From: Lepidodermella squamata
Lineage: Eukaryota > Animalia > Gastrotricha
Direction of reading: 5' to 3'
Length of the DNA: 64,000 nt
Assembly (NCBI GenBank): GCA_047495785.1
Contig: JBLDXI010000046.1
Span: forward strand, 248,001 to 312,000
Below, piece after piece: positions 1 through 64,000 of the stretch (within the stretch, counting starts at the first letter, position 1; every line of letters starts with the position of its first letter). A program made the position numbers and the translations under genes. The notes beneath the pieces were generated by a model. The model saw only the letters and a program-made list of their open reading frames with translations. It made no database searches and was not told where the DNA came from.

Positions 1-514
1 CAAAGTGACGAATTGACGAAATGACGAAATGACGAAACCACCACCAACTTAACAACAAGCAACAACTTAAAAGTTTAGTGTTTTGATCACACGTTTTGAT
101 CACGTGTGCACGTGTGACCTTTGACCTGCAAAACAGGAGTATAATGGTCCCTGTCAAAAAAATCGGAACAGCAGGACCCCTCAGGTGAGCAGATATTAGG
201 AAATACACGAATCTCGTATTTTCGCTTCGCGTATGTTTCAACAGCTAAAAGATTTGCACAGGCAGAATGCGTGATATATCTCGGATATCTAGCTTGGACA
301 GTGGAAAGCTTTTTATTTTTTCCTCTCTTAGTAACGAATGACAATTATTACGTCATGAAGGGAACTTTTATAGACTATTCGGTTGCTAAGTAATTTTTTC
401 TTTTATCAGTGTTGTATATAGTACTTAACATATTTAATAAATACATTAATAATAGCATAATACTTCTTGAATTGCGCCTAACAATGTAACTTCCGATTTG
501 AATAACATTATTGT

Positions 515-1568
515 TTATGCATGGCACGACTCAACAGTGGCACCATTGGCGGTGACCGTGTCTGTAGTTACAACGCCAGGTAAGGGTGATATAAGCATGC
601 AGCAATCGACGTAGGTTGCAGCTGAGTAGGAGTAGTCTTTAGTACGCTAAGTGCCAAAAGAGAGTACAACGATAAAGATGAATCATTTAAAACTCTACCA
701 GGTCTCCAACAACATTTCCATAAGAGCTGCCACCAGCCGTATAAGGAAAGCGTACACAACCAGGACGTTCAGATCCATCAACGTACGCGGATGTTACTGC
801 GTACGGTTGTCCAAAGCCGATTTTTTGAATACATACTGTGGGTTGACACCTACTTTAGTTCCGCCAAAAGGAACCATCTCCATTAAGACAGTATCAGCAG
901 ACCCTTTCGCGGCATTACAGCAATCATCAAATGAAGAAAACGTATTTGGTGAAGCAGAAGATATCTTAAAAAAGATCAACAACCAAGTAGGGACATTTTA
1001 GTGTCAACAGCTCAGGCTTACTGTTGTATCAGTTGTAAGGACTGAGTTACATGCCCCAGCATTCGATGTGCAAAACATAACATTGGTTTTCGTGGAAGAT
1101 GAATCGCCAGTTGTTTTCGTTATCACGCACAACGTGTAGATAAGCTGGTTTATCATAATTCAGTTAAACTCCCGAGTGGGAATGAATAGTAATATAAGTT
1201 ACCGGGGTGCTGCAAGCTTGTCCACCTGGGCATTGATTAGCGCTTTTCAAGATGCAGTTCTTAGTGGATGCGTCGCAAATGTTCGCAGGAGGTGTACAGG
1301 TTTGACTGCCGGGACACGAAGGGGCTGGCGATCCAGATTTTGCAACACAATTGTTTGATGCTGCATCACATACCTTAGCCGATGTTACACATGAAGACCC
1401 AGGACTGCAAGGATTGGTGGTCGTATAGCAGGACTGGCCATTTGGACAAGTCGCCACTGGGGATTCTGTGCCGGCTGTTGACCTCGGGCACGGGGTGGTG
1501 GACGTTGGAGGGCACGCACTGGCAACGGCACAGAAAGCGGCAAGAATGATGAGGATTGAGTAATCCAT
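515..1568 (-). CDS. Secreted cysteine-rich protein, 5 exons, no recognised family
   Basis: Signal peptide MDYSILIILAAFCAVASA, then CPxxQxC / CDAxxxNC repeats. Hand splicing through GT-AG introns (1145-1202, 965-1021, 797-849, ~648-700) keeps one frame (LIYTLCVITK..., SFDDCCNAAK..., TYVDCCML...ESCHA) to TAA at 515-517. Confidence 0.7.
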
Positions 1569-2359
1569 GAAGAAATGTTGCTAACAAATCCTGAAGAAAC
1601 TGAGCGAAAAACGAAAGGAAAATTCTGCGAATGGCTCATTTCTGTCCGCTTAAATAACCACCTGGGACGCATGTGTTTGTTGAACTCTGTCCAATTTGTT
1701 TCGGCCCGCACAAGGTTACCGAGTTCGACTCCATGAAAAAATGGTAGCCGGGCGGCAATAGAATCATTAACCAACTGAAAGTTTCAAATCAACTCTACAC
1801 TATAGCCAGATGAATTTTTGCCTTGGTTTGTTTCAGTTAATTGCTTTTTTCCACATCTAAGCCTTAAATGTCAATAGCCAACTCCGCGATCAACCTGTTT
1901 CATCTGCGGTGACGCCTGAAATGGCTTAATCCTGTTGCACTGCTGGAAGAACCGAATGCAGCTAATGTCACTAGCAAATCTGTCCTCCGCCTGCGCTTTG
2001 GTTAGTTCCTTTCCTGGTGTGTTGTGGTTTGCTAATGACTAACCATTCCATCAGCACATTCTCCACTGGCCAGACTGAAAACCTCCAGGGATCAAATTGC
2101 GCTTCGATAAGATGTCCTCGCCTCTAGTGTCAGTTTATCGCGACCAAACTGTCTCCAAACATGCTAGGCGTGGCTTTTAAGGTTGGCAATTCCTGACTTG
2201 GAGCCTAATTCCACTGAAATTTCAGCAGACTGCCACCATTGATCAACCCAGCCCCACCCTGTCAGCAGTGCTTACGGTGAGACATTCAAAAATCGAACTA
2301 CGACTTGCCGATCGTGGAATTCTGGCTGTCGCAGGGAAGACGCAACTTAGCACTGATGC

Positions 2360-2462
2360 GGTATTCTGTTGAGGAACCTACACTAAGGAGGGTGGAAGTG
2401 GTCCATGTAACGGCATTCGACTAATCGTTGTGAACCTGCAATCGTACGTCATCGTGGCTCAC
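2360..2462 (+). pseudogene. Helitron PIF1-helicase fragment (frameshifted)
   Basis: ILLRNL followed in another frame by GPCNGIRLIVVNLQSYVIVA, matching the Helitron helicase motif LLRNL..GLCNGTRL.V..L....I.A. Confidence 0.55.
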
Positions 2463-2557
2463 AAACGAGTAACAAAGTAACACAAATTTGGGAATATATT
2501 CATATAGTTCCGTGCGGAAAATCACTCATGAGTTGTCTCATACCATGTGATCATTAA

Positions 2558-2773
2558 AGGGCGGGCCACAAACTCGTGTGCACTTCCTGATTTTGCTTGG
2601 TTGAATTAGCGTATTAGGTTGAATGTTCTTTTGTGGCATGGGTCCCGTCAAAATCAAATCAGCAAATCGTCAAATGATGATTTTTTGCACAAAATGCTAA
2701 AAAGTTTGGCGATTTGAATGTTGACGAATGAATTGGTGATTTGACACGCGTTTGTGGCCCCCCCCCCCCCCCC
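2558..2773. mobile_element. Non-autonomous TIR element flanked by TTAA (Kolobok/piggyBac-type MITE)
   Basis: ttaa|agggcgggccacaaactcgtgt ... acacgcgtttgtggccccc(n)|ttaa: imperfect inverted ends with TTAA on both sides. Confidence 0.6.
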
Positions 2774-2858
2774 TTAACAATTACCGTTTTGTGTTTTTTG
2801 ATTCAATGAGAGCTTCGAAAGAAGTGTAACTAGCGTCTCATCTCATTCCACTGTGAAT

Positions 2859-5576
2859 CTATATCAAATTATGCTTTGAAAAGCGAAAGAACGCAATCAG
2901 AGAACTGCTAGAAATGCCAACGATCAGAGCAAAGCAAGCTGTTAACAGTGTCAAAGCACGGCCATTTTGGTAAATCATCAGTCCGATCAAAATGGTCCCG
3001 AAAATGAGCGTAACCAGGCCAAAGATGAGATAGCTCCACATTTTTAGCTGAAATTCTAAAGCTTTGATCTTCGCAGTAACCATCTTCGCATCTACTAATA
3101 GCGCTTTGATCATCGATGAACAACTAAGGGTTGAGAAAACAAGTTCGAGGCAACAAAGCATAACGAAAATGGCTGCAATCGAAACCAGAATGATCGTGAG
3201 ATTCGTCGCAAAAATGTGCAATACATCACATTCTAGGGTGACGTAGGTCAACTTCAGGCTCTCGTCGAATGGCGAGAACATTGTCTGCAAAATGTCAACC
3301 CGGCTTGCCAACGGAGAGGAGATCACAGAAGCAATGAAGAACATTGAAGAAAATCCCAGTAACAATAGGAAAATCCGGCTTCTTAACTTTCTTCCTTCCC
3401 CTTTCATAGAAGCAGATGATGTGCGAGTTGCAATGCTGCGAGTTTGAGTAGACCGATTGGAGTAGGGATATACCTTCATCGGCTTCGGTGCGTTTTTCAA
3501 TTCATTCGCAATTAGATTCCTCATATTGGTCAATCGAAGCAGTAATCCGGCAATTACAAGGCTCAGTCCTACCCAGAATAGGAACGACATTATCGAGCAG
3601 TAGTAACCAAGGTCTGATGAGTAGCTAATCGGCAGAACAAGACCATGTGAAAGGAGAGTTATATCCCCTACAGCGATCAAAACATCATCGATAATGCATT
3701 GATTTTTAAGGAAATTCCCGGCAGTTTCGTCCAGTTTGCAATGAAGAGGAAACAAAGAAGCGAAACGATGATAGCGCATAGACCTAAAGCATTCCGACAT
3801 AGTATATCGATTAATTCTTGAAGAGTCAAAATCGACTTACATTTAATCAAAATATTGAGAGGTACCTCCAAAATTGGAACACGAACGATTTGAACTCGGA
3901 CTTCATCTTTAGGAGGCAATCCGTCGTGTGTACCCCAAGTGATCGTATTATCGTAGAGAACCAATGGATTCGCCGGTCTAAGGTTTGACTTGTAATAACC
4001 AACTGATTTGCTCTGGCTGAACACATTGCTGGAATTCGTTTCGTCCAAGTAGAACTGTCGATAAACAACTGGCATGCTGCCAGAGGACCACGCTGTTCTT
4101 CGATCGAAGGAATATTCGCCTTTCAATCCAGTCGTAGATAAATTGTAAATTTCATCTCGGATAATTTGCAGAATTTGTTCTGGATCTTTCGCAAAATTTG
4201 CCCTGTCTGTGGTCCACTCGGATAAGGTCATGTTTCCTGGTAAAGCGAGGAATAAATTTGTTTAATCAATCGATTTACTTGAATATTTCAGAAGAATCAT
4301 AAAGCTTTACTTTCCTATTCAAAGCCTTTTCAAGCTCAAACTCACTTGTTCTCAATGTTGTTTCAGTTTGATTCAGGATGAGTCCAACCGCTATGTACTT
4401 ATCATAGAACGCGGGTATCCAGTAGTCCCATCCAAAAACTTGATCCGGATTATCGATTTCTTCCCTCATGCGGCTAAAAAGCCCGTCCAAAGTTGCCCCA
4501 GTCACGTCTGAATGATTTCCTCCGTAAATATCCGACAAAGGTGCGTCCCCGAGGAAGAAAGTTGAACTCAGAATATCAAGTAACATAGCCTTAGTGCACC
4601 ACGGTGACAAGTGCGGCGGAAGTTCGCCTGTCTCATCAAAGTAACTCCACGCAAATGAAATGAATACGAAGCCCGGTCCGTAGAGTCCGTACTTGTGAAG
4701 ATGACAAGCGATGGGTAGATTGAAAAAGTTAAGTGAGACAATGATCCGAGGTTCTCTGGCCTTCAACTCGCTGAAGAGGGATTCTAGCTCATATGAATCA
4801 TCTGTATTCACCCTGAGCTTCCCAATATAAGCCAAGGTCACATTTCTATCATCTAGATTTGTGATTAAGCTTCGTTCGAGCTAGAAAACATAAGTATTTA
4901 AAAGGCCTGAACTACAAAGTCTTGCAAACCATTCCATTGAATAAATGAGAGTCACTTAGGACTGAGATTCGCTTCCAGCCAATTTTTACGATGAACTCAA
5001 CCAATGCGTCGACATAGTAGTCTGCTCTTTCACCGAGTGAATAAAAATTGCGATTCAGTTCTCTGTTTTCATAGAACGAGATATCGTTTGAGAAAGCCGA
5101 TATTGCAATGATATTGTGTGGCTTCGTGAACAGGGCTGATAAAGTCTGAGCGCTACCCGAGCATTCCGTCAGCGAGAGGATCGGAAGTCTCGATTCGACC
5201 GAGAACTGCTCGTCCATTTTTTCGATTAGATTCCTTGTTACAACAGCGTCATCGCACTATAAAAGGTAATTTTTTGATAGGCTGAATCAAGGCCTAAATA
5301 TCTTACGTCATCTTGAACAAGTTCGAAAGAAAGGTCGTAGTCTGGTAGCCAATTATTCATAGAACGCAGACGCTCAAGGGCGAATTCAGCTACGACTGTG
5401 GCCATGGGACCGATGGGTATGCTACCCCTGTAAAATGTGGACGCGAGTACCTTGATAGGCTTTCTAGATTCAATCGAAGAGTTTAAGCGAACGAGATTCG
5501 GCATATCTTCACTCATGTTATGCTTAGATGCAGCGGCTCCTATCAAAGCCAGTATTAGATAAACGTGTAGCTCCAT
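2859..5576 (-). CDS. GABA-B-like class C GPCR, paralog 1 (signal peptide, Venus flytrap domain, 7TM)
   Basis: Multi-exon. Signal MELHVYLILALIGAAAS; VFT motifs WLPDYDL, GWKRISV, CHLHKYGLYGPGFVF..W, GLKGEYSF; seven hydrophobic segments with Cys at the TM3 start and in ECL2; no cysteine-rich domain. Confidence 0.8.
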
Positions 5577-6993
5577 TTCTAAATAAACTTTCAGAAGCAA
5601 ATCTTTGCAAAATGCTCGAGACTCGTTTTCGAAGTGTTCCATAAAGCTCTATTGCAGGAGAGGCGGCAGCGGAATATCCGGCATTCTTCGATTTCAATCT
5701 CAAAACATCCGGCAATTTCAAGCTATTAAACTATCCTTCGGTATCGCGAACTGAGAAATTAGAGCCTAGAGTGCGCAGGCTATTTTCCTGTTGCTAATTT
5801 TCAAAGTTTGAACGAGATTACCAGCAGGAGCGCATTACTTTAGTTCAATCTCACGAAAGTATATCAAATATCCTACAAACAGGACAGGGCTAGAATTATA
5901 CCAAGCGTTGGAGACCTGTTTTGACCTTGGCCATGCAAGTAAATGTTCATAATATTTCCTAAATTTAAAAAAAACCGGAGTTAGAGGCACAGGAAAATTC
6001 GCCGAAACTTTGACACAGAAAATGATTTGACGTTCATTCTTACTCCATATAGGAGGTCATTTCATGCATCATTGATCAGTCACAGCCTTGCAGTGACATG
6101 TCTTGCTGTCGAAATATTATTTCCAAAAACCTTGGCCTAATTTTGTTACCCATCACAACTTCTCGTTAGCTTATTCTCCGCACAATATCCACGCAACTTG
6201 TCGCTAATTCTCAAATCAAGGAAATGTCTATTCCATGTCCTAATAACGCATTTTTCATATGAAAAACAATAAATCAATTGCTCGATTCAATGAATGCGAA
6301 TCCTTAGAAGTATTTTTCAGTACGTACGATGCTAGGTCAAATGACGAAGCATTAGCCCATGGCCCACGCCATAAGCATGATTTAGGTATAGGTGTTAATA
6401 GAGACATCGACATCACACGATAAATCAAACGTATAAAGCAATTCAATGTTCTCGATTTAACAGGGAGCTCATGCCTCAGTGCGCATCGATGTCGATTGTT
6501 GATCCGAGACATTTCGATCGATTAATTCAGAAAAGTGATTGTCCAATAGCTTTGAGACATAAAGACATAAAACTGAAATTAAAAGACATCATGATGATTA
6601 TTAGGACTGTCGCACAGATGATGCGTCAATATGAAGACCTCAGATCATCAGACAAACAGACGCTTATATATAGCCGCAGTTTTCACTGACCTAGCTGTCC
6701 ATAAGCCCCTTGATCCCTTGATCCTCATGTTAGGAGCTAAGGGGCACTTTCGGATATATTCGGCAGCCAATGGGTCCTCCTGTGGCTTTAACGGGTTTCC
6801 TGTCTGGATCGCTTGAGCTGGCGGTATCGGTAGTATCAAAACCCTCATTTCCCTCTAGACTTTAGACTCTGGTAGTAATGCTTATTCCAGCTTTCCTGCT
6901 GGAAAAAAATGCGCGGGAATATTATTTTCGAATTCCTTTTCATTATTATCAAGCCTTATCTTTTCATTCAGGCTGAATAATTAATAATTGGGA

Positions 6994-7746
6994 ATGAGTT
7001 CCATTTGCGCGAGACGTAAGTCGACTACAATTTACTGTTATATTTCCATGCTAGCTTTTGCCGCTCATTTGCAGTGAGGTGCAGTAGACCGAGCCAGGAT
7101 CTTTTGATGAAGATACAAAACTATGAACCAACGCTATGTCATGACAAAGGAGAGGCGCCGCAATCGTCAGATTTTAGCGAAGAGGAAATCTTTCTGCTGA
7201 GAACATCGTTCGAAGACCTTAAGCGAGAGCGTGACCTTGTTGCTTTGAAAGCAGTTCAAGGGTAAGTCCCAACTTTTTTCGTGAATTCCATATTTTATTC
7301 GAGCTGATTTTTGCAGCGTTGCAGCCGCTAGGCCAGACGTTGTTCCCATAATTCAATCAGCCAAAAACGGCTACTATCGAAAAATGGACAACTGGGAGCA
7401 ATTAGGCCTTGGAATAATCCTGTTGAGTGGTCTGGAACGTTGTTTACTTCGACTTGACCGTCCTGAGTACATGGACCTATACTTTGACAACCTTGTGACT
7501 AAGCACGAAAGGGTGATGCACGTGCCACGGGAGATGATGCAAAATTCGTTGGTCATAGCAATGCCGATCTTTCTTCATCACATTCAACGCCGTCATCACA
7601 GCGATTGCAGTAGCGAATTTTCACATGAAACAACAGAAGATAATGCCCGAGATTCGTACCCCCAATGCCCGTTGTGCAAAACATGGCGAAAATTCTTCAA
7701 CTTGATGATTTACAAGTTGGGCCACGCTAAAATCGCCCGGAGCTGA
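6994..7746 (+). CDS. Divergent globin, 3 exons (6994-7015, 7075-7261, 7317-7746)
   Basis: A-helix FSEEEIFLLRTSF, C2 Pro (AARP), E helix LGIILLSGL, F8 His (LVTKH), H helix TWRKFFNLM. The phase-2 intron 7262-7316 falls at globin position B12.2. Confidence 0.75.
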
Positions 7747-8043
7747 TTTTTCACTAGAAATAAGAGGTTTCTTTATTCGTGAAATTCCGACTCAATGTGT
7801 GTATGTATTTCATTCATGGGGTGTGGAACTGGGCTGCCTGAAGCGCGTTTTTGAGGCTCTCAGGCAAAAACGTGGCCTAGTCCTACATCCGTCCCATAGG
7901 ATTCCACAATTGTAATAAATGCACGTTACTAAGTAATGCTGAGCTATTAGACTTTTTGAATACATTGTCACAACAGTTAACTTGCTTCAATCTTCAATAA
8001 AAGCCTGCGATATTCGGAATCCTGTACCGATATTCGTTCCATA

Positions 8044-8518
8044 CGGGCGCCGTCGTTCACAAATTCAAAAAACTGAGAAATTTTCAACACAATGGTTGCC
8101 CCCTTGAAAATTGCGATTTTGCAATAAATAACACAACCCAGTAGGTAATCGATGACGCTCTGCACACTGGTTACCGTTTTATCTCTCAATTAGCTAACCG
8201 TAACTGGCAATTAGCAAAAAATAAAAAAATTTGAATCGAAGTGTTTTTCAACTCATTTCTAGGGTTAAAAAAATCGCCGAATCCGAAAATCACATTTTCA
8301 ACTAAAAATTCGGCAATTTGAATTTTTTTATGTCATTTAGGCCCAGTTTTCGACCAGTTAGACCTGAAATAAAAATCTGGAAAATTCACCAAAATGTGCG
8401 GCTCAAAAAGTTACTAAATATACCTGTTTTCAGCGTTCTAGAATGATTTTTAAGGGTGGTGACCATTGTCTCAAATGACAAAAATGTTGTAAAAATAATT
8501 TGTGAACGACGCCGCCCG
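8044..8518. mobile_element. Tc1/mariner-type MITE
   Basis: ta|cgggcgccgtcgttcacaaatt ... aatttgtgaacgacgccgcccg|ta: TIRs with TA target duplication. Confidence 0.75.
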
Positions 8519-8599
8519 TATGTCAATTATGGGCGCGCATGTTTTCGGTCGAATTCTTGAAAGAAGAAAGTCGCAATCGCCAGAGCTCCGATCACAATC

Positions 8600-9500
8600 G
8601 AAATTGAAGCTACGAGTATTGTCATGGCTTGACCGTTACAGCCCAGCAGAATCCCGATTATGGCGGAGGCCGCTAGTATTGTCAATTCAGTACGAAATAC
8701 CCCCACATTTTGTGTATTCTGAACTCCGGCACATTATCGACCGAGCTGCTTAGCTTCCTTAGAATTTTTACAGATGAAGAATAGCTAACGACCGTAGCCA
8801 CCTCTTTCAACTTGAATAAAAGGAATAACGAAACGCTGATTGCTGCCGCTATTTCAGAAGCCTTAAAGCCAGTTATCGAACTGGTTGCATCGCATTCAAG
8901 TCGGATGAAATAGAAAATCAAGCTATCGTCTTCATCTGATATTTTGGTCTCTCCGAGGGTATGTTTCACCTGGACAGGGTCAGATGCAATAGAAACGATG
9001 AAGTTAAGTACTGATAACATCGGCAGGAAGAACCACGCTAGATCGACCCTTCGAAAATCCTTCGGAGACGACTTCGCCCGAACCTTTTTGATATGAATCG
9101 ATTTCCTGTTTCGATACGTCGCCATGGATACGTTTGGAGTGCAGTCCTGTTCGATAAATCGCAACCCCTGCATTCGCTTGCATTCGAGACGAAGCCGAGA
9201 TGAAATTCAATTCAATGAAAACAAGAGAACGGCCATACTGGAGCAGTGGGCGACAACATTTGCGAATTTGTGAGTTGGAATAAGGAAAATATGAACAAGT
9301 AACACTAGGCTGTTCGGCATTGTTCTGCAGTGCAAACACCGGTCCGGGGAGTCAATCACCAATCATTGCAAGGCAAACCAAGAGCCAAGCTAAAATCAAA
9401 CTTCCGAACAACCCTCTGAATAATCGACCTCATTGCACTTCAGCCGGTCCAATTTCATTACTGGCAAGAGCTCATGTGGATTGGAGGAAAGAGTGTTCAA
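8600..9500 (-). pseudogene. Class C GPCR pseudogene, 7TM part only; resembles paralog 2
   Basis: DEDDSLIFYFIRLECD, SVSLFLLFKLK and HKMWGYFV match the paralogs. Frameshifts and stops are present and no VFT exons were found. Ends are approximate. Confidence 0.7.
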
Positions 9501-11667
9501 ATCCACAGCCTTTACAAATATTTAAATTCCTTTTTCTTAAACTTGAGGGGTTTCACTCGGGAAAATGGTTGAGGTCGGGATATTGCTGTCCTTCGTCTAA
9601 ACGCTGCTAGATTGGCAAGGCGCTGCCAGTTCATTTCATTAAGAACAGATTCGCTTTGAAATTACGGCAAATGACTGATCCGTTTTGAAGCTGTAGGCCT
9701 TATATCTAAGCTTTCCATCCATTATCAGTTCGGTGTCATTAATTCGGTAGGTTCCTTCAATAGTTCCGAAGCAAGATGCCACCGCCCACACCCAATTTTA
9801 TTTCACACACAGAAATGGCAGATTAACAGCGCATAAATTAAGGTGGAATCGTGCAGATTGGAATAATCAAGCTGAACTACTATACAATTTATTTTTAATG
9901 CAGATATCGCAGATACCGTGACATCGCAGAGATTTGAGGATTGTTTCGGGTCAAAAGCTCTGTCGACTGACAAAAGCCCTCTTCATCTCGCTCTTGCCTT
10001 GATTGCCTGCCATCGGGATCACCAAACTTTCATACGCCCCTTGATTGCGAGCTGCGGCGGTCAAGACGGGTTCTTCGCCGACTAGTGGGTGAGCGGCAAC
10101 AGAGCACACCTATATCACGCACAAAATAGATGAAATGATAAGTGAGAAAATTGCACGAAATTACCAGTAATGCAAAGAGAAAAGCTGTAGCTTGCATGAT
10201 GGCTTTGCGAATTCGAGAGAAATGATGTGAAGAAGGAATTGGAATTTTAACAAATGAATAATACGAAAGTGAGCGCGGGAGCTAGCTAGCTCCTTTGATT
10301 ACACAGGCTTCTCAGCTGACTAATAATTTTAATCGTCGCGAAAAATGTTGAACAGCTGCGTTTCGTTTACGTGACAGGATCACGTGGCTTAATGGTTAGG
10401 GGAGTACGTGATCTTCATGGGACCTATCCAGCCGAGATCACCTCATCAACTCAGTCAGCAATAGCCGATCGACGCTCGTCTTGGTCTAGGAACGGTGCCA
10501 ATACAGCTTGCAGTGTCCCACGGTGCTTGAGTGTTTTTGATACATTAACATGCCTTACTGTTTACTGTGGTAAAATCATTCAGATGATAAGTGCACGCCT
10601 ATAAAGTTCATAAACATTCGAAGCTAATGTGACTTTATTAACGGAACGGATTTTTGCTACCCGTAGATTGACAAATTTGGGCAATTATGGTTGCGGGACC
10701 AAGTCGGACCAATAGCTAAGGTTCCTAGGGGGTCTGAATACACCAATATCAGCTTTTAGTTACTTCAGAAGGTTTAGTTGTTTATTATGCCAGAGATTGA
10801 AGTCAAATGCTGGATGGCTGTAATGGATGGTTTGACACATAAAAGTTGTTTGAAGACCCAATACCCTAATTTCCTGGAGAATTCGGCTTTAGAAGAATCA
10901 GAAGTAGAGTCTGAATGCTCATACAACATACAAGTGCTTGTCAAGTTCTAACTTCATCAGAAGCATGATAAATTCATAATGAATCATATACAACTGAAAC
11001 CCCCAAATTGATGATATACATGAAAAGCGCGTGACCCAATTGATATAAAATATGTAAATATCACGCTTAAGCTGCCGTCGAGCCACCCAGAATCAATCGT
11101 CATAGCGAGAAGTTCGCTACACAAATTTCACTATAAACCAGGTTGGCAAAGTACAAAAGTCCGTAGTTTGGCTCGAGGCACTCAATTGTATTCGTTATAG
11201 TCCAAGTTCCCTATAAGATCTGTGCATTGTACTCATCTCAAAATCTGTCCTCGGTTAGAAATTTCAAACAATTCACGGCCTATCTCCAAAACTGTCGCAA
11301 ACAAATCGAAAAAGCTATTGCGAATCTGCTGCGATGCCGCCTTTCACCACTTTATTTTTCTTCTATCAAATAATAAATTCTGTATGAAATATAGTGCCAT
11401 GCTTCACGTGCATCTATTGTAATTTGAACGCAGCTGTTCAAAATGCTATGCTGTTTTATGCCGCATTACCGCATGTTTGATCTATTAGGGTTTGATCATG
11501 CTTGCCCCGCGCCAATTTGTTCAATGATGATATACATCTCATCGAAAATAAGGGTCTAAGCTATACTTTGTATTTTCTATCACCCTAATTAGAGTCCTTT
11601 TTCTAGTGCGCGATTCGAAACTTTTATTGTTTCTCATAGCAACTGTCAAATCAAAAATTGAAATGTC

Positions 11668-13307
11668 TTAGCGCGCTTCAAGAATTATTTCAAAGGGGGG
11701 CGCTAAATTAATAATTCCAGACAGGTATTCATCGAGATTGATCGGCTTCGAGAGTCTGAAAGAAAACTTTCGCAAGATGGATACGAAGAACAGGAAATAT
11801 TCGACACGAGCTAGTCCTTCGCCCAGGCATATTCTAGGCCCTGTGCCGAATGGCATGAAATGCGATGAATGACCCATCAATTTGCCGGTGCTTTCATCGA
11901 TCCAGCGTTCTGGAATAAACGCGTCTGGACTTTGCCAGTATCTCGGGTCGTGATGAACTCCTGCAACGTTGTAGACGACCGCCGAATTCGGAGGTATGTC
12001 ATAACCGGCGATTTTGGCGTGGCTGTCGAGGTTTGAGTGGTACAGAGCAAGCGGGGCGATGCTAACCTTACGCAGAATTTCGCACATAACAGCATCCAGG
12101 TAGGGCAAATGAGGCCGATCGGCCACGCTAGGTTGCCTATCAGTGTCGTAGAATTCATCAGCACTGTCGTGACATTTCTTCTGGAATTCTGGATAAGTTG
12201 ACAGGTGAAGAAGGGTCCAACTCAGCGCCGTTGCCGTAGTCTCAGTACCAGCGATAAACATGTCAACCATGACGAACGTGAAATCACGAATAGACAACTT
12301 TTCGTTCGGATCGTTCTCCATTTGGATGAATAGATCTGGAAAATCGCGTATGTTCTCCGCGTTGTAATCAGCCCTGTGGTCTTCGATGGCTTTGATCAGC
12401 ATCTTCTCAACGTATTCGACTATTTCCAAATGACTAATTGTCTGTGATCGAGATTGGTATAAAACTTCTGATATGTAAATCATCATATTACTCATACCTC
12501 CCGTGGTATTTTAAAATGGGCCAGTATTGGGAAAGCAAAAAACTTTTTCCTCTCGCCGGTAACATTGCGCAGTGTTGCAGCAATATTGTGTAGCATTTTT
12601 TGAAAAACTGGATCACCGTACTCGAATCTGTTCAATAAGGTATTAATAACGCATCCACAGAGGTTCGTCAAAGTAGCAGGTCACCTTTTGCCGAAAACAA
12701 ATTCGCAAATAACATTTGAAACAGCATTAGCGATAAGCTCTCGTGGGTCAAAAGGCTCGGTGGCATGCTTCGACATTTCATCAATGAGCTGCTCGACTTC
12801 GAACAAAATTTTGCTCACCATCACATCCTTGCCCATTCCTAATAAAACAAGCCGCTTTTAATTTCGACACCATACAAATAATTTTGAATTACCGAAATCT
12901 CTCATGGCTTTCAGGCCGAAACGGCGGTGCTTTCGCCATTTATCATTACTGGTGGTAAGAATTCCATTGAGCAGCGGTCCGTATGACGGCAAGTACTCTG
13001 TAGCTCTCCCGCTGAAGATTTTCGACTGGTTTACGATAGCTTCGCGAATCAATTCGACATCGTTGAGAATGATAACGCGAAATTGGCCCAAGTAGAACGT
13101 GCTTATTGGGCCGTACTGTTCGCCGAGGTCGCGGAAAAATTGCCAGATTTTCTTCGACTTTGGATTAGTCGCGTCAGGCATAAGCAAAGCATTGCCGAGG
13201 AAAGGCGCTGGTGTCGGGCCTGGAGGTAACTTGAACCTCTTGTCCAGAAAATATCGATAAGAGCCGTAAAGTACAGCAGCGCCGGGAATTAGTGCCAAAT
13301 ACAGCAT
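11668..13307 (-). CDS. Cytochrome P450, CYP2 clan, 4 exons (13307-12893, 12838-12685, 12627-12498, 12441-11668)
   Basis: N-terminal anchor plus PPGP, WxxxRRF, I-helix AGTETT, ExxR (EILR), PERW and heme motif FGTGPRICLG. Three 54-57 bp GT-AG introns keep the frame. Confidence 0.93.
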
Positions 13308-13829
13308 TTTTTCTTTCAAAATTGTAATAGAGGTGGAGTTGTTTTTGCTTGTTCTATAGCAGATAATGTTTTTGTCAAAAAACAGGATTTGTTACTGTCA
13401 ACCTGTCAAAAGCATCCATTTGCATAGACCGCAATTGTCAATACATTTTTTTACCTGAGCAAAAAAACTGGGTTTTTTCCTGTTCATGTTTTTTTCATCA
13501 CGTATTTTGAACATTAGACGAACATTAGGCTCTGTAGCGCCGATTGCATTTACTCGAAAAAAACGAGCAAGAAATAGAGAATTTTCTTGTTAAAATAGCT
13601 GTGCCACCTTGGCCAATATGTAACGCGTAAAAGCACAGTGCATAGTCCAATCATGACTAATAAATTCCTCTCTATTGGAAAAACACGTCACTTCTGTGGT
13701 GAGGTGCCAGGAATTCACTTTCTGCTGAACTGTTGAGACCTTCTATAATATTTGCTAACAGTTAACAAACAATTTGCAATAAAATGAGTATGAAAACAAT
13801 TAAACTGACAACATGATCTTAGAGTACAA

Positions 13830-13960
13830 TTTTCAAACAAACCCCCTTGACGTTTCGACAATTTCTGAAAAACGTAAGGGTCCCCCCTGTTGATTTGCTA
13901 ATTTTAGGCTCAAAATGGCTCTATTTACCCCCCTCAGAGCTGGACCTAGTCGGATCACTG
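13830..13960. mobile_element. Partial copy of the ~150-bp hAT-type MITE family
   Basis: Shares aaacgtaagggtcccc...ctcagagctggacctagtcgga with the copies at 57860 and 60256; another partial copy lies at ~29325-29445. Confidence 0.6.
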
Positions 13961-15581
13961 GGATGAACGGCGATTTGCGAATAAGTTGGCCTAACTTTGT
14001 CACCTATCATAACTACGCTTCTCATCAGCTTATTTACCGCATGATACCTACCGTTATTTGGGGCAAAATGAACCTTTGGGGCTAATTGGCCAAAAATTGA
14101 GGTTTTCACATTTTCATCGATGGCTCAACAACTGCCGGGCCAAACTTTACAAAATGCACGGGGACGATTATCAACAAGCCTCCTACAAGCTTGCAAATTG
14201 TTAGCCAGGTATGTCCCAAAATGAGGTCACAGCATGTTGTTGCACAGAGGTGAGTTTAGTGAGGTCAAAATGACCCCTTTAAATTGAATTACATGGAGCC
14301 AATCACGAGGTTTCATGTTAAGTTGACATTTTTCCGTCGGCCATTTTCGTCGTAGATGACAGCAAACAGAACTGCAACCCCTAGCGATGCACAGGTATGC
14401 CTAGGTGATTGAGGCCAAATTACCCCATGGAAAACTCAATGATGGGGGCTAATTGGCCACCCTTATCCTCATAATGGGTTTATAATATTGTGAGGGTACT
14501 GATTGTGAGGGTTGAATGGTCGAGTGGTTGTAATGCATCATCAGAACTTGTGTGATCTGATGAGCGACGGTTCGATTCCTTATTAAGTAGCATTTTTTTG
14601 CTCCGCATTTAATTTGTTAATATTTTTGTTAATTTTCCGTTTTAATTATTTTTAATTGGTTTCTCCGTTGTTTCTGATAGTTTTACTGCTGAGCAACTTT
14701 TGAACGTCTCCCGAACAAAAAAAACGTGTGTAAAAATGAGAAAAAAACAGGGGGTCATTTATTTCCCGAGACCATTTTGCCCCAATTTACGCAACCACGC
14801 TAATTCTCCAGTTGAAGAAATGTCGCTTGTAAAACTATCCCACGCCCCAAGTCCTAAGTCCTAATCACACATTATTAATGGAAAAAATCAATTGCTCGAA
14901 TCAATGAATGCGAATCCTATATTTTTCACACCTGCGATGCCGTGAAAAAGGGCGATGCAATCGTCCATGGCTCGCGCTATATGATTTAAGTGTTAATGCA
15001 GACAAAGTTGGCAATTTCGGCCGACAGTGAAAATGACGACGACTACGTTATGACGTAGGAAGCAGTATCACACATTGTACTTTGTGAGAATATTAAACTG
15101 GTTTCTATAATAGATCGGATAAATGGAATCCGATCTTAAATTCAGCAAATAATTTGGCTTTTTATTGAATCAAATTGTGTGATCCTAGAGTCGCATTATA
15201 TTGGAGTATATTGGAGTATTTTGTACAAAAATTCTCAAATGCTGACCTGTTGCATTAAAATTAATCAATCACGAAATAGCAGTTCGCAGTCAGTTTCGAA
15301 CTCTTTTTGTTGGTGAAAAGATGGGAGAATAACTCAAACGTGCTATAAGCTGTGAAAACGAATAACTAGGTGAATTGCGAAACTTGTAACTAGTAAAAGC
15401 ATTCAAGTTATCATACTCAATCAATTGAAATCCAAATCTAAACGTTTTCAATTTTAATTCCGATCAAAATTAAAGATGCGCCATCGTATGTCGCCGCCCT
15501 TGTATAACCACCGATACCATACATATTCCTAAAAAATTGACACGAATGAGTAACATTCAATTAATCCCAAAATGCTTAAGT

Positions 15582-17183
15582 TTACTCTGATGTACAGGTG
15601 AAGCATAGTTGATTTGTTTGAACACCGCTCGTCATCCAACTTCCGCCGCCGTAGGTAACCGACCCAGCTGGTCGATCAGCAGTAATGAATCTCGTATTGA
15701 ATGCATTGTTTCCGCTAGTTACGCCTGGCTCTAGGAAAGGCGTAGCGGCATATAAAGAGTCCGGCGTATATATCCTGTAGCCATTCTCCTCTGAGTCAAT
15801 TAACGACCATTGAAAGGAAAAGCCTCCCATTCGTCCCTGCGAGAATTCCATCTGAAGCATCGTATTCAAATAGCAAGCCCTGGGTAAAAACGCCTGGCCG
15901 AAGGTTGGGTTCAGAGTGATCTCGGCCGTCAGATTGCTCCCGCCAGTTCGCGCCCATCTTCTCGTGCCCAATGAAAATGGGGGCTGATAGGCTTCTTGGA
16001 CGCGTTGTTCCGCAGTTAGGTATATGTATTTCCTGGATCCGATGTAGTTGCAGCCACATGTGACGACGAAGTTCGATCCAGGATCCTGGCAAAGGCACGT
16101 TGATCGTCTTGCCAGTTTGAGCTTTCAGAATGAAGTTAATTTCATCGATGGGAAGAATAAAGCATGACTTTTCATACTAATCATCAGCAATTCATATCTA
16201 AGGATTCTCTTTTGGCAAACCCAAACAGTTGAATTTGACGGGGAACGGAAACCTGGATTCAACAAGCAATATTACTTCCATGATACTTCACAATTTTCTA
16301 AAAATTCACCCCATTTGTACTCATAGTAACTTTTGTTCGCATAGTTTATATCAGCTAGTCCTGATCGTAAAATAGTTTGAAAAATTGAAAAAAAATCTAA
16401 CTGTTCCTTACTGGATCGCCGATGAAATACCATCACCACTAGATTTAATTGCGAGTTTATTAGGAATTATATCTTGACTGAGGTAACTAACATGTTGGAT
16501 AGGGTTTCACAGGTCTGCCTCCACAGGTCGCGTTGCATACAGATGCTGGCACATTGATGCATTCAGCCTGGAACTGTCTGCCGCCGATATCGTCTTGGAA
16601 CGTGTACATTCCCGGCCCGAGACCGAGAGCATCCACCAGAGTGCAATCTATCAATTTAGCAATAAATCACTCATACGGCGGGTGGCAAAGAGCAAATAAG
16701 CTACCTTGGTAGACGCCTTTCTTGCATATAGGCACTTCGCCGTATGTTTCCTTCGTAAATCAAGAATTTTTGACAAAAATCAGAACTGATCAAGAAACGA
16801 AATAGGTTCATACCAAATGGTAGTAGTACCAGCCACGAGCAGCTTCCAAGCCCTCCCACAATTCGTTTGTATGGCCAACGTTGAGCCAGCACTCTTTTGA
16901 AGTTGGGTTATACGAAACCGATCGACATTTGAACGCACCAGCTGCGATGCAAGCTTCGAAGCAACCACTGATTGCGACATTGTTCAGTGTCTGGAATCGA
17001 TCAGAGGCAATTAAGCGAAAATTACGGCCGCAATTCGCTGGAGAATAGAATCGGGGTTGCCCTGAAAGTAATATTTTCAGAATAATTGGCTGAAGAATAA
17101 ACTTTTTCTGTTATTTTACCTTGAGAAGCTACAAAATTCATAAAATTTATCAAAATCAGAAATTCGAACATTTTCGCAGCCAT
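15582..17183 (-). CDS. Secreted PAN/Apple-domain + divergent fibrinogen-related (FReD) domain protein, multi-exon
   Basis: Signal exon MAAKMFEFLILINFMNFVASQ. PAN domain CFEACIAAGAFKCRSVSYNPTSKECWLN. FReD landmarks in order: PRDC..GMYTF..FQAEC, WMVFHRR, YEYKWGF, VWV, DSEENGYRI, FITADR, GGGSW. Confidence 0.65.
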
Positions 17184-17491
17184 GTGGATTCGCGAAAATA
17201 ATATTTAATGATTTAACGCCCAATTTATTAAAACGCAGTCGGAATTGATTAAGATCTGCTGACTGCGCTGTCAGTTTATTTGTTTTGATTAGCAGTTTTA
17301 GTGATAAACGATAAATTTTCCTTTTCTTACCATGGAAAAAAGACACGCACAACATTTTTTATAACATAACCATGTATTGAGTGAAAGATTGATTGATAGC
17401 TGGTTGTTGCACCAACTGCTATCCGTAGGGCTTCTCAAACTTAGTTATGTTCTTTCACGGAAAAATTTCAGACAATGAGAAGCCCTGTTGT

Positions 17492-17640
17492 CAGTGGGTC
17501 CAAAGTAGGATCCTCGGTATTTTCGGGCCGGAATTTCATGTCAAAAGGGCCCCCTCTGTGGTTTCTTTGTGGTTATACCGCTTTGGCCTAGCGAACTGGG
17601 GGGTACGATACCCCCCATTCCCCCCGTACTTCGCGCACTG
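17492..17640. mobile_element. hAT-type MITE
   Basis: cagtg...cactg ends with an exact 8-bp TSD cctgttgt; related sequence at ~19960-20150, ~45560-45640 and ~46490-46522. Confidence 0.7.
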
Positions 17641-17900
17641 CCTGTTGTAATAGCGTACACTGTTGAAGCTAAATTGAAGCCGCAGATCATTTGGAAATTG
17701 ATAATCTCTAACAAACTGGTTGTAAGCGATTGAGTCGATTGGTTTCGTGCTCTTAAATACATACAGATACACTACGCGTCTCTTCTTGGAAGTTCCACCT
17801 CCGCAGTGAATTATTTTATTACTACTCTCACTTTATCACTAATTCGGGTTCATTTAATAAAATGTCATCATCAATGAAGTAGCTCGTGGCATCTTTCGAT

Positions 17901-20869
17901 CTAACCGCTGTTCATGATCGATTGATAGGCGTTATGCAGGAGTATGACAACATACAACAATCCTGTTGCGATCGACACGGAAGCCACGAGTGTCGACAAA
18001 GCTTGGCCGTTTTTATTCAGCAAGACCGCAATCAGGATGGTTGCCGCGAATATTGTCACCTCGACGTAGACGAAATGGCCCCAGATCTTGTAACTACTGA
18101 GCCCATGACCTCTCTTTGCCGTGCTGACTCTCCTCGCCCTCCCAATTTGCCATGACCTCTCTTCATTCAAAAACATTTTAAGCGATGACTTATAGGTGGC
18201 CACCAAACATAGAACCTTCAGCTTTGCGACTATGAAAACTGAAACACCTGTCCCTAGCAACGCCATGGAAGCTCCGGATCTACCTATCGAGTTGAAAACA
18301 TCACATTCAAGCCGAATGAACTGAAACAGCAAGCTCTCGTCGGTATCAGAAACATCGCTTCCTGCATTGACAGATCGTAACATAATCGGGGCGATAGTGA
18401 TTGAAGCGATTAGAGTTGTAACAGAGATAACAGGTAGTAGGATCCACGTAATGTCAAGCTTTTCCATGATTCTTGCATGACGCGTCTTCGTATCACAGAG
18501 CGTTGTTTTCATTAAGGTTTCAAGTTTCAATTTCAACTGAAATCGATGCTCCTCGATGGTTGTATTGATGCTTTGGAATAGCAGCAAACAACCGGCTGTT
18601 ATAGCGTTCCAGCCACAGCAAACCAGGACTGTCATACTCGAGCATATTGCAGCAGAATTTGAGGAATTAACCAAGAAAATGTGGGTGACCATGAAAGAGC
18701 ACCCAGCTATCGTCAAGGCATATGCCTTCCATAGTTTCCTTCGAAGAGCAATTGTCACAGCTAGCACGATCAGTAGCGCTGCGTCAAGACCTGAAAAACC
18801 AACATTAATCGCGCATCACTTTGTGATTAGGTAACAAACCATAAACAATTATCATTGCAGATATTGGTAACATTGAGATATAGGACTCTTGTATCCTAAC
18901 CTCATCCTTCGGGGCAGTCTTTAGCCGAGTCCTCCAAACGAGCTTCTCGTAATAAATGACAAGGGGATCGAGAGGCGATCGATTCGACTTGTAATAGCCC
19001 ACCATCTTCATCTGGCTCGATTTCGAGGTTTCATTGATGAAAAGCTGAGAGAAAACTATCGGCATGCTCCCGGACGACCAGGAATTACGACGGCTAAAAG
19101 AATACTCGCCCTTCAAGCCAGTCATATTCAAAGCATAGATTTGATCACGAATTATATTTAGGATTTTTCCAGGATTTTCTCGGAATTTTTCCGTATTAGT
19201 AAACCAGTCGGATAGTGTCATGCTGTAATCTGAAATTAATTCATGAATGGCATATTTCGAGAGCAAAAACTTACTTCGATTGAGTTCCATCTCAATTTGG
19301 TTTAAAATCAATCCTATAGCGATGTACTTATCGTAAATTGCGGGGATCCAATAAGCAAACCCGTTTAAGTGTTCCGTGTTTTCGACCCTATTTGCCAATT
19401 TTTCATAAAGACCGGCCAGGGTCAGTCCAGTCACATCCTGATGCTTTGCCCCATAGATTTCCGAGAGCGGTGCATCCCCGACGTAGAATACTCCCCTGAG
19501 AACGTCTAGCACCATGTCTTTCGTACACCAGTCAATACGAATCGGGGAGTTTTCGTCGAAATAATTCCACGTGAATATGAAGAGAACGTAACTAGGGCCG
19601 TACAGACCGAACTTGTGTAGATAGCACGCGACTGTAAGGCTATCGATAGCTAGTGATAGAATGATTAGAGGCTCTCGTTTCCTCAGCTCAGAAAAGGCCG
19701 ACTCCAACTCATAGGAATCAGTTGTTAAATATCTTAGTTTTGTCATGAAAGCCAGAGTGATATTTTGCTGATCTAGGTTGTTAATTAGCGACGGTTCGAG
19801 CTACAAGGTAGAAGAATATAGAGTTTCGCTAATTATCAAGTTTTTCATGGATATATATTTCTCAGAACTTTCAGAAAAATCCTGAAAACGATTGAAGTCT
19901 ATCCCGCATCCTATCACATTTTCAATCTTATCAGGGTTTATCAGGAATATTAAAAAAACCAGTGGGTGAGGCACAGAGGGTACAGGGGGTCCGTACCCCC
20001 AGCTCGAGAGGTCAAGGCAAGAAACCCCGAAAAACCACAGGGGGACCCTTTGGTCCTATTAACTCGGAACTCGGGGTCAAAAATACCCAAAAATACCCAG
20101 CTCTATTATCCCACTTCGTACAGTGCAGAATGCCCACAGTACCACTTTTTTCCCAATACATGGGCTGAAACTAGAATTCATGAGGGTCTCTTATCTATAT
20201 CTCAACAATAGAAACTTACAATGTTGTTGTAACTGTAGCTGTCGCTGATAACTGAAATTCGCTTCCAGCCCATTTTAGCAACGAATTCGGCTAACGCGAT
20301 GAAGTAGTAATCTGCCCGCTCCCCGATTGCAAACGAATTCCTGTCTGCTTTTCGATTTTTGAAAAATCCAACATCACTCGAAAAAGCGGATAATCCAACA
20401 TAATTATACTGATGAATGATGAAAGATGCCAGTTTTTGACCGATTGGCGAACAATCCGTTGAGGCTATCAGAGGAAACCTCGGTTTTGTCTGATATAACT
20501 TCTCTATCAATCCTTTCGTAACCTTGACTTCATCGCACTGAAATATCAAAATGGACAAATTCAAAGCTTGAAACCTTAGGATGAATAACTTACGTCATCT
20601 CGAATCATCGCAAATACGAGGTCGTATTCTGTCAACCAGTTTGGAAGGCCTCTGAGTTGCTCCAGAGCAATCTGAGCTGTCATTGTAGCTGCTGGTCCTA
20701 AATTGAACAAGCCATCGTACAAGGTGAGAGCTAAGACGTTGATAGTCCGTCTTGTCGAATTCGATGATGAGTTCAGCATCACATATTCTTGTAAAGGCGC
20801 TTCTGGTTTTATTTTGCTTTCAACCGGTAGTGTAATGACGCATAACCCTAGCATGAAGTGAGATAGCAT
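17901..20869 (-). CDS. GABA-B-like class C GPCR, paralog 2
   Basis: Same exon layout and VFT/7TM motifs as paralog 1 (GWKRISV, CYLHKFGLYGPSY, GLKGEYSF, FIRLECD). The last splice junction is in frame. Confidence 0.8.
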
Positions 20870-21271
20870 TTTATTTAGGCGTGAATAATCTCGCCTGGGC
20901 TAATACTGACTAGATCAAAGGGATACGTGTCATTTCTCCACGTTGAGAATGCGAAATCAATAGCTTTGATTCTCGAATTAACGCCATTCTGAGCTATTTT
21001 AATTGGCTGGTGACCGAAATAGGAAGAGAGGCAGGCTCAGAGATATTCTCAGATTGCGGAGCTTCGCAGTTTCTTACTTGTTACTTTGTGAAAGCCTCAT
21101 TATGCTTTCTTCACCTGATGAAAGCTAGAATCTCAAGTATTCAAATCGTTTCTTGGCATAGTGCATTTACTGGGGGGGTTCAATATTCAAAAATTGGTTT
21201 TTTACTAGTAATGACTCATCGTAAACTTCGAGTCTCAAGATTTATGAAATTGTCTGATGGTTTCTAATTGT

Positions 21272-24055
21272 TCAATGCTTGGAATGAAAGATTCTCGACT
21301 CGCCGATAGAGCCTGCTCGATCTAATGACAGATTAGTCTCCATCTGACCTTGACCTTCAATCAAAACAGATTTCTTTGGCGCCAGTTTCTGATAACCCAG
21401 CAAAGCTATGCTGCTCGAGCTAATTAATATCGCCAGTACAGCTACAAGCACTGTTAAAGCCTGTCCATTCTCAGCTACCAGATACCCGATGAGAATAGAC
21501 GCTAGCAATAAGGTGACGCAGACATGGACGTAGTAGGCCCAGGTTCTCGTTTCTATGAGACTTCCATTAATCCGCCGGGATAAACCTGCCCTGATCTGAG
21601 CCATGAGTTGTTTCAGGGAACTTGAACACTTCAGCGAAAGAAAGATCAATCTTAGAAAGGAAAGGGTTAACAGAATCACCCCTATCGCCAATAAGGCTGT
21701 CGCAACTTTAGATTCCGAAACAGCAGGACCACATTCCGATCTCACGAATTCCAAAAGCAGACTCTCATCAGTCTCGGAAAACTTCCGTTCTATCAGCTTC
21801 GGTTTCGCTTTCAACGGTGAAGAGGCCAGTAGTGAGACGAATATTAAAGCTGAAAACCCCGGAAGGAAAGCAGACAAAGCTTGAAATCGTTTAGATGACC
21901 TTCCTCTGTTACTGGATTTTGACATAACAACCACGCTATTGCCTGAAGTCTTCGAAGTTGATCGAGACCTGAACGAAGTTTTGATCCGTGAGTAAGGATT
22001 TACCACCCTGTTCCTTTGTTCGTAAACCAAACAAGAGGCAGCCATTTCAAATTTGACCAATAGACCGATCAGAGTGAAACAGAATCCTAACCAAACAAGT
22101 TCAGCCATAAAAGAGCAGTAGATTCCAAGATTATTTGTGAAGCCTGATGGAATGAGGAAAACGTGGCTCAGAATGACGATGCTGCCAAGCAAGATGAGGA
22201 CATCCTCGAAAATGAACCTTTGACAGTTGACAGAAGTCTCAGGTTTCTTCGATCGAATCATAATGAGAACAATGATCAGGCCTACCAAAGGGACACTGGC
22301 CAAGCCTAGGTACATCGAAAACACAATGAAAAACGATTAATCAGATACACAAAACAAACTTAGCAAGAAAACAAAGATTGGCATAGGAAGAATCGGTAAG
22401 TTGACTTGAAGCATGTTTACCGCATCTTTTGGCGGCAGTTTGTCATTGGTTCTCCAGACTAATTTACCCGGCACGACAACAAGAGTTTCCATTGGCACGA
22501 GATTGGACTTGTAATACGCAACCATGTTCCTAGTACTGATCCTGGTGCTCGAATTCACGTTCTCAATGACATTTTGCTGGAACGTGATTGGCATACTTCC
22601 CGAGGACCAAGCTGATTTTTTGTCAAAGGAGTACTCCCCTTTTAGTCCAGTCATCTTGAAGTCATAGATTTTGTCTCGGAGTAAATTCACAATTTTCGAC
22701 GGATTTGTTTGGAAATTGTTCCCATTCGTGAACCAATCAGACAAGGTTTCATTTTCTTTAACAAAATTGGTAAAATTTAGGACTGTTAGTTAGGCTGGGA
22801 TGGTATACCTTTGTTGAGATCAGATTCCGTACTGTTCAAGATCATACCAATAGCTATGTATTTGTCGTAAAATGCCGGAATCCAATAATCCCAGCCAAGC
22901 ACTTGATCCGGGTTCTCAACATCATCACGAATTCTGTAAAATAGCTCCCCTAAGTTACTACCTGCCACATCAGCGTGGCCTGGCCCGAATATTTCGGAAA
23001 GCGGAGAATCACCAGAAAAGAACGTCCCTCCTAAAATATCTAGCAGCATGTCTGCTGAGCACCAATCAGCTAGATTGGGAGGCAATTGAGCGTTTTCGTC
23101 AAAGTAATTCCAAGCGAATACAAAAAGCGCGTAACTTGGGCCGTACATTCCATACTTGTGAAGATAGCATGCGGTTGTCAAACTATCTTGGTTTAGTGAT
23201 ATTATGATTCTAGGTTGCCGTAGCATCAATTCCGTGAACATTGAGTCCAGCTCATATTGATCATCGGTGTAGGCTCGCAGCTTGCCAAGATACGCAAGTG
23301 TCACATTGTTTTCGTCAAGATTTCCCAATAAACTCGGCTCAATCTGAGATTAAATAAACAAAAATTCGGAGGTTATAGAGCAAAAAGCTTAGAACTACCA
23401 TATTGCTCCATATATAGGTATCGCTTATAACAGACACTCGCTTCCAACCCATTTTTACGATAAATTTTACAATGGCAATGACGTAGTAGTCCGTTCTCTC
23501 GCCTAACGAAAAGTAATTCCTACCCATCCTCCGGTTTTTGAAGAATTTTACGTCGTTCGAAAACGCTGATAGTGATACAATGTTGTGGGGAGATGTCAAC
23601 AAAGCTGAGAGAGATTGCGATGTCCCCGAGCATTCTGTAGATGCCAACATTGGAAATCGACCTTCGACTTCGTTTTGCTCGTCAAGCTTCGATATCAGTC
23701 CCTGCGTTACTTTAACCTCGTCACACTGTTATAGGAAAAGGCTTGGAGTTCCTAAGGCGTATGTTGAAAAACAACTTACATCATCTTGAATCATTTCGAA
23801 AACGAGGTCATAGTTCGGCAGCCAATTATCTAAGCTTCTCAGGCGTTCGAGGGCGAATCGGGCGACTACAGTTGCCATTGGACCCAATGGGAATATTCCT
23901 TCGTAATACGTTGATGCTAGTACCTTTATGATACTCCTTTGACTGGTTGTGTTGCTGGTATTCAGTGAAACAGATTGAGGCATCGGCTCGTTGGGTCCAA
24001 ACTTGCAGGCTGCTAGCCCGATGAGCGAGAAAGCTGCCCAAAATTTAAGGAGCAT
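21272..24055 (-). CDS. GABA-B-like class C GPCR, paralog 3
   Basis: Signal MLLKFWAAFSLIGLAAC, VFT motifs, seven TM segments, ECL2 FVRSEC. Confidence 0.8.
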
Positions 24056-25194
24056 CGACGAATTCCGACTAAACTTGAAGAAATGTTGTCCTTTATGAAA
24101 AAGCTAATTTCTTTGAGAGTAAAAATACTTAAACTGAAAATTTTAACCACGCCATTCCCGCCGTAGGTTATTTGGCGGGAAAGCGCATATGTGACGCTGC
24201 TGCAATCATCATAATCAAGCCGTCACGCATCACGCAACGATCAGACTGACCGAGTGCGGAACGATCCCGGTCATCCCGCACGTTCCTCGCAGGTTCGGGA
24301 CGTAGACTTATATTAAAAATAACGCAAGTCATTTAGAAAATTAATTCAATTTGTTTCTGTTTCCATATCATAAGGACAGAAAATTAATTATTGTTACTCG
24401 TTGCCTAAGCCCTGAAGAAGTTATCCCTTATCCCTTATCGAAAAAAGATGGGAAGGACACTTAGTCGGCGTGCACAGGATTAGAAGGGATTAGAAGGGAT
24501 TAGAAGGGCACGCAGGCAGATAAAATTACTTTTACAATACTATTTGTGGTTCACACGGCAAATTTTATTTTTAAATTTGTCATTTTTACACCAACACGTA
24601 GACTATCAACAATTAAAACTAAACGCGAAAGCAGACAGTCTGTTTCAAAAGTTAACGATACGATTAAGAGAGTAGTTTTTATAAATAGGTTTAGTCATAT
24701 TTCATTTTTGATATTATAAATTAGAGATGTTTTCACTGAACCATTCATAATTTTTAACAAAAAACTTAAGACATACATAGACCAAACGACGTTCTCGAAG
24801 ATAATTAAGTTCAAGCGTTTTGAGTCTTCGGCCATAAAAGGGCCGGATAAAATCAATAATTTTCAATAAGTTTTTTGAACCATTTAAAATTTAAAACAAA
24901 AAACATAATTGGAACATAAAAGCATCGGTTAGAATTAAAATGAGAAAAGCTGAGAGCTCGTATTGTAAAGTAGGCTCGAACGTTTTCAATCAAATCAATT
25001 AAATTTTTGATCACACACTTGTGCAATGTTCTAATAGAGGTCGCGCGTAAGGACAATAAGCCCATTTTAAAATTTCAGCAGATTGATCTTTTAAGGCTCG
25101 AAGAATTAGATTTGCTCTCTGGTATGCTCTAGAAATGCAGGAAATTATATGGGCCTTGAAATTCATTATAATAATAAATATTAAACTTAGTCTG

Positions 25195-28100
25195 TCATTT
25201 TTTTAATAATTCGAATAGACACAGACCACAGATGGCTGCGGTGATCGCAATCGAAATTGCCGAAACAAGAGATGTCATGGCCTGGCCATCGTGATAAATC
25301 ATCAGCGCTATCAGTAGGGTCGCAATAAATATCGTTAATTCCCCGTAGACGAACGCGCACCAGGCTTTAGAGACAGAATTCGTAACTGGCAGCTGGGGAA
25401 GGGGGATTGACGGTCTGGAGATGATAGCTGGATGAACGGCTGTATGATGAAATGGTCGATAAGAAACAATTGCCAATTTCAAACAAGAGAATGTAAAGGT
25501 GAGAAGAGCTAGTGCCATGAAAGCTAATGAAGCTTTCGATTCAATGACAACGCTTGTGAGGTCACATTCATCGCGGAAAAACATATTCAAAACACCCTCG
25601 TCTTCCACTTTGCTAGCTAAGACCAGCTTCCCCGTAATAGGATGAACGGCTAGAGCTATGGCAAAGAGAATCGCCGAGGAAGCAGGAATCAAGTAATTGA
25701 CACTCAGCTGCAGCCGACTTTGCGGATTGCTCTGCTTTGTACGTAAGCGTTCCTTAGTTCCTATTTGAGGCTTAGATTCCCTACGACTCATTCGAGGCTT
25801 GTATTCCTCACGATCATCAGCCCTTGTGAACTTGGCCATTAATCCCAGCTGAATCAGGCACAAACCCAACCAAACCAACGCAGATGTAGTCGAGCATCTC
25901 ACAGACGAATCTTCGATCGATATCAGAAAATTGTTCGATGTCAGCAGAAAACCACCGAGATTCAGCATAAAGTCATCCGACCGTTTCACAATCACCTTTC
26001 CAGTTTTTACCATGAAGAAAGAAGACGGAATCAAGAGTAAGAATGCCGTTACTTCAAAAATCAAACTTAGTTCTAATGAGCTCTAACAAAATTGACTTAC
26101 CACCGAGGAACACTGTCGCCTCGATAGGTAGAATTCGCACTATATTCACTTGGCTCTGAATCGTATCTTTCGGAAGCTTTCCGCCTTTTGTGCGCCACAA
26201 GATCTTATTGCTGAAAACAACCATCGGATCCTTTGGCCTGAGGTTGGATTTATAATAGCCGATCACTTCACGGCTTGACGTATTGTTGCCTATAATAACT
26301 TGTTTGAAGATAATTGGCATGCTGCCCGAGGACCACAACTTGTTTCGATCGAATGAATACTCGCCCCTGAGACCAGTCATCGAGAATGCATATATCTCAT
26401 TTTCTAGAATTGACAAGATTTCCGCCGGCTTTGTGCGGTAATTCTCAGAGTTTGTGAACCAGTCAGAAAGCGTCATGTTTCCTAAACAAAATTCGTATTA
26501 AAAAATCAGTAAACAAAGTTTTGCTCACGATTTTTCAGGCGAGTTTCGGTGGAGTTGAGAAGTAGGCCGATTGCAATATATTTATCATAAAGCGCCGGAA
26601 TAACGTAATCGTATCCTTCAACGCGACCTGGCATTTCGACTTCATTCCGGATCGCTATGTCTAAATCATTCAAAGTCGCTCCAGTAACATCTCGATGATT
26701 AGGTCCGTAAATTTCAGCCAGAGTCGCATCTCCTGCGTAAAATGCACCAGCCAACACTTCTAAAAGCATAGCCCGATTGCACCATTTGCTCAAATGAGGT
26801 GGTAATGCGTTGCTTTCATCGATCGAGTTCCACGCAAGCATAAAGATAACATAACCAGGTCCGTATAAGCCATATTTATGCAAGTAACAGGCGATTGTTG
26901 TACCGTCAGAGTTCATTGATAGGATTATTCGCGGGTCTCGTAGTTTTAGCTCAGAGAACGCGGAGTCGAGTTCATACTCATCTCGAGTGAACAACATCAG
27001 CTTAACCGCATACGCCAGGCTTACATTCAGTTTATCCAGGTTTTGTAGTAAAGATGGTTCGAGCTGAAATGGTGATATTAAAACGATTATAGCGAGGAGA
27101 AATTTAAGAACTTTTCTGAGAATGTTGAAATTCAGTATATTCCGAATTCGTGATTAAAGAATAAATGATAGGAGGACTTGCGTATCTAAGCCAAAGCCAA
27201 ACTCCAACCCAAACCCTAACCCTAACTCTAACTCTAACCCAGCGGTTCCCAAACTGTTTGTCTCGCGTACGACACCGCGGTGTCCTAAGAGAATGGCTCG
27301 TAGGACACCTTGGTAAAATCACTTGGTTTGGTTAGGAATTGGTACAATTTTTTTATGTAAGAATTGATCATTTGTTCAAATTGGTTTTTGATGGCTGATG
27401 AAATCGAAACTGATGGCTCGAAACTGATGAAATCACAGGTGAAATTCAAACAAAACTAGAACGAAGCGAGGAAATTTTCGAATTCGACACTAAAAAACGA
27501 CTTCTAACATCTTAAAAATGAGGCAATGCCTTGGGATTTTCCCAGAAATTCATGCTTTCGCCCTTGATGATGAAATTTCAATTAATTGTGTCGACAAGTA
27601 CAATCTGCAACGTACGCAAGTGAGGTACACCCACTAGAAAACATAATAGGCCAAAGAGTAGGCTTATGGTTAAGGGTAGGGCTTAGGGCTTAGGTTAGGG
27701 CTAGGATTAGGTTCTGGTTCAGTTCACCTGAACCTACCCCTAATCCTAACTAAGGTTGAGGTTGAACCTGAACAAAATCCTAAACCTAAGCTTAACTACA
27801 ATTGAGGCTAGTGTTAGAGGTTTGAGGTTAGAGGTTTGAGGTGGAGGTAATGATTAGTTTTGGAGTTAGGATTATCGGTTAAGGATAGATTGGGTTTACG
27901 AGTTAATGGGGGTTAGGGTTGCATAATTACCAGATCATTGTATCTCAGGTTGTCGGTGATTAGAGATACCCTTGTCCACCCAAGTTTGCTAACCATACTC
28001 GCCAAGGCTACTGTGTAATAGTCTGTACTCTCGCCCATAAAGTAGTACGGTTGGTTCTCCTTCCGTTGCTTGTAAAATTTGCTATCGCTGCAAAATGCCG

Positions 28101-28583
28101 AGAAGGCAATGACATTATTTGGCCGGCTAGAGTAAGCAGAAATCCGCTGAGCCACTGCTGAGCAATCCGTTGAAGCGATAAGAGGAATTATGGCTTCAGA
28201 TCGACCGAGCCGATCCAGTTTTTCCATCAAGCTTTTCGCTACAGTTACTGCGTCACACTGTACAAAAATTGAGTTGAAACTATGGTTCATAGATAAATGT
28301 TGCTGCTTACGTTATCTCGAACCAGTTCGAACACAATGTTGTAATTTTCCAAGAAGTTTGGCATGGTATTGAGACGTTGAAGGGCAACTTTTGCTACAGC
28401 TGTGCTTGTCGGCCCAAGGTTGTACAAACCCGAGTAAATTGTATGCGCCAATATTCGAACGTCTTGCTTTTTCGGGCTTCTATCCCCGAGGCTTACAAAT
28501 GGCGGCATTGGAGCGTTCATTTCCAATTTGCTGAATACTGTTGCAATAAGTGTCATGGTGAGAACAGCGAGAAAGGCAAACAT
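25195..28583 (-). CDS. GABA-B-like class C GPCR, paralog 4
   Basis: Signal MFAFLAVLTMTLIATVFS, VFT motifs (GWTRVSL, CYLHKYGLYGPGY, GLRGEYSF), 7TM with FFRDECD. One intron is expanded to ~860 bp. Confidence 0.8.
27185..27920. repeat. Degenerate telomere-like (CCCTAA / TTAGGG) tracts in inverted arrangement inside a GPCR4 intron
   Basis: accctaaccctaactctaactctaaccc near 27213-27240; ggttaagggtagggcttagggcttaggttagggctagg... from 27668 to 27920. Confidence 0.6.
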
Positions 28584-29660
28584 GATTTTTACACTGGCTG
28601 GCTGTTTTAAATTTTACGTGAGGATATATACAGATCTCTGAAAATTACGCAGTATTCTTCTGACTCAACTGCAAATAATTCAACTTGCCCTCAGCGGCGA
28701 TATCTCCCGAGCTTCCTCGCAGCGTACAGCCGCTGTGATTGCCTCAATTAGTTCACGCCATGGTGAGAACAGGGAGAAAGGCGAACATTATATTCTAAAC
28801 TTGCTAGCTGTTTTAAACTTAACGTGAGGATATTTGCAGATCTCTGAAATAACGCAGTATTTTTATGACTAAGCTGCTAATTACTCAACTTGCCCTCAAC
28901 TGCGACGTATCCTTCCCATGCTGCCATGCAGCATACAGCCGCTGTGATTGCCTCAATTAGGTGATAGCAGGGTTGGCAAAGCGTCTTCAGTTTCATGTTG
29001 TACGTGCCGATGATGAAAGCGCCAAAATTCCAAAGTAATGATCGTCGAGAATGTGTACCGGCCAAATTGGCACTAGGCCAACATTCCGGGTGATACTTTC
29101 TGATGAGTCACTTGCAATAAACTTGAAAGTTTTCCCCTCTGTCTTTTTGCGCACATACTACAATGATTCACATACCCGATAGTCAATGGGTGCAATCAGA
29201 TTGGATATTTTCCTCATTTTTTTCTCATTTTGGATTTAGGAAAGGATTGAAATCTCATGAATCCAAGCACTCTTTGGAACATATAATCGACAACTTCGGA
29301 TTCCTGGTCAAAATTCAGTGTCGGTAGTGGTCCAGGTGGCGGGAGGGGGGGGGGGGACAGGGGGTCGAACCCCCTGTCGAAAAACGTAAGGGTCCCCTTT
29401 AGCTAGCTGTTGAGCTAAAAATGGCTCGATCAACTCCCCCTCCCCGTGAGGATATTTGCAGATCTCTGACATCTGACATCAGCTAATTACTAGCATTCTT
29501 GCCCTCAGCGGCGATATCGTCCATGCTCGCAGCATACAGCCGCTGTGATTGTCTCAATTAGGTGATAGCAGGGTTGGCAAAGCGTCTTCAGTCTCATGTT
29601 GTACGTGCCGATGATGAAAGCGATGGCTCTGCCAAAAATTCCAGGTGCGCAATGTAATGA
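28556..29660. repeat. Local duplications of the GPCR4 5' end and upstream region
   Basis: catggtgagaacag...gtgaggatat...cagccgctgtgattgcctcaatt recurs at ~28555, ~28760 and ~29445-29660. Confidence 0.7.
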
Positions 29661-31296
29661 TTCTCGTACCCGATATAGTGTCTTGTCCACCCTCAAAACC
29701 TCAAAACAGACTTCGAAAATGACGTATACGAAAGTTGTCTTTAGGTACGTGTGTTATTAGATCTCGGAATATTTCCATTATTCTGAAAGCGATCACGTGG
29801 AAATAGTCTTCATCGAGGCATTGTCATCATCGCGCTGGGGCCCACGCCTATCAGCGCGACCCTCGCCTCTGATTGTTGTTCAATTTTCGTAATGCAATAA
29901 AAAAACCAGAGCAAAAACAAAGCGCACACACACATTCATCGCGATGGCAATAAAGAATACGCACATACACAAAGCCATCAATTTATTATGTAGAATAAGG
30001 CGCAATATACATGGCGCGCATATATTATTAGCACTATTATTATTAGTAGTTAAATAAATGGCAATCGCTTTTGTCGGCCGTCGTCCTCTGCTTTTAGTGA
30101 AAACACAACACTCGCATGTATGTGTATGAAGGAGAGTGATTGCACGACTCAATCCGGAGTCACAAATCGATGCCGCCTATTGCTGTCACTCACTCAGTCA
30201 GTCAGTCGCCACTCGAACAAAAATATATGTATGCAAAATAAATAAAGGCGCTATATATCTACATGCGCCATACGTAAAAACACTTGAAGCTATTCAGTAA
30301 ATTTATAAAAGCCGCTTTGCCCACTGAATTTAGCGTGACGTTTCATTTTCATCCTTGACATCGTCGACTTGAATCAGACTGATTTTTTTCGCATTTTTTA
30401 TTGTTTTTTTGAAAAAACTGAATTTTTTTGGGCTGAATAATGTTTTGCAAAAATATGAATAAAAATTGCATAAAAATAGCGAGAATTTTCTAGGAATAAA
30501 AATCGGCATTTTCTAGGATAATCCATGAAAGTTTTTTTTTTAATTAATTCATCTTTGATCGATTAACCAGCGGTGCGTATATAAAAAAAGCAGCGCCGCT
30601 ATGTGATGTGGAGCGAAGATTCATTTGGTCTAAAAATGGCAAAAGGAAATTTTTTTCTATGAAAAATGATTTGCCACAAAAAAACCAGTTCTTTGATATC
30701 GCCAAAAAAGCACATTTCCTTTCAAAAATTCAGTTTTAATTTTCCACGATTTAAAATTGCTTAGCCCTCTTTGAATATTCAAATTAGGTGCCCTGAATTA
30801 AAGGTTCCAGCACTAACAATTTTCCAGGCCTCTGTTATATACCTCTGATATCGATTCCAAGTAAAGATTTCAAAATCAGTGATTTTTCCGATATCGGCGA
30901 TTTCAGACATCAACTTAAAAATTCTCTCTACTTACCAGGTAGATAGTAAAATTCCCGGGCTCATGAGGGCATCATTATCGATTAATAAAGGAATTTGTCA
31001 TAAATCGACAAAAAATCGGGAAAATTCAGTGAAGCGTGTTCCATGAATTCCGAAGCCATTTCCGAATTTTGCAAATTTTAATCGGTAATTTATCTTTTTT
31101 TATAAATAATTTCGCGATTTCCCAAAGACATTTGGCGATAAAACATCAATTTTAAGGAAATTCAGATTATTTCGATTTTTTAGCTAGCTTTCACTTGATG
31201 ATCAGGCTTTCTCAATTCCCATCTCACCTTCAACTATTTCCGTTAAATTTAATCGCATTCTGACAGTCTATAGGTTATTTAGATTTAGTTTTCTAA

Positions 31297-32752
31297 ATGG
31301 ATTTCAGCCAGATCCACTGGGACATTACGGGCAAGGTTTGCCTCGTAACCGGTGGAAACGCTGGCATAGGCCGCGAAACCGCGCTGGAACTTATAAAACG
31401 AGGCGCTGGTCGCGTCATAATCGCCTGTCGCAACATCGAAACCGGCGAGGAGGCCATCAAATACATTCGAGACGAGGCGAAAGTTACGGACGACGCTGAG
31501 GCTAGCCGGCGATTAGGCCTGCGCAAACTTGACCTCGGCTCGCTCGAGTCGGTTCGAGCGTGTGCCGAGGCGATCAACGACGAGGAGGCGAAACTGCACA
31601 TTTTGATTAACAACGCTGGCGTGTATGCGCCGAGTGAGAAATCACTGACGGCCGATGGCTTCGAAATGAGCTTCGGAACGAATCACATCGGCCATTTTCT
31701 TCTCACCAAGCTCCTTATTCCACTTCTAAAAAGGTAATTGAAAAGGGATCTCGAACTTATAAGATGATTCTCGATTTTCTTAAAAAAAATTAAATTTGCG
31801 ATCAATTTGAAATTTTATTAAACAAATTAAATTTCAATTTCAATAGTTTCGATAATTTCAATCCAAGTATCGATTTTACAAATCAGTGATTTTTCCGATA
31901 TCGAAAGTCTTGAAAGTCGATATGTAAATTTTTCATACTTCATTTATTCTATTATTTTATGCAAACACTTTCCAAATTGAGAAAATTTTAAAAAAATTAA
32001 AAAATTAGGAATCACTCGGAAAATCATTGAACTTTTAAAATCGAATTATTTTGGATATTTTTAAGTTTTTTATTAATTTTCAAAAAAATTCATTTTGATT
32101 TTGAATTTTTTCCCGATTTAAAAATCATCGAAAGGTTCAAATTTCAGTACACAAAATTAAGGTCGTTCCATTTTAATTTGTTTAACATTTAATTCCGTTT
32201 TTTCAGATCAGCCCCGTCTCGTATCATCATCGTAGCTTCGATAGCTTACAAATTTTGCTGGCCAACCGGTTTTCACATCGACGATCCGAACTACGAGAGC
32301 AGCTTCTACGAAGCCTGGATGGCGTACAGCCAGTCGAAACTCGCCAACATTTTATTCGCTAAAATGCTAGACTACAAGCTGAATGGCAACGGGCTGTCGG
32401 GCGTGACCGTCTACAGCCTGCATCCTGGTGCTGTTAAAACTAATTTACTACTTCGAAACCGGGGCTGGTTGATGAAACTGCTCGTTCAACCCCTTCGATT
32501 TTTCTTCGTCACGCCAACCGAGGGTTCGCAGACGTCTATTTACTGTGCTACGAAACCCGGAATCGAGCAATATTCCGGCCAATTTTTCGAGTAATTAATT
32601 TCAAATTTTTCTTAATGAATTCACTAATTTTTTTGAATCCTTTTGAATTTAGCAACAGTCAGGTGTCCGAGCTATGGGAAATCGCTAGAGACGAAGACAC
32701 AGCGCAGAAATTATGGGATCTGAGCGAAAGGCTGATCGAAGGAAAATATTGA
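31297..32752 (+). CDS. Short-chain dehydrogenase/reductase, RDH11/12-like, 3 exons (31297-31733, 32207-32590, 32653-32752)
   Basis: TGGNAGIG, INNAG, FGTNHIGHFLLT, RIIIVAS, YSQSK, LHPG, AQKLWDLSE; splice phases are consistent. Confidence 0.93.
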
Positions 32753-33011
32753 AGATATTCGAAATTGTTATATTTTCTGATCTTGGACTTGACAAATTTT
32801 CATTTTTTCTGTTCTATCAAAACTGATTTTCATGCCGAAACGAAAACTTTTGTTATTTATATCGTGTTTCGATTTCAGTCTATTCAAATTGCCAGGTACT
32901 TGTATTGATTGTCTCTGCAAATGGATGAAAGTAAAAAACTGCCATATTGCTTTCACGCTGAATTCAAAATCCGGTTGATATCTCTTCTTATTTAAAAAAA
33001 TCATGATTTAT

Positions 33012-34009
33012 TCAATATTTATTCAAATTTTTAGGTGCTATTGTCCTCACTTTTCTCACTTTTTTATTGTCTTTTTCCTGCGCCGCAATTTTTCTGATGA
33101 CATTATACCGATCCCCAGGCCAGCCGCCGCCATTACAATACGATGGCGTTAGTACAACAGTAGGCGTGTTTGTGATGAAATATCGATTAAGATGACCTTG
33201 TTCGTGGTATCGCGCCACGAGTTTCAAATCTAGGTCACTGCGTATCCACCGCGAGATGACGCGCCACAACTGGGTCACCTCGTCTGTCGTGCCGCCATAA
33301 AAAGCGCCAGTGTAATAAATGTGCGTGACCTCGTCGTCTGCAATATAAGCCGCTGATTGAGGTCGCCGTTCATTCGGAAATTCGGACGGGTCTGTTTTGA
33401 AACGGCCTGGGGCTTGAGTGGCGACTCGATCGCTTAGAATTTCACGCCCGACGCGATCAACAAAATACATTTCAGCATCAAATGAGAAGAAGAAATCGAA
33501 GTCCTGTGAAATGATGAATTTTCCAGAAAATTAATTAAGGTGGATTTTTTATATTTTTCAATTCAACGAAAAACTATGCGTAATAAAATTTTTTTAATAA
33601 ATTTTAAGCTGGATTTTTAATAATTGAATCGAAATGCAGATACCTTTTCGATTGATCGCATTTGCGTGAAATTTAGGAAAATTTCCGGCCGAAAAATGCT
33701 GTCCCCAGGCCAGAATAGCCGCTTCTGAGGTATAAATTCGACATTTCCTCGTGAATTTTCCAGCCTTTCGTGATCAGTGAAAATGAACCAATGAACTCGA
33801 GCCCGATTTTTCAGCAGGTAAATATCAGCGGATTCCAGGAGTAATTTCGTAAAATTGAAGTAGTCCCCAGTCGCCATGACAAAAAACGCAACTCGAGGTA
33901 AATGACCGCATTTCGGACATTTTGCTAGGTGCTTCCGCGAAATCAGTATCAAAATCGATCCAAACGTCAGGGTGAGCAATATATTTTTTAAATTTCTTGA
34001 AAATCGCAT
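33012..34009 (-). CDS. GT6-family glycosyltransferase A (ABO / alpha-1,3-galactosyltransferase-like), type II membrane, 2 exons (34009-33644, 33503-33012)
   Basis: N-terminal TM; ATGDY...FIFTD, WP, FSFDAEMYF, ERRPQSAAYI, YYTGAFYGG, HEQGHLNRYF, LTPSYC. Confidence 0.85.
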
Positions 34010-34039
34010 AATCTATCAAAAATTAATCGAAACATTTTT

Positions 34040-35081
34040 TTATTTAATAATTTTCGTCCAAAATCGAAGTTTGTTAATATTTTTATCACGAACAGCAATT
34101 TTTCTGATCAGATTGAAATCTCGGCCATGCCAAGCCCATGCTTTTTGATCCGGGAAACAGTACGACGGTGTTAAAATCGTAGTCGGGGTATTTTCGAGAA
34201 AATACCTATTCAAATGGCCCTGTTCGTGGTATTTCGCCACAATTTTGTTCGAAATATCAATTTTAATATTCTCAGCCAGAGTTGACCACAATTTGACGAC
34301 ATTCTTCGTCAAACCGCCGTAGAAGGCGCCGGTGAAATAGATGTAAAGCGGGTCGCTAGGTGCGATGTACGCTGTTGAGTTTGAGCGACGTTCAAAGGGG
34401 AATCGTTCGGCTTTGTGTTTGAAACGACCAGGCGCCTGGGTTCCAACTAAATCGCTCAGAATTTCACCGCCAACTCGGTCGACAAAATACATTTCAGCAT
34501 CGAGAGAAAAGAAATAGTCGTAAACCTGAAAAATTCAACATATTTTAAAAAATTTCAAAATTTCAAAATTCTAATTTCATTAAAATAAAAAATTCATTTC
34601 AAAATTTGTAAATTTAAATTTCATTGAAATTATAAAATGCAATTAAAATTATTAAAAAAAATTAAATTACCTCATCTAATTTAAGAGTTTTCGTTAAATT
34701 CAGGAAAATTTCCGGTCGAAAAATTGAATCTCCAGGCCAACCGTATCGCTTTTGCTTGAAATATCGAACATTCGGCAGCGGATTCCATGGGAATTTTTTA
34801 TCGGTAAAAACGAAAAAATCGACTTCGGCCTCATCTCGAAGGAGGTAATTATTAGCCGTTAGGAGGAGGTCATTGCTGAAATTAAGGTAGGCCCCAGTTG
34901 CCATGACGAAAAATGCCACTTTTGGCAACGCTTCACAGCCGCAAGATTCTGATGAGAATTGCGGGAAATTAATGAAATAATCGGCATTTCCATAGTTGAC
35001 AAATCGATCGAATGCGAGAAATGCCGCGATCAAGATTGCGACAAAGGCGAGAAATTTCTTCCTTCTATCACGCAACTCCAT
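34040..35081 (-). CDS. GT6-family glycosyltransferase B, 2 exons (35081-34671, 34525-34040)
   Basis: N-terminal TM; ATGAY...FVFTD, GWP, FSLDAEMYF, FERRSNSTAYI, YFTGAFYGG, HEQGHLNRYF. Confidence 0.85.
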
Positions 35082-35230
35082 TGAATAAAAATTTGGAAAA
35101 TCTCGTAAAAGTTCTGAGCAAAAGATGTTTTTGATAAATACAAACTTTATTTTTTTCACGAAAAGATTCAAGGCACGTGGCGACTTTCATTCACGATAAC
35201 ATTTACGAAATTTTTGGAATATTGTTTTTT

Positions 35231-37078
35231 TCAATAGCGATTCGTCATGATGTAGAGAAAGATGGCATCGCAAGCCAACGCCATGGTGCCGAAAATACCG
35301 GCCATATAAATGTCGAGAATTCGAATTGTCGATAAACTCAGCAGGCCATGCTTGCCATTTCGGGTTGTCTTATCGACTGCTATAGGTAGAATTATGAGAG
35401 AATAAAGTGTTATGATGACGCCGCTGATGAATTTTAGGAGAACTATGTAGACCAGGTAGACGGGTTCCGAAGTTTTAGGAATTATCGAGAAAACCAGCGT
35501 GAGAAGGACTGAATTTCCCAATACGGCTGTGATTGCGAAAGAAGCTCTTAAAAAGGAGAAAACAAATGTTACAAGAAATAAAAAATCTTCCGAAAATTTG
35601 AGGAATCTGAATTTTAAATTTCCTATAAAAATTAAATAAAATCAATTTAAAATTTAAATTGAAACTCCAAATTTTGGGACTACTCCAAAACAAATGACGA
35701 CATAAAAAATGAGGCCAAAAACTTGATAATTAAGGCAATATGACGCGCGCACATGGTTTTTTCGATAAATATCAGTAAAAAACAGTAAAAAACAGTTTAA
35801 ACGCTAATTTTAACTTTGGCGGTTCTGGTATCACTTGTTTATTTTTTTACCTGTTTGACGTTTTTAGAAATTTGGGTGTTTTGGTGCATTCTTTTTGGCG
35901 TCTTTTGTTTTGTCTTTGCCGTTTTGGAGTAGTCCCAAAATTTTAAAATTTTAAATGAAATTTCAAAATTTTAAATTTGTTAATTTTGTGTTGGCCATTA
36001 TTGTGTTAGTGAAGTGAAAATTTGAAAATTGAATTTTTTTTAATTTTAATAAAATTTTTCAAAATTTCAAAAATCTCAATTGGAAATTGATTTTTTGAAA
36101 TTCATTCGAAAAAAAATAATTTCTTCTGAATTTTAATTGAAGGTTTCATTTTTTCAATTAAATTGAAAATTGATTTTTTCGATTTTAAAAATTTCATTAA
36201 AATTGATATATTTTTTATTTTAACCTGTCTGGCAGTTCTGGAGGCATGGCCAGGCTGAAAACCTGAAGCAGATACGTAGCCACGGTCGGTATCATAATAT
36301 TCATAACATAGTAAACATATTTTCGCTTCAGGCTTATCGTAAACAGCAACTGAGTGTAATGAATGTCACTATCACTCGAGTAAGTTATTTTCTCGAAAGT
36401 TAAAGAATCATAAATCGAATCGGTAGCAAACCTCCAAACCTCTGAGTCGTCTAAAATACCGCCGTTTTTAATGATCATCGCCTCTATAGGGTGAAATTTG
36501 CGTGCTGAAAAATTGACAAAATCATTGCCCTGATTCGGCTCGAAAATCAGCGTGCAGTTCAACTTATCGAAAGGAAATGTCTCGAATTTAAATGACAAAC
36601 ATTTGGTATCAATGCGCCGAATTCCAATGTACTGACCACGTGGTGGTGCTGCGATAGGAAATGGCGTTATCTTTATCTCATCGCCACCTTTTATATCGAA
36701 AGGTAGAGGATTCTCAACCGCGTTAAGGTGGCTTACGTAAGGATGCCAATAACGTTCAGCATCGACGTAGAATGACATGTTTTCAAGCTTGTTGTAACTA
36801 CATAATTTAGCAAGGCCGGCGTGATTTTCGGCTATTTGCCAGCAGTTCAAAACAGGGCACGGGTAGTACCAGCCGAATATGAAATAGACGAAAATTGACA
36901 GAGTTTTCGCGAGATCGTTGATTTCTAGTATTCGAACAAGTTGTAGGGTCACGTTGACTCTTAGCGGATCGCGAAAATCGTTAAGGGCTCCATTTTCAAA
37001 GAGCAAATTTAGGGCTCGAACGGGCGGGCAGGCATTTGCGAATGACTCTTCCAGGGCTTCAGAAACAATTGCATTCAT
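35231..37078 (-). CDS. Atypical Cys-loop (pentameric) ligand-gated ion channel subunit 1, 2 exons; true start uncertain
   Basis: V.V.L.L..I.EIND, W.P, Cys loop C..FPFD...C, pre-M1 LKRK, M1 NIMIP. Phase-2 intron 35548-36224, then M2-M4. Confidence 0.82.
35669..35943. mobile_element. TIR MITE in the channel-1 intron
   Basis: aaattttgggactactccaaaac ... gttttggagtagtcccaaaattt inverted repeat; absent from the paralogous intron. Confidence 0.7.
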
Positions 37079-38039
37079 CGTGTTGAAAATAAATCACACA
37101 GCGGATTCGGTTTTATTTGAGTAGTGGAGAATCATGCTGCTAGGTTTTATGCAAATAAGCTCCACGGCAGTACAGGAAATGAGGAAAATGAGGTATTGAA
37201 AAAACTTGAATATGCATGTTTTTTGTAGATTTGATGAAAAATCATGATCGTCAATTACAGCAGCTTCCGCGAAGCAAAGCTAAGCTAAGCGGCGAACCCG
37301 TTCGTTGTCTTGTCCGCGAAGCCCCAGCATTTAGCAGAATAGCTAGCCGGAATGAGCTACAGCAGCTTCGCAACTGTCGAAAGAGGCGACACGGGATAGC
37401 AGCAGTGAAGGAAGTTGGATTATCATTGAAAGGGTGATGTCAAAAAACATTTCGATCGCTCCACTCGCGTATAGCTTTCGGCGCCCGTGCCTTTGACTAA
37501 CAGGTTTCTGTTTGTTGACTTCAGCCATTCAAGTGCCTACCCACTCACTCCACTTCTCATGTGAACATCTGAATATCTTAATACGCGAGCGAAGCGAGCT
37601 TTTAGCTCACGCTATTTTTCGGATTTTCTATTCAGAATGGTCAAGAATGTCGGCCTGTCTGAAGTCCGAAATATGTCCCGTGTGGGTGAGCTGCAGCAAA
37701 GATAGAATAATAAAAGTTAGGAAATATTGGCCTTACGACCCCCTTCGTACGACATAAGATATGGAAGCATAGAAGATATGGCAGAATGAGAATATTGTAT
37801 GCCCATCAACCCTGGGCTACTATTGTTTAACAAGTGCTGTGGAATAAAGGAACTCTCTCCTAGCGGCTATCGTAAAATTAGAGGCAAGTATCAGCCAGGA
37901 ATGCAGAATATATATGAAAATCGATGTTTTTCTATAACAAAAATGCGTATTTGTTAACTCGGACCATCTGTTTAGGATTACGATTACCTGTATAGAAGCG
38001 CGATGTTATCATTTCTTGGGGGCGCAACATTTCGCGAAG

Positions 38040-38300
38040 AGGCAGTAATTGCGAAAATGACGCAGGTAACTCACAAAGCAAAGGACCGCCCTTCTTGATG
38101 AGAATGCTCGAGATCTTATCAAGCCCTGGAGCCTTGAGCTTCGAGCGCCGCACCGAGCTTCTCATCTCAGCCTTCGAGATTATGACTTTCTCGTCAATCT
38201 CCCTGGTTTCGATCGGGTTAAACAACTCCCGATCTTCTCGAACAACCTTCTCGATCTCGGCGTGATGTGCCTTGATCTCCGAATCGTTCTCGACCTTGGT
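38040..38300 (-). pseudogene. Non-LTR retrotransposon ORF2 fragment
   Basis: IS.AE...LK..KAPGLDKIS.ILIK, the typical pre-RT motif of LINE ORF2. Confidence 0.6.
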
Positions 38301-38739
38301 TCAGTTTGCATGAAGTTTGCATGGACGTAGGTATAAGTTGTACCGGATTACGGTATTAACAATAGAAATTTCACGTTTGCAAAATATGCATTTCATAACT
38401 GGTGTAGCAGAGAAACAAGAAGTGAGCCGATGACGAAGGGGTTGATTTTTGCCGCGGTAGTGTACATATACGTCGTGCGATGGAGGTTCTACGTCGTCCT
38501 CGTCGTCATGAAATTGCGCAGACACAGTGGTGCGAGTTGATAAGGCGCCGCTTTGATGCGGGAGCCGCCGGATCAGCAAGTGCTGCAGCGCTGCCGCTGG
38601 TAGCTAGAATCGGAGGCGTCGACGGTTGCGCACCCGCAGCACTGTAATGAGCATCGAAATGGGAGATCGAACAGGCAATAACAGCCTAGGCAGCCCGAGC
38701 AACTCGAACTCTAGAGAAGCGGAAGGAAGTCCAACTCTT

Positions 38740-39060
38740 CGGTGTCCTCAAAGGCGTCATCACAACTTAAACCCTCCAGGATATCACGCAGCAGTTGCCG
38801 ATGGGCTGGTTTATGCTTTTGGCTGTTTTCGCCCTTGAAAAACTCGAAAAGCATCATCTCCGCATTCGAAATATTCCTTCTGTGAAAAAGGAACAATCTG
38901 TCTTTGTCATAAAGATCGACGTCATTTGACGTTCTTAGACGAGGCAATAAGACCAGACATGGTAGACCAGGCAAGCTTGCAGTCAGGTTCAAGTAGAGAG
39001 CTTTTTTTAAACTCGACAACATTGTACTCAAAAGTGTTCACCGGACAAATGACGAACCAC
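38740..39060 (-). pseudogene. Relic of a TIR-NB-ARC-ANK paralog
   Basis: DLYDKDRLFLFHRRNISNAEMMLFEFFKGENSQKHKPAHRQLLRDILEGLSCD is nearly identical to 43040-43205 of the intact gene. Confidence 0.85.
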
Positions 39061-39176
39061 GAATGACCCCCGAGCAACATATTCTGTTTTCCCTAAAAAC
39101 AACATTTATTTTTTTTCACGAGACGATACGAAGCACGTGGCGAATTTTCATTCAGAAAAATATTTTCGAATGTTTT

Positions 39177-40586
39177 TTAATAGCGATTCGTCATGATGTA
39201 CAAATAGATGACATCGCAAACGAAAGCCGTAGTGCCGCAAATGCCCGCCATATAAAGGTCGAGAATTCGAATTTTCGATAAACTTAAATGACCATATTTG
39301 CCGTTTCTGGTTTGCTTATCTACAGCTATCGGCAGAATTATGAGGGAATAGAGTGTTAAGATGATGCCGCTGATGAATTTTATGACAACTATGTAGACCA
39401 GGTAGACAGGTTCCGAAGTGTGAGGAATTATTGAGAAAACAAGTGTTAGCAGGACTGAATTTCCCAATACGGCTGTGATTGCAAATGAAGCTCTAAAAAA
39501 AGAGGAAACAAGGAACATAAATAAAACATAACGAAACCTCCTCAAACTTTCATGGTATAATTTTTAAAAATTGGGAAATTTATTGAAAATGATTAAAAAT
39601 GAAACTTCAATTTAAATATTTGAATTTTGATTCGAGAATCAATTTATTTGATTTCACTTGAAAATTGAGTAATTTTTAAAATTTTGATATTCATATTTAG
39701 GAATTTCAAATAAATTTGTAGAGTTTTATTTCAACCTGTCTGGCAGTTCCGGAGGCATGGCCAGGCTGAAAACTTGAAGCAGATACGTAGCCATAGTTGG
39801 TATCAAAATATTAATGATGTAATACAAATATTTCCGCTTCAGACTTATCGTAAACTGCAACTGGGTGTATTGAATTCCGTTTTCATTTGTGTATGTTATT
39901 TTCTCGAAATTCAATGAATCAGAAAGTTGATCATCCGCAAATTTCCAGATCTCTGAATTGTCTAAAATTCCGCTTGAATTCATCGCTTCAAGCGGGCGAA
40001 AACTGCGAGCTGAAAAATTGACCAAAATGTCAGCTTGATTCGGCTCGAAAATCAGCGTGCAGTCCAGCTTATCGAAAGGAAACATCTCAAATTTGAACGA
40101 CTGGCATTTCGTGTCAATGCGCCGAATTCCTACGTACAGACCACGTGGCGGTGTCGAGATAGAAAATGGTGTTATCGTTATCTCATCGCCGCCTTCGATA
40201 TCGAAAGGCAGAGGATTCTTCACCGCGTTAAGGTGGCTCAGGTAAGGATGCCAGTAACTTTTAGCTTCAACGTAAAATTGAACTTTATCGAGACCATATT
40301 TATAGTTGCACAATTTAGCGAGTTCCGGGTGACTTTCGGCCATTTGCCAGCAGTTCATAACGGGGCATGGGTAGTTCCATGAGAATATGAAATAGACAAA
40401 AATTGACAGAGTTTTCGCGAGATCGTTGATTTCGAGTATTCGAACAAGTAGTAGGGTCAAGTCTATTTTAAATGGATCACGAAATTCGTTGAGAACTCCA
40501 TTTTCAAAGGGCAAATTAAGGACTCGAACGGGCGGGCAGGCATTTGCGAATGACGCCTCGAGGGCTTCGGAAGCTGTTGTATTCAT
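39177..40586 (-). CDS. Atypical Cys-loop ligand-gated ion channel subunit 2, 2 exons; true start uncertain
   Basis: Close paralog of subunit 1 with the same motifs and intron position. Confidence 0.82.
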
Positions 40587-41487
40587 CGTGTTGAAAAAAA
40601 ATCACACAGCTGATTCGGTTTTATTTGAGCAGTGGAATAGCATGCTGCTATGTTTTCTGCAAATACGGCAGTACAGGAAATGAAATATTATTGAAAACTT
40701 GATTTTGGTTTATTTGATGACATTTTATTTTATTTCATTTCAATCGCGTTTTCTATCGTTTTAATTGCAAATTCGTTGCTGACTTCGGAAGTTCCCATAA
40801 GTTTGATTAACGCATCAAAGGCTAAGGTTTGGGTTATTTCCATAGATTTAATACAAACGAGAATAAACCGGGAATTTGTACCTTGCGAATTGAGCCGGGC
40901 CCAACCTCTCGGATCCTAAGAGATATGATAGTATTAAGCCCTTAATCCCGTTCATTTCGCAGCAAGCTCAAAATTTTTTAACACAGTCAGGGCCCAGAGC
41001 TCAGGGATCTAGATCCAAATACTGGATCCAGATTTTGGATCCAATAATCCATCGCCTAATGAGATCATCGCGTGCCCTTTAATCGAAAAAGCCGAAACAA
41101 ACAAAAAGCTTTTTATTCTGCCATTTTTTTCCCAAGTAAAATAATTAATGACTTCTACGTGATGACACTATTGTTACAACTTCAGACGAGAGAACGCGGT
41201 AGCGGTATTGTTAGACACAGCAGAAGATGGGCGGCTAGCAAAATATCTAAAAGAAAGCATACCGGATGAGATGGAAGACCACAGAAAGTAGACAAGGGAA
41301 AAGCAGCAGATGGCCTAGCAACAACGCTGTTCCAGCGAACTCGATCCTCAAGACGGAAATGCATACGGCTCGTAGACAGTAGCAAATTTCAGCTAAGTGT
41401 TGCGCGGTACGGTGGCCGGCAAACAACCGAGCGGAAGCATGAACGATTTTGCCCCCTCGGAAGTTTCCATGCTGTGTATCGTTGGCA

Positions 41488-44400
41488 TTAAATACGTTTC
41501 AGCTCAAAATCTCGCAAGAATTGAACAACTTCGATCTGGTCATTTTCAGCAGCTATCGAGAGCGGGGTTGTGCCATCGTTGTCAGCCATAGAAACAGTTG
41601 CTGGAGCTTTCTCTGCCAGGAATCGAACAACTTCAATGTGGCCATTTTGACCAGCTATCCAAAGCGGCGTTACGCCATCCTTATTAGCCAAAGAAACCGT
41701 TGTCGGAGCCTTGTCTGCCAGGAATCTAACGACTTCGATGTGACCGCTTTCAGCAGCAACAAACAGCGGGGTTGTGCCCTCGTTATTCGCCATAGAAACC
41801 GTGGATTCTGCTTTGTCTGCTAAGAATCGAACAATCTCGATGTGGCCATTTTCAGCAGATATCGAGAGTGGCGTTCTGCCATCGTTATTACACGCGGAAA
41901 CCGTGGTTGGTGCCATGATTGCCAGAAGTCGAACAACGTCGATGTGGCCATTTTGAGCTGCTATCCAAAGCGGCATTATGCCATCGTTGTCAGCCATAGA
42001 AACCGTGGTTGGTGCTTTATCCGCCAGGAATCGAACAACATTAATGTGGCCATTCTGAGCCGCAATCCAAATCGGGACTGTGCCGTTTTTATTAGCCATA
42101 GAAACCGTGGACGGTGCCTCGGCTGCGAGGAATCGAACAATCTCGATGTGGCCATTTTCGGCAGCAATTAACAACGGGTTTGTTCCGTTGTTTTTAGCCG
42201 TAGTTACCAGGCTTGGTGCTTTGTCTGCCAGGAATCTAACGACTTCGAGGTGGCCATTTTGAGCTGCAATCCAAAGCGGCGTTGTGCCGTTTTTATTAGC
42301 CGTGGATATTGTGGTCAGGGCTTTGTCTGCCAGGAATCGGACAACCTCGATATGACCATTTTCAGCGGCTATCGAGAGCGGGGTTGTACTGTCATTGTCA
42401 AGCGTGGAGACCGTGGATGGTGCTTTCTCTGCCAAAAGTCGAACGACGTCGATGTGGCCATTCTCAGCTGCTAAAAAGAGTGGCGTCATGCCGTCGATGT
42501 CCCTCGAAGATAGGGTATCACGTGACTTTCCAGCTGCGAATTCTATTATTTTTCTATCACCTAGTACAGCAGCAATGCCCACAGCTGTGCGTGCCTCTGC
42601 TAGGCTGAAATTGCGTTTCACTGCAGCTAAATCACGGCCTATAACCGATCTAATAAACTGTGACGTATCCTTGCTATTAATTAGGACAGCCACATTTCTT
42701 CTCGCTTGATATCTCCAGTAGTGGCCATTAAAGAAGTTCACTATTTTGTCTCTCTCGTGCTTCAGCAGCTCTAATTCATCGTCGTTCCAAATTTGCATCA
42801 AACATGCCAAATCATTGTGGTCGGCTAAGCATTTTATGTGGCTTTGATATCGCGCTTCGTCGCCCTGCAGTCTTGCAAGCATCCATGCAATCAGACGGTA
42901 GGAATGATGTGTTCCGTACATTTTAAACTCATCCTCTGCACCTCGAATGAAATTGTCTTCCCATTCCAAGCAATAGAGGAAATGAATGAAAGACTTTCCC
43001 TCGCTTCTGCTTGTATACGTGCATACTTCTAACAGTGCATCGCAACTTAAGCGTTCCAGGATATCACGCAGCAGTTGCCGAAGGGCTGGTTTATGCTTTT
43101 GGCTGTTTTCGCCCTTGAAAAACTCGAAAAGCATCATCTCTGCATTCGAAACATTCCTTCTGTGAAGAAGGTACAATCGGACTTTGTCATACAGATCGGC
43201 GTCATTTGGGGCGGTTATCTTGAATTCTTGGGCAGCTCGTCGAAAACCAGCTTCCCAAAGAAGTTGATGCACGGACGAGAGCTCATGATCCCCGCCAACA
43301 GTTCGTATAACAGCGCGCTGATCAAAGGCATTGAACACGTCCTTTGCCCTAAGCTTAGGTGCTAGTTGGCGCCATAACATTGCCAGATTTTCGCTGGAAA
43401 TTAGAGCATTTGGCGCGAAGAGAAGGAAGGCATAGAAGCACTGCCTATAGTCGTCTCCAAGTCGGTCGAGAGAAAACTGCAACAGACTATCGACAGTTTG
43501 TTCTTTGAAACGGGAATCGCCACCGGTCAGAGTAGTATCAAGGTCGTTGGTCTTTTGATGGACCACTTCTTCATACTCCTCGTCCCAATTGTAATTTCCG
43601 AACATGAAGCGATTGGCGATGAGAGACATGATCAGAGGCAAACCACAGCACATTTTCGAAAGGTTTGCTATCTTTTCTTCAGCGTTCGCCTTGAGTTTCT
43701 CCTTCAACTTGCAAGTTCTTTCGAGAAATCGTTCGATCGCTTCATTCGTGAGACTGTCGATCTTCTCCAACTTGTAGATGAGCTGTCGCTGTTGCATTAA
43801 AATCGCAAATGGGTCACGAGTAATGACACAGCAGGCCATTTCTGATTGCTCTTGAATGAAGAAGCGAAGCAATTCCACGTTGAACATGTCATCAAGGACG
43901 ACCAATACACGACGGCGCTTTTTCTCGCGAAAATACTCGCTGATATGAGATATTTCCGATCCAGTAAAGTCCGCTGCTGCTTTCTTTGCCAGAGCTAATA
44001 GACTTTCACGGAATTCTTTCTTGGCTGAGTCATCAAATGATAATCCTTGCCACTTGAAACACTGAAGCCAGAGAACAACCGTTGGCGATTGCAGCCCTCT
44101 TGGGATCGATTCGCTGCGTAGCAATTTCGCCATCAAAACAGACTTGCCTACTCCCCCCTCGCCAGCTACAACCAGAATGCCATTATTGCCTAGTTAAGAC
44201 TTTTATTAAGCTGGATCGAAGAAATAAAAATATTTACCTTTTGCTGATTTATTGCAAATTTCGATTAGATGAGTCATCAATTTGGCTTCCAGTTCATCCC
44301 GCTCAAAGTAGTTCGAGATGCTGATAGGTAAGTTTGAAGAGTAGAACCGATTCGAAACGACTGCTTTCTGGGCAGGCATCTCCAGTATCAGTCGGATTTG

Positions 44401-45151
44401 CTGACAAACATCATTAGCATCGTCGTGGAAGTGCATGGCCTCCGTGCGCAAGAAGACTCTAAGTAAATTTCCGAGGTTTCGAGACTCATCGAGTCGGACA
44501 AAGTCATCTTCCAGATTGACGAGGAGTAATTTCTTTTTCTTGAAGATGGCATAGTCAAATTCTTTAGCAGAATTGGAACCTGCTCTAAGGTATGGTTCGC
44601 AGAGGAAGCAAACAACGATATCAGCCCAGTCTACTTTCTATCGTTGCGAACATGATAAGTGATAAATCTTAGAAGAGACTGAAAACTTGCCTCAATCATC
44701 GCCTGATCGAGATCGCCGCAGATTTTATGAATATCTAAAAACACATCGAAGTCAGGCTGTTGGCTGAGATATTCATCTGTGAGGTTTCGAACGTCAGCTT
44801 CGCGATAACTCCAAGAATAGCTCACAAAAACACGAGCTTTTTTGGCAGAGGCAGCTGATTCTGGCGAAGAGTTCGCCGATTCTTGAATAGGTCGCTGTAA
44901 ATAATAAGGTTTTATTATGCAAAATTTATGACATCAACTTCCTGAACTCATACTTTTTGTGGAAGAGAAGTCTTCTTTGTTGGCAGTATCGTTTTTTTCT
45001 TTGAAATAAAATGATGATGTGTATGATTTGATTTTGACGAGTCTTTCACCCCATCTAAAACTTGAGGGGTGGTTTGCTGTAAAGTGACACCATTTTGTAG
45101 CTAATGGACCAAATTAGTATGGAAACCTACTTTCTCCGAAGATTGTTTCAT
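41488..45151 (-). CDS. NLR-like STAND receptor: TIR - NB-ARC - ankyrin repeats
   Basis: TIR: RVFVSYSW...VFLDI...AMIE/KVDWADIVVCFLCEPYL..SNSAKEFDYA (exons 44894-44691 and 44637-44238). Final exon 44189-41488 carries Walker A GEGGVGKS, Walker B VLVVLDD, ITR, GLPL, MHD-like VHQ and ten 34-aa ankyrin repeats. The short 5' exons from ATG 45151 are phase-compatible but less certain. Confidence 0.88.
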
Positions 45152-45949
45152 GTTACTGATATAGGAACTTAGAAACCCACCAACAATCAGGTTATATTAT
45201 ATACGTAGTCTTCTTAAAACGTTAAAACCGCTTGAAATAAAACGCTGGTATTCCACGGGGGCAATCTGAACTTTCGATGGATGAATGGTTATGGAGAAAT
45301 GGCCTTCCATTCACTTAAAGAATACAAAAGGAAGGCTCACGTCGAATAGAAAAAGTAAACTCCCTCACTGGCAACTCGATGAAAGGGGTAACATGAATAT
45401 ATACAATTTTAATGCCGCAACTTTAATGCGATTCTTCAGTGCCTTTTTTTATTTCTTCAAGTGAAAGAAAACCAATTTTTCCATCACCATTTATCTTTCA
45501 ATCCAAAGTTAAATTGGCAGACATACGGCTGACCATCACTTGCGGGTATTTTCAGCCCGGAATTTATCGGGCCAAAGGGTCCCCCTGTGATTGTTTTGGG
45601 GTTTTATTGCCTCCCTAGTTACCGGGGGGCCTTGATACAATGCGTTAAGTGTGTCGGAAACTATGTAGAAGTAGGAGCTTTTACTCTATGTGTCAATCCC
45701 AAGATATCATACGTTTTCAGTATCATGAGTCTTCCCAGTTGTCGCTGTCGATTCCACTGACGAGTGTTCATCCATTTGTTGCTTTTAAATCGACAAAGTA
45801 GGTATACCCAATAATATAAATTGCGAAACTTACTTGCATCGCACAATTTCCCATGGATAAAAAACAGATATTCTTTTCTGATAACGAATTGTTGCAACTC
45901 AACAGAAATCGTACCAAAAATCGAGAACTTACGCTTATTAGGTTTGAAC

Positions 45950-46150
45950 AACCCGGCGGATTATCACTAGGCGTAGCGAAGCAACATAAGCCAGGAACAC
46001 TAACAGCAAACCAACAAAGCAATTGCAATCATTTCTAAGTTTGGCATCATCGATTGGAGTATCTGCCTATGCACCGAAACCACGTATCCTAGAAACATCC
46101 GCTTTGTGGAAAAATAATTAATGAGGACTAAATCGATCGATACGCTATAC
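45950..46150 (-). pseudogene. Decayed paralog of the 5' exon region of the ankyrin-only gene
   Basis: acaaagcggatgtttctaggatacgt...gatgccaaacttagaaatgattgcaa aligns with 49415-49490; contains stops. Confidence 0.55.
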
Positions 46151-46361
46151 GCTAGCTCCAATAGCATGCTGAAAGTTGTGGATATAGGCGTGGAAAGGTG
46201 TGGATCTGAAAAATTAAATGGTGGAAGAATTCCATTCGACTTGTTTCACATTTGAATACAAACGCAATTTCTTTTATCTTGAGAGTTCAATAGAGTAGAA
46301 AATCTGAACCAATTAATCGAGGCATGACGGCAGCCAGGATGGAATAATTTTATTCTATTTA

Positions 46362-46458
46362 CAGGGTGTTCAAGAAATAATAGGTAGTTATAAATAGCAT
46401 TGCTACTTTTGGCACGCGCTTTAGCTTAACAACTACCTATTATTTCTTGAACACCCTG
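46362..46458. mobile_element. Tc1/mariner-type mini-MITE (97 bp)
   Basis: ta|cagggtgttcaagaaataataggtagtt ... aactacctattatttcttgaacaccctg|ta, perfect 28-bp TIR. Confidence 0.8.
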
Positions 46459-46789
46459 TACATGTTTTTTTTAATTCGGACTCGAAAATACCCCCTAGTT
46501 CGAGCATCCTACTTCGCGCACTGGCTATAGAGGCCAGACTCGCATCCATTCATCGTCGGGAAACTTGGGAAGATTTAATTAATCCTTGAGTCTAATCCCT
46601 CGGCTCTGTAGTACTCGGCCTAGTACTGCTCTGTAGTACGTCACATTCAAAGCGGCAGCCAGGTTCCGATTGCAATAGTCAATGATCATTTCAAGTAGTA
46701 AGTATTACTTTGATCCGGGCGCTGATTGGTGAATTTATTGTTGCTCCGCGATCTGCGATGAAACCATTTTGTCGTGCGATGTTCACCAT

Positions 46790-46875
46790 GAGATGCCCCT
46801 TGGACCGTATCGTGATATGAGCTTCGATAAATTAGTCTTTTTGTGAACCGTTTTTGTACCGATTCCATGTCATAT
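46790..46875 (-). pseudogene. CR1/L2-like LINE 3' fragment
   Basis: DMESVQKRFTKRLIYRSSY...GASH matches DKLEAVQARFTKRHLYRSDY...GASY of the element at 51063. Confidence 0.6.
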
Positions 46876-47485
46876 GTAGTAAACTCCGTAGTAAACTCCG
46901 TAGTAAACTCCGTAAAAACACTTGTTGCAAAAAGTTTTATGGATCGCACGACTGAATGTTTCATCTGAGGGTCATAACAACGATCGATTGATCGATTGAG
47001 TTTGGTTGGTTCGATGAAATTGTATTATACCGTTAACATTTGATAATGGGGTGTGGCGAAATTGTTGACATTATGAGACTTTGATGACGCTTGAGGCTTT
47101 CAAGATCACTGAACGAGCAGTCGAACGATATTAAAAAGAGGTTGAAAGTCATCAGGGTTCCTGAGAAAATAGGAATGTTGCTAAATACGAAAAATACAAG
47201 CATTACAAATGTTCGTTTTTTATTGCATCAATAAATAATTCTTCGGTTCATAAATTTGGATGCTCACTCAAATGCGCCTTCCGAGTAATCTGAGGCGAGG
47301 AATCTCTCCAGATCTTTAAAGTCAGGATGCAGCCTGGCCTCGAATCGAGGATTCCCAGCTGAAATTTTGCCATCGAAAGTAATTATTATGAACACGTCAC
47401 GTTTTTTCTGGGTGCCCCGAAGCCACTGCGTCCTGGTACGTCTCATGATCGAATAAACTCTTATATTTTACTGTGTTCGTTAGCA

Positions 47486-49400
47486 TTAAAGTCCTTTTAG
47501 GTATCTAACAATTTTGTCATAGCCATATTCAGCAGCTTGTGAAATCGGCGTTTCGCCGTATTTATTAGCAGCGGAAACTGTGGTTGGCGCCTTTCCTGCC
47601 AGGAATCGAACAACTTCGATGTTGCCACTTCCAGCAGCCATCAGAAGTGGGGTTGTGCCATTGTTATCCGCCATAGAAACTGTCATTGGTGCTTTCTCTG
47701 CCAGAAATTGAACAACTTCGATGTTCCCCTTTCCAGCAGCTATGAAAAGTGGCGTTTCGCCTGCGTTATCAGCCGCAGAAACCGTTGATGGAGCCTTATC
47801 CGCCAGGAATCGAACAACCTCGATGCAGCCAATTCTAGCAGCCATCCAAAGCGGAGTTTTTCCTTCGTTATCAGCCACCGAAACTGTAGCTGGCGCTTTC
47901 TCTGCAAGGAATTGAACAACTTCGAAATGACAATTTTGAGCAGCTATCAAAAGTGGAGTTGCTCTGTTTTTATCAGCCGCCAAAAGCGTAGTTGGTGCTT
48001 TCTCCGCGAGAAATCGAACAACGTCGATGTGGCGTTTTTGAGCAGCCATCCAAAGAAGGGTTCCACCTTCGCTATTGGCCGCGGAAAGCGCAGTTGGTGC
48101 TTTTTCTGCCAGGAATTGAACTACTTCGATGTGCCCGTTTTCAGCAGCTATCCAAAGCGGGGTTTTGCCATTTTTATCAGCCGTGGAAACCGTGGCTGGA
48201 GCTTTTACTGCCAGGAATCGAACAACTTCCACGTAGCCATTACCCGCAGCCATCCATAGCGGCGTCGCGCCGTTCTCATTAGCTGCGGAAACCGTGTTTG
48301 GTGATTTCTCGGCAAGGAATCGAACAATTTCGATATGGCCTTTTCTCGCGGCTATCAACAGCGGCGTCGCGCCAATGTTATTAGCCGTGGTAACTGTTTT
48401 TGGCGCTTTTTCCGCAAGAAATCGGACAACATCAATGTTACCATTTTCAGCAGCCATCCATAGCGGGGTTTCGCCGACGTTATTCACCGCTGAAAGCGTG
48501 TTTGGAGCTTTCTCCGCGAGGAATCGAAAAACTTCGATGTGACCATTTCCAGCGGCTGCCAAAAGGGGGGTTACGCCGGCGTCATTAGCTGCGGAAATCG
48601 TTTTTGGTGCCTTGTCTGCCAAGAATCTAACCACATCGATACAGCCCATTTTAGCAGCGATATAAAGCGGGGTTGCGCCGTCGCTATTTGCCGCAGAGAC
48701 CGTAGCAGGTGCTTTCCCCGCCAGGAATCTAACAACTTCGACGTGGCCATTTTGAGAAGCTATCCAAAGCGGGGTTTTACCGCTGTAATTAGCCGCGGAA
48801 ACCGTAGTCGGTGCTTTCTCTGTGAGAAATCGAACGATTTCAATGTGGCCATGCTCAGCAGCAATCCAAAGCGGGGTTACGCCGTTACTATCAGCCGCGG
48901 AACATGAAGTTGGTTCTTTTCCCGACAGGAATCTAACAACTTCGATTCGACCCATTCTAGCAGCAATCCAAAGCGGTGTTGCGTTTTTGTCATTAGCTGC
49001 TGAAACCGTCGCCGGCGCCTTGTCGGCTAGAAATCGGACTACTTCGATGTGGCCATTTTGAGCAGCTACTAAAAGTGGAGTTTCGCTATCGTAACTTGCC
49101 GTGGAAATTGTGGGTGGTGCTTTTTGAGCCAAGAATTGAACAACTTCGGCGTGGCCGTTTTGAGCAGCAATCCAAAGCGGGGTTTTGCCGTCTTTGTCAG
49201 CCGTAGAAACCGTGGTTGGCGCTTTGTCTGCAAGGTTTTTAACAACTTCGATATTGCCATTTTGAGCAGCGATCCAAAGCGGCGTTCTGCCTTTTTTGTC
49301 ACCTGTTGAATGAAAACAAAATGATTTTTTCAGATGCGAATGCTATCATCTTTAATTCACCCTGTATCGCAGCAATCTCTTCTACGGATTTGCCGGCCAT
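47486..49400 (-). CDS. Ankyrin-repeat-only protein with 18 repeats, 2 exons (49400-49361, 49302-47486)
   Basis: MAGKSVEEIAAIQG spliced through a 58-bp phase-1 intron to 18 tandem 34-aa repeats (TPLWIAAxxGHIEVVRFLAxKAPxTVSAA) of the same family as in the NLR. Confidence 0.82.
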
Positions 49401-49998
49401 GGATCAAACCAAAATGGCGGTTGCAATCATTTTTAAGTTTGGCATTATCGATTGCAGCCTACGTATCCTGGAAACATCAGCTTTGTTAATACATAAATAA
49501 TTCACGAGGAGTCAATCGATTTTTGCGCTAGCTCTCATTGTACAAGGGCAATGCATAAGGGCCCCTTTTCTATTAGGGCACCCACGCTCTTTTACTACAA
49601 AAACTGATGTATAGAATGCCTAGACAGAGAAGATGTACAGTACCCTAAAAAAATGTACAATTTAGTCAAAAGTATTCTTTCAATAGTTCATTCATTGAAA
49701 GTACACGAGTCTCCGTTTATTGATAGTATACCCCCTATGGGGGATATTTTACTCTCAATATATAGAGAGAAAACGGCCTACTGAGAGTGAACACTCAACG
49801 ATCCGACACTCTAAAAGTAACTCAATGTTTAAAAAAAAATCAAAAGAAAGTCAATTTAGTTTAATTAAAGTAAGGCCAAAGCAAAACTGGCCAATAACTT
49901 TTTATTTTGAATTCCAATAAGGCTCATTTCTCATCTCATTTCATGGCATTAGCCCTTTATTCTCACCGCTTCTGCTGACTGAGGTTCATCCAGCTCGC

Positions 49999-50376
49999 CT
50001 ACTTGACCCAGCTCGTGGCGTCAATCCTCGCGGGCCCATTATGGCAACCATTCAGCAGGTAGCACCTGCGCGCGGGTGTGCCCGAGACAGATTTCATGAA
50101 TGTCACGGCTTGACAGCCAGGTTTTGTTGTGCACATAAGTTTGCAGACATCTTCAGTCAACTGCGACGCGCCGCTTATAAGCTGGACTAGATTGGATGGA
50201 TTTATGTTCAAGTTTGTAGTTGTTCGACAATCGCCCACCGCTGCTTTGTAACCTGTCACAGATCAAAAATCGCATTTAATACCGTGGCTATATTTCCCGA
50301 TGAAAAATAACTTACCTGCGGATCAAACGCCGACGGCGAACACCAGAGCAAAGGCGACTGCGAGCTTGTTAGACAT
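49999..50376 (-). pseudogene. Small secreted PAN/Apple-domain gene, copy A (in-frame TGA in the signal exon)
   Basis: MSNKLAVAFALVFAVGV*SA with TGA at 50323-50325 where copies B and C have TGC. The PAN exon C-x3-C-x5-C...CYL..C is intact. Confidence 0.7.
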
Positions 50377-51062
50377 GGCTTGAGTTGAATGGTATGAAGA
50401 AAACGAATATCAAATTTGAAGAATAGAAAATTAAGCGATTAGCGCAATAATTTATAGGTGTTTCTTGTACGGAAACTCTTGCACTAACTAAGGACAGACA
50501 AAACGGCAAACATGCGTGAAGCAGCTGAAGCTGGTACGTGACAAAAAATTCTTGCGCTTAGGGGAAAATATCGAAATGCTCTGCCAATATTAATGAATTT
50601 AACTTAATGAATAATATCTCAAGTGTTCTACTTTGCATGAAGTTAAGCGAATCTTCATTAAATAAAAAAACAAAGAAAAAAGCTGATGCAACAGGCTCTG
50701 TAGCCAGAATACATTTTCGTAGTATGCGAACAAAGGCAACATCGCCGAAAGGTTCTAACCGCCACGTATCAATGTGATAGCGGCAAAGAAACGAAACAGG
50801 TAATTTGCGGATGCGCCACCTAATTTAACTATCATGAAATGAATTCATGCGAGCGAATTCCCTCCTTCAACCGCATCGTGAATTAGTGCAGGTAACTTCA
50901 TCGCAGAAATGCGTTCGGATTTCGGAAAATATATTTTTTTTTACATCAAATTTACTTTTTTCAACATCAAATTACCTTCTCTACCATCAAACTCTTTTTT
51001 CAACAGCAAACTTCAGAAATAATTATTTGATAAGGAAAAATATGCTTTCAAGATGAAGTTGT

Positions 51063-51977
51063 GTGATCAAATCATCGATCACGAAATTATTTGCCGACGA
51101 TACGAAGCTGTATCATGCTATTCGCTGTCTTGCCGATTGCATCGAACTTCAATCAGATCTCGATAAAATCATCGGCTGGCTTGATTCACATGGTTTATCG
51201 GTTAATCCGAAAAAATGCGTTGTTCTCAGTCTTGGAAAGAACACATTTCCCTTTCAGTTCAAAGTGAAAGATGTTGAACTAAACATTGTGGATTCAGTTA
51301 AAGATCTCGGAATTATTGTTGATAAACACCTTACGTTCTCTGAGCACTGTAATGCGTTGTCTACACGTTGCCAAAGGATTAATGGCGTGATATGCAAATC
51401 ATTCGCATCGAAATCTCTCCGCTTAAAAGCGTACAAAACATACACTCTTTCACGGTTAGATTTTTGCCCTTCGGTCTATTCACCGTACTACTTACAGATA
51501 TTGACAAGCTGGAGGCGGTTCAAGCCCGGTTCACTAAACGCCATTTGTATAGAAGTGACTACTATTCATCGATTGACGGTGCCTCGTATTATGAAAGATG
51601 TAAAAAACTAGGACTGTGTCCTCTTGAAATCAGACGCTTTCAACATGACCTTGCGCTATGCCATAAAATGTACCAAGGCTGTGTGGATGCTAGCTTTTCT
51701 ACATTCTTCAAAATATCTTCAAATCCCCGTTTACCAGCTCATGCTGTTGTGATGAAACGATTTGAACATCCGAGCTCTCAGTTCAGCTTTACAAGGCGTT
51801 TGCGCGTAGCGTGGAACCGGCTGCCCTCAAGTATTGTCAATAATTCTCATACTGCGTTTCTGCGATATCTTAAATCTAAATCTTACGACCTCTGAGGTGA
51901 GGCGCCGAGAACTAACCTATTGCTAACTGTTTGTGAAACAAAATGCATAATAAAATCAGAATCAGAATCAGAATCAG
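51063..51977 (+). mobile_element. 5'-truncated CR1/L2-like LINE (RT C-terminal half, one frameshift)
   Basis: LFADDTKLY, LQSDLD, N.KKC, KDLGII, LEAVQARFTK, RR..DL, WN.LP; ends in AATAAA plus an (ATCAGA)n tail. Confidence 0.88.
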
Positions 51978-52254
51978 TGTATTATAAGTGCTTATGACCT
52001 CGGGTGATGAAAGCGGGGCCTAGACTCGTGCCAGGCCAACGAACAAAGGGGGTCATGTCAACAATTGATTTTTGGCGCGCGATTTTTTTGCGCGTGCAGA
52101 AGACATGCGCTGCGCGGGAAAAGTCACTTTAAATACTTGGATTTTTGTTATAATCAATCGGACAATTCATTCTCAAAAGTTAAATTCTAAGTTCTCTAAG
52201 GCAACTTTTTCTCGCTTTATCTCTTTATCTTCATCTTTATCTGATTTGTAAATA

Positions 52255-52683
52255 ATGGAGAAGTTACTCATCAAAACTCCTTCCAACTCGTCTTCATCGG
52301 AATCTGGTACGCCGTCGCCGCCTCCAACTCGCGGGCCAGCCATCAAGTACACCAAGAAGCTCGCGGAATTCCCAAGTAAGGAAGCGGCTAAAGAATGGAT
52401 TAAGAAGAACACGCCGTACAACATCGCAAAACGGTGACGACATCGCCTATTGTTGTCGCTAAATGCGAAAGTCCGGCTACGAACGATGTCAAAACCGGGC
52501 CAAGTTGCTTCTCGACGGCGAGACATGGGTACTGATGACATCCGGGCGAAGCATCGGCACAAGACCACTTCAAAACGGCTTACTTCCCAGCTAACGACAC
52601 CAGTCAAGAAGCGAATCGAGAAATATTTCAAGCGAGGCTTGGGTGCATCGTCTATTGTCGCCAAGCTGAAGCATTGCCCGTAA
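52255..52683 (+). pseudogene. Possible DNA-transposon (MULE-like) N-terminal relic
   Basis: Interrupted ORF with EFPSKEAAKEWI and a later helix-rich basic segment; weak resemblance only. Confidence 0.25.
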
Positions 52684-53154
52684 TTAACAACACACCGCCC
52701 TTACATTGCCACATTTTTGGCACGCGATTTGTTTATTACTTCCTCCTTGTGAGCATACATGTGCTTAATAAAAGCAAATACGGCTCAGCTAAATCACTGC
52801 AAATCGAGCACCTTAAATCAAAATCAATCAAAATCATCCCATCACGATGAAAGTCAATCAAATCAAATCACAGGTAGCTAAAAAGGTATGTAAATCAAAT
52901 CAAATCAAATCAAATCCAAAGCACTGGCAATAATAAAAAAAATGTCGCAGCTGATAGCTGATGCAGGAGCAGAGTTGTCCACGGGTCGAAAAATTGAGGC
53001 CCGGCCCGGCCCGTCAGTAAATATCTCCAAACCCGGCCCGGCCCGGCCCGGCCCGTATAAGAAAAATCACACGAAATTACCACTGTCGGCCAGACGGCCT
53101 TTGACAGTTGACGGGGAACTCCCAGCTCATTAACATGTTGAATTATTCATAATA

Positions 53155-53726
53155 CAGTGCGCCCTCCATAAATGCAACCTCTGTTAATGGAAAACCTCCG
53201 TATTTGCAAGCGATTTTGTCCCCCGTTTATTTTATTTGTTAAAAACTATTTTTCATTAAAATAAAAATTGTTAGTTTGATAATTTTTATTTACGGTGAAA
53301 AATTAGGCGTCGTTAGCAACAAAATTTCAGCGCTGCGGGCAGCTTTCTAGCTTTTTTACTTGACGGTCGCGCGGTGTTATCTCACATCTCACCCAAACAC
53401 CCAACCTCTCGATCTTTACAGACCGTTGTTTTTAATGAAGCTCATTGATATTTCGAATCAACAAAATCGTGCGCACGCGATTTGTCGAGTTTTTGCTTTT
53501 ACAAATACTACAACCCATTCAAATCAATGAATTTGACTAAATTTGTTCCGGCTTATCTCAAAACATGGCTAACCACTAAAATCATCGTTGCCTTAGCAAC
53601 TATGAAAAAAACTTAGCGACGCACTTATGATTCATCGCTAGCTCTTTAACAGCCCTCTCTAACTGCAACCCTCTGTAAATGCAAACGCGTGTCTCCCGAC
53701 CGTTTGCATTTATGGAGGGCGCACTG
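53155..53726. mobile_element. Tc1/mariner-type MITE nested in the Helentron
   Basis: ta|cagtgcgccctccataaatgcaa ... ttgcatttatggagggcgcactg|ta. Confidence 0.85.
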
Positions 53727-53809
53727 TACACAATTGTAGTCTATCGGCCGATCTCATCATGAAAACCATCCGTATGATATAAGAATTTTATTGAGCAAAA
53801 CAATAGAAG

Positions 53810-53958
53810 ATAAAATATGAAGAATTGGAGAGTAGAATAGAATAGAAGAAGACAAAAGATAATAGAGTGCAGAAAGAAGATGATAGAAGATAGAAGAGCG
53901 TAGAAAGAAGAACAGATAGCAGAGAAGATAGAAGAGAATAGAATAGAGAATAGAAGAA
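53810..53958. repeat. Purine-rich (AGAAT/AGAAG/AGAT) low-complexity tract
   Basis: Direct reading; it explains the spurious hydrophobic ORF 53741-53962. Confidence 0.85.
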
Positions 53959-54002
53959 CCACACTAGTTCATCAGCTTTTGTCAGTTTTCGTTTTCATTT
54001 TG

Positions 54003-54260
54003 TCAGGCGATTTCGCCGACTGATTCAATTGCTTCGACGTCAGTCACGACGTGATTGATGAGTTGAATTGATGCCTTTTCGTTTACGAACAGCTGCTTTT
54101 TCTCCCGAAAGGTCTGAAATAGGCTATTAAGTATGCTGACAACCTGCCCATCCTTCGTGATCAACCCCTTTTGTTCACCGAAAACCACCACCGCAATCAT
54201 CTTCTTGTCATCTCGAAGATGGAATCTGTCCGGTTGGGCAGGATCACTGCTCTTCAACAA
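54003..54260 (-). CDS. OB-fold / RPA-like ssDNA-binding domain fragment of the Helentron
   Basis: FHLRDD..MIAVVVFGE.......GQVVSI.N pattern typical of OB folds; lies downstream of the helicase. Confidence 0.45.
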   Translation of the reverse strand: MLKSSDPAQPDRFHLRDDKKMIAVVVFGEQKGLITKDGQVVSILNSLFQTFREKKQLFVNEKASIQLINHVVTDVEAIESVGEIA

Positions 54261-54724
54261 GTTAACAACAAAGCCAGTAACGTTTACTCGGTGTTAACAG
54301 GGATTCGTGCGATATCTGAAACCGGTAACAAGTCAACTTGTTTCTTCTCTTCTTTCTGGTCTTTTTTCACGCGTTTTAAATTGTTCAAACTTAAGCAAGC
54401 AGGTATTCTCGAAGCCAACTGCTGGAATTGATACTCAATTCATGTTATTTAAGTTTGATTTCTCAAAACTTACGTTTGCAAGGCAATTTTGTGCAGGGGG
54501 TGCAAGTTCAGTAACCTCGGGACGCCCAGAAAATTCCAAAAATCGATTCTGAATGAAAGATTAATTGTATAGAATGCATCCTCTCTCTAACAAAACTGCA
54601 ATAACGAGCGGTGAAACTTTTGAACAGGAGCGGCTGATAACTCCTGATGTAGTCTGTCTTCTGTAAGCAGGCTCTCAGGCGGTTGCGCGTTGATCGCCAT
54701 ATTGCACGCCGCCGTGCTCAAATC

Positions 54725-55600
54725 TTAAGCACCTGTTTTTCGGAAAAACTCTTCAATGAGAGCAGTTGAAATGCTCTTCAGTCGCTCGTCCTCTGCGAGG
54801 AGCCTTGGATCGGGGCTGAAATACTTGTAGTCATCTTCGGTGAGATGATACACGAGCCATAGGCCAAGTAGCGTTCGCACTCTCGACAAGCCAACGTACA
54901 AGCTAGCTTTATCGACCGATAAGAAAGATGGTGGCCTGGGGTCGCCGATGCAGATGGTATCTAAGCTCAGCCCCTGCACCCCAAAGACGGTTGTTCCGAA
55001 GGAAGGCAGGATAGGGTAATTGTTTAAGCCAAAGCTTGTCATCAATCCGTTGATGGGGAGATTGCAGTGATGATATGAGCGCGCAATCGGGACAACTGTT
55101 TCCGGCCATGACAAAGGCAAGCCTGGCCAGCGGGAACCAGGCCTTGCGGTGGGTATGTCAACGAAAATGTTAACAGGCTCGACAAGAGGCACGAGAAAAC
55201 CTTCTGCATGAAAAAAATCTTTCGCTGACGTGCCCTGAGGCCACTGAATATGATAGACCACAGCCTCGGCCCCATTACAGACTCCTCTAGGCAGGCACTG
55301 ATTGGCTTTAAGTCGCACTGGCATTCCTTCGAAAAGCATTAGCATGGGCGGGACATTGCCAGTTTTGTTGTCGGGCTAAGTGACAATTTCCTCGAGATCG
55401 ATAGGGTATTTCGACGTCACACGAGCTGGAATCTTGTATATCGGTTTTCCGATTTTTTCTGATATGAGATTTATAGCAGTTGCGTTAACTGCAAGTCGCG
55501 TTTTATTTTCTGGCGCAACCACTGTGGTATACATAGATCTGTTCCTAAGAGCAGCGTTCAACACGACATCGGGTCCCGATCTGGAATCTAACATTTGTTT
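54725..55600 (-). pseudogene. PIF1-like helicase C-terminal fragment
   Basis: APEN.TR..VN, GMPVRLKAN..GVCNG, YPILPSFGTTVFGVQGLSLD, LYVGLSRVR; in-frame stop at 55376-55378 and no Walker A. Confidence 0.85.
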
Positions 55601-56379
55601 GATGCCGTCCGCGATTCCTTTGCGAAAACTGGAGAGAAGGATTATTCGGCCCTGTTATAGGGTATGCGCACTCCTCCAGCACGTGCACAGAGAGCCCGCA
55701 CTGGCTGCTGTCACAGCATGCAACCACTGCGAAAGTGGTTGCAGCTTTCTGATATCTCACTCGGTCTCCCTCGCTTCACTTCTGATGTTTCGCTGTTAAC
55801 TCCTCTTTCGGCATCGATTCAGAAGCCATTCGACGCTTGCGACGGACTCTCTCATTTCGCTTCGATTTTGTCGCTGTCAATTCTTCTTTTGGCATTGGTT
55901 CCACAGTTTCCTGGCGTCTTTTACAGTCTGCAGCGTTGCGCTTCAGCCGACTTTCCTCAGATTTGCTTTTATTTCTAGCGCGGTCTCTAGCATTACGCAG
56001 AAGGCGCTTTGTTTCACCGTCATTTTCATTTCTACTTGCGGCTTTACACTCGAAGGGTCCTGGAGGATGGCATTTTTCAGTAGAATTATCAGTGGGCACG
56101 CGCTTAGTATTAACACTGATTGTTGCAGTGGGCTTAGCGTTACGATGGCGCATATTGATGCCGTTGAAATGATTAATATAACATCAAGCCTATTGAAAAA
56201 TAGGAAGGGATTTGAATGCCCAATGCGCCGAATTATAAATTGAAAACTGGATTTGAATGCCGAATGCGCCGAATTATAAATTGAAAACTCATTTATGGCT
56301 TGTGAAATTGTTTCGGTAGAAGTACGCGCTGTTCACTGATTATGTGCACTGATCATGTTGCACGTCAACCCGTCGCAGT

Positions 56380-56660
56380 TGTTAGTAGATCCTGTTTTTT
56401 AAATGTACACTCATATCCTCCTTGAAACACGCGTTTTTTAAATGTACACTCATATCCTCCTTAAAACACGCGTTTTTAAATGTTCACTCATATCCTCCTT
56501 GAAACACGCACGCGCACACTGTTGTCAGTAGATCCTAAAAGTAGATCCTGTTTTTTAAATGTACACTCATATCCTCCTTGAAACAAGCACGCGCACACTG
56601 TTGTCAGTAGATCCTAAAAGTAGATCCTGTTTTTTAAATGTACACCCATATCCTCCTTGA
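56380..56660. repeat. Minisatellite near the Helentron 5' end
   Basis: Five copies of aaatgtacactcatatcctcctt (minor variants), the later ones in ~79-bp units; a ~41-bp direct repeat also at ~56208-56289. Confidence 0.85.
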
Positions 56661-57357
56661 CGTACGGACACACGTAACGAAGACGCCCCACGACAACGGG
56701 GAGTTCCCCGTCATTAGCATTCCTTCTTCCGTCTTGTTGATCAAAAACTTCAAAGAGCCTTTATTTTTACTCAAAATTGGCATTATATTGATGATACAAG
56801 ATCAAAATTTTACTACGGGAATAACTTAAAACCTTACTATCAAATTTACCGAAAGCAATAGTAAAGAAATCCTAGAAGACGGGTTTTGAAAACCAGACCC
56901 GTACCCGCCCAAACCCGGCCCGGCCCGGCCCGACCCGCGTTAAACCCGGCCCGTGGACAACTCTGTGCAGGAGGTCCTGTAGCCAGCGAAAATGTTCGCA
57001 GTATGTGATATGTGAACAAAGGCGACATCGCCCAAAGGTCGCTAATTAATGTTTGCTTTGTAACCTACACAGATCAAGAATTGCATTGAATAAAATGGAT
57101 ATATTTTCCGACTACGTGATTCACTGTGCATCTGCCTGGCCGCATATTAATCTATCACTGACAACTATTCATTACATTTATAATAACGTAAAGTTATAAA
57201 GAGCTAGCGGCAGCTGGTGGACTCAAACCCCCGACACTGCGATTAATTTGTATCCCCGAATTATTCTGGAGGCCTGAGTTCGATACCCTGCAAGAAAGCT
57301 AGTTTTTTCGCAAAATAAGCTGAAGCTGAACCCTGCGATTTTGCCTACAACGTAAAG

Positions 57358-57412
57358 CCGTCCGATGTGGGGCTGGAACCCATGAACCTGGGATTTAGAG
57401 TCCTATGCATCA
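57358..57412 (-). pseudogene. tRNA-derived relic (tRNA-Lys-like or SINE head)
   Basis: gatgtggggctggaacccatgaacctgggatttagagtcctatgc resembles the reverse complement of a tRNA-Lys 3' half, with a mutated T-loop and no 5' arm. Confidence 0.4.
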
Positions 57413-57859
57413 GATATAAATTAGCGATTCACTTCAACAACGGTCAATTCACTTCAATGCCCGTTTAGGTGTCTTTTAGCTCCTTCCTGAATTATTTGAA
57501 ATATTAGCCGATTTTTCGAAAGTCGATAGGCCAGCCTGATCTAGCATATGAAAGAGGCTACCACTACCCACTACTTAACGATATACTCGATCAACGTTGT
57601 GTCAATTTTCCCGTTTTTTCACAAATAATAATTATTCGATTTTGACTTTAAAATGGCAGCATCCCGAGAAGGGGCGGCTGGAGCGTCTTGATAATCAGAC
57701 CATGCCTGAGAAGACGATAATAATTAGAATCAATCGAAGCACCTATCGAATCGATTATTTCTCTTGCATACTCTTTTATAGGCCATTCAACAATGGCATT
57801 TCCTTATTTATTTCGCCGTTCGCCGTTTGTTGTGGATATAATATTTGAAATTATTAAAA

Positions 57860-58020
57860 CAGTGGTCCGAGTACGGGGGGTAAGGGGGTAAACAAACCCC
57901 CCTGGCGTTCGAAAATTGCTTAAAAACGTGAGGGTCCCCCCTGTTGATTTGCAAATTTAGGTCTAAAAATGCCCGATTTACCCCCCCCCCCCCTCATAGC
58001 TGGACCTAGTCGGAACCCTG
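57860..58020. mobile_element. hAT-type MITE
   Basis: cagtggtccga...tcggaaccctg with near-perfect 8-bp TSD tattaaaa/aattaaaa. Confidence 0.7.
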
Positions 58021-58156
58021 AATTAAAATCGAAAGGAAATCGATTTTATATAATTATAAAATAACGCCAAAGCATTTGAACGAATTAATTTTTATTTTTA
58101 TCAATCTCCGATATGGCTCACTACTCATCTCATCTCATGGCATTCATTCCAACCGC

Positions 58157-58566
58157 TCAATTGGCTCGATAGGGGAGGAACCAGCTCTTGACGCCAATCG
58201 GCGCAGTCACATTAAACCCCATGACATAGCAATTTCTCAGCAAGTAGCACCTGCTGTCGGTGCCGACGGAAGTCACGAACGTGATAGCATTGCATCCTGA
58301 TCTTAATTCGCAGAAACTTCTGCAGGTTTCATCATCCATCAGACGTGCTGAGCGGGTCATTAGCTCGATTAGATTGGGTGGATTTATGTTCACGTTTGTA
58401 CTGTTTGTAGGTACTCGACAATCGCCTGGCAGAGCTTTGAAAGCTTCACAAATCAATAATCGCATTTAATAACATGGCCATATTTCCCGATGAAAAATAA
58501 CTAACCTGCCGAGCAAATGCCAACCACGAACGCCAGAGCAAAGGCAACTGCGAGCTTGTTAGACAT
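58157..58566 (-). CDS. Small secreted PAN/Apple-domain protein, copy B (2 exons)
   Basis: Signal MSNKLAVAFALAFVVGICSA, phase-1 intron, six-Cys PAN pattern (CRSFCELRSGCNAITF...CYLLRNC). Confidence 0.8.
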
Positions 58567-59439
58567 GGCTTGAGTTAATGACAAAAACGAATATCAAATT
58601 TGAAGAATAAAAAATTAAGCGATTAGCGCCCATAATTTATAGGCGTTTCTTGTACGAAAACTCTTGCACTAACTAAGGACAGAGAACACGGAAAACATGC
58701 GTGGTGCAGCTGAAGCAATGAGAGTTAGGCGGTACGTGAAAAAAACATGTTTGCCGCTTTAGGGAAAATATCGAGAAGCTCTGCCAATTCCAATATGAAT
58801 TTTACTGGGTGAATACTTTCTCATGTGTTCTACCACCCCCCTCACCCTATCTCCCACTCCCCCGATCTTTAGTAAAAACATCGCAGCTGATGCAACAGGC
58901 GCTATAGCCGGCGAAATTTGTTGTTGTGCGAAAAAAGGCGTCATAGGAATATTTTGTGAACGCCTGTTATGCTCGAATTATATCTTGAGTGCATCTGAAA
59001 GATAGAAGCCAATAGTAATAAAAACTTCATCGGGTTATTAGCCGGATGCTCCTGCTAATTATCAATTATCATGAAATGAATTTGTGCCACCAAATTCCCT
59101 TCTTCATTAATATCGGAGAGCTTACATCACAAAAATATGGTCGAAGTCAGGTTGATCTTATTGCTTACAGCAACTCTGAGTATGCCAAGCCCAAATATGC
59201 CAAGTATGCCGTATGCCAAGGCTACGCTGGTTCCAACGACACAACGAAATTGCAAATGAAGCCATTCAGACTACTTATGCTGTCGTTACTATAGTAATGA
59301 CCGGGTACGAACCTAGGGACAACATGATGTGTAAAGCTGCTCAAGAAATGGTTTTTCAAATCGTCAACAAAACGGCGCGACTTTTTACCCAACTACCATA
59401 TCGAGCTCGATTTTCGAAACGAAGGTCCTTTCGGCGGTA

Positions 59440-59580
59440 CGAGAAACCGTGGCTATAACGCGGAGAATCGAAACTATATCAGACAAAACCGCTTCCCCAT
59501 TTTTCGCAAAAAGATTGACGTCAGCACCAATGCTGTAAAGAGAGTTCAAGGAGAAACGAACAACTTCGATGCAGCGAACA
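59440..59580 (-). pseudogene. Ankyrin-repeat relic
   Basis: CIEVVRF...GADVN..KNGE, sharing DNA motifs (gaacaacttcgatg, gaaaccgtgg) with the ANK arrays. Confidence 0.45.
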
Positions 59581-60255
59581 CTCTCACAGAAATGACTGGT
59601 TAGATAAGGCGTAAGGCGCCGTAGAGCGGTACTAGGGCGCCTTAAATGCCTCTTGAAGGCGTCTTGCATGATTCATTTTCTAACGTCCATTTTCCCGTAT
59701 TTTTTCTAGTTTATTTCTGTCAGCATAATGCTTTGGATGAAGGGACATAATAAAACAGTTTTTTGTTTCGTATTTCCTAAGGCGCCTTGGAGCGATTTGA
59801 TTCATAGCGCAGGATAACTGATGCCAAGAATCACAGTCAGCCGGGGACTTAGAGCTTTGTGCTTGAGCTAAATTGTAGAATTTCTGGGCGCGCGCTGATT
59901 GGTCAATCTATCGTTGCTATGACTCCCGGATGAAACATGTTGGTTGTGCGATCAATGAAATTTTTTGCAACAAGTGTTTTTTGCCGCAGCAAAAAATCCA
60001 GATTTTAAAGTCGCCTTGACGTGACCTTGGCGTCTTACCAAGATGCCTTACCAAGACGTCTCAAAATTAGTAAATTTGTGTGCATAATTGGGCAAAACAA
60101 TTGTACGCATAAGCAAATGAACCAGTCGTTATTTCTAATCGATCATAGTCGACATTAATTTTCAATCGCCATAACATGTAAAAGCTGTCGTTTCTCAGTA
60201 TATTGGGTTCTTCTACCTTCTACTGGACCAGTGAGGTAATTTTGATACCTGATTG

Positions 60256-60406
60256 CAGTGGTCCGAGTACGGCGGACGGGGGTAAGGGGGTTAACAAACC
60301 CCCCTGGCGTTTGCAAATTTCTGATAAACGTAAGGGCTGATTTGCAAATTTAGGGCTCAAATTGCTCGATTTACCCCCCTCAGAGCTGGACCTAGTCGGA
60401 ATCCTG
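60256..60406. mobile_element. hAT-type MITE
   Basis: cagtggtccga...tcggaatcctg with exact 8-bp TSD cctgattg. Confidence 0.8.
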
Positions 60407-60646
60407 CCTGATTGATGCCCGTGGGATGAAGCGATAGTACCAATACATTTTGGTCTCGAATATTCAAAGAAATATTTTTATTACTGTCCAAATAAATAAT
60501 GACATAGTTAATGCAATTAATGGGAATTTATATGTCAAAAAGTACCAATAAGGCGCCTTCAAAAGCTGTCTTCTGCTGATTTGTAATACGCCTTATGAAA
60601 AATACAAGGCGATTCAGGGCAAGGCGACTTTATGCATCTTTTGGCA

Positions 60647-60780
60647 TTACGCTAACCCGTCTATTCTGTGAGAGTGAATCCTAGCAGCCAACCAAAGCGG
60701 GGTTTTGCCGTCTTTATGAGCCAGGCAAACAGTGGCTGGAGCTAAGTCTGCCAGGAATTTAACAACTTCAGAACAGCCCG
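60647..60780 (-). pseudogene. Single ankyrin-repeat relic of the same family
   Basis: GCSEVVKFLADLAPATVCLAHKDGKTPLWLAAR; downstream flank ttggcatta matches the NLR stop flank. Confidence 0.75.
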
Positions 60781-61279
60781 CTGATGAAATAGTCGATCTA
60801 GCATTTGAAACAGGCTGCCACTGCTTTACGATTTTCCTGGTTTTTTTTCCCAACTTTTGATATTTCGATTATGACTTTAAAATGGCAGCATCCCGTGGAT
60901 GAGCGGTGAGAGCTTCTGCCCGATTTTTTTAACTTGCTCTGATCTTAATAGCGGCCAGTCGAATGGAAATCAGACGATGCCTGGGAAGATTCAGTCGACG
61001 CACCTATCGAATCGGTGTTTCTTCTTGTTGTTTACTCTACATGGGGTATTGTTTACTCTCATTATTGAGAGTTTGCTTTCAGTAGAAGAAGGCCTATTGA
61101 AAACTAACTCTTAACGATGCGACACTCTCAATGTGACACATATATAAGAATTTGAATGTTCTTGGTTATTTCGCCCTGTGGACCAATTAATCTTTATTTT
61201 TATAAATCTCCGATAAGGCTCAATACTCATCTCATCTTATTAGCCCTTCATTCTTACCGTATCTTCTGACTGAGGTTCT

Positions 61280-61677
61280 TCAGGCTCGATTGGGGAGGTA
61301 CCAGCTCTTGGCGTTGGTCGCCGGGGTCCCAGTAACAGCCCCAAAATAGCAACTATTCAGCAGGTAGCACCTGTTCATGCCCGAGACGGAGTTCACGAAC
61401 GTGATGGCATAACAGCCTGGTTGTATAATGCAAAACGATTTGCAGAGATCTTCACCCATCTGAGCAGGTGTGCGAGTCATAAGCTCGATTAGATTGGATG
61501 GCTTCACGTTCAAGTCTGTAGATTTTCGACAATCGCCTGTCCATGCTTTGAAAGCTTCACAAATCAAGAATCGCATTTAATAACATGGCCATATTTCCCG
61601 ATGGAAAATAACTAACCTGCCGAGCAAACGCCAACGAAGAACACCAGAGCAAAGGAAACTGCGAGCTTGTTAGACAT
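61280..61677 (-). CDS. Small secreted PAN/Apple-domain protein, copy C (2 exons)
   Basis: Signal MSNKLAVSFALVFFVGVCSA; CKSFCIIQPGCYAITF...CYLLNSC. Confidence 0.8.
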
Positions 61678-62411
61678 GGGTTGAGTTTATGAAGAAAACA
61701 AATATCAAATTTGAAGAATAAAAATTAAGCGATTAGTGCAATAATTTATAGGCGTTTCATGTACGAAAACTCTTGCGCTAACTAACAACAGAGAAAACGG
61801 AAAACATGCATGATGCAGCTGAAGCAATGAGAGCTGGGCGGTACGTGGCAAATCATGCTTTCCGCTTAAGGAGAAGTTATGCCAATTTCAGTAAAATTTA
61901 TTTTGTGACTAATTTCTCACTGGGTGAATACCTTCTCACGTGTTCTACTCCCACTTCCCCGATCCTCAGTAAAAAACATCGCAGCTGATGCAACAGGCGC
62001 TATAGCCGGCGAAATTTGTTGTGTTATGCGAACAATGGCGACATAGGAAAATGTTCTAAACGCCATTTATGTTTGAATAATATCTTGAGTGCAATGTGAA
62101 AGATAGAGGCAGATATAAACGTCATCGGTAATTCGCCGGATGCTCAATTTAATAACGGCTAATTTAATTATCATGAAAAGAATTATTGCGACCTAATGCT
62201 CTTCTTCATTCACATCGTAGATTGACCGGTCAATCCAGGGTGAGTTCGGTACCTTACAGCTGGATGGGGCATCATAATCATACTCATACTCATTTTTATT
62301 TGCAAATCGTAATAAACAGTTAGCAAGTGGTCAGCAGTATGTGATTTCGAGGCGCCTCGCCGCAGATGTTACATGTTTATCAAATAGAGCAGAATTATGT
62401 TTAATTTAATA

Positions 62412-63341
62412 CATGTCTGAAATAAAATCCGCCTTCGCTCCAATTTCAGACAGTGCGTCCTGCTCAATGATGGATTAATTTCAGGCAGGCCGATTTTTTG
62501 ATGTCCTGCCTTCCTGACTTCAAAAATCGGCCTGCCTGAAATTAATCCATCATTGTGTCGGACACGCTGTCTTAGAGCCCAAAACATCTCGAAAAAAGTT
62601 TATTTTACCCAGATGTTATGACAAGAAGCAGCTGATGCGATTAGTGATAAATGAAAAGTGGGGTTTTGACAATTATTTTCGCGCGAAAAGGAATTTTGGC
62701 AAATTAAGAATCAAATCACAAATCAATAGGGTATACGAAATTCAGCCCATAAGGGAAATAAGCTCATAGCCCTCAATGCAGTTAAAATGAGTACCGCAGA
62801 ATTTCAAAAAAATCGATAATAATCAATAAATCAAAATTTACCGGCGCAAAATAAGGCTGATAAATTTTCCCAAAATTGTTGAAATCAGGCAAATAATACT
62901 GCGAAATTAAGAAATGATTGATTTGCGCAAAATAAGGCCTATCGATTTTGCTGAGAACGAACGCGTGAAAAAAAGAGAAACTTACTTCAGTTGTAAATCT
63001 TGGTCACTTTCAATGACCTGACAACGCTCCATGTTTAACGAAATTTGAATGCCAAAATGTGAGAAAAATAGCTAGTAGCATTCGAAATTAATAAACGCCA
63101 AATGAGATGACTAGTAAAGTCAAGCGCGGGCTTTTCATTATCACTCGACCGACATGCCGCCTGCTTAACTTTGTCTTAATTAGACCACTCGGACATGGTG
63201 ATTGAAAACATGGAAACAATCGGCGGTGACCACTTTTAAAATAAGCCGGTATCATTTTGGGAGGGCCCTTTCTTGGACACGTCCAAAAATACAATCTCTG
63301 AAATTGATCTGTCCTGCTCAGCGGATTTTATTTCAGACACG
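62412..63341. mobile_element. TA-flanked TIR element containing a long internal hairpin (62448-62572)
   Basis: ta|catgtctgaaataaaatccgc ... gcggattttatttcagacacg|ta. Confidence 0.7.
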
Positions 63342-63439
63342 TATTAAAAAGTACAACGCCTGAGATCCAGTTTCATCCAGCTGGCGGATTTTAGAGCGCA
63401 ACGGCCTTCGGCCTAGCGCCCTAAAATCCGCCAGCTGTC

Positions 63440-63725
63440 TAAAACCAGATCTAAGGCGTTATACTTAATATAGTTGCAGAACGCTTGATGAGAATTATTT
63501 ACGACAACAGAAGACAGACGGTTCCACGCAGCACGAACACGCCTAGAGAAGCAGAATTTATAGCTTTGGTTATTTCTACACGCGCTCATCTTCACAGAGT
63601 GAGGAGGTAGGCGAGGATTCCGGCAGATTTCGAAGAAATCAGAGAAACCAATGTCAACTAATCCCTGATAAATTTTATGCGTCAAGATCAAATCATGTTG
63701 GAGGCGGCGAACTTCAAGCATCGGT
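63440..63725 (-). pseudogene. CR1/L2-like LINE 3' fragment
   Basis: LEVRRLQHDLILTHKIYQG...FSRRVRAAWNRL is homologous to 51620-51895. Confidence 0.8.
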
Positions 63726-64000
63726 TCTCACGAATGGATTTCAATCTATACCGCATAATTGGCAACTGAAGCTCACTATACCTTGATTCACATCTTGTAA
63801 CTGGAAAAGGTTCTTCGGCCGATGAGGTTTGCCTGGAAATAGTCTAGTGAAGATAGTCATCATTAGACTCTGAGCGTGAACGGAAAAAGCAGATGGTTCA
63901 TTCCAAAATTCACCAGGAAGAAACACCTGTTTTTGATGATGAGGACCTGGAGTCTCTGCTGCTGTAGGGAGAATTGACGCTCGACTCGCTGCCGGTTTCA

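Follow-up and report, generated by a model that had tools for sequence, protein, structure and literature searches.

The window, a 64,000-nt stretch of a contig (JBLDXI010000046.1) from the gastrotrich Lepidodermella squamata, carries on its minus strand a gene of four exons between positions 45151 and 41488, which join in frame into an open frame of 3327 nt with one stop at its end, encoding a protein of 1108 aa (Table 1). The neighboring genes are animal genes for Cys-loop channels, and positions 38747-38941 hold the relic of a paralogue. All motifs quoted in the initial annotation (GEGGVGKS, VLVVLDD, GLPL, VHQ, and SNSAKEFDYA) were found on the minus strand. Its remark that the track of open reading frames misses both the P-loop and the second half of the TIR was also correct: the mechanical open reading frame (41488-44136) starts past the P-loop, and the TIR region is formed by two further exons.

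Table 1. Features of the minus-strand gene, in positions of the window
Feature	Positions	Strand	Description
Putative exon 1	45151-45131	-	Predicted; ATG plus six codons, donor AAA/GTAGGT
Exon 2	44894-44691	-	Low-complexity N-terminal tail and predicted first half of TIR (strand A VFVSYS, VFLD, to helix B)
Intron 2	44690-44638	-	53 nt, GC-AG, phase 0, interrupts the predicted TIR domain
Exon 3	44637-44238	-	Predicted second half of TIR (strand C, helix C, strand D) and linker to NB-ARC
Intron 3	44237-44190	-	48 nt, GT-AG, phase 1
Exon 4	44189-41488	-	NB-ARC, helical region, ankyrin array; stop TAA at 41490-41488
NB-ARC ATPase	44187-43246	-	Pfam PF00931
P-loop GEGGVGKS	44163-44140	-	P-loop Lys is Lys224
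Walker B VLVVLDD	43908-43888	-	
GLPL	43644-43633	-	
MHD-position VHQ	43272-43264	-	His kept, Asp replaced by Gln
All-helical region	43245-42505	-	About 245 residues, separating MHD position from ankyrin array
Ten ankyrin repeats	42504-41491	-	34-residue period; Pfam Ank E 5e-57, 10 stretches

The claim that splicing joins a TIR domain to an NB-ARC and ten ankyrin repeats was borne out by both internal junctions, since introns 2 and 3 are each absent from cDNA contigs, which are short assemblies derived partly from a paralogue or relative. One contig from cDNA run X1, in which the SMART oligo is present, equals the window minus exactly 44190-44237, and the identical intron 3 joint recurs in a second contig, which resembles a paralogue variant. 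An alternative acceptor for intron 3 at 44166 was dropped because the first contig fits removal of 44190-44237 exactly, and use of 44190 restores the strand preceding the P-loop. Removal of intron 2 is seen in a cDNA contig that fuses ...ATTGAG with AAAGT... (loose end at 44691), and an intron occupies the same alignment column and phase in the relative L001. This loose end and the conserved L001 intron led us to prefer the GC-AG boundaries (44691/44637) over a GT donor (44687/44633). The edge of exon 2 is marked by divergent intron sequence starting just above 44894. Depth in run X1 is zero above 44937, and exon 1 with the start codon is the one part of the model without cDNA support in that run; the exon 1 ATG is the sole in-frame ATG whose donor suits the exon 2 acceptor, and the acceptor at 44895 could take a spliced leader in place of exon 1.

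The gene is transcribed and under purifying selection. Synonymous changes make up 20 of 33 listed coding differences, the other 13 being non-synonymous, an excess over the expected share of 0.25 (binomial p 1.5e-5) in a count drawn from the 40 listed of 169 differences, which may mix alleles, paralogues, and a sister species.

Both the NB-ARC and the ankyrin array score above Pfam cut-offs, as the HMM check proposed in the initial annotation anticipated. The NB-ARC reaches 38.2 bits against a cut-off of 23.5 and spans profile positions 25-223 of 248, and its four motifs are in order and in register with those of the NRC1 NB-ARC (phmmer E 2e-6). An AF2 model of this region (pLDDT 73, pTM 0.65) matches the NBD-HD1-WHD fold, and Foldseek retrieved NRC1/NRC2 and APAF-1 at E 5e-11 to 2e-9, the NRC1 NB-ARC at E 4.9e-11 (TM by target 0.59) and ADP-bound APAF-1 at E 1.8e-9. 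The region between the NB-ARC and the ankyrin array was modeled as helices at lower confidence, and no family was found for it in Pfam. The ankyrin repeats vary chiefly at repeat positions 1-4, 6-7, 10, and 14, which are the usual binding positions of such repeats.

Several comparisons support assignment of the N-terminal sequence to the TIR_2/SARM1 type of TIR domain. Spliced residues 20-170 scored 37.1 bits (E 2.5e-10) with an HMM built from four Pfam-verified TIR_2 domains, which Pfam itself calls at 31-91 bits, and the alignment is unbroken across the exon 2/3 junction; the top score among shuffled controls was 16.2 bits (n=2000). The profile check on the TIR thus came out in favor of the domain with this custom HMM, whereas Pfam and NCBIfam searches with exons 2 and 3 separately gave no TIR match and only a faint hit of exon 2 to Thoeris ThcB4, a failure that we attribute to the split of the domain and do not count against it. 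Searching the PDB by phmmer with the TIR halves singly (exon 3) likewise returned nothing relevant. Exon 2 aligns with the first half of TIR_2 domains. In an Atlas language-model search it was placed with SEFIR/TIR_2 clusters at 0.93 (44 of 60 matches being TIR_2), and exon 3 with ThsB/TIR_2 clusters at 0.90, the neighbors of both halves being bacterial TIR_2 clusters. A profile that includes both halves matches the SARM1 TIR at E 8e-15 and plant TIRs far lower. The relative P0017 has an unsplit Pfam TIR_2, which, modeled with both window halves in the alignment, gave a pLDDT of 84; its best PDB matches are SARM1/TIR-1 (TM about 0.62-0.66), and helix C of the model bears the Glu. Among solved TIRs, those nearest in fold and sequence are of the enzyme type (SARM1/TIR-1, AbTIR, SPARTA, and MilB) and not TLR or adaptor TIRs.

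The TIR Glu pointed out in the initial annotation is indeed retained: Glu101 (44562-44560), in helix C, shares a column with SARM1 E642 in the profile alignment. The residue is conserved across the clade described below: all six aligned TIRs, at 18-28% identity, keep it, among them those of clade members L001 and P0017. Around it the NAD+ pocket is not canonical, since the diphosphate-binding Arg569/Arg570 that follow strand A in SARM1 are Ser-Trp here, Asn stands in place of SARM1 Trp638, four positions ahead of the Glu, and Ser in place of the Cys that the four Pfam TIR_2 relatives have three positions ahead of it. Production of cADPR or depletion of NAD+ by Glu-bearing animal TIRs outside the TLRs was reported in 2026 (bioRxiv 10.64898/2026.04.20.719644). 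We treat NADase activity and an immune role of the window gene as putative. The description of the gene as a [quoted passage not shown] goes too far, having been read from the architecture alone.

Relatives are few. A HMMER search of 1.84 billion representatives returned 61 matches, which carry no taxonomy, the best at 29% identity. In an NB-ARC tree, the window protein groups with metagenome-borne genes in a clade of 10 members that includes L001 and L004 (SH-aLRT support 99%), both of which also have the TIR-NB-ARC-ankyrin architecture; L001, 29% identical, shares the domain order and the position of the TIR intron. The clade is separate from the Rx_N-bearing plant-like sequences and from the APAF1_C-bearing sequences, and its weakly supported sister is a CARD-NB-ARC protein. 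No named fungal or bacterial sequence was found in the clade, among matches that lack taxonomy. A protein homology search with the NB-ARC part gave no match, and a search with the clade profile gave weak plant CNL hits (RPS5/RPS2-like, 21-28% identity) and missed members of its own alignment, its word index being swamped, which makes it uninformative on annotated animal relatives. Horizontal transfer or contamination, raised by the bacterial language-model neighbors, was rejected in view of the spliceosomal introns, the animal neighbor genes, and the occurrence of clade relatives L002, L003, and L005 on contigs with animal-type genes.

The gene is expressed and selectively maintained, and we think it rather likely that it encodes a cytosolic STAND (NLR-like) protein in which a TIR effector, an NB-ARC switch, a helical linker, and an ankyrin sensor work by the mechanism common to STAND receptors. 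The ADP-bound NB-ARC would be held closed by the ankyrin array and released when the array binds a ligand or a modified guardee; nucleotide exchange would then drive oligomerization and so assemble the TIR domains. Once assembled, these may cleave NAD+ through Glu101, either depleting it or generating a signal in the form of ADPR or a cyclic ADPR isomer, and the outcome would be a defense or cell-death response.

The same architecture could instead bear a non-catalytic TIR of the TLR/MyD88 type, an assembly or adaptor domain that nucleates other TIR proteins and does not cleave NAD+. The substitutions in the pocket would suit such a role, and the Glu by itself is no proof of catalysis, as some TeTIR family members are reported to keep it yet be inactive in isolation (bioRxiv 10.64898/2026.09.21.753143). 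We nevertheless regard a non-catalytic TIR as unlikely, because the Glu is invariant even in very divergent members of the clade, the nearest folds and sequences are of the enzyme type, and most of the tested Glu-bearing non-TLR animal TIRs are active (bioRxiv 10.64898/2026.04.20.719644).

It is improbable that the gene is a non-immune STAND, for example an APAF-1/CED-4-like regulator of apoptosis or development whose ankyrin repeats bind an endogenous partner. The CARD-NB-ARC sister and the presence of APAF-1 among the best structural matches speak for it, but CARD and WD40 are both missing, the variable ankyrin positions are those usually used for binding, and the family appears to be multi-copy, with the paralogue relic in the window. 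Lineage-specific expansion is typical of immune receptors and not of APAF-1, which is usually single-copy. That the gene model is an artefact, with the TIR exons belonging to another transcript, or that the locus is a decaying, nonfunctional pseudogene seems very improbable: although exon 1 lacks support and the RNA consists of short contigs partly from a paralogue or relative, one contig reproduces the window with intron 3 exactly removed, the long frame is open, the listed differences show a synonymous excess, and the domain order and TIR intron position recur in a relative only 29% identical.

More tentatively, the preferred STAND reading might be extended to an undescribed, lineage-restricted clade of animal "TNL-like" proteins (TIR_2-NB-ARC-ankyrin), expanded in this genome and common to other small animals known only from metagenomes, in which oligomerization would activate a TIR that cleaves NAD+ or produces cADPR, convergent with plant TIR-NLR immunity. 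The intron at the same TIR position despite 29% identity would then attest to the age of the clade, and the tiny introns would account for its having been missed by annotation. Given how barely the clade is seen among the representatives searched with HMMER, annotation probably misses many such genes in small invertebrates whose introns are very short. Should the TIR prove catalytic, a canonical TIR NADase would here be under the direct control of a STAND switch in an animal receptor, a logic shown so far for plant TNLs and bacterial defense systems and only recently proposed for the divergent TeTIR-NACHT proteins; the locus offers a concrete, intact, transcribed gene with which to test it. 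Should it prove non-catalytic, the gene would still usefully extend the known lineage-specific NLR-like repertoires of animals, but would be no surprise.

Among known systems, the protein is not a canonical animal NLR (NACHT-LRR), since it has an NB-ARC and no match to NACHT or LRR in Pfam, nor is it of the APAF-1/CED-4/Dark type, as the N-terminal CARD and the WD40 are absent, their places being taken by the predicted TIR and the ankyrin repeats. It shares the tripartite effector-NOD-ANK logic of fungal and bacterial ankyrin STAND or NLR-like proteins, from which it differs in its spliceosomal introns and animal neighbors. By profile and, for P0017, by fold, the closest solved TIRs are those of SARM1 and Caenorhabditis elegans TIR-1, with which it has in common the catalytic Glu column, the VF.SY strand A, and the F.D motif; SARM1, however, is regulated through ARM and SAM domains, has no STAND ATPase, and bears the Arg569/Arg570 and Trp638 that are not conserved here. 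Like the TeTIR-NACHT proteins TEP1 and NWD1 (bioRxiv 10.64898/2026.09.21.753143), it is an animal STAND with a Glu-bearing TIR or TIR-like domain, an NADase in those proteins, just upstream of the ATPase, but those proteins combine an extended TeTIR fold that has an RWG loop with NACHT and WD40 or TPR repeats, whereas the window gene combines a predicted compact canonical TIR_2 with NB-ARC and ankyrin repeats.

Plant TNLs (such as ROQ1 and RPP1) resemble it in placing a Glu-bearing TIR directly before an NB-ARC with P-loop, Walker B, GLPL, and MHD-position His, and, among solved structures, the plant NB-ARCs NRC1/NRC2 match it best in both sequence and fold. They differ in that the sensor is LRR plus C-JID in TNLs and ten ankyrin repeats here, the window TIR is of the predicted TIR_2/SARM1 type, the MHD Asp is Gln, and the host is an animal; we know of no EDS1 pathway in animals.

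TIR-NB-ARC proteins were reported in amphioxus in 2007 (PMC2246300), and NACHT/NB-ARC proteins with TIR in the green hydra Hydra viridissima (PMC7642931). These likewise join a TIR to a STAND ATPase in an animal and belong to lineage-specific NLR-like expansions; the repeats mentioned for amphioxus and its relatives are TPR or WD40 (PMC2246300), and cnidarians other than Acropora have only TPR or WD40 as C-terminal repeats (PMC7642931). NACHT/NB-ARC proteins that carry ankyrin repeats are known from Acropora (Hamada et al. 2013, via PMC4083563 and PMC7642931); they share with the window gene the STAND ATPase and ankyrin C terminus in an animal; the effectors listed in these accounts are CARD, DED, Death, and glycosyl transferase, and a TIR-NB-ARC-Ank combination is not stated there. 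In the literature on animal proteins, we found no description of an ankyrin sensor together with TIR-NB-ARC, a distinction from the amphioxus, Hydra, and Acropora proteins that is drawn from published descriptions. The novelty implied initially was overstated, in that TIR-NB-ARC proteins and ankyrin STANDs had both been reported in animals. Because TIR-NB-ARC is already known in amphioxus and green hydra, the gene is a variant and not a new kind. It has the build of a plant disease-resistance receptor and belongs to a known class of receptors, within which its branch is rare and unannotated.

The receptor is encoded by a single minus-strand gene at 45151-41488, modelled as four exons (see the table), with a coding sequence of 3327 nt that keeps its frame and specifies 1108 residues. 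All of the motifs quoted in the initial annotation were found on this gene, and its remark that the ORF track misses the P-loop was correct: the mechanical ORF (41488-44136; 882 aa) takes a TTG start just past the P-loop, and the open frame extends farther upstream. No ATG is present upstream of the TIR in exon 2. Introns 2 and 3 both end in TAG, and such very short introns may account for the fragmentation of genes of this kind in ORF- or prokaryote-style gene calling.

Features of the receptor gene and its surroundings, in window coordinates
Feature	Positions	Strand	Description
Exon 1	45151-45131	minus	ATG and six codons; donor AAA/GTAGGT
Intron 1	45130-44895	minus	236 nt
Exon 2	44894-44691	minus	
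Intron 2	44690-44638	minus	53 nt, GC-AG, phase 0, within TIR; donor GAG/GCAAGT
Exon 3	44637-44238	minus	
Intron 3	44237-44190	minus	48 nt, GT-AG, phase 1
Exon 4	44189-41488	minus	terminates in TAA
Paralogue-like 65-residue stretch	38747-38941	minus	77% identical to receptor residues 532-596
Neighbouring ankyrin gene	47489-49309	minus	long 34-residue repeat array, 50-61% identical to receptor repeats
Isolated single ankyrin-repeat-like fragment	60680-60796	minus	47-63% identity to many receptor repeats
Two paralogous ORFs, ~286 aa	39726-40586 and 36215-37078	minus	match to the end of Neur_chan_LBD, marginally over the Pfam cut-off

Two public runs cover the stretch, and one of them, X1, whose RNA origin is given only as a guess, has the SMART cDNA oligo among its loose ends and contigs without introns. 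One X1 contig equals the window minus exactly 44190-44237 (script check), and the identical joint for intron 3 is found in a second, paralogue-like contig. For intron 2, a contig passes from the last bases of exon 2 (...ATTGAG) straight into AAAGT..., where exon 3 begins; its exon 3 part has two mismatches farther along, so its source is an allele, a paralogue, or a sister species. The RNA check of the junctions thus upheld the removal of introns 2 and 3 and left exon 1 unsupported, X1 depth being absent above 44937; the X1 evidence consists of short assembled contigs, informative on presence and joints rather than on expression level.

The exon 2 and exon 3 halves of the TIR, searched singly, gave no TIR match in Pfam, NCBIfam, or PDB by phmmer, as expected because intron 2 cuts the domain in two. 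Among relatives drawn from HMMER matches to the receptor NB-ARC, the four that aligned best to the spliced N-terminus coincided exactly with the set assigned to TIR_2 by Pfam (31-91 bits). Against an HMM of these four domains, spliced residues 20-170 scored 37.1 bits (E 2.5e-10; the top of 2000 shuffles was 16.2 bits) in an alignment unbroken over the exon 2/3 junction. Language-model searches placed exon 2 with SEFIR/TIR_2 clusters (0.93; TIR_2 in 44 of 60 matches) and exon 3 with ThsB/TIR_2 clusters (0.90). A combined profile, made from the four TIR_2 domains and both window halves, retrieved from PDB the SARM1 TIR at E 8e-15, followed by TIR-1, Cat1, AbTIR, and plant TIRs. For P0017, a metagenome-borne member of the receptor's NB-ARC clade whose TIR is unsplit, the TIR was folded with the window halves in the alignment (pLDDT 84); the model was nearest SARM1 and TIR-1 (TM 0.62-0.66), with the Glu on helix C. 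The retention of the catalytic Glu, claimed from sequence alone, was borne out by the profile alignment, in which receptor Glu101 occupies the column of SARM1 E642. That the N-terminus is a TIR with a retained Glu is well supported, though indirectly.

Pfam detected in exon 4 ten Ank stretches and an NB-ARC that passed the 23.5-bit cut-off at 38.2 bits, so that with the TIR found by custom profile the proposed spliced architecture stands. The best sequence match among solved structures was the tomato NRC1 NB-ARC (E 2e-6), with Walker B, GLPL, and the MHD position in register and VHQ 515-517 opposite NRC1 VHD. An AlphaFold model of residues 210-745 (16-row alignment, pLDDT 73, pTM 0.65) matched the folds of resting-state NRC1/NRC2 and ADP-bound APAF-1, then CED-4, ZAR1, RPP1, and ROQ1. 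The linker that connects the MHD position to the repeats, ~245 residues long and helical in the lower-confidence part of the model, matched no family. The repeats have a period of 34 residues and are highly alike, with variation centered on positions 1-4, 6-7, 10, and 14, through which ankyrin repeats usually bind.

HMMER against 1.84 billion cluster representatives yielded just 61 proteins with E < 0.001 (top identity 29%), with no self or near-self match. A word-indexed protein search recovered neither the HMMER-found clade members nor the members of its own query alignment, and blanks from it carry no information on a family as divergent as this one. A quick maximum-likelihood tree placed the receptor NB-ARC within a 10-member clade (99% SH-aLRT), apart from Rx_N-bearing (plant CNL-like) and APAF1_C-bearing sequences, with a CARD-NB-ARC protein as weakly supported sister. 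Every clade member looked up came from ENA metagenome assemblies, and the contigs of three relatives (L002, L003, and L005) carry animal-type genes (CEP104, CBM_14, Neur_chan_LBD, and Sushi). Clade member L001 is a TIR-NB-ARC-ankyrin gene in which a phase-0 intron splits the TIR at the receptor's alignment column; once spliced, that TIR reaches 40.8 bits, and the Glu is retained. L004 joins an unsplit Pfam TIR_2 to NB-ARC, with an ankyrin ORF directly after, and the remaining members are NB-ARC-ankyrin proteins with a different or unknown N-terminus. Upstream of the L003 NB-ARC-ankyrin relative, a 184-residue ORF (3758-4312) that gave neither a Pfam family nor a TIR signal may be another N-terminal effector domain of this clade.

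The receptor's neighbors in the window include a P450 and two ORFs directly downstream that are, from their profile matches, predicted divergent Cys-loop ligand-gated channel genes, which marks the receptor gene as animal rather than contaminating DNA. Between the channel ORFs, the 65-residue stretch corresponds to the helical region past the MHD position and, with no other receptor part around it, looks like a paralogue relic. The neighboring ankyrin gene also matches part of the receptor's pre-ankyrin region, from residue 700, and tblastn detected no NB-ARC or TIR of the receptor family upstream of it. Selection was gauged from 40 of 169 single-base differences, possibly a mixture of alleles, paralogues, and related species: 33 of the 40 listed lie within modelled exons, 20 synonymous and 13 non-synonymous, a synonymous excess (binomial p 1.5e-5 vs an expected share of 0.25). 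The low-complexity tail that precedes the TIR accounts for five of the 13, and the other seven of the 40 are packed within a 30-nt part of intron 1 immediately above the acceptor of exon 2.

The receptor would best be read as an NLR-like switch, in which the ankyrin sensor would free the NB-ARC, the freed receptor would oligomerize, and the TIRs would come together and act on NAD+ through Glu101; its parts list is what the data show, and these functional steps are modelled on plant TNLs, SARM1, and bacterial TIR-STAND systems. The main rival is that the TIR serves as a scaffold only. Three differences count against canonical catalysis: SARM1 Arg569/Arg570 are Ser-Trp in the receptor, SARM1 Trp638 is Asn, and at Glu -3 the receptor has Ser where the four Pfam TIR_2 relatives have Cys. 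Many Glu-bearing non-TLR animal TIRs are reported to make cADPR and some to deplete NAD+, always Glu-dependently (2026 preprint, bioRxiv 10.64898/2026.04.20.719644), and TeTIR domains preceding NACHT ATPases have NADase activity, some of the family being inactive when isolated (bioRxiv 10.64898/2026.09.21.753143). The NLR-like receptor is real and merits assay; the initial annotation's appraisal was too high. Database searches found no annotated relative of the clade, the matches carrying no names, and a limited literature search of papers on animal NLR-like genes found no TIR-NB-ARC-ankyrin protein described. Because animal TIR-NB-ARC was already noted in amphioxus in 2007 (PMC2246300), we rate the ankyrin-bearing receptor as a variant of that arrangement rather than a new kind.

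What the first reader, a model, noticed from the sequence alone, without database searches (positions are those of the whole stretch)
47486..49400. Ankyrin array with a conserved framework and hypervariable binding positions, shared with the NLR: a natural DARPin-like repertoire
Seen: 18 repeats here and 10 in the NLR share a 102-bp/34-aa unit within a single exon, with a near-constant framework (GHIEVVRFLA.KAP.TVS.A). Variation concentrates in the beta-hairpin (D/N-x-x-G-x), the residue after TPL (W/L/F/Y/S instead of H) and AA-x-x-G (QN, EN, RM, EH, KM, GN, RK, QK, RI, GK, GS). Known: the hairpin and AA-x-x positions form the ankyrin binding face randomised in DARPins. Fungal NLRs with highly conserved internal repeats generate new specificities by repeat shuffling. 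Inference: the ANK-only gene is a repeat donor, decoy or partner sensor for the adjacent NLR, diversified by unequal crossover or gene conversion.
Basis: partly seen in the sequence, partly recalled or inferred. Interest (0 to 1): 0.85.

Follow-up and report, generated by a model that had tools for sequence, protein, structure and literature searches.

The report
Stand-alone ankyrin gene copied from NLR
This is a real, probably transcribed gene that encodes only the ankyrin "sensor" domain of the neighbouring immune-type NLR receptor family, but its 18 repeats are old and stable and their binding-face residues are conserved, so it is a fixed binding protein and not a shuffling repertoire.

Summary
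The minus strand at 47486-49400 carries 18 in-register 34-aa/102-bp ankyrin units, and the neighbouring NB-ARC gene carries 10. Variation sits at the DARPin-type binding positions: 2.21 versus 0.75 bits, permutation p = 1e-5.

- **The repeats are old.** They share 72.5% nt identity, with pS about 0.55 and a star-like tree.
- **There is no recent exchange with the NLR array.** The best repeat-to-repeat identity is 82% and the longest exact match is 23 nt.
- **The array is stable.** A second copy of the locus on contig C29 has the same 18 repeats in the same order.
- **Selection is purifying.** Between the two copies dN/dS is 0.30 overall. It is lowest at the "hypervariable" positions (0.05-0.22) and higher in the framework (0.34-0.40).

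The N-terminus is homologous to the N-cap of the NLR ankyrin domain, so the gene is a domain-only derivative of the local TIR-NB-ARC-ankyrin family. In the window copy an extra A breaks the frame unless a 58-nt GT-AG intron is spliced. The C29 copy is one continuous 638-aa ORF.

Fungal-like homogenised arrays and unequal crossover do occur in paralogous NLRs, for example a 35-repeat array with 90% aa identity between repeats. Earlier notes of this scan report similar kinase-ankyrin arrays elsewhere in this genome.

The parts
49361..49400 (-). Exon 1 of the window copy: the ATG plus 13 codons and 1 nt. It encodes the first helix of a relic ankyrin N-cap (motif EIAAIQG).
   Evidence: Translation. 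The ATG and this segment are conserved in the C29 copy. The motif is shared with the N-caps of NLR paralogs C29a, C7b and C16b. There are 3 mismatches in 40 nt between the copies, all non-synonymous.
49303..49360 (-). Candidate 58-nt GT-AG intron, which is the degenerate second helix of the N-cap. It contains an A6 run (49325-49330) that is A5 in the C29 copy. Read through, it puts a TGA (49299-49301) in frame with the ATG.
   Evidence: Divergence between the copies is 8.8% plus a 1-nt indel, which is like non-coding DNA. Introns of similar small size flank the NLR exons. No splice joint was seen in the contigs laid, so splicing is inferred and not shown.
47489..49302 (-). Main exon: 17 full 34-aa ankyrin units (unit 1 = 49300-49199, and so on every 102 nt) plus a C-cap unit (47566-47489).
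   Evidence: The AlphaFold2 model of the C29 copy has mean pLDDT 88.5 and 18 helix-helix-short-helix units. Its best structural matches are the 24-repeat ankyrin-B/R solenoids.
47486..47488 (-). Stop codon. In the C29 copy it is a lysine codon, and the ORF ends two codons later.
47208..47485 (-). Probable 3' UTR with AATAAA at 47219-47224. The stretch of about 47228-47458 is not homologous between the two copies.
   Evidence: Sequence. Contigs of run X2 cover 47208-49415 and not the flanking intergenic bins. Searches show the break in homology.
41488..44193 (-). Large exon of the adjacent NLR on the same strand, with its stop 2.3 kb... [see note] It holds the P-loop, NB-ARC, a linker, a degenerate N-cap and 10 ankyrin units (42501-41491). 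The ankyrin-only gene ends 3.3 kb upstream of this exon.
Evidence: Short upstream exons and introns are visible.

Best explanation
The feature is a free-standing ankyrin-domain gene. It arose by partial duplication of the sensor domain (N-cap to C-cap) of the local TIR-NB-ARC-ankyrin NLR family.

Its 18-unit array was built by an old burst of unit amplification. The units then diverged mainly at the canonical ligand-binding positions, and the array has been frozen since. The two genomic copies keep the same units in the same order, and purifying selection is strongest on the binding-face residues.

The product is predicted to be a soluble ankyrin solenoid of about 620 aa with no signal peptide and no other domain. 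It has one long, fixed binding groove, like the 24-repeat ankyrin-B/R domain that holds extended peptide segments.

**Inferred, not shown:** because it is a domain-only copy of an NLR sensor that sits beside an NLR, it most likely acts in trans on that pathway. It could compete for the sensor's ligand or hold a pathway component, as I-kappa-B does relative to the ankyrin tail of p105. It is not a donor of repeats.

In the window copy, translation of the array requires removal of a 58-nt GT-AG intron. This is also inferred.
For: - **Same repeat type only in NB-ARC genes.** All genomic hits with 53% identity or more, other than the two copies, lie in NB-ARC ORFs.
- **N-cap homology.** The N-terminal segment matches the NLR N-cap with the same spacing to the first TPLW.
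- **Old array.** Unit identity is 72.5% nt and pS is 0.55. The tree is a star with no strongly supported branch and end branches of 0.10-0.28.
- **Stable array.** The C29 copy is 18 = 18 units, 97.1% nt identical, with no indel.
- **Purifying selection.** dN/dS is 0.30, and neutrality is rejected at p = 2e-5. Units 1-3 carry 8 nt changes but only 1 aa change, so they are translated.
- **Binding positions are frozen.** The eight most variable positions carry 1 of 24 replacements, against 5.6 expected (p = 0.013). Their pN/pS is 0.05, against 0.40 elsewhere. Among units, pN at those positions equals pS (about 0.5), so the past rate of change there must have been far higher.
- **Fold.** pLDDT is 88.5, and TM is 0.68-0.76 to ankyrin-B/R 24-repeat structures.
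- **Transcription.** Contigs of a probable RNA run, identical to the window copy, cover 47208-49415 and not the intergenic bins. An AATAAA sits at 47219-47224.
Against: - In the window copy the ATG is out of frame with the array, and no spliced contig was seen.
- Run X2 is only guessed to be RNA.
- Many replacements between the copies hit framework residues (G4, G15, position 20). dN/dS is nominally higher than in the NLR array (0.31 against 0.19, not significant, p = 0.27), which would also fit relaxed constraint.
- Nothing shows what the protein binds, or that it touches the NLR pathway.
- Co-retention of the gene pair rests on a single duplication or haplotype split.
Confidence: 0.6

Rival explanations
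1. The ankyrin-only gene is an actively diversifying, DARPin-like repertoire that donates or exchanges repeats with the adjacent NLR by unequal crossover or gene conversion.
For: Variation is concentrated at binding positions. Repeats of the two genes are not cleanly separated in the tree: 5 label changes against 7.7 for shuffles. Unequal crossover and homogenisation are evident in paralogs C29a, C7a and C29b. A Q(CAA)/G(GGA) and W/L dimorphism is shared by several arrays.
Against: The best unit identity between the two genes is 82%. The longest exact match is 23 nt, which is no longer than within the array, and there is no diagonal. pS is about 0.55 between units. Unit number and order are identical in the two copies. 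dN/dS is 0.05-0.22 at the binding positions. The intermixing in the tree reflects a lack of signal, with no strongly supported branch.
Confidence: 0.07
2. It is a decaying by-product of NLR cluster turnover. On this reading it is a truncated duplicate with no function of its own, and the window copy has already lost its reading frame at the 5' end.
For: A frameshift lies in an A-run between the ATG and the array. Exon 1 and the 58-nt segment evolve like non-coding DNA. Framework-breaking replacements occur in both copies, 8 in the window copy and 13 in the C29 copy, departing from the array consensus. The first 31 residues of the C29 protein are predicted to be disordered.
Against: A 605-codon frame is open in both copies. 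dN/dS is 0.30, with neutrality rejected at p = 2e-5, and selection is strongest on the binding face. Units 1-3 show 7 synonymous changes against 1 replacement. The gene is probably transcribed. A GT-AG intron of typical size for this genome restores the frame.
Confidence: 0.15
3. It is an ordinary cytoplasmic ankyrin scaffold that, whatever its origin, now works independently of NLR signalling.
For: This genome holds many long ankyrin-only genes with 34-aa units. The solenoid resembles cytoskeletal ankyrins. The binding face is conserved, as expected for a housekeeping partner.
Against: Its repeat type is otherwise confined to NB-ARC genes. It sits in an NLR cluster next to an NLR in both copies. 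No ortholog was found outside this genome.
Confidence: 0.2

Closest known systems
Fungal NLR ankyrin/TPR/WD arrays with high internal conservation (Dyrka et al. 2014, PMC4986451)
   Same: Both are ankyrin arrays of an NB-ARC/NLR family whose variable residues lie on the concave binding face. In paralogs of this family (C29a, C42, C7a, C29b) there are near-identical units, changes in unit number and hybrid units.
   Different: The gene under study has 66% aa identity between units, against a threshold of 85%. It shows no difference in unit number between copies and no sign of positive selection, and it has no NOD domain. The host is an animal, not a fungus.
Designed ankyrin repeat proteins (DARPins)
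   Same: Both have a consensus-like framework, with diversity at positions 2, 3, 5, 13, 14 and 33. DARPin structures are among the sequence and structure matches.
   Different: The unit here is 34 aa, with an extra residue and a predicted short third helix in KAPxTVS. W replaces the TPLH histidine. There are 18 units instead of 4-6. Diversity lies between the units of one protein and not between library members. Natural ankyrins in general vary at these positions (own knowledge).
Ankyrin-B/R 24-repeat membrane-binding domain (PDB 4rlv, 5y4d, 7tw3)
   Same: It is the best structural match (TMq 0.68-0.76). It is a long superhelical solenoid whose inner groove binds extended peptide segments (entry titles; own knowledge for the binding mode).
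   Different: Sequence identity is 28-31%. The protein here has no spectrin-binding or death domains and is lineage-specific, and its ligand is unknown.
Domain-only regulators derived from signalling proteins (I-kappa-B versus the ankyrin tail of NF-kappa-B p100/p105; CARD-only and PYD-only proteins)
   Same: It is a separate gene that encodes only one domain homologous to a domain of a larger signalling protein.
   Different: No binding or inhibitory activity has been tested. The comparison comes from established knowledge and serves as a lead only.

Membership tests
Ankyrin repeat proteins (Pfam clan Ank) | Tandem units of about 33 aa that match the Ank profiles with the G-x-TPLH-x-AA-x-x-GH register | tested here: met
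   Ank_2 scores E = 1e-180 with 15 stretches. The register is confirmed against ankyrin-1/2 chains. The unit is 34 aa, and W/L replaces H.
Ankyrin repeat proteins (Pfam clan Ank) | Helix-turn-helix solenoid fold | tested here: met
   The AlphaFold2 model has pLDDT 88.5. Foldseek gives E = 4e-29 and TM 0.68-0.76 to 24-repeat ankyrins. This is a model, not a structure.
NLR arrays with high internal conservation (fungal type, PMC4986451) | Units at least 85% identical in aa over at least 100 aa | tested here: not met
   Mean identity is 66% (maximum 77%) in the ankyrin-only gene and 69% in the adjacent NLR. It is 90% in paralog C29a and 84% in C42. The threshold is quoted.
NLR arrays with high internal conservation (fungal type, PMC4986451) | Repeat-number polymorphism between alleles or copies | tested here: not met
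   The counts are 18 against 18 units and 10 against 10 units in the C46 and C29 copies, aligned one to one. Only two copies are available, and no population sample. Paralogs differ: 9, 10 and 35 units, and 12 against 18.
NLR arrays with high internal conservation (fungal type, PMC4986451) | Positive selection at binding-face codons | tested here: not met
   Between the copies pN/pS is 0.05-0.22 at binding positions. Among units pN is about equal to pS, both near saturation. HyPhy-type site tests could not be run.
NLR arrays with high internal conservation (fungal type, PMC4986451) | The array is attached to a NOD (NACHT or NB-ARC) domain | tested here: not met
   No NB-ARC lies between the ATG and the array or in the 550 bp upstream. 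The next gene upstream encodes a PAN-domain protein.
Paired sensor/helper NLR or decoy loci (plant type) | Head-to-head gene pair with a shared promoter | tested here: not met
   Both genes lie on the minus strand in tandem. The ankyrin-only gene ends at 47486 and the NLR lies downstream.
Paired sensor/helper NLR or decoy loci (plant type) | Physical interaction between the two products | not tested
   No complex prediction was run, because no binding claim is made and the prior is low.
Domain-only trans regulators (I-kappa-B-like logic) | Homologous to one domain of the parent, lacking the other domains, and separately transcribed | tested here: met
   N-cap-to-C-cap homology is shown. The gene has its own ATG and AATAAA. 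Transcript-like coverage is limited to 47208-49415. The RNA nature of the run is a guess.
Domain-only trans regulators (I-kappa-B-like logic) | Binds the parent protein or its partner and modulates signalling | not testable with these tools
   This needs interaction and knock-down experiments.

The most novel reading that the evidence does not exclude
This would be a split NLR system in an animal. The free ankyrin solenoid would be a trans-acting sensor, guard or inhibitor for the neighbouring TIR-NB-ARC-ankyrin receptor: a stand-alone copy of the sensor domain whose frozen binding face holds a fixed ligand or a receptor segment. It would sit within a receptor family whose other members diversify by fungal-type repeat homogenisation and unequal crossover.
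Probability: 0.15. Interest if true: 0.7.

Novelty: new variant of a known kind. Interest (0 to 1): 0.4.

Why it matters
This result removes an attractive but wrong reading. High diversity at ankyrin binding positions within one array does not by itself show ongoing diversification. Here the same positions are the most conserved ones between two diverged copies.

It also defines a clean case of a sensor-domain-only gene born from an animal NB-ARC receptor family. Its role as inhibitor, adaptor or decoy can be tested directly.

Finally, it points to where the fungal-like repeat dynamics actually are in this genome. They lie in paralogous NLR arrays such as the 35-unit array on C29, and those arrays are the better targets for population-level work.

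Tried and rejected
- **Fetching longer stretches of the paralogous loci.** The analyses use the 60 loci already held, merged by coordinates.
- **Positional homology between the ankyrin-only array and ten NLR arrays.** No diagonal stood out: the best diagonal means are 0.68-0.78, against array means of 0.65-0.76.
- **Repeat tree.** It was unresolved.
- **Reads.** No contig spans the candidate intron as a joint, and no joints of 102-nt multiples appear in the array. Only contigs were available, so neither absence is informative.
- **Gene conversion between the C46 and C29 copies as the cause of the low synonymous divergence of the array.** This is not needed, because dS of 0.061 is close to the lower end of the non-coding divergence, 0.075-0.14.
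- **Complex prediction of the ankyrin protein with the NLR.** Not run, because no binding claim is made.
- **Joined exon 1 + exon 2 protein of the window copy.** Not submitted to any search. The array exon and the continuous C29 ORF were used by reference instead.
- **Literature search for gastrotrich NLRs.** It found nothing specific.

Full report
**1. What is there**

The window is G000:C46:248001-312000 of a 121-Mb animal genome. Earlier notes of this scan call it a small invertebrate, possibly a gastrotrich. I could not confirm the organism.

On the minus strand an ORF runs from 49302 to the stop at 47486-47488. Cutting it every 102 nt from 49300 gives 17 complete 34-aa units and a shortened C-cap, with no indel. 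Supporting results:
- Tandem Repeats Finder reports period 102 and 17.4 copies.
- Pfam Ank_2 scores E = 1e-180.

The large exon of the adjacent gene (44193-41488, same strand) encodes a P-loop, an NB-ARC match, a linker, a degenerate N-cap and 10 units of the same 34-aa type.

**2. Is the variation concentrated?**

Yes.
- In the ankyrin-only array, mean entropy at the six positions randomised in DARPins (2, 3, 5, 13, 14, 33; own knowledge of the design) is 2.21 bits, against 0.75 elsewhere (permutation p = 1e-5).
- In the NLR array it is 1.31 against 0.66 (p = 0.008).
- The residue after TPL is W/L/F/S/Y instead of H.
- Alignment to ankyrin-1/2 chains confirms the register. It also shows that the extra, 34th residue lies in the KAPxTVS segment.

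An AlphaFold2 model of the C29 copy (mean pLDDT 88.5, pTM 0.77) predicts 18 helix-helix units, each followed by a short third helix in that segment. Its best structural matches are the 24-repeat ankyrin-B/R solenoids, with TMq 0.68-0.76.

**3. Gene model**

The ATG at 49400 is followed by 13 codons encoding a helix with the motif EIAAIQG. Read straight on, the frame hits TGA at 49299-49301, one base out of frame with the array.

A second copy of the locus on contig C29 has A5 where the window has A6 (49325-49330). That copy reads as one continuous 638-aa ORF from the same ATG.

In the window copy a GT-AG segment of 58 nt (49360-49303) restores the frame exactly if it is spliced. Introns of about this size flank the exons of the neighbouring NLR.

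Between the two copies this segment and exon 1 diverge like non-coding DNA: 8.8% plus a 1-nt indel, and 7.5%. Units 1-3 of the array carry 8 nucleotide changes but only 1 amino-acid change. The array is therefore translated from upstream of unit 1.

Splicing is inferred. No spliced contig was seen, and an assembly error in the homopolymer cannot be excluded.

**4. Origin**

The N-terminal segment aligns with the N-cap of the ankyrin domains of the NLR paralogs. It shares the EIAAIQGD-type helix, the AF..K motif, and the same spacing to the first G-x-TPLW.

In the whole genome, every match to the array with 53% identity or more lies inside an ORF that also carries the NB-ARC domain, apart from the two copies themselves. 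The many other long ankyrin-only genes of this genome use a different framework, LAGxFKAxVNxA.

Mean unit identity is highest to the arrays of the local cluster and C42 (0.70-0.76), against 0.65-0.67 for the rest. The gene is therefore a domain-only derivative, N-cap to C-cap, of the local NLR family. No ortholog exists in the 5.8-billion-protein collection, where the best hit is a generic ankyrin at 43-48% identity.

**5. Test of the shuffling or donor model**

(a) Age of the units.
- Units within the array are 72.5% identical in nt and 66% in aa.
- Mean pS is 0.55, which is near saturation.
- The tree is a star with no strongly supported branch and end branches of 0.10-0.28.
- This falls short of the 85% aa identity that defines high internal conservation in fungal NLRs (PMC4986451).

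(b) Exchange with the NLR.
- Mean identity between the two arrays is 71%, and the best unit pair reaches 82%.
- The longest exact match is 23 nt, against 21 nt between the two halves of the ankyrin-only array itself.
- No diagonal of positional homology appears with this or any other NLR array.
- The weak intermixing in the tree (5 label changes against 7.7 for shuffles) reflects a lack of signal and not exchange.

(c) Stability.
- The C46 and C29 loci are colinear from at least window 40036 to 50754, with 7.5-14% non-coding divergence.
- Both ankyrin-only copies have the same 18 units in the same order, with 52 differences in 1817 nt and no indel.
- Both NLR copies have the same 10 units.

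(d) Selection.

| Region, compared between the two copies | dN | dS | omega |
|---|---|---|---|
| Ankyrin-only array | 0.018 | 0.061 | 0.30 |
| NLR ankyrin array | - | - | 0.16 |
| NLR NB-ARC | - | - | 0.14 |

For the ankyrin-only array, neutrality is rejected at p = 2e-5.

The 24 replacements avoid the variable positions:
- Three fall on the six DARPin positions, against 4.2 expected.
- One falls on the eight highest-entropy positions, against 5.6 expected (p = 0.013).
- pN/pS is 0.05-0.22 at the binding positions and 0.34-0.40 in the rest of the unit.

**6. What this implies**

If the binding positions were simply unconstrained, about 20 replacements would be expected at the eight most variable positions between the copies (339 sites x 0.061). 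One is seen.

Yet among the units, pN at those positions is about 0.5, equal to pS. Those positions therefore changed fast at some earlier time. This happened after, or together with, a burst of unit amplification, as the star tree suggests. They have been held fixed since.

That is the signature of a protein whose units have each become specialised parts of one long, specific binding surface. It is not the signature of a library that is still being reshuffled.

**7. Expression**

In the 5.5 kb laid, contigs of run X2 cover only 47208-49415, plus two repeat-derived spots and one end bin. Run X2 is guessed to be RNA.

Several of these contigs are identical to the window copy over 123-163 nt, a length over which the C29 copy would differ at about 4 sites. 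Other contigs carry the C29 variants. An AATAAA lies at 47219-47224.

Run X1 covers all bins, as DNA would. Both copies are therefore probably transcribed as separate mRNAs that do not extend into the NLR. This rests on contigs and on a guessed library type.

**8.

Paralogous NLRs show exactly the proposed dynamics.
- **C29a (C29:3558619-3563406).** It has 35 units at 93% nt and 90% aa identity, many of them identical, with a 12-unit higher-order duplication. Differences are largely at positions 1-3, 9, 10, 13 and 17.
- **C42 and C17.** Their unit identities are 88% and 83% nt.
- **C7a.** It equals C16a plus two extra copies of a 3-unit block.
- **C29b.** It lacks one unit relative to the window NLR, and its first unit is a hybrid of units 1 and 2. 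This is a footprint of unequal crossover.

In these young arrays pN at positions 5, 9, 10, 13 and 33 exceeds the mean pS two- to three-fold. However, pairwise counts within duplicated blocks are not independent. The counts of replacement to synonymous states are 11:6 for C29a, 22:14 for C42 and 30:9 for C17, which do not by themselves exceed the neutral ratio of about 3:1.

The NB-ARC parts of the window NLR, C29n, C29a and C29b are a mosaic of 85-97% identity, which suggests exchange among them.

Earlier notes of the scan report similar near-identical ankyrin arrays fused to kinases elsewhere in this genome. I did not test those.

**9. Verdict**

The proposed mechanism of ongoing diversification, repeat donation and gene conversion is contradicted for this gene.

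The best reading is a stand-alone, NLR-derived ankyrin solenoid with a frozen binding face. Its role as a trans regulator or adaptor of the NLR pathway is an inference by analogy with domain-only regulators such as I-kappa-B. It remains to be tested.

Noticed in passing
L033/L004/L003 (G000:C29:3558619-3563406, + strand): An NLR paralog carries 35 ankyrin units at 93% nt and 90% aa identity, 19 of them unique at nt level. It includes five 33-aa variants and a 12-unit higher-order duplication (units 8-19 resemble units 20-31). This is a fungal-type homogenised array in an animal NB-ARC gene. An assembly artefact is not excluded.
   Followed up: partly
L035/L025/L006 (C7:1480494-1483937) versus L005/L034 (C16:1066839-1069757): Two NLR paralogs are 78% identical to the window NLR in the NB-ARC part. 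Their arrays differ by two extra copies of a 3-unit (306-bp) block, giving 18 against 12 units.
   Followed up: partly
L038/L043 (C29:3536927-3539450): This NLR copy has an in-frame stop in the NB-ARC part. Its array lacks one unit relative to the window NLR, and its first unit is a hybrid of window units 1 and 2. That is a footprint of unequal crossover.
   Followed up: partly
window 42510-44193 versus C29n, C29a and C29b: The NB-ARC regions of four NLR copies form a mosaic. In some 150-nt windows the window copy is closer to C29b than to its positional counterpart C29n. Synonymous divergence in NB-ARC (0.25) is four times that of the ankyrin-only array.
   Followed up: partly
window 45000-50500 in run X1: Contigs identical to the window copy have word depth 44-59. 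Contigs carrying the C29 variants have depth 89-91. This suggests about a 1:2 dose of the two copies, as in a haplotype-specific segment, hemizygosity or triploidy. It is unexplained.
   Followed up: no
window 38747-38935, and C29:3503817, C29:3576812, C29:3598177, C43:49889: Short fragments homologous to residues of about 300-400 of the NLR linker region are dispersed around the cluster and elsewhere. Some carry stops.
   Followed up: no
window 49999-50370, minus strand: A small gene for a PAN/apple-domain protein (Pfam PAN_4 E = 4e-5) lies directly upstream of the ankyrin-only gene.
   Followed up: no
window 50755-59053: About 8.3 kb is present in C46 but absent from the colinear C29 stretch. 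It contains reverse-transcriptase-like ORFs (51063-51895) and high-copy repeats. It is probably a set of transposon insertions.
   Followed up: no
L010-L030 (for example C11:565888-580511, C16:66372-67745, C34:426538-429909): There is a large separate family of long ankyrin-only genes with a 34-aa unit and a different framework (GHxEVVKxLAGxFKAxVNxA). Several of them also have near-identical units. One lies 3.4 kb upstream of NLR C16b.
   Followed up: no
window 47228-47458 versus L002: The stretch just after the stop codon is not homologous between the two copies: about 230 nt in C46 against about 85 nt in C29. The two mRNAs would therefore have different 3' UTRs.
   Followed up: no
position 13 and position 9 of the units in C29a, C42, C17 and the ankyrin-only array: The same two-state pattern recurs in several arrays: Q (CAA) or G (GGA) at position 13, and W (TGG) or L (TTG) at position 9. 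It could reflect old unit subtypes shared across genes, or convergent selection.
   Followed up: no
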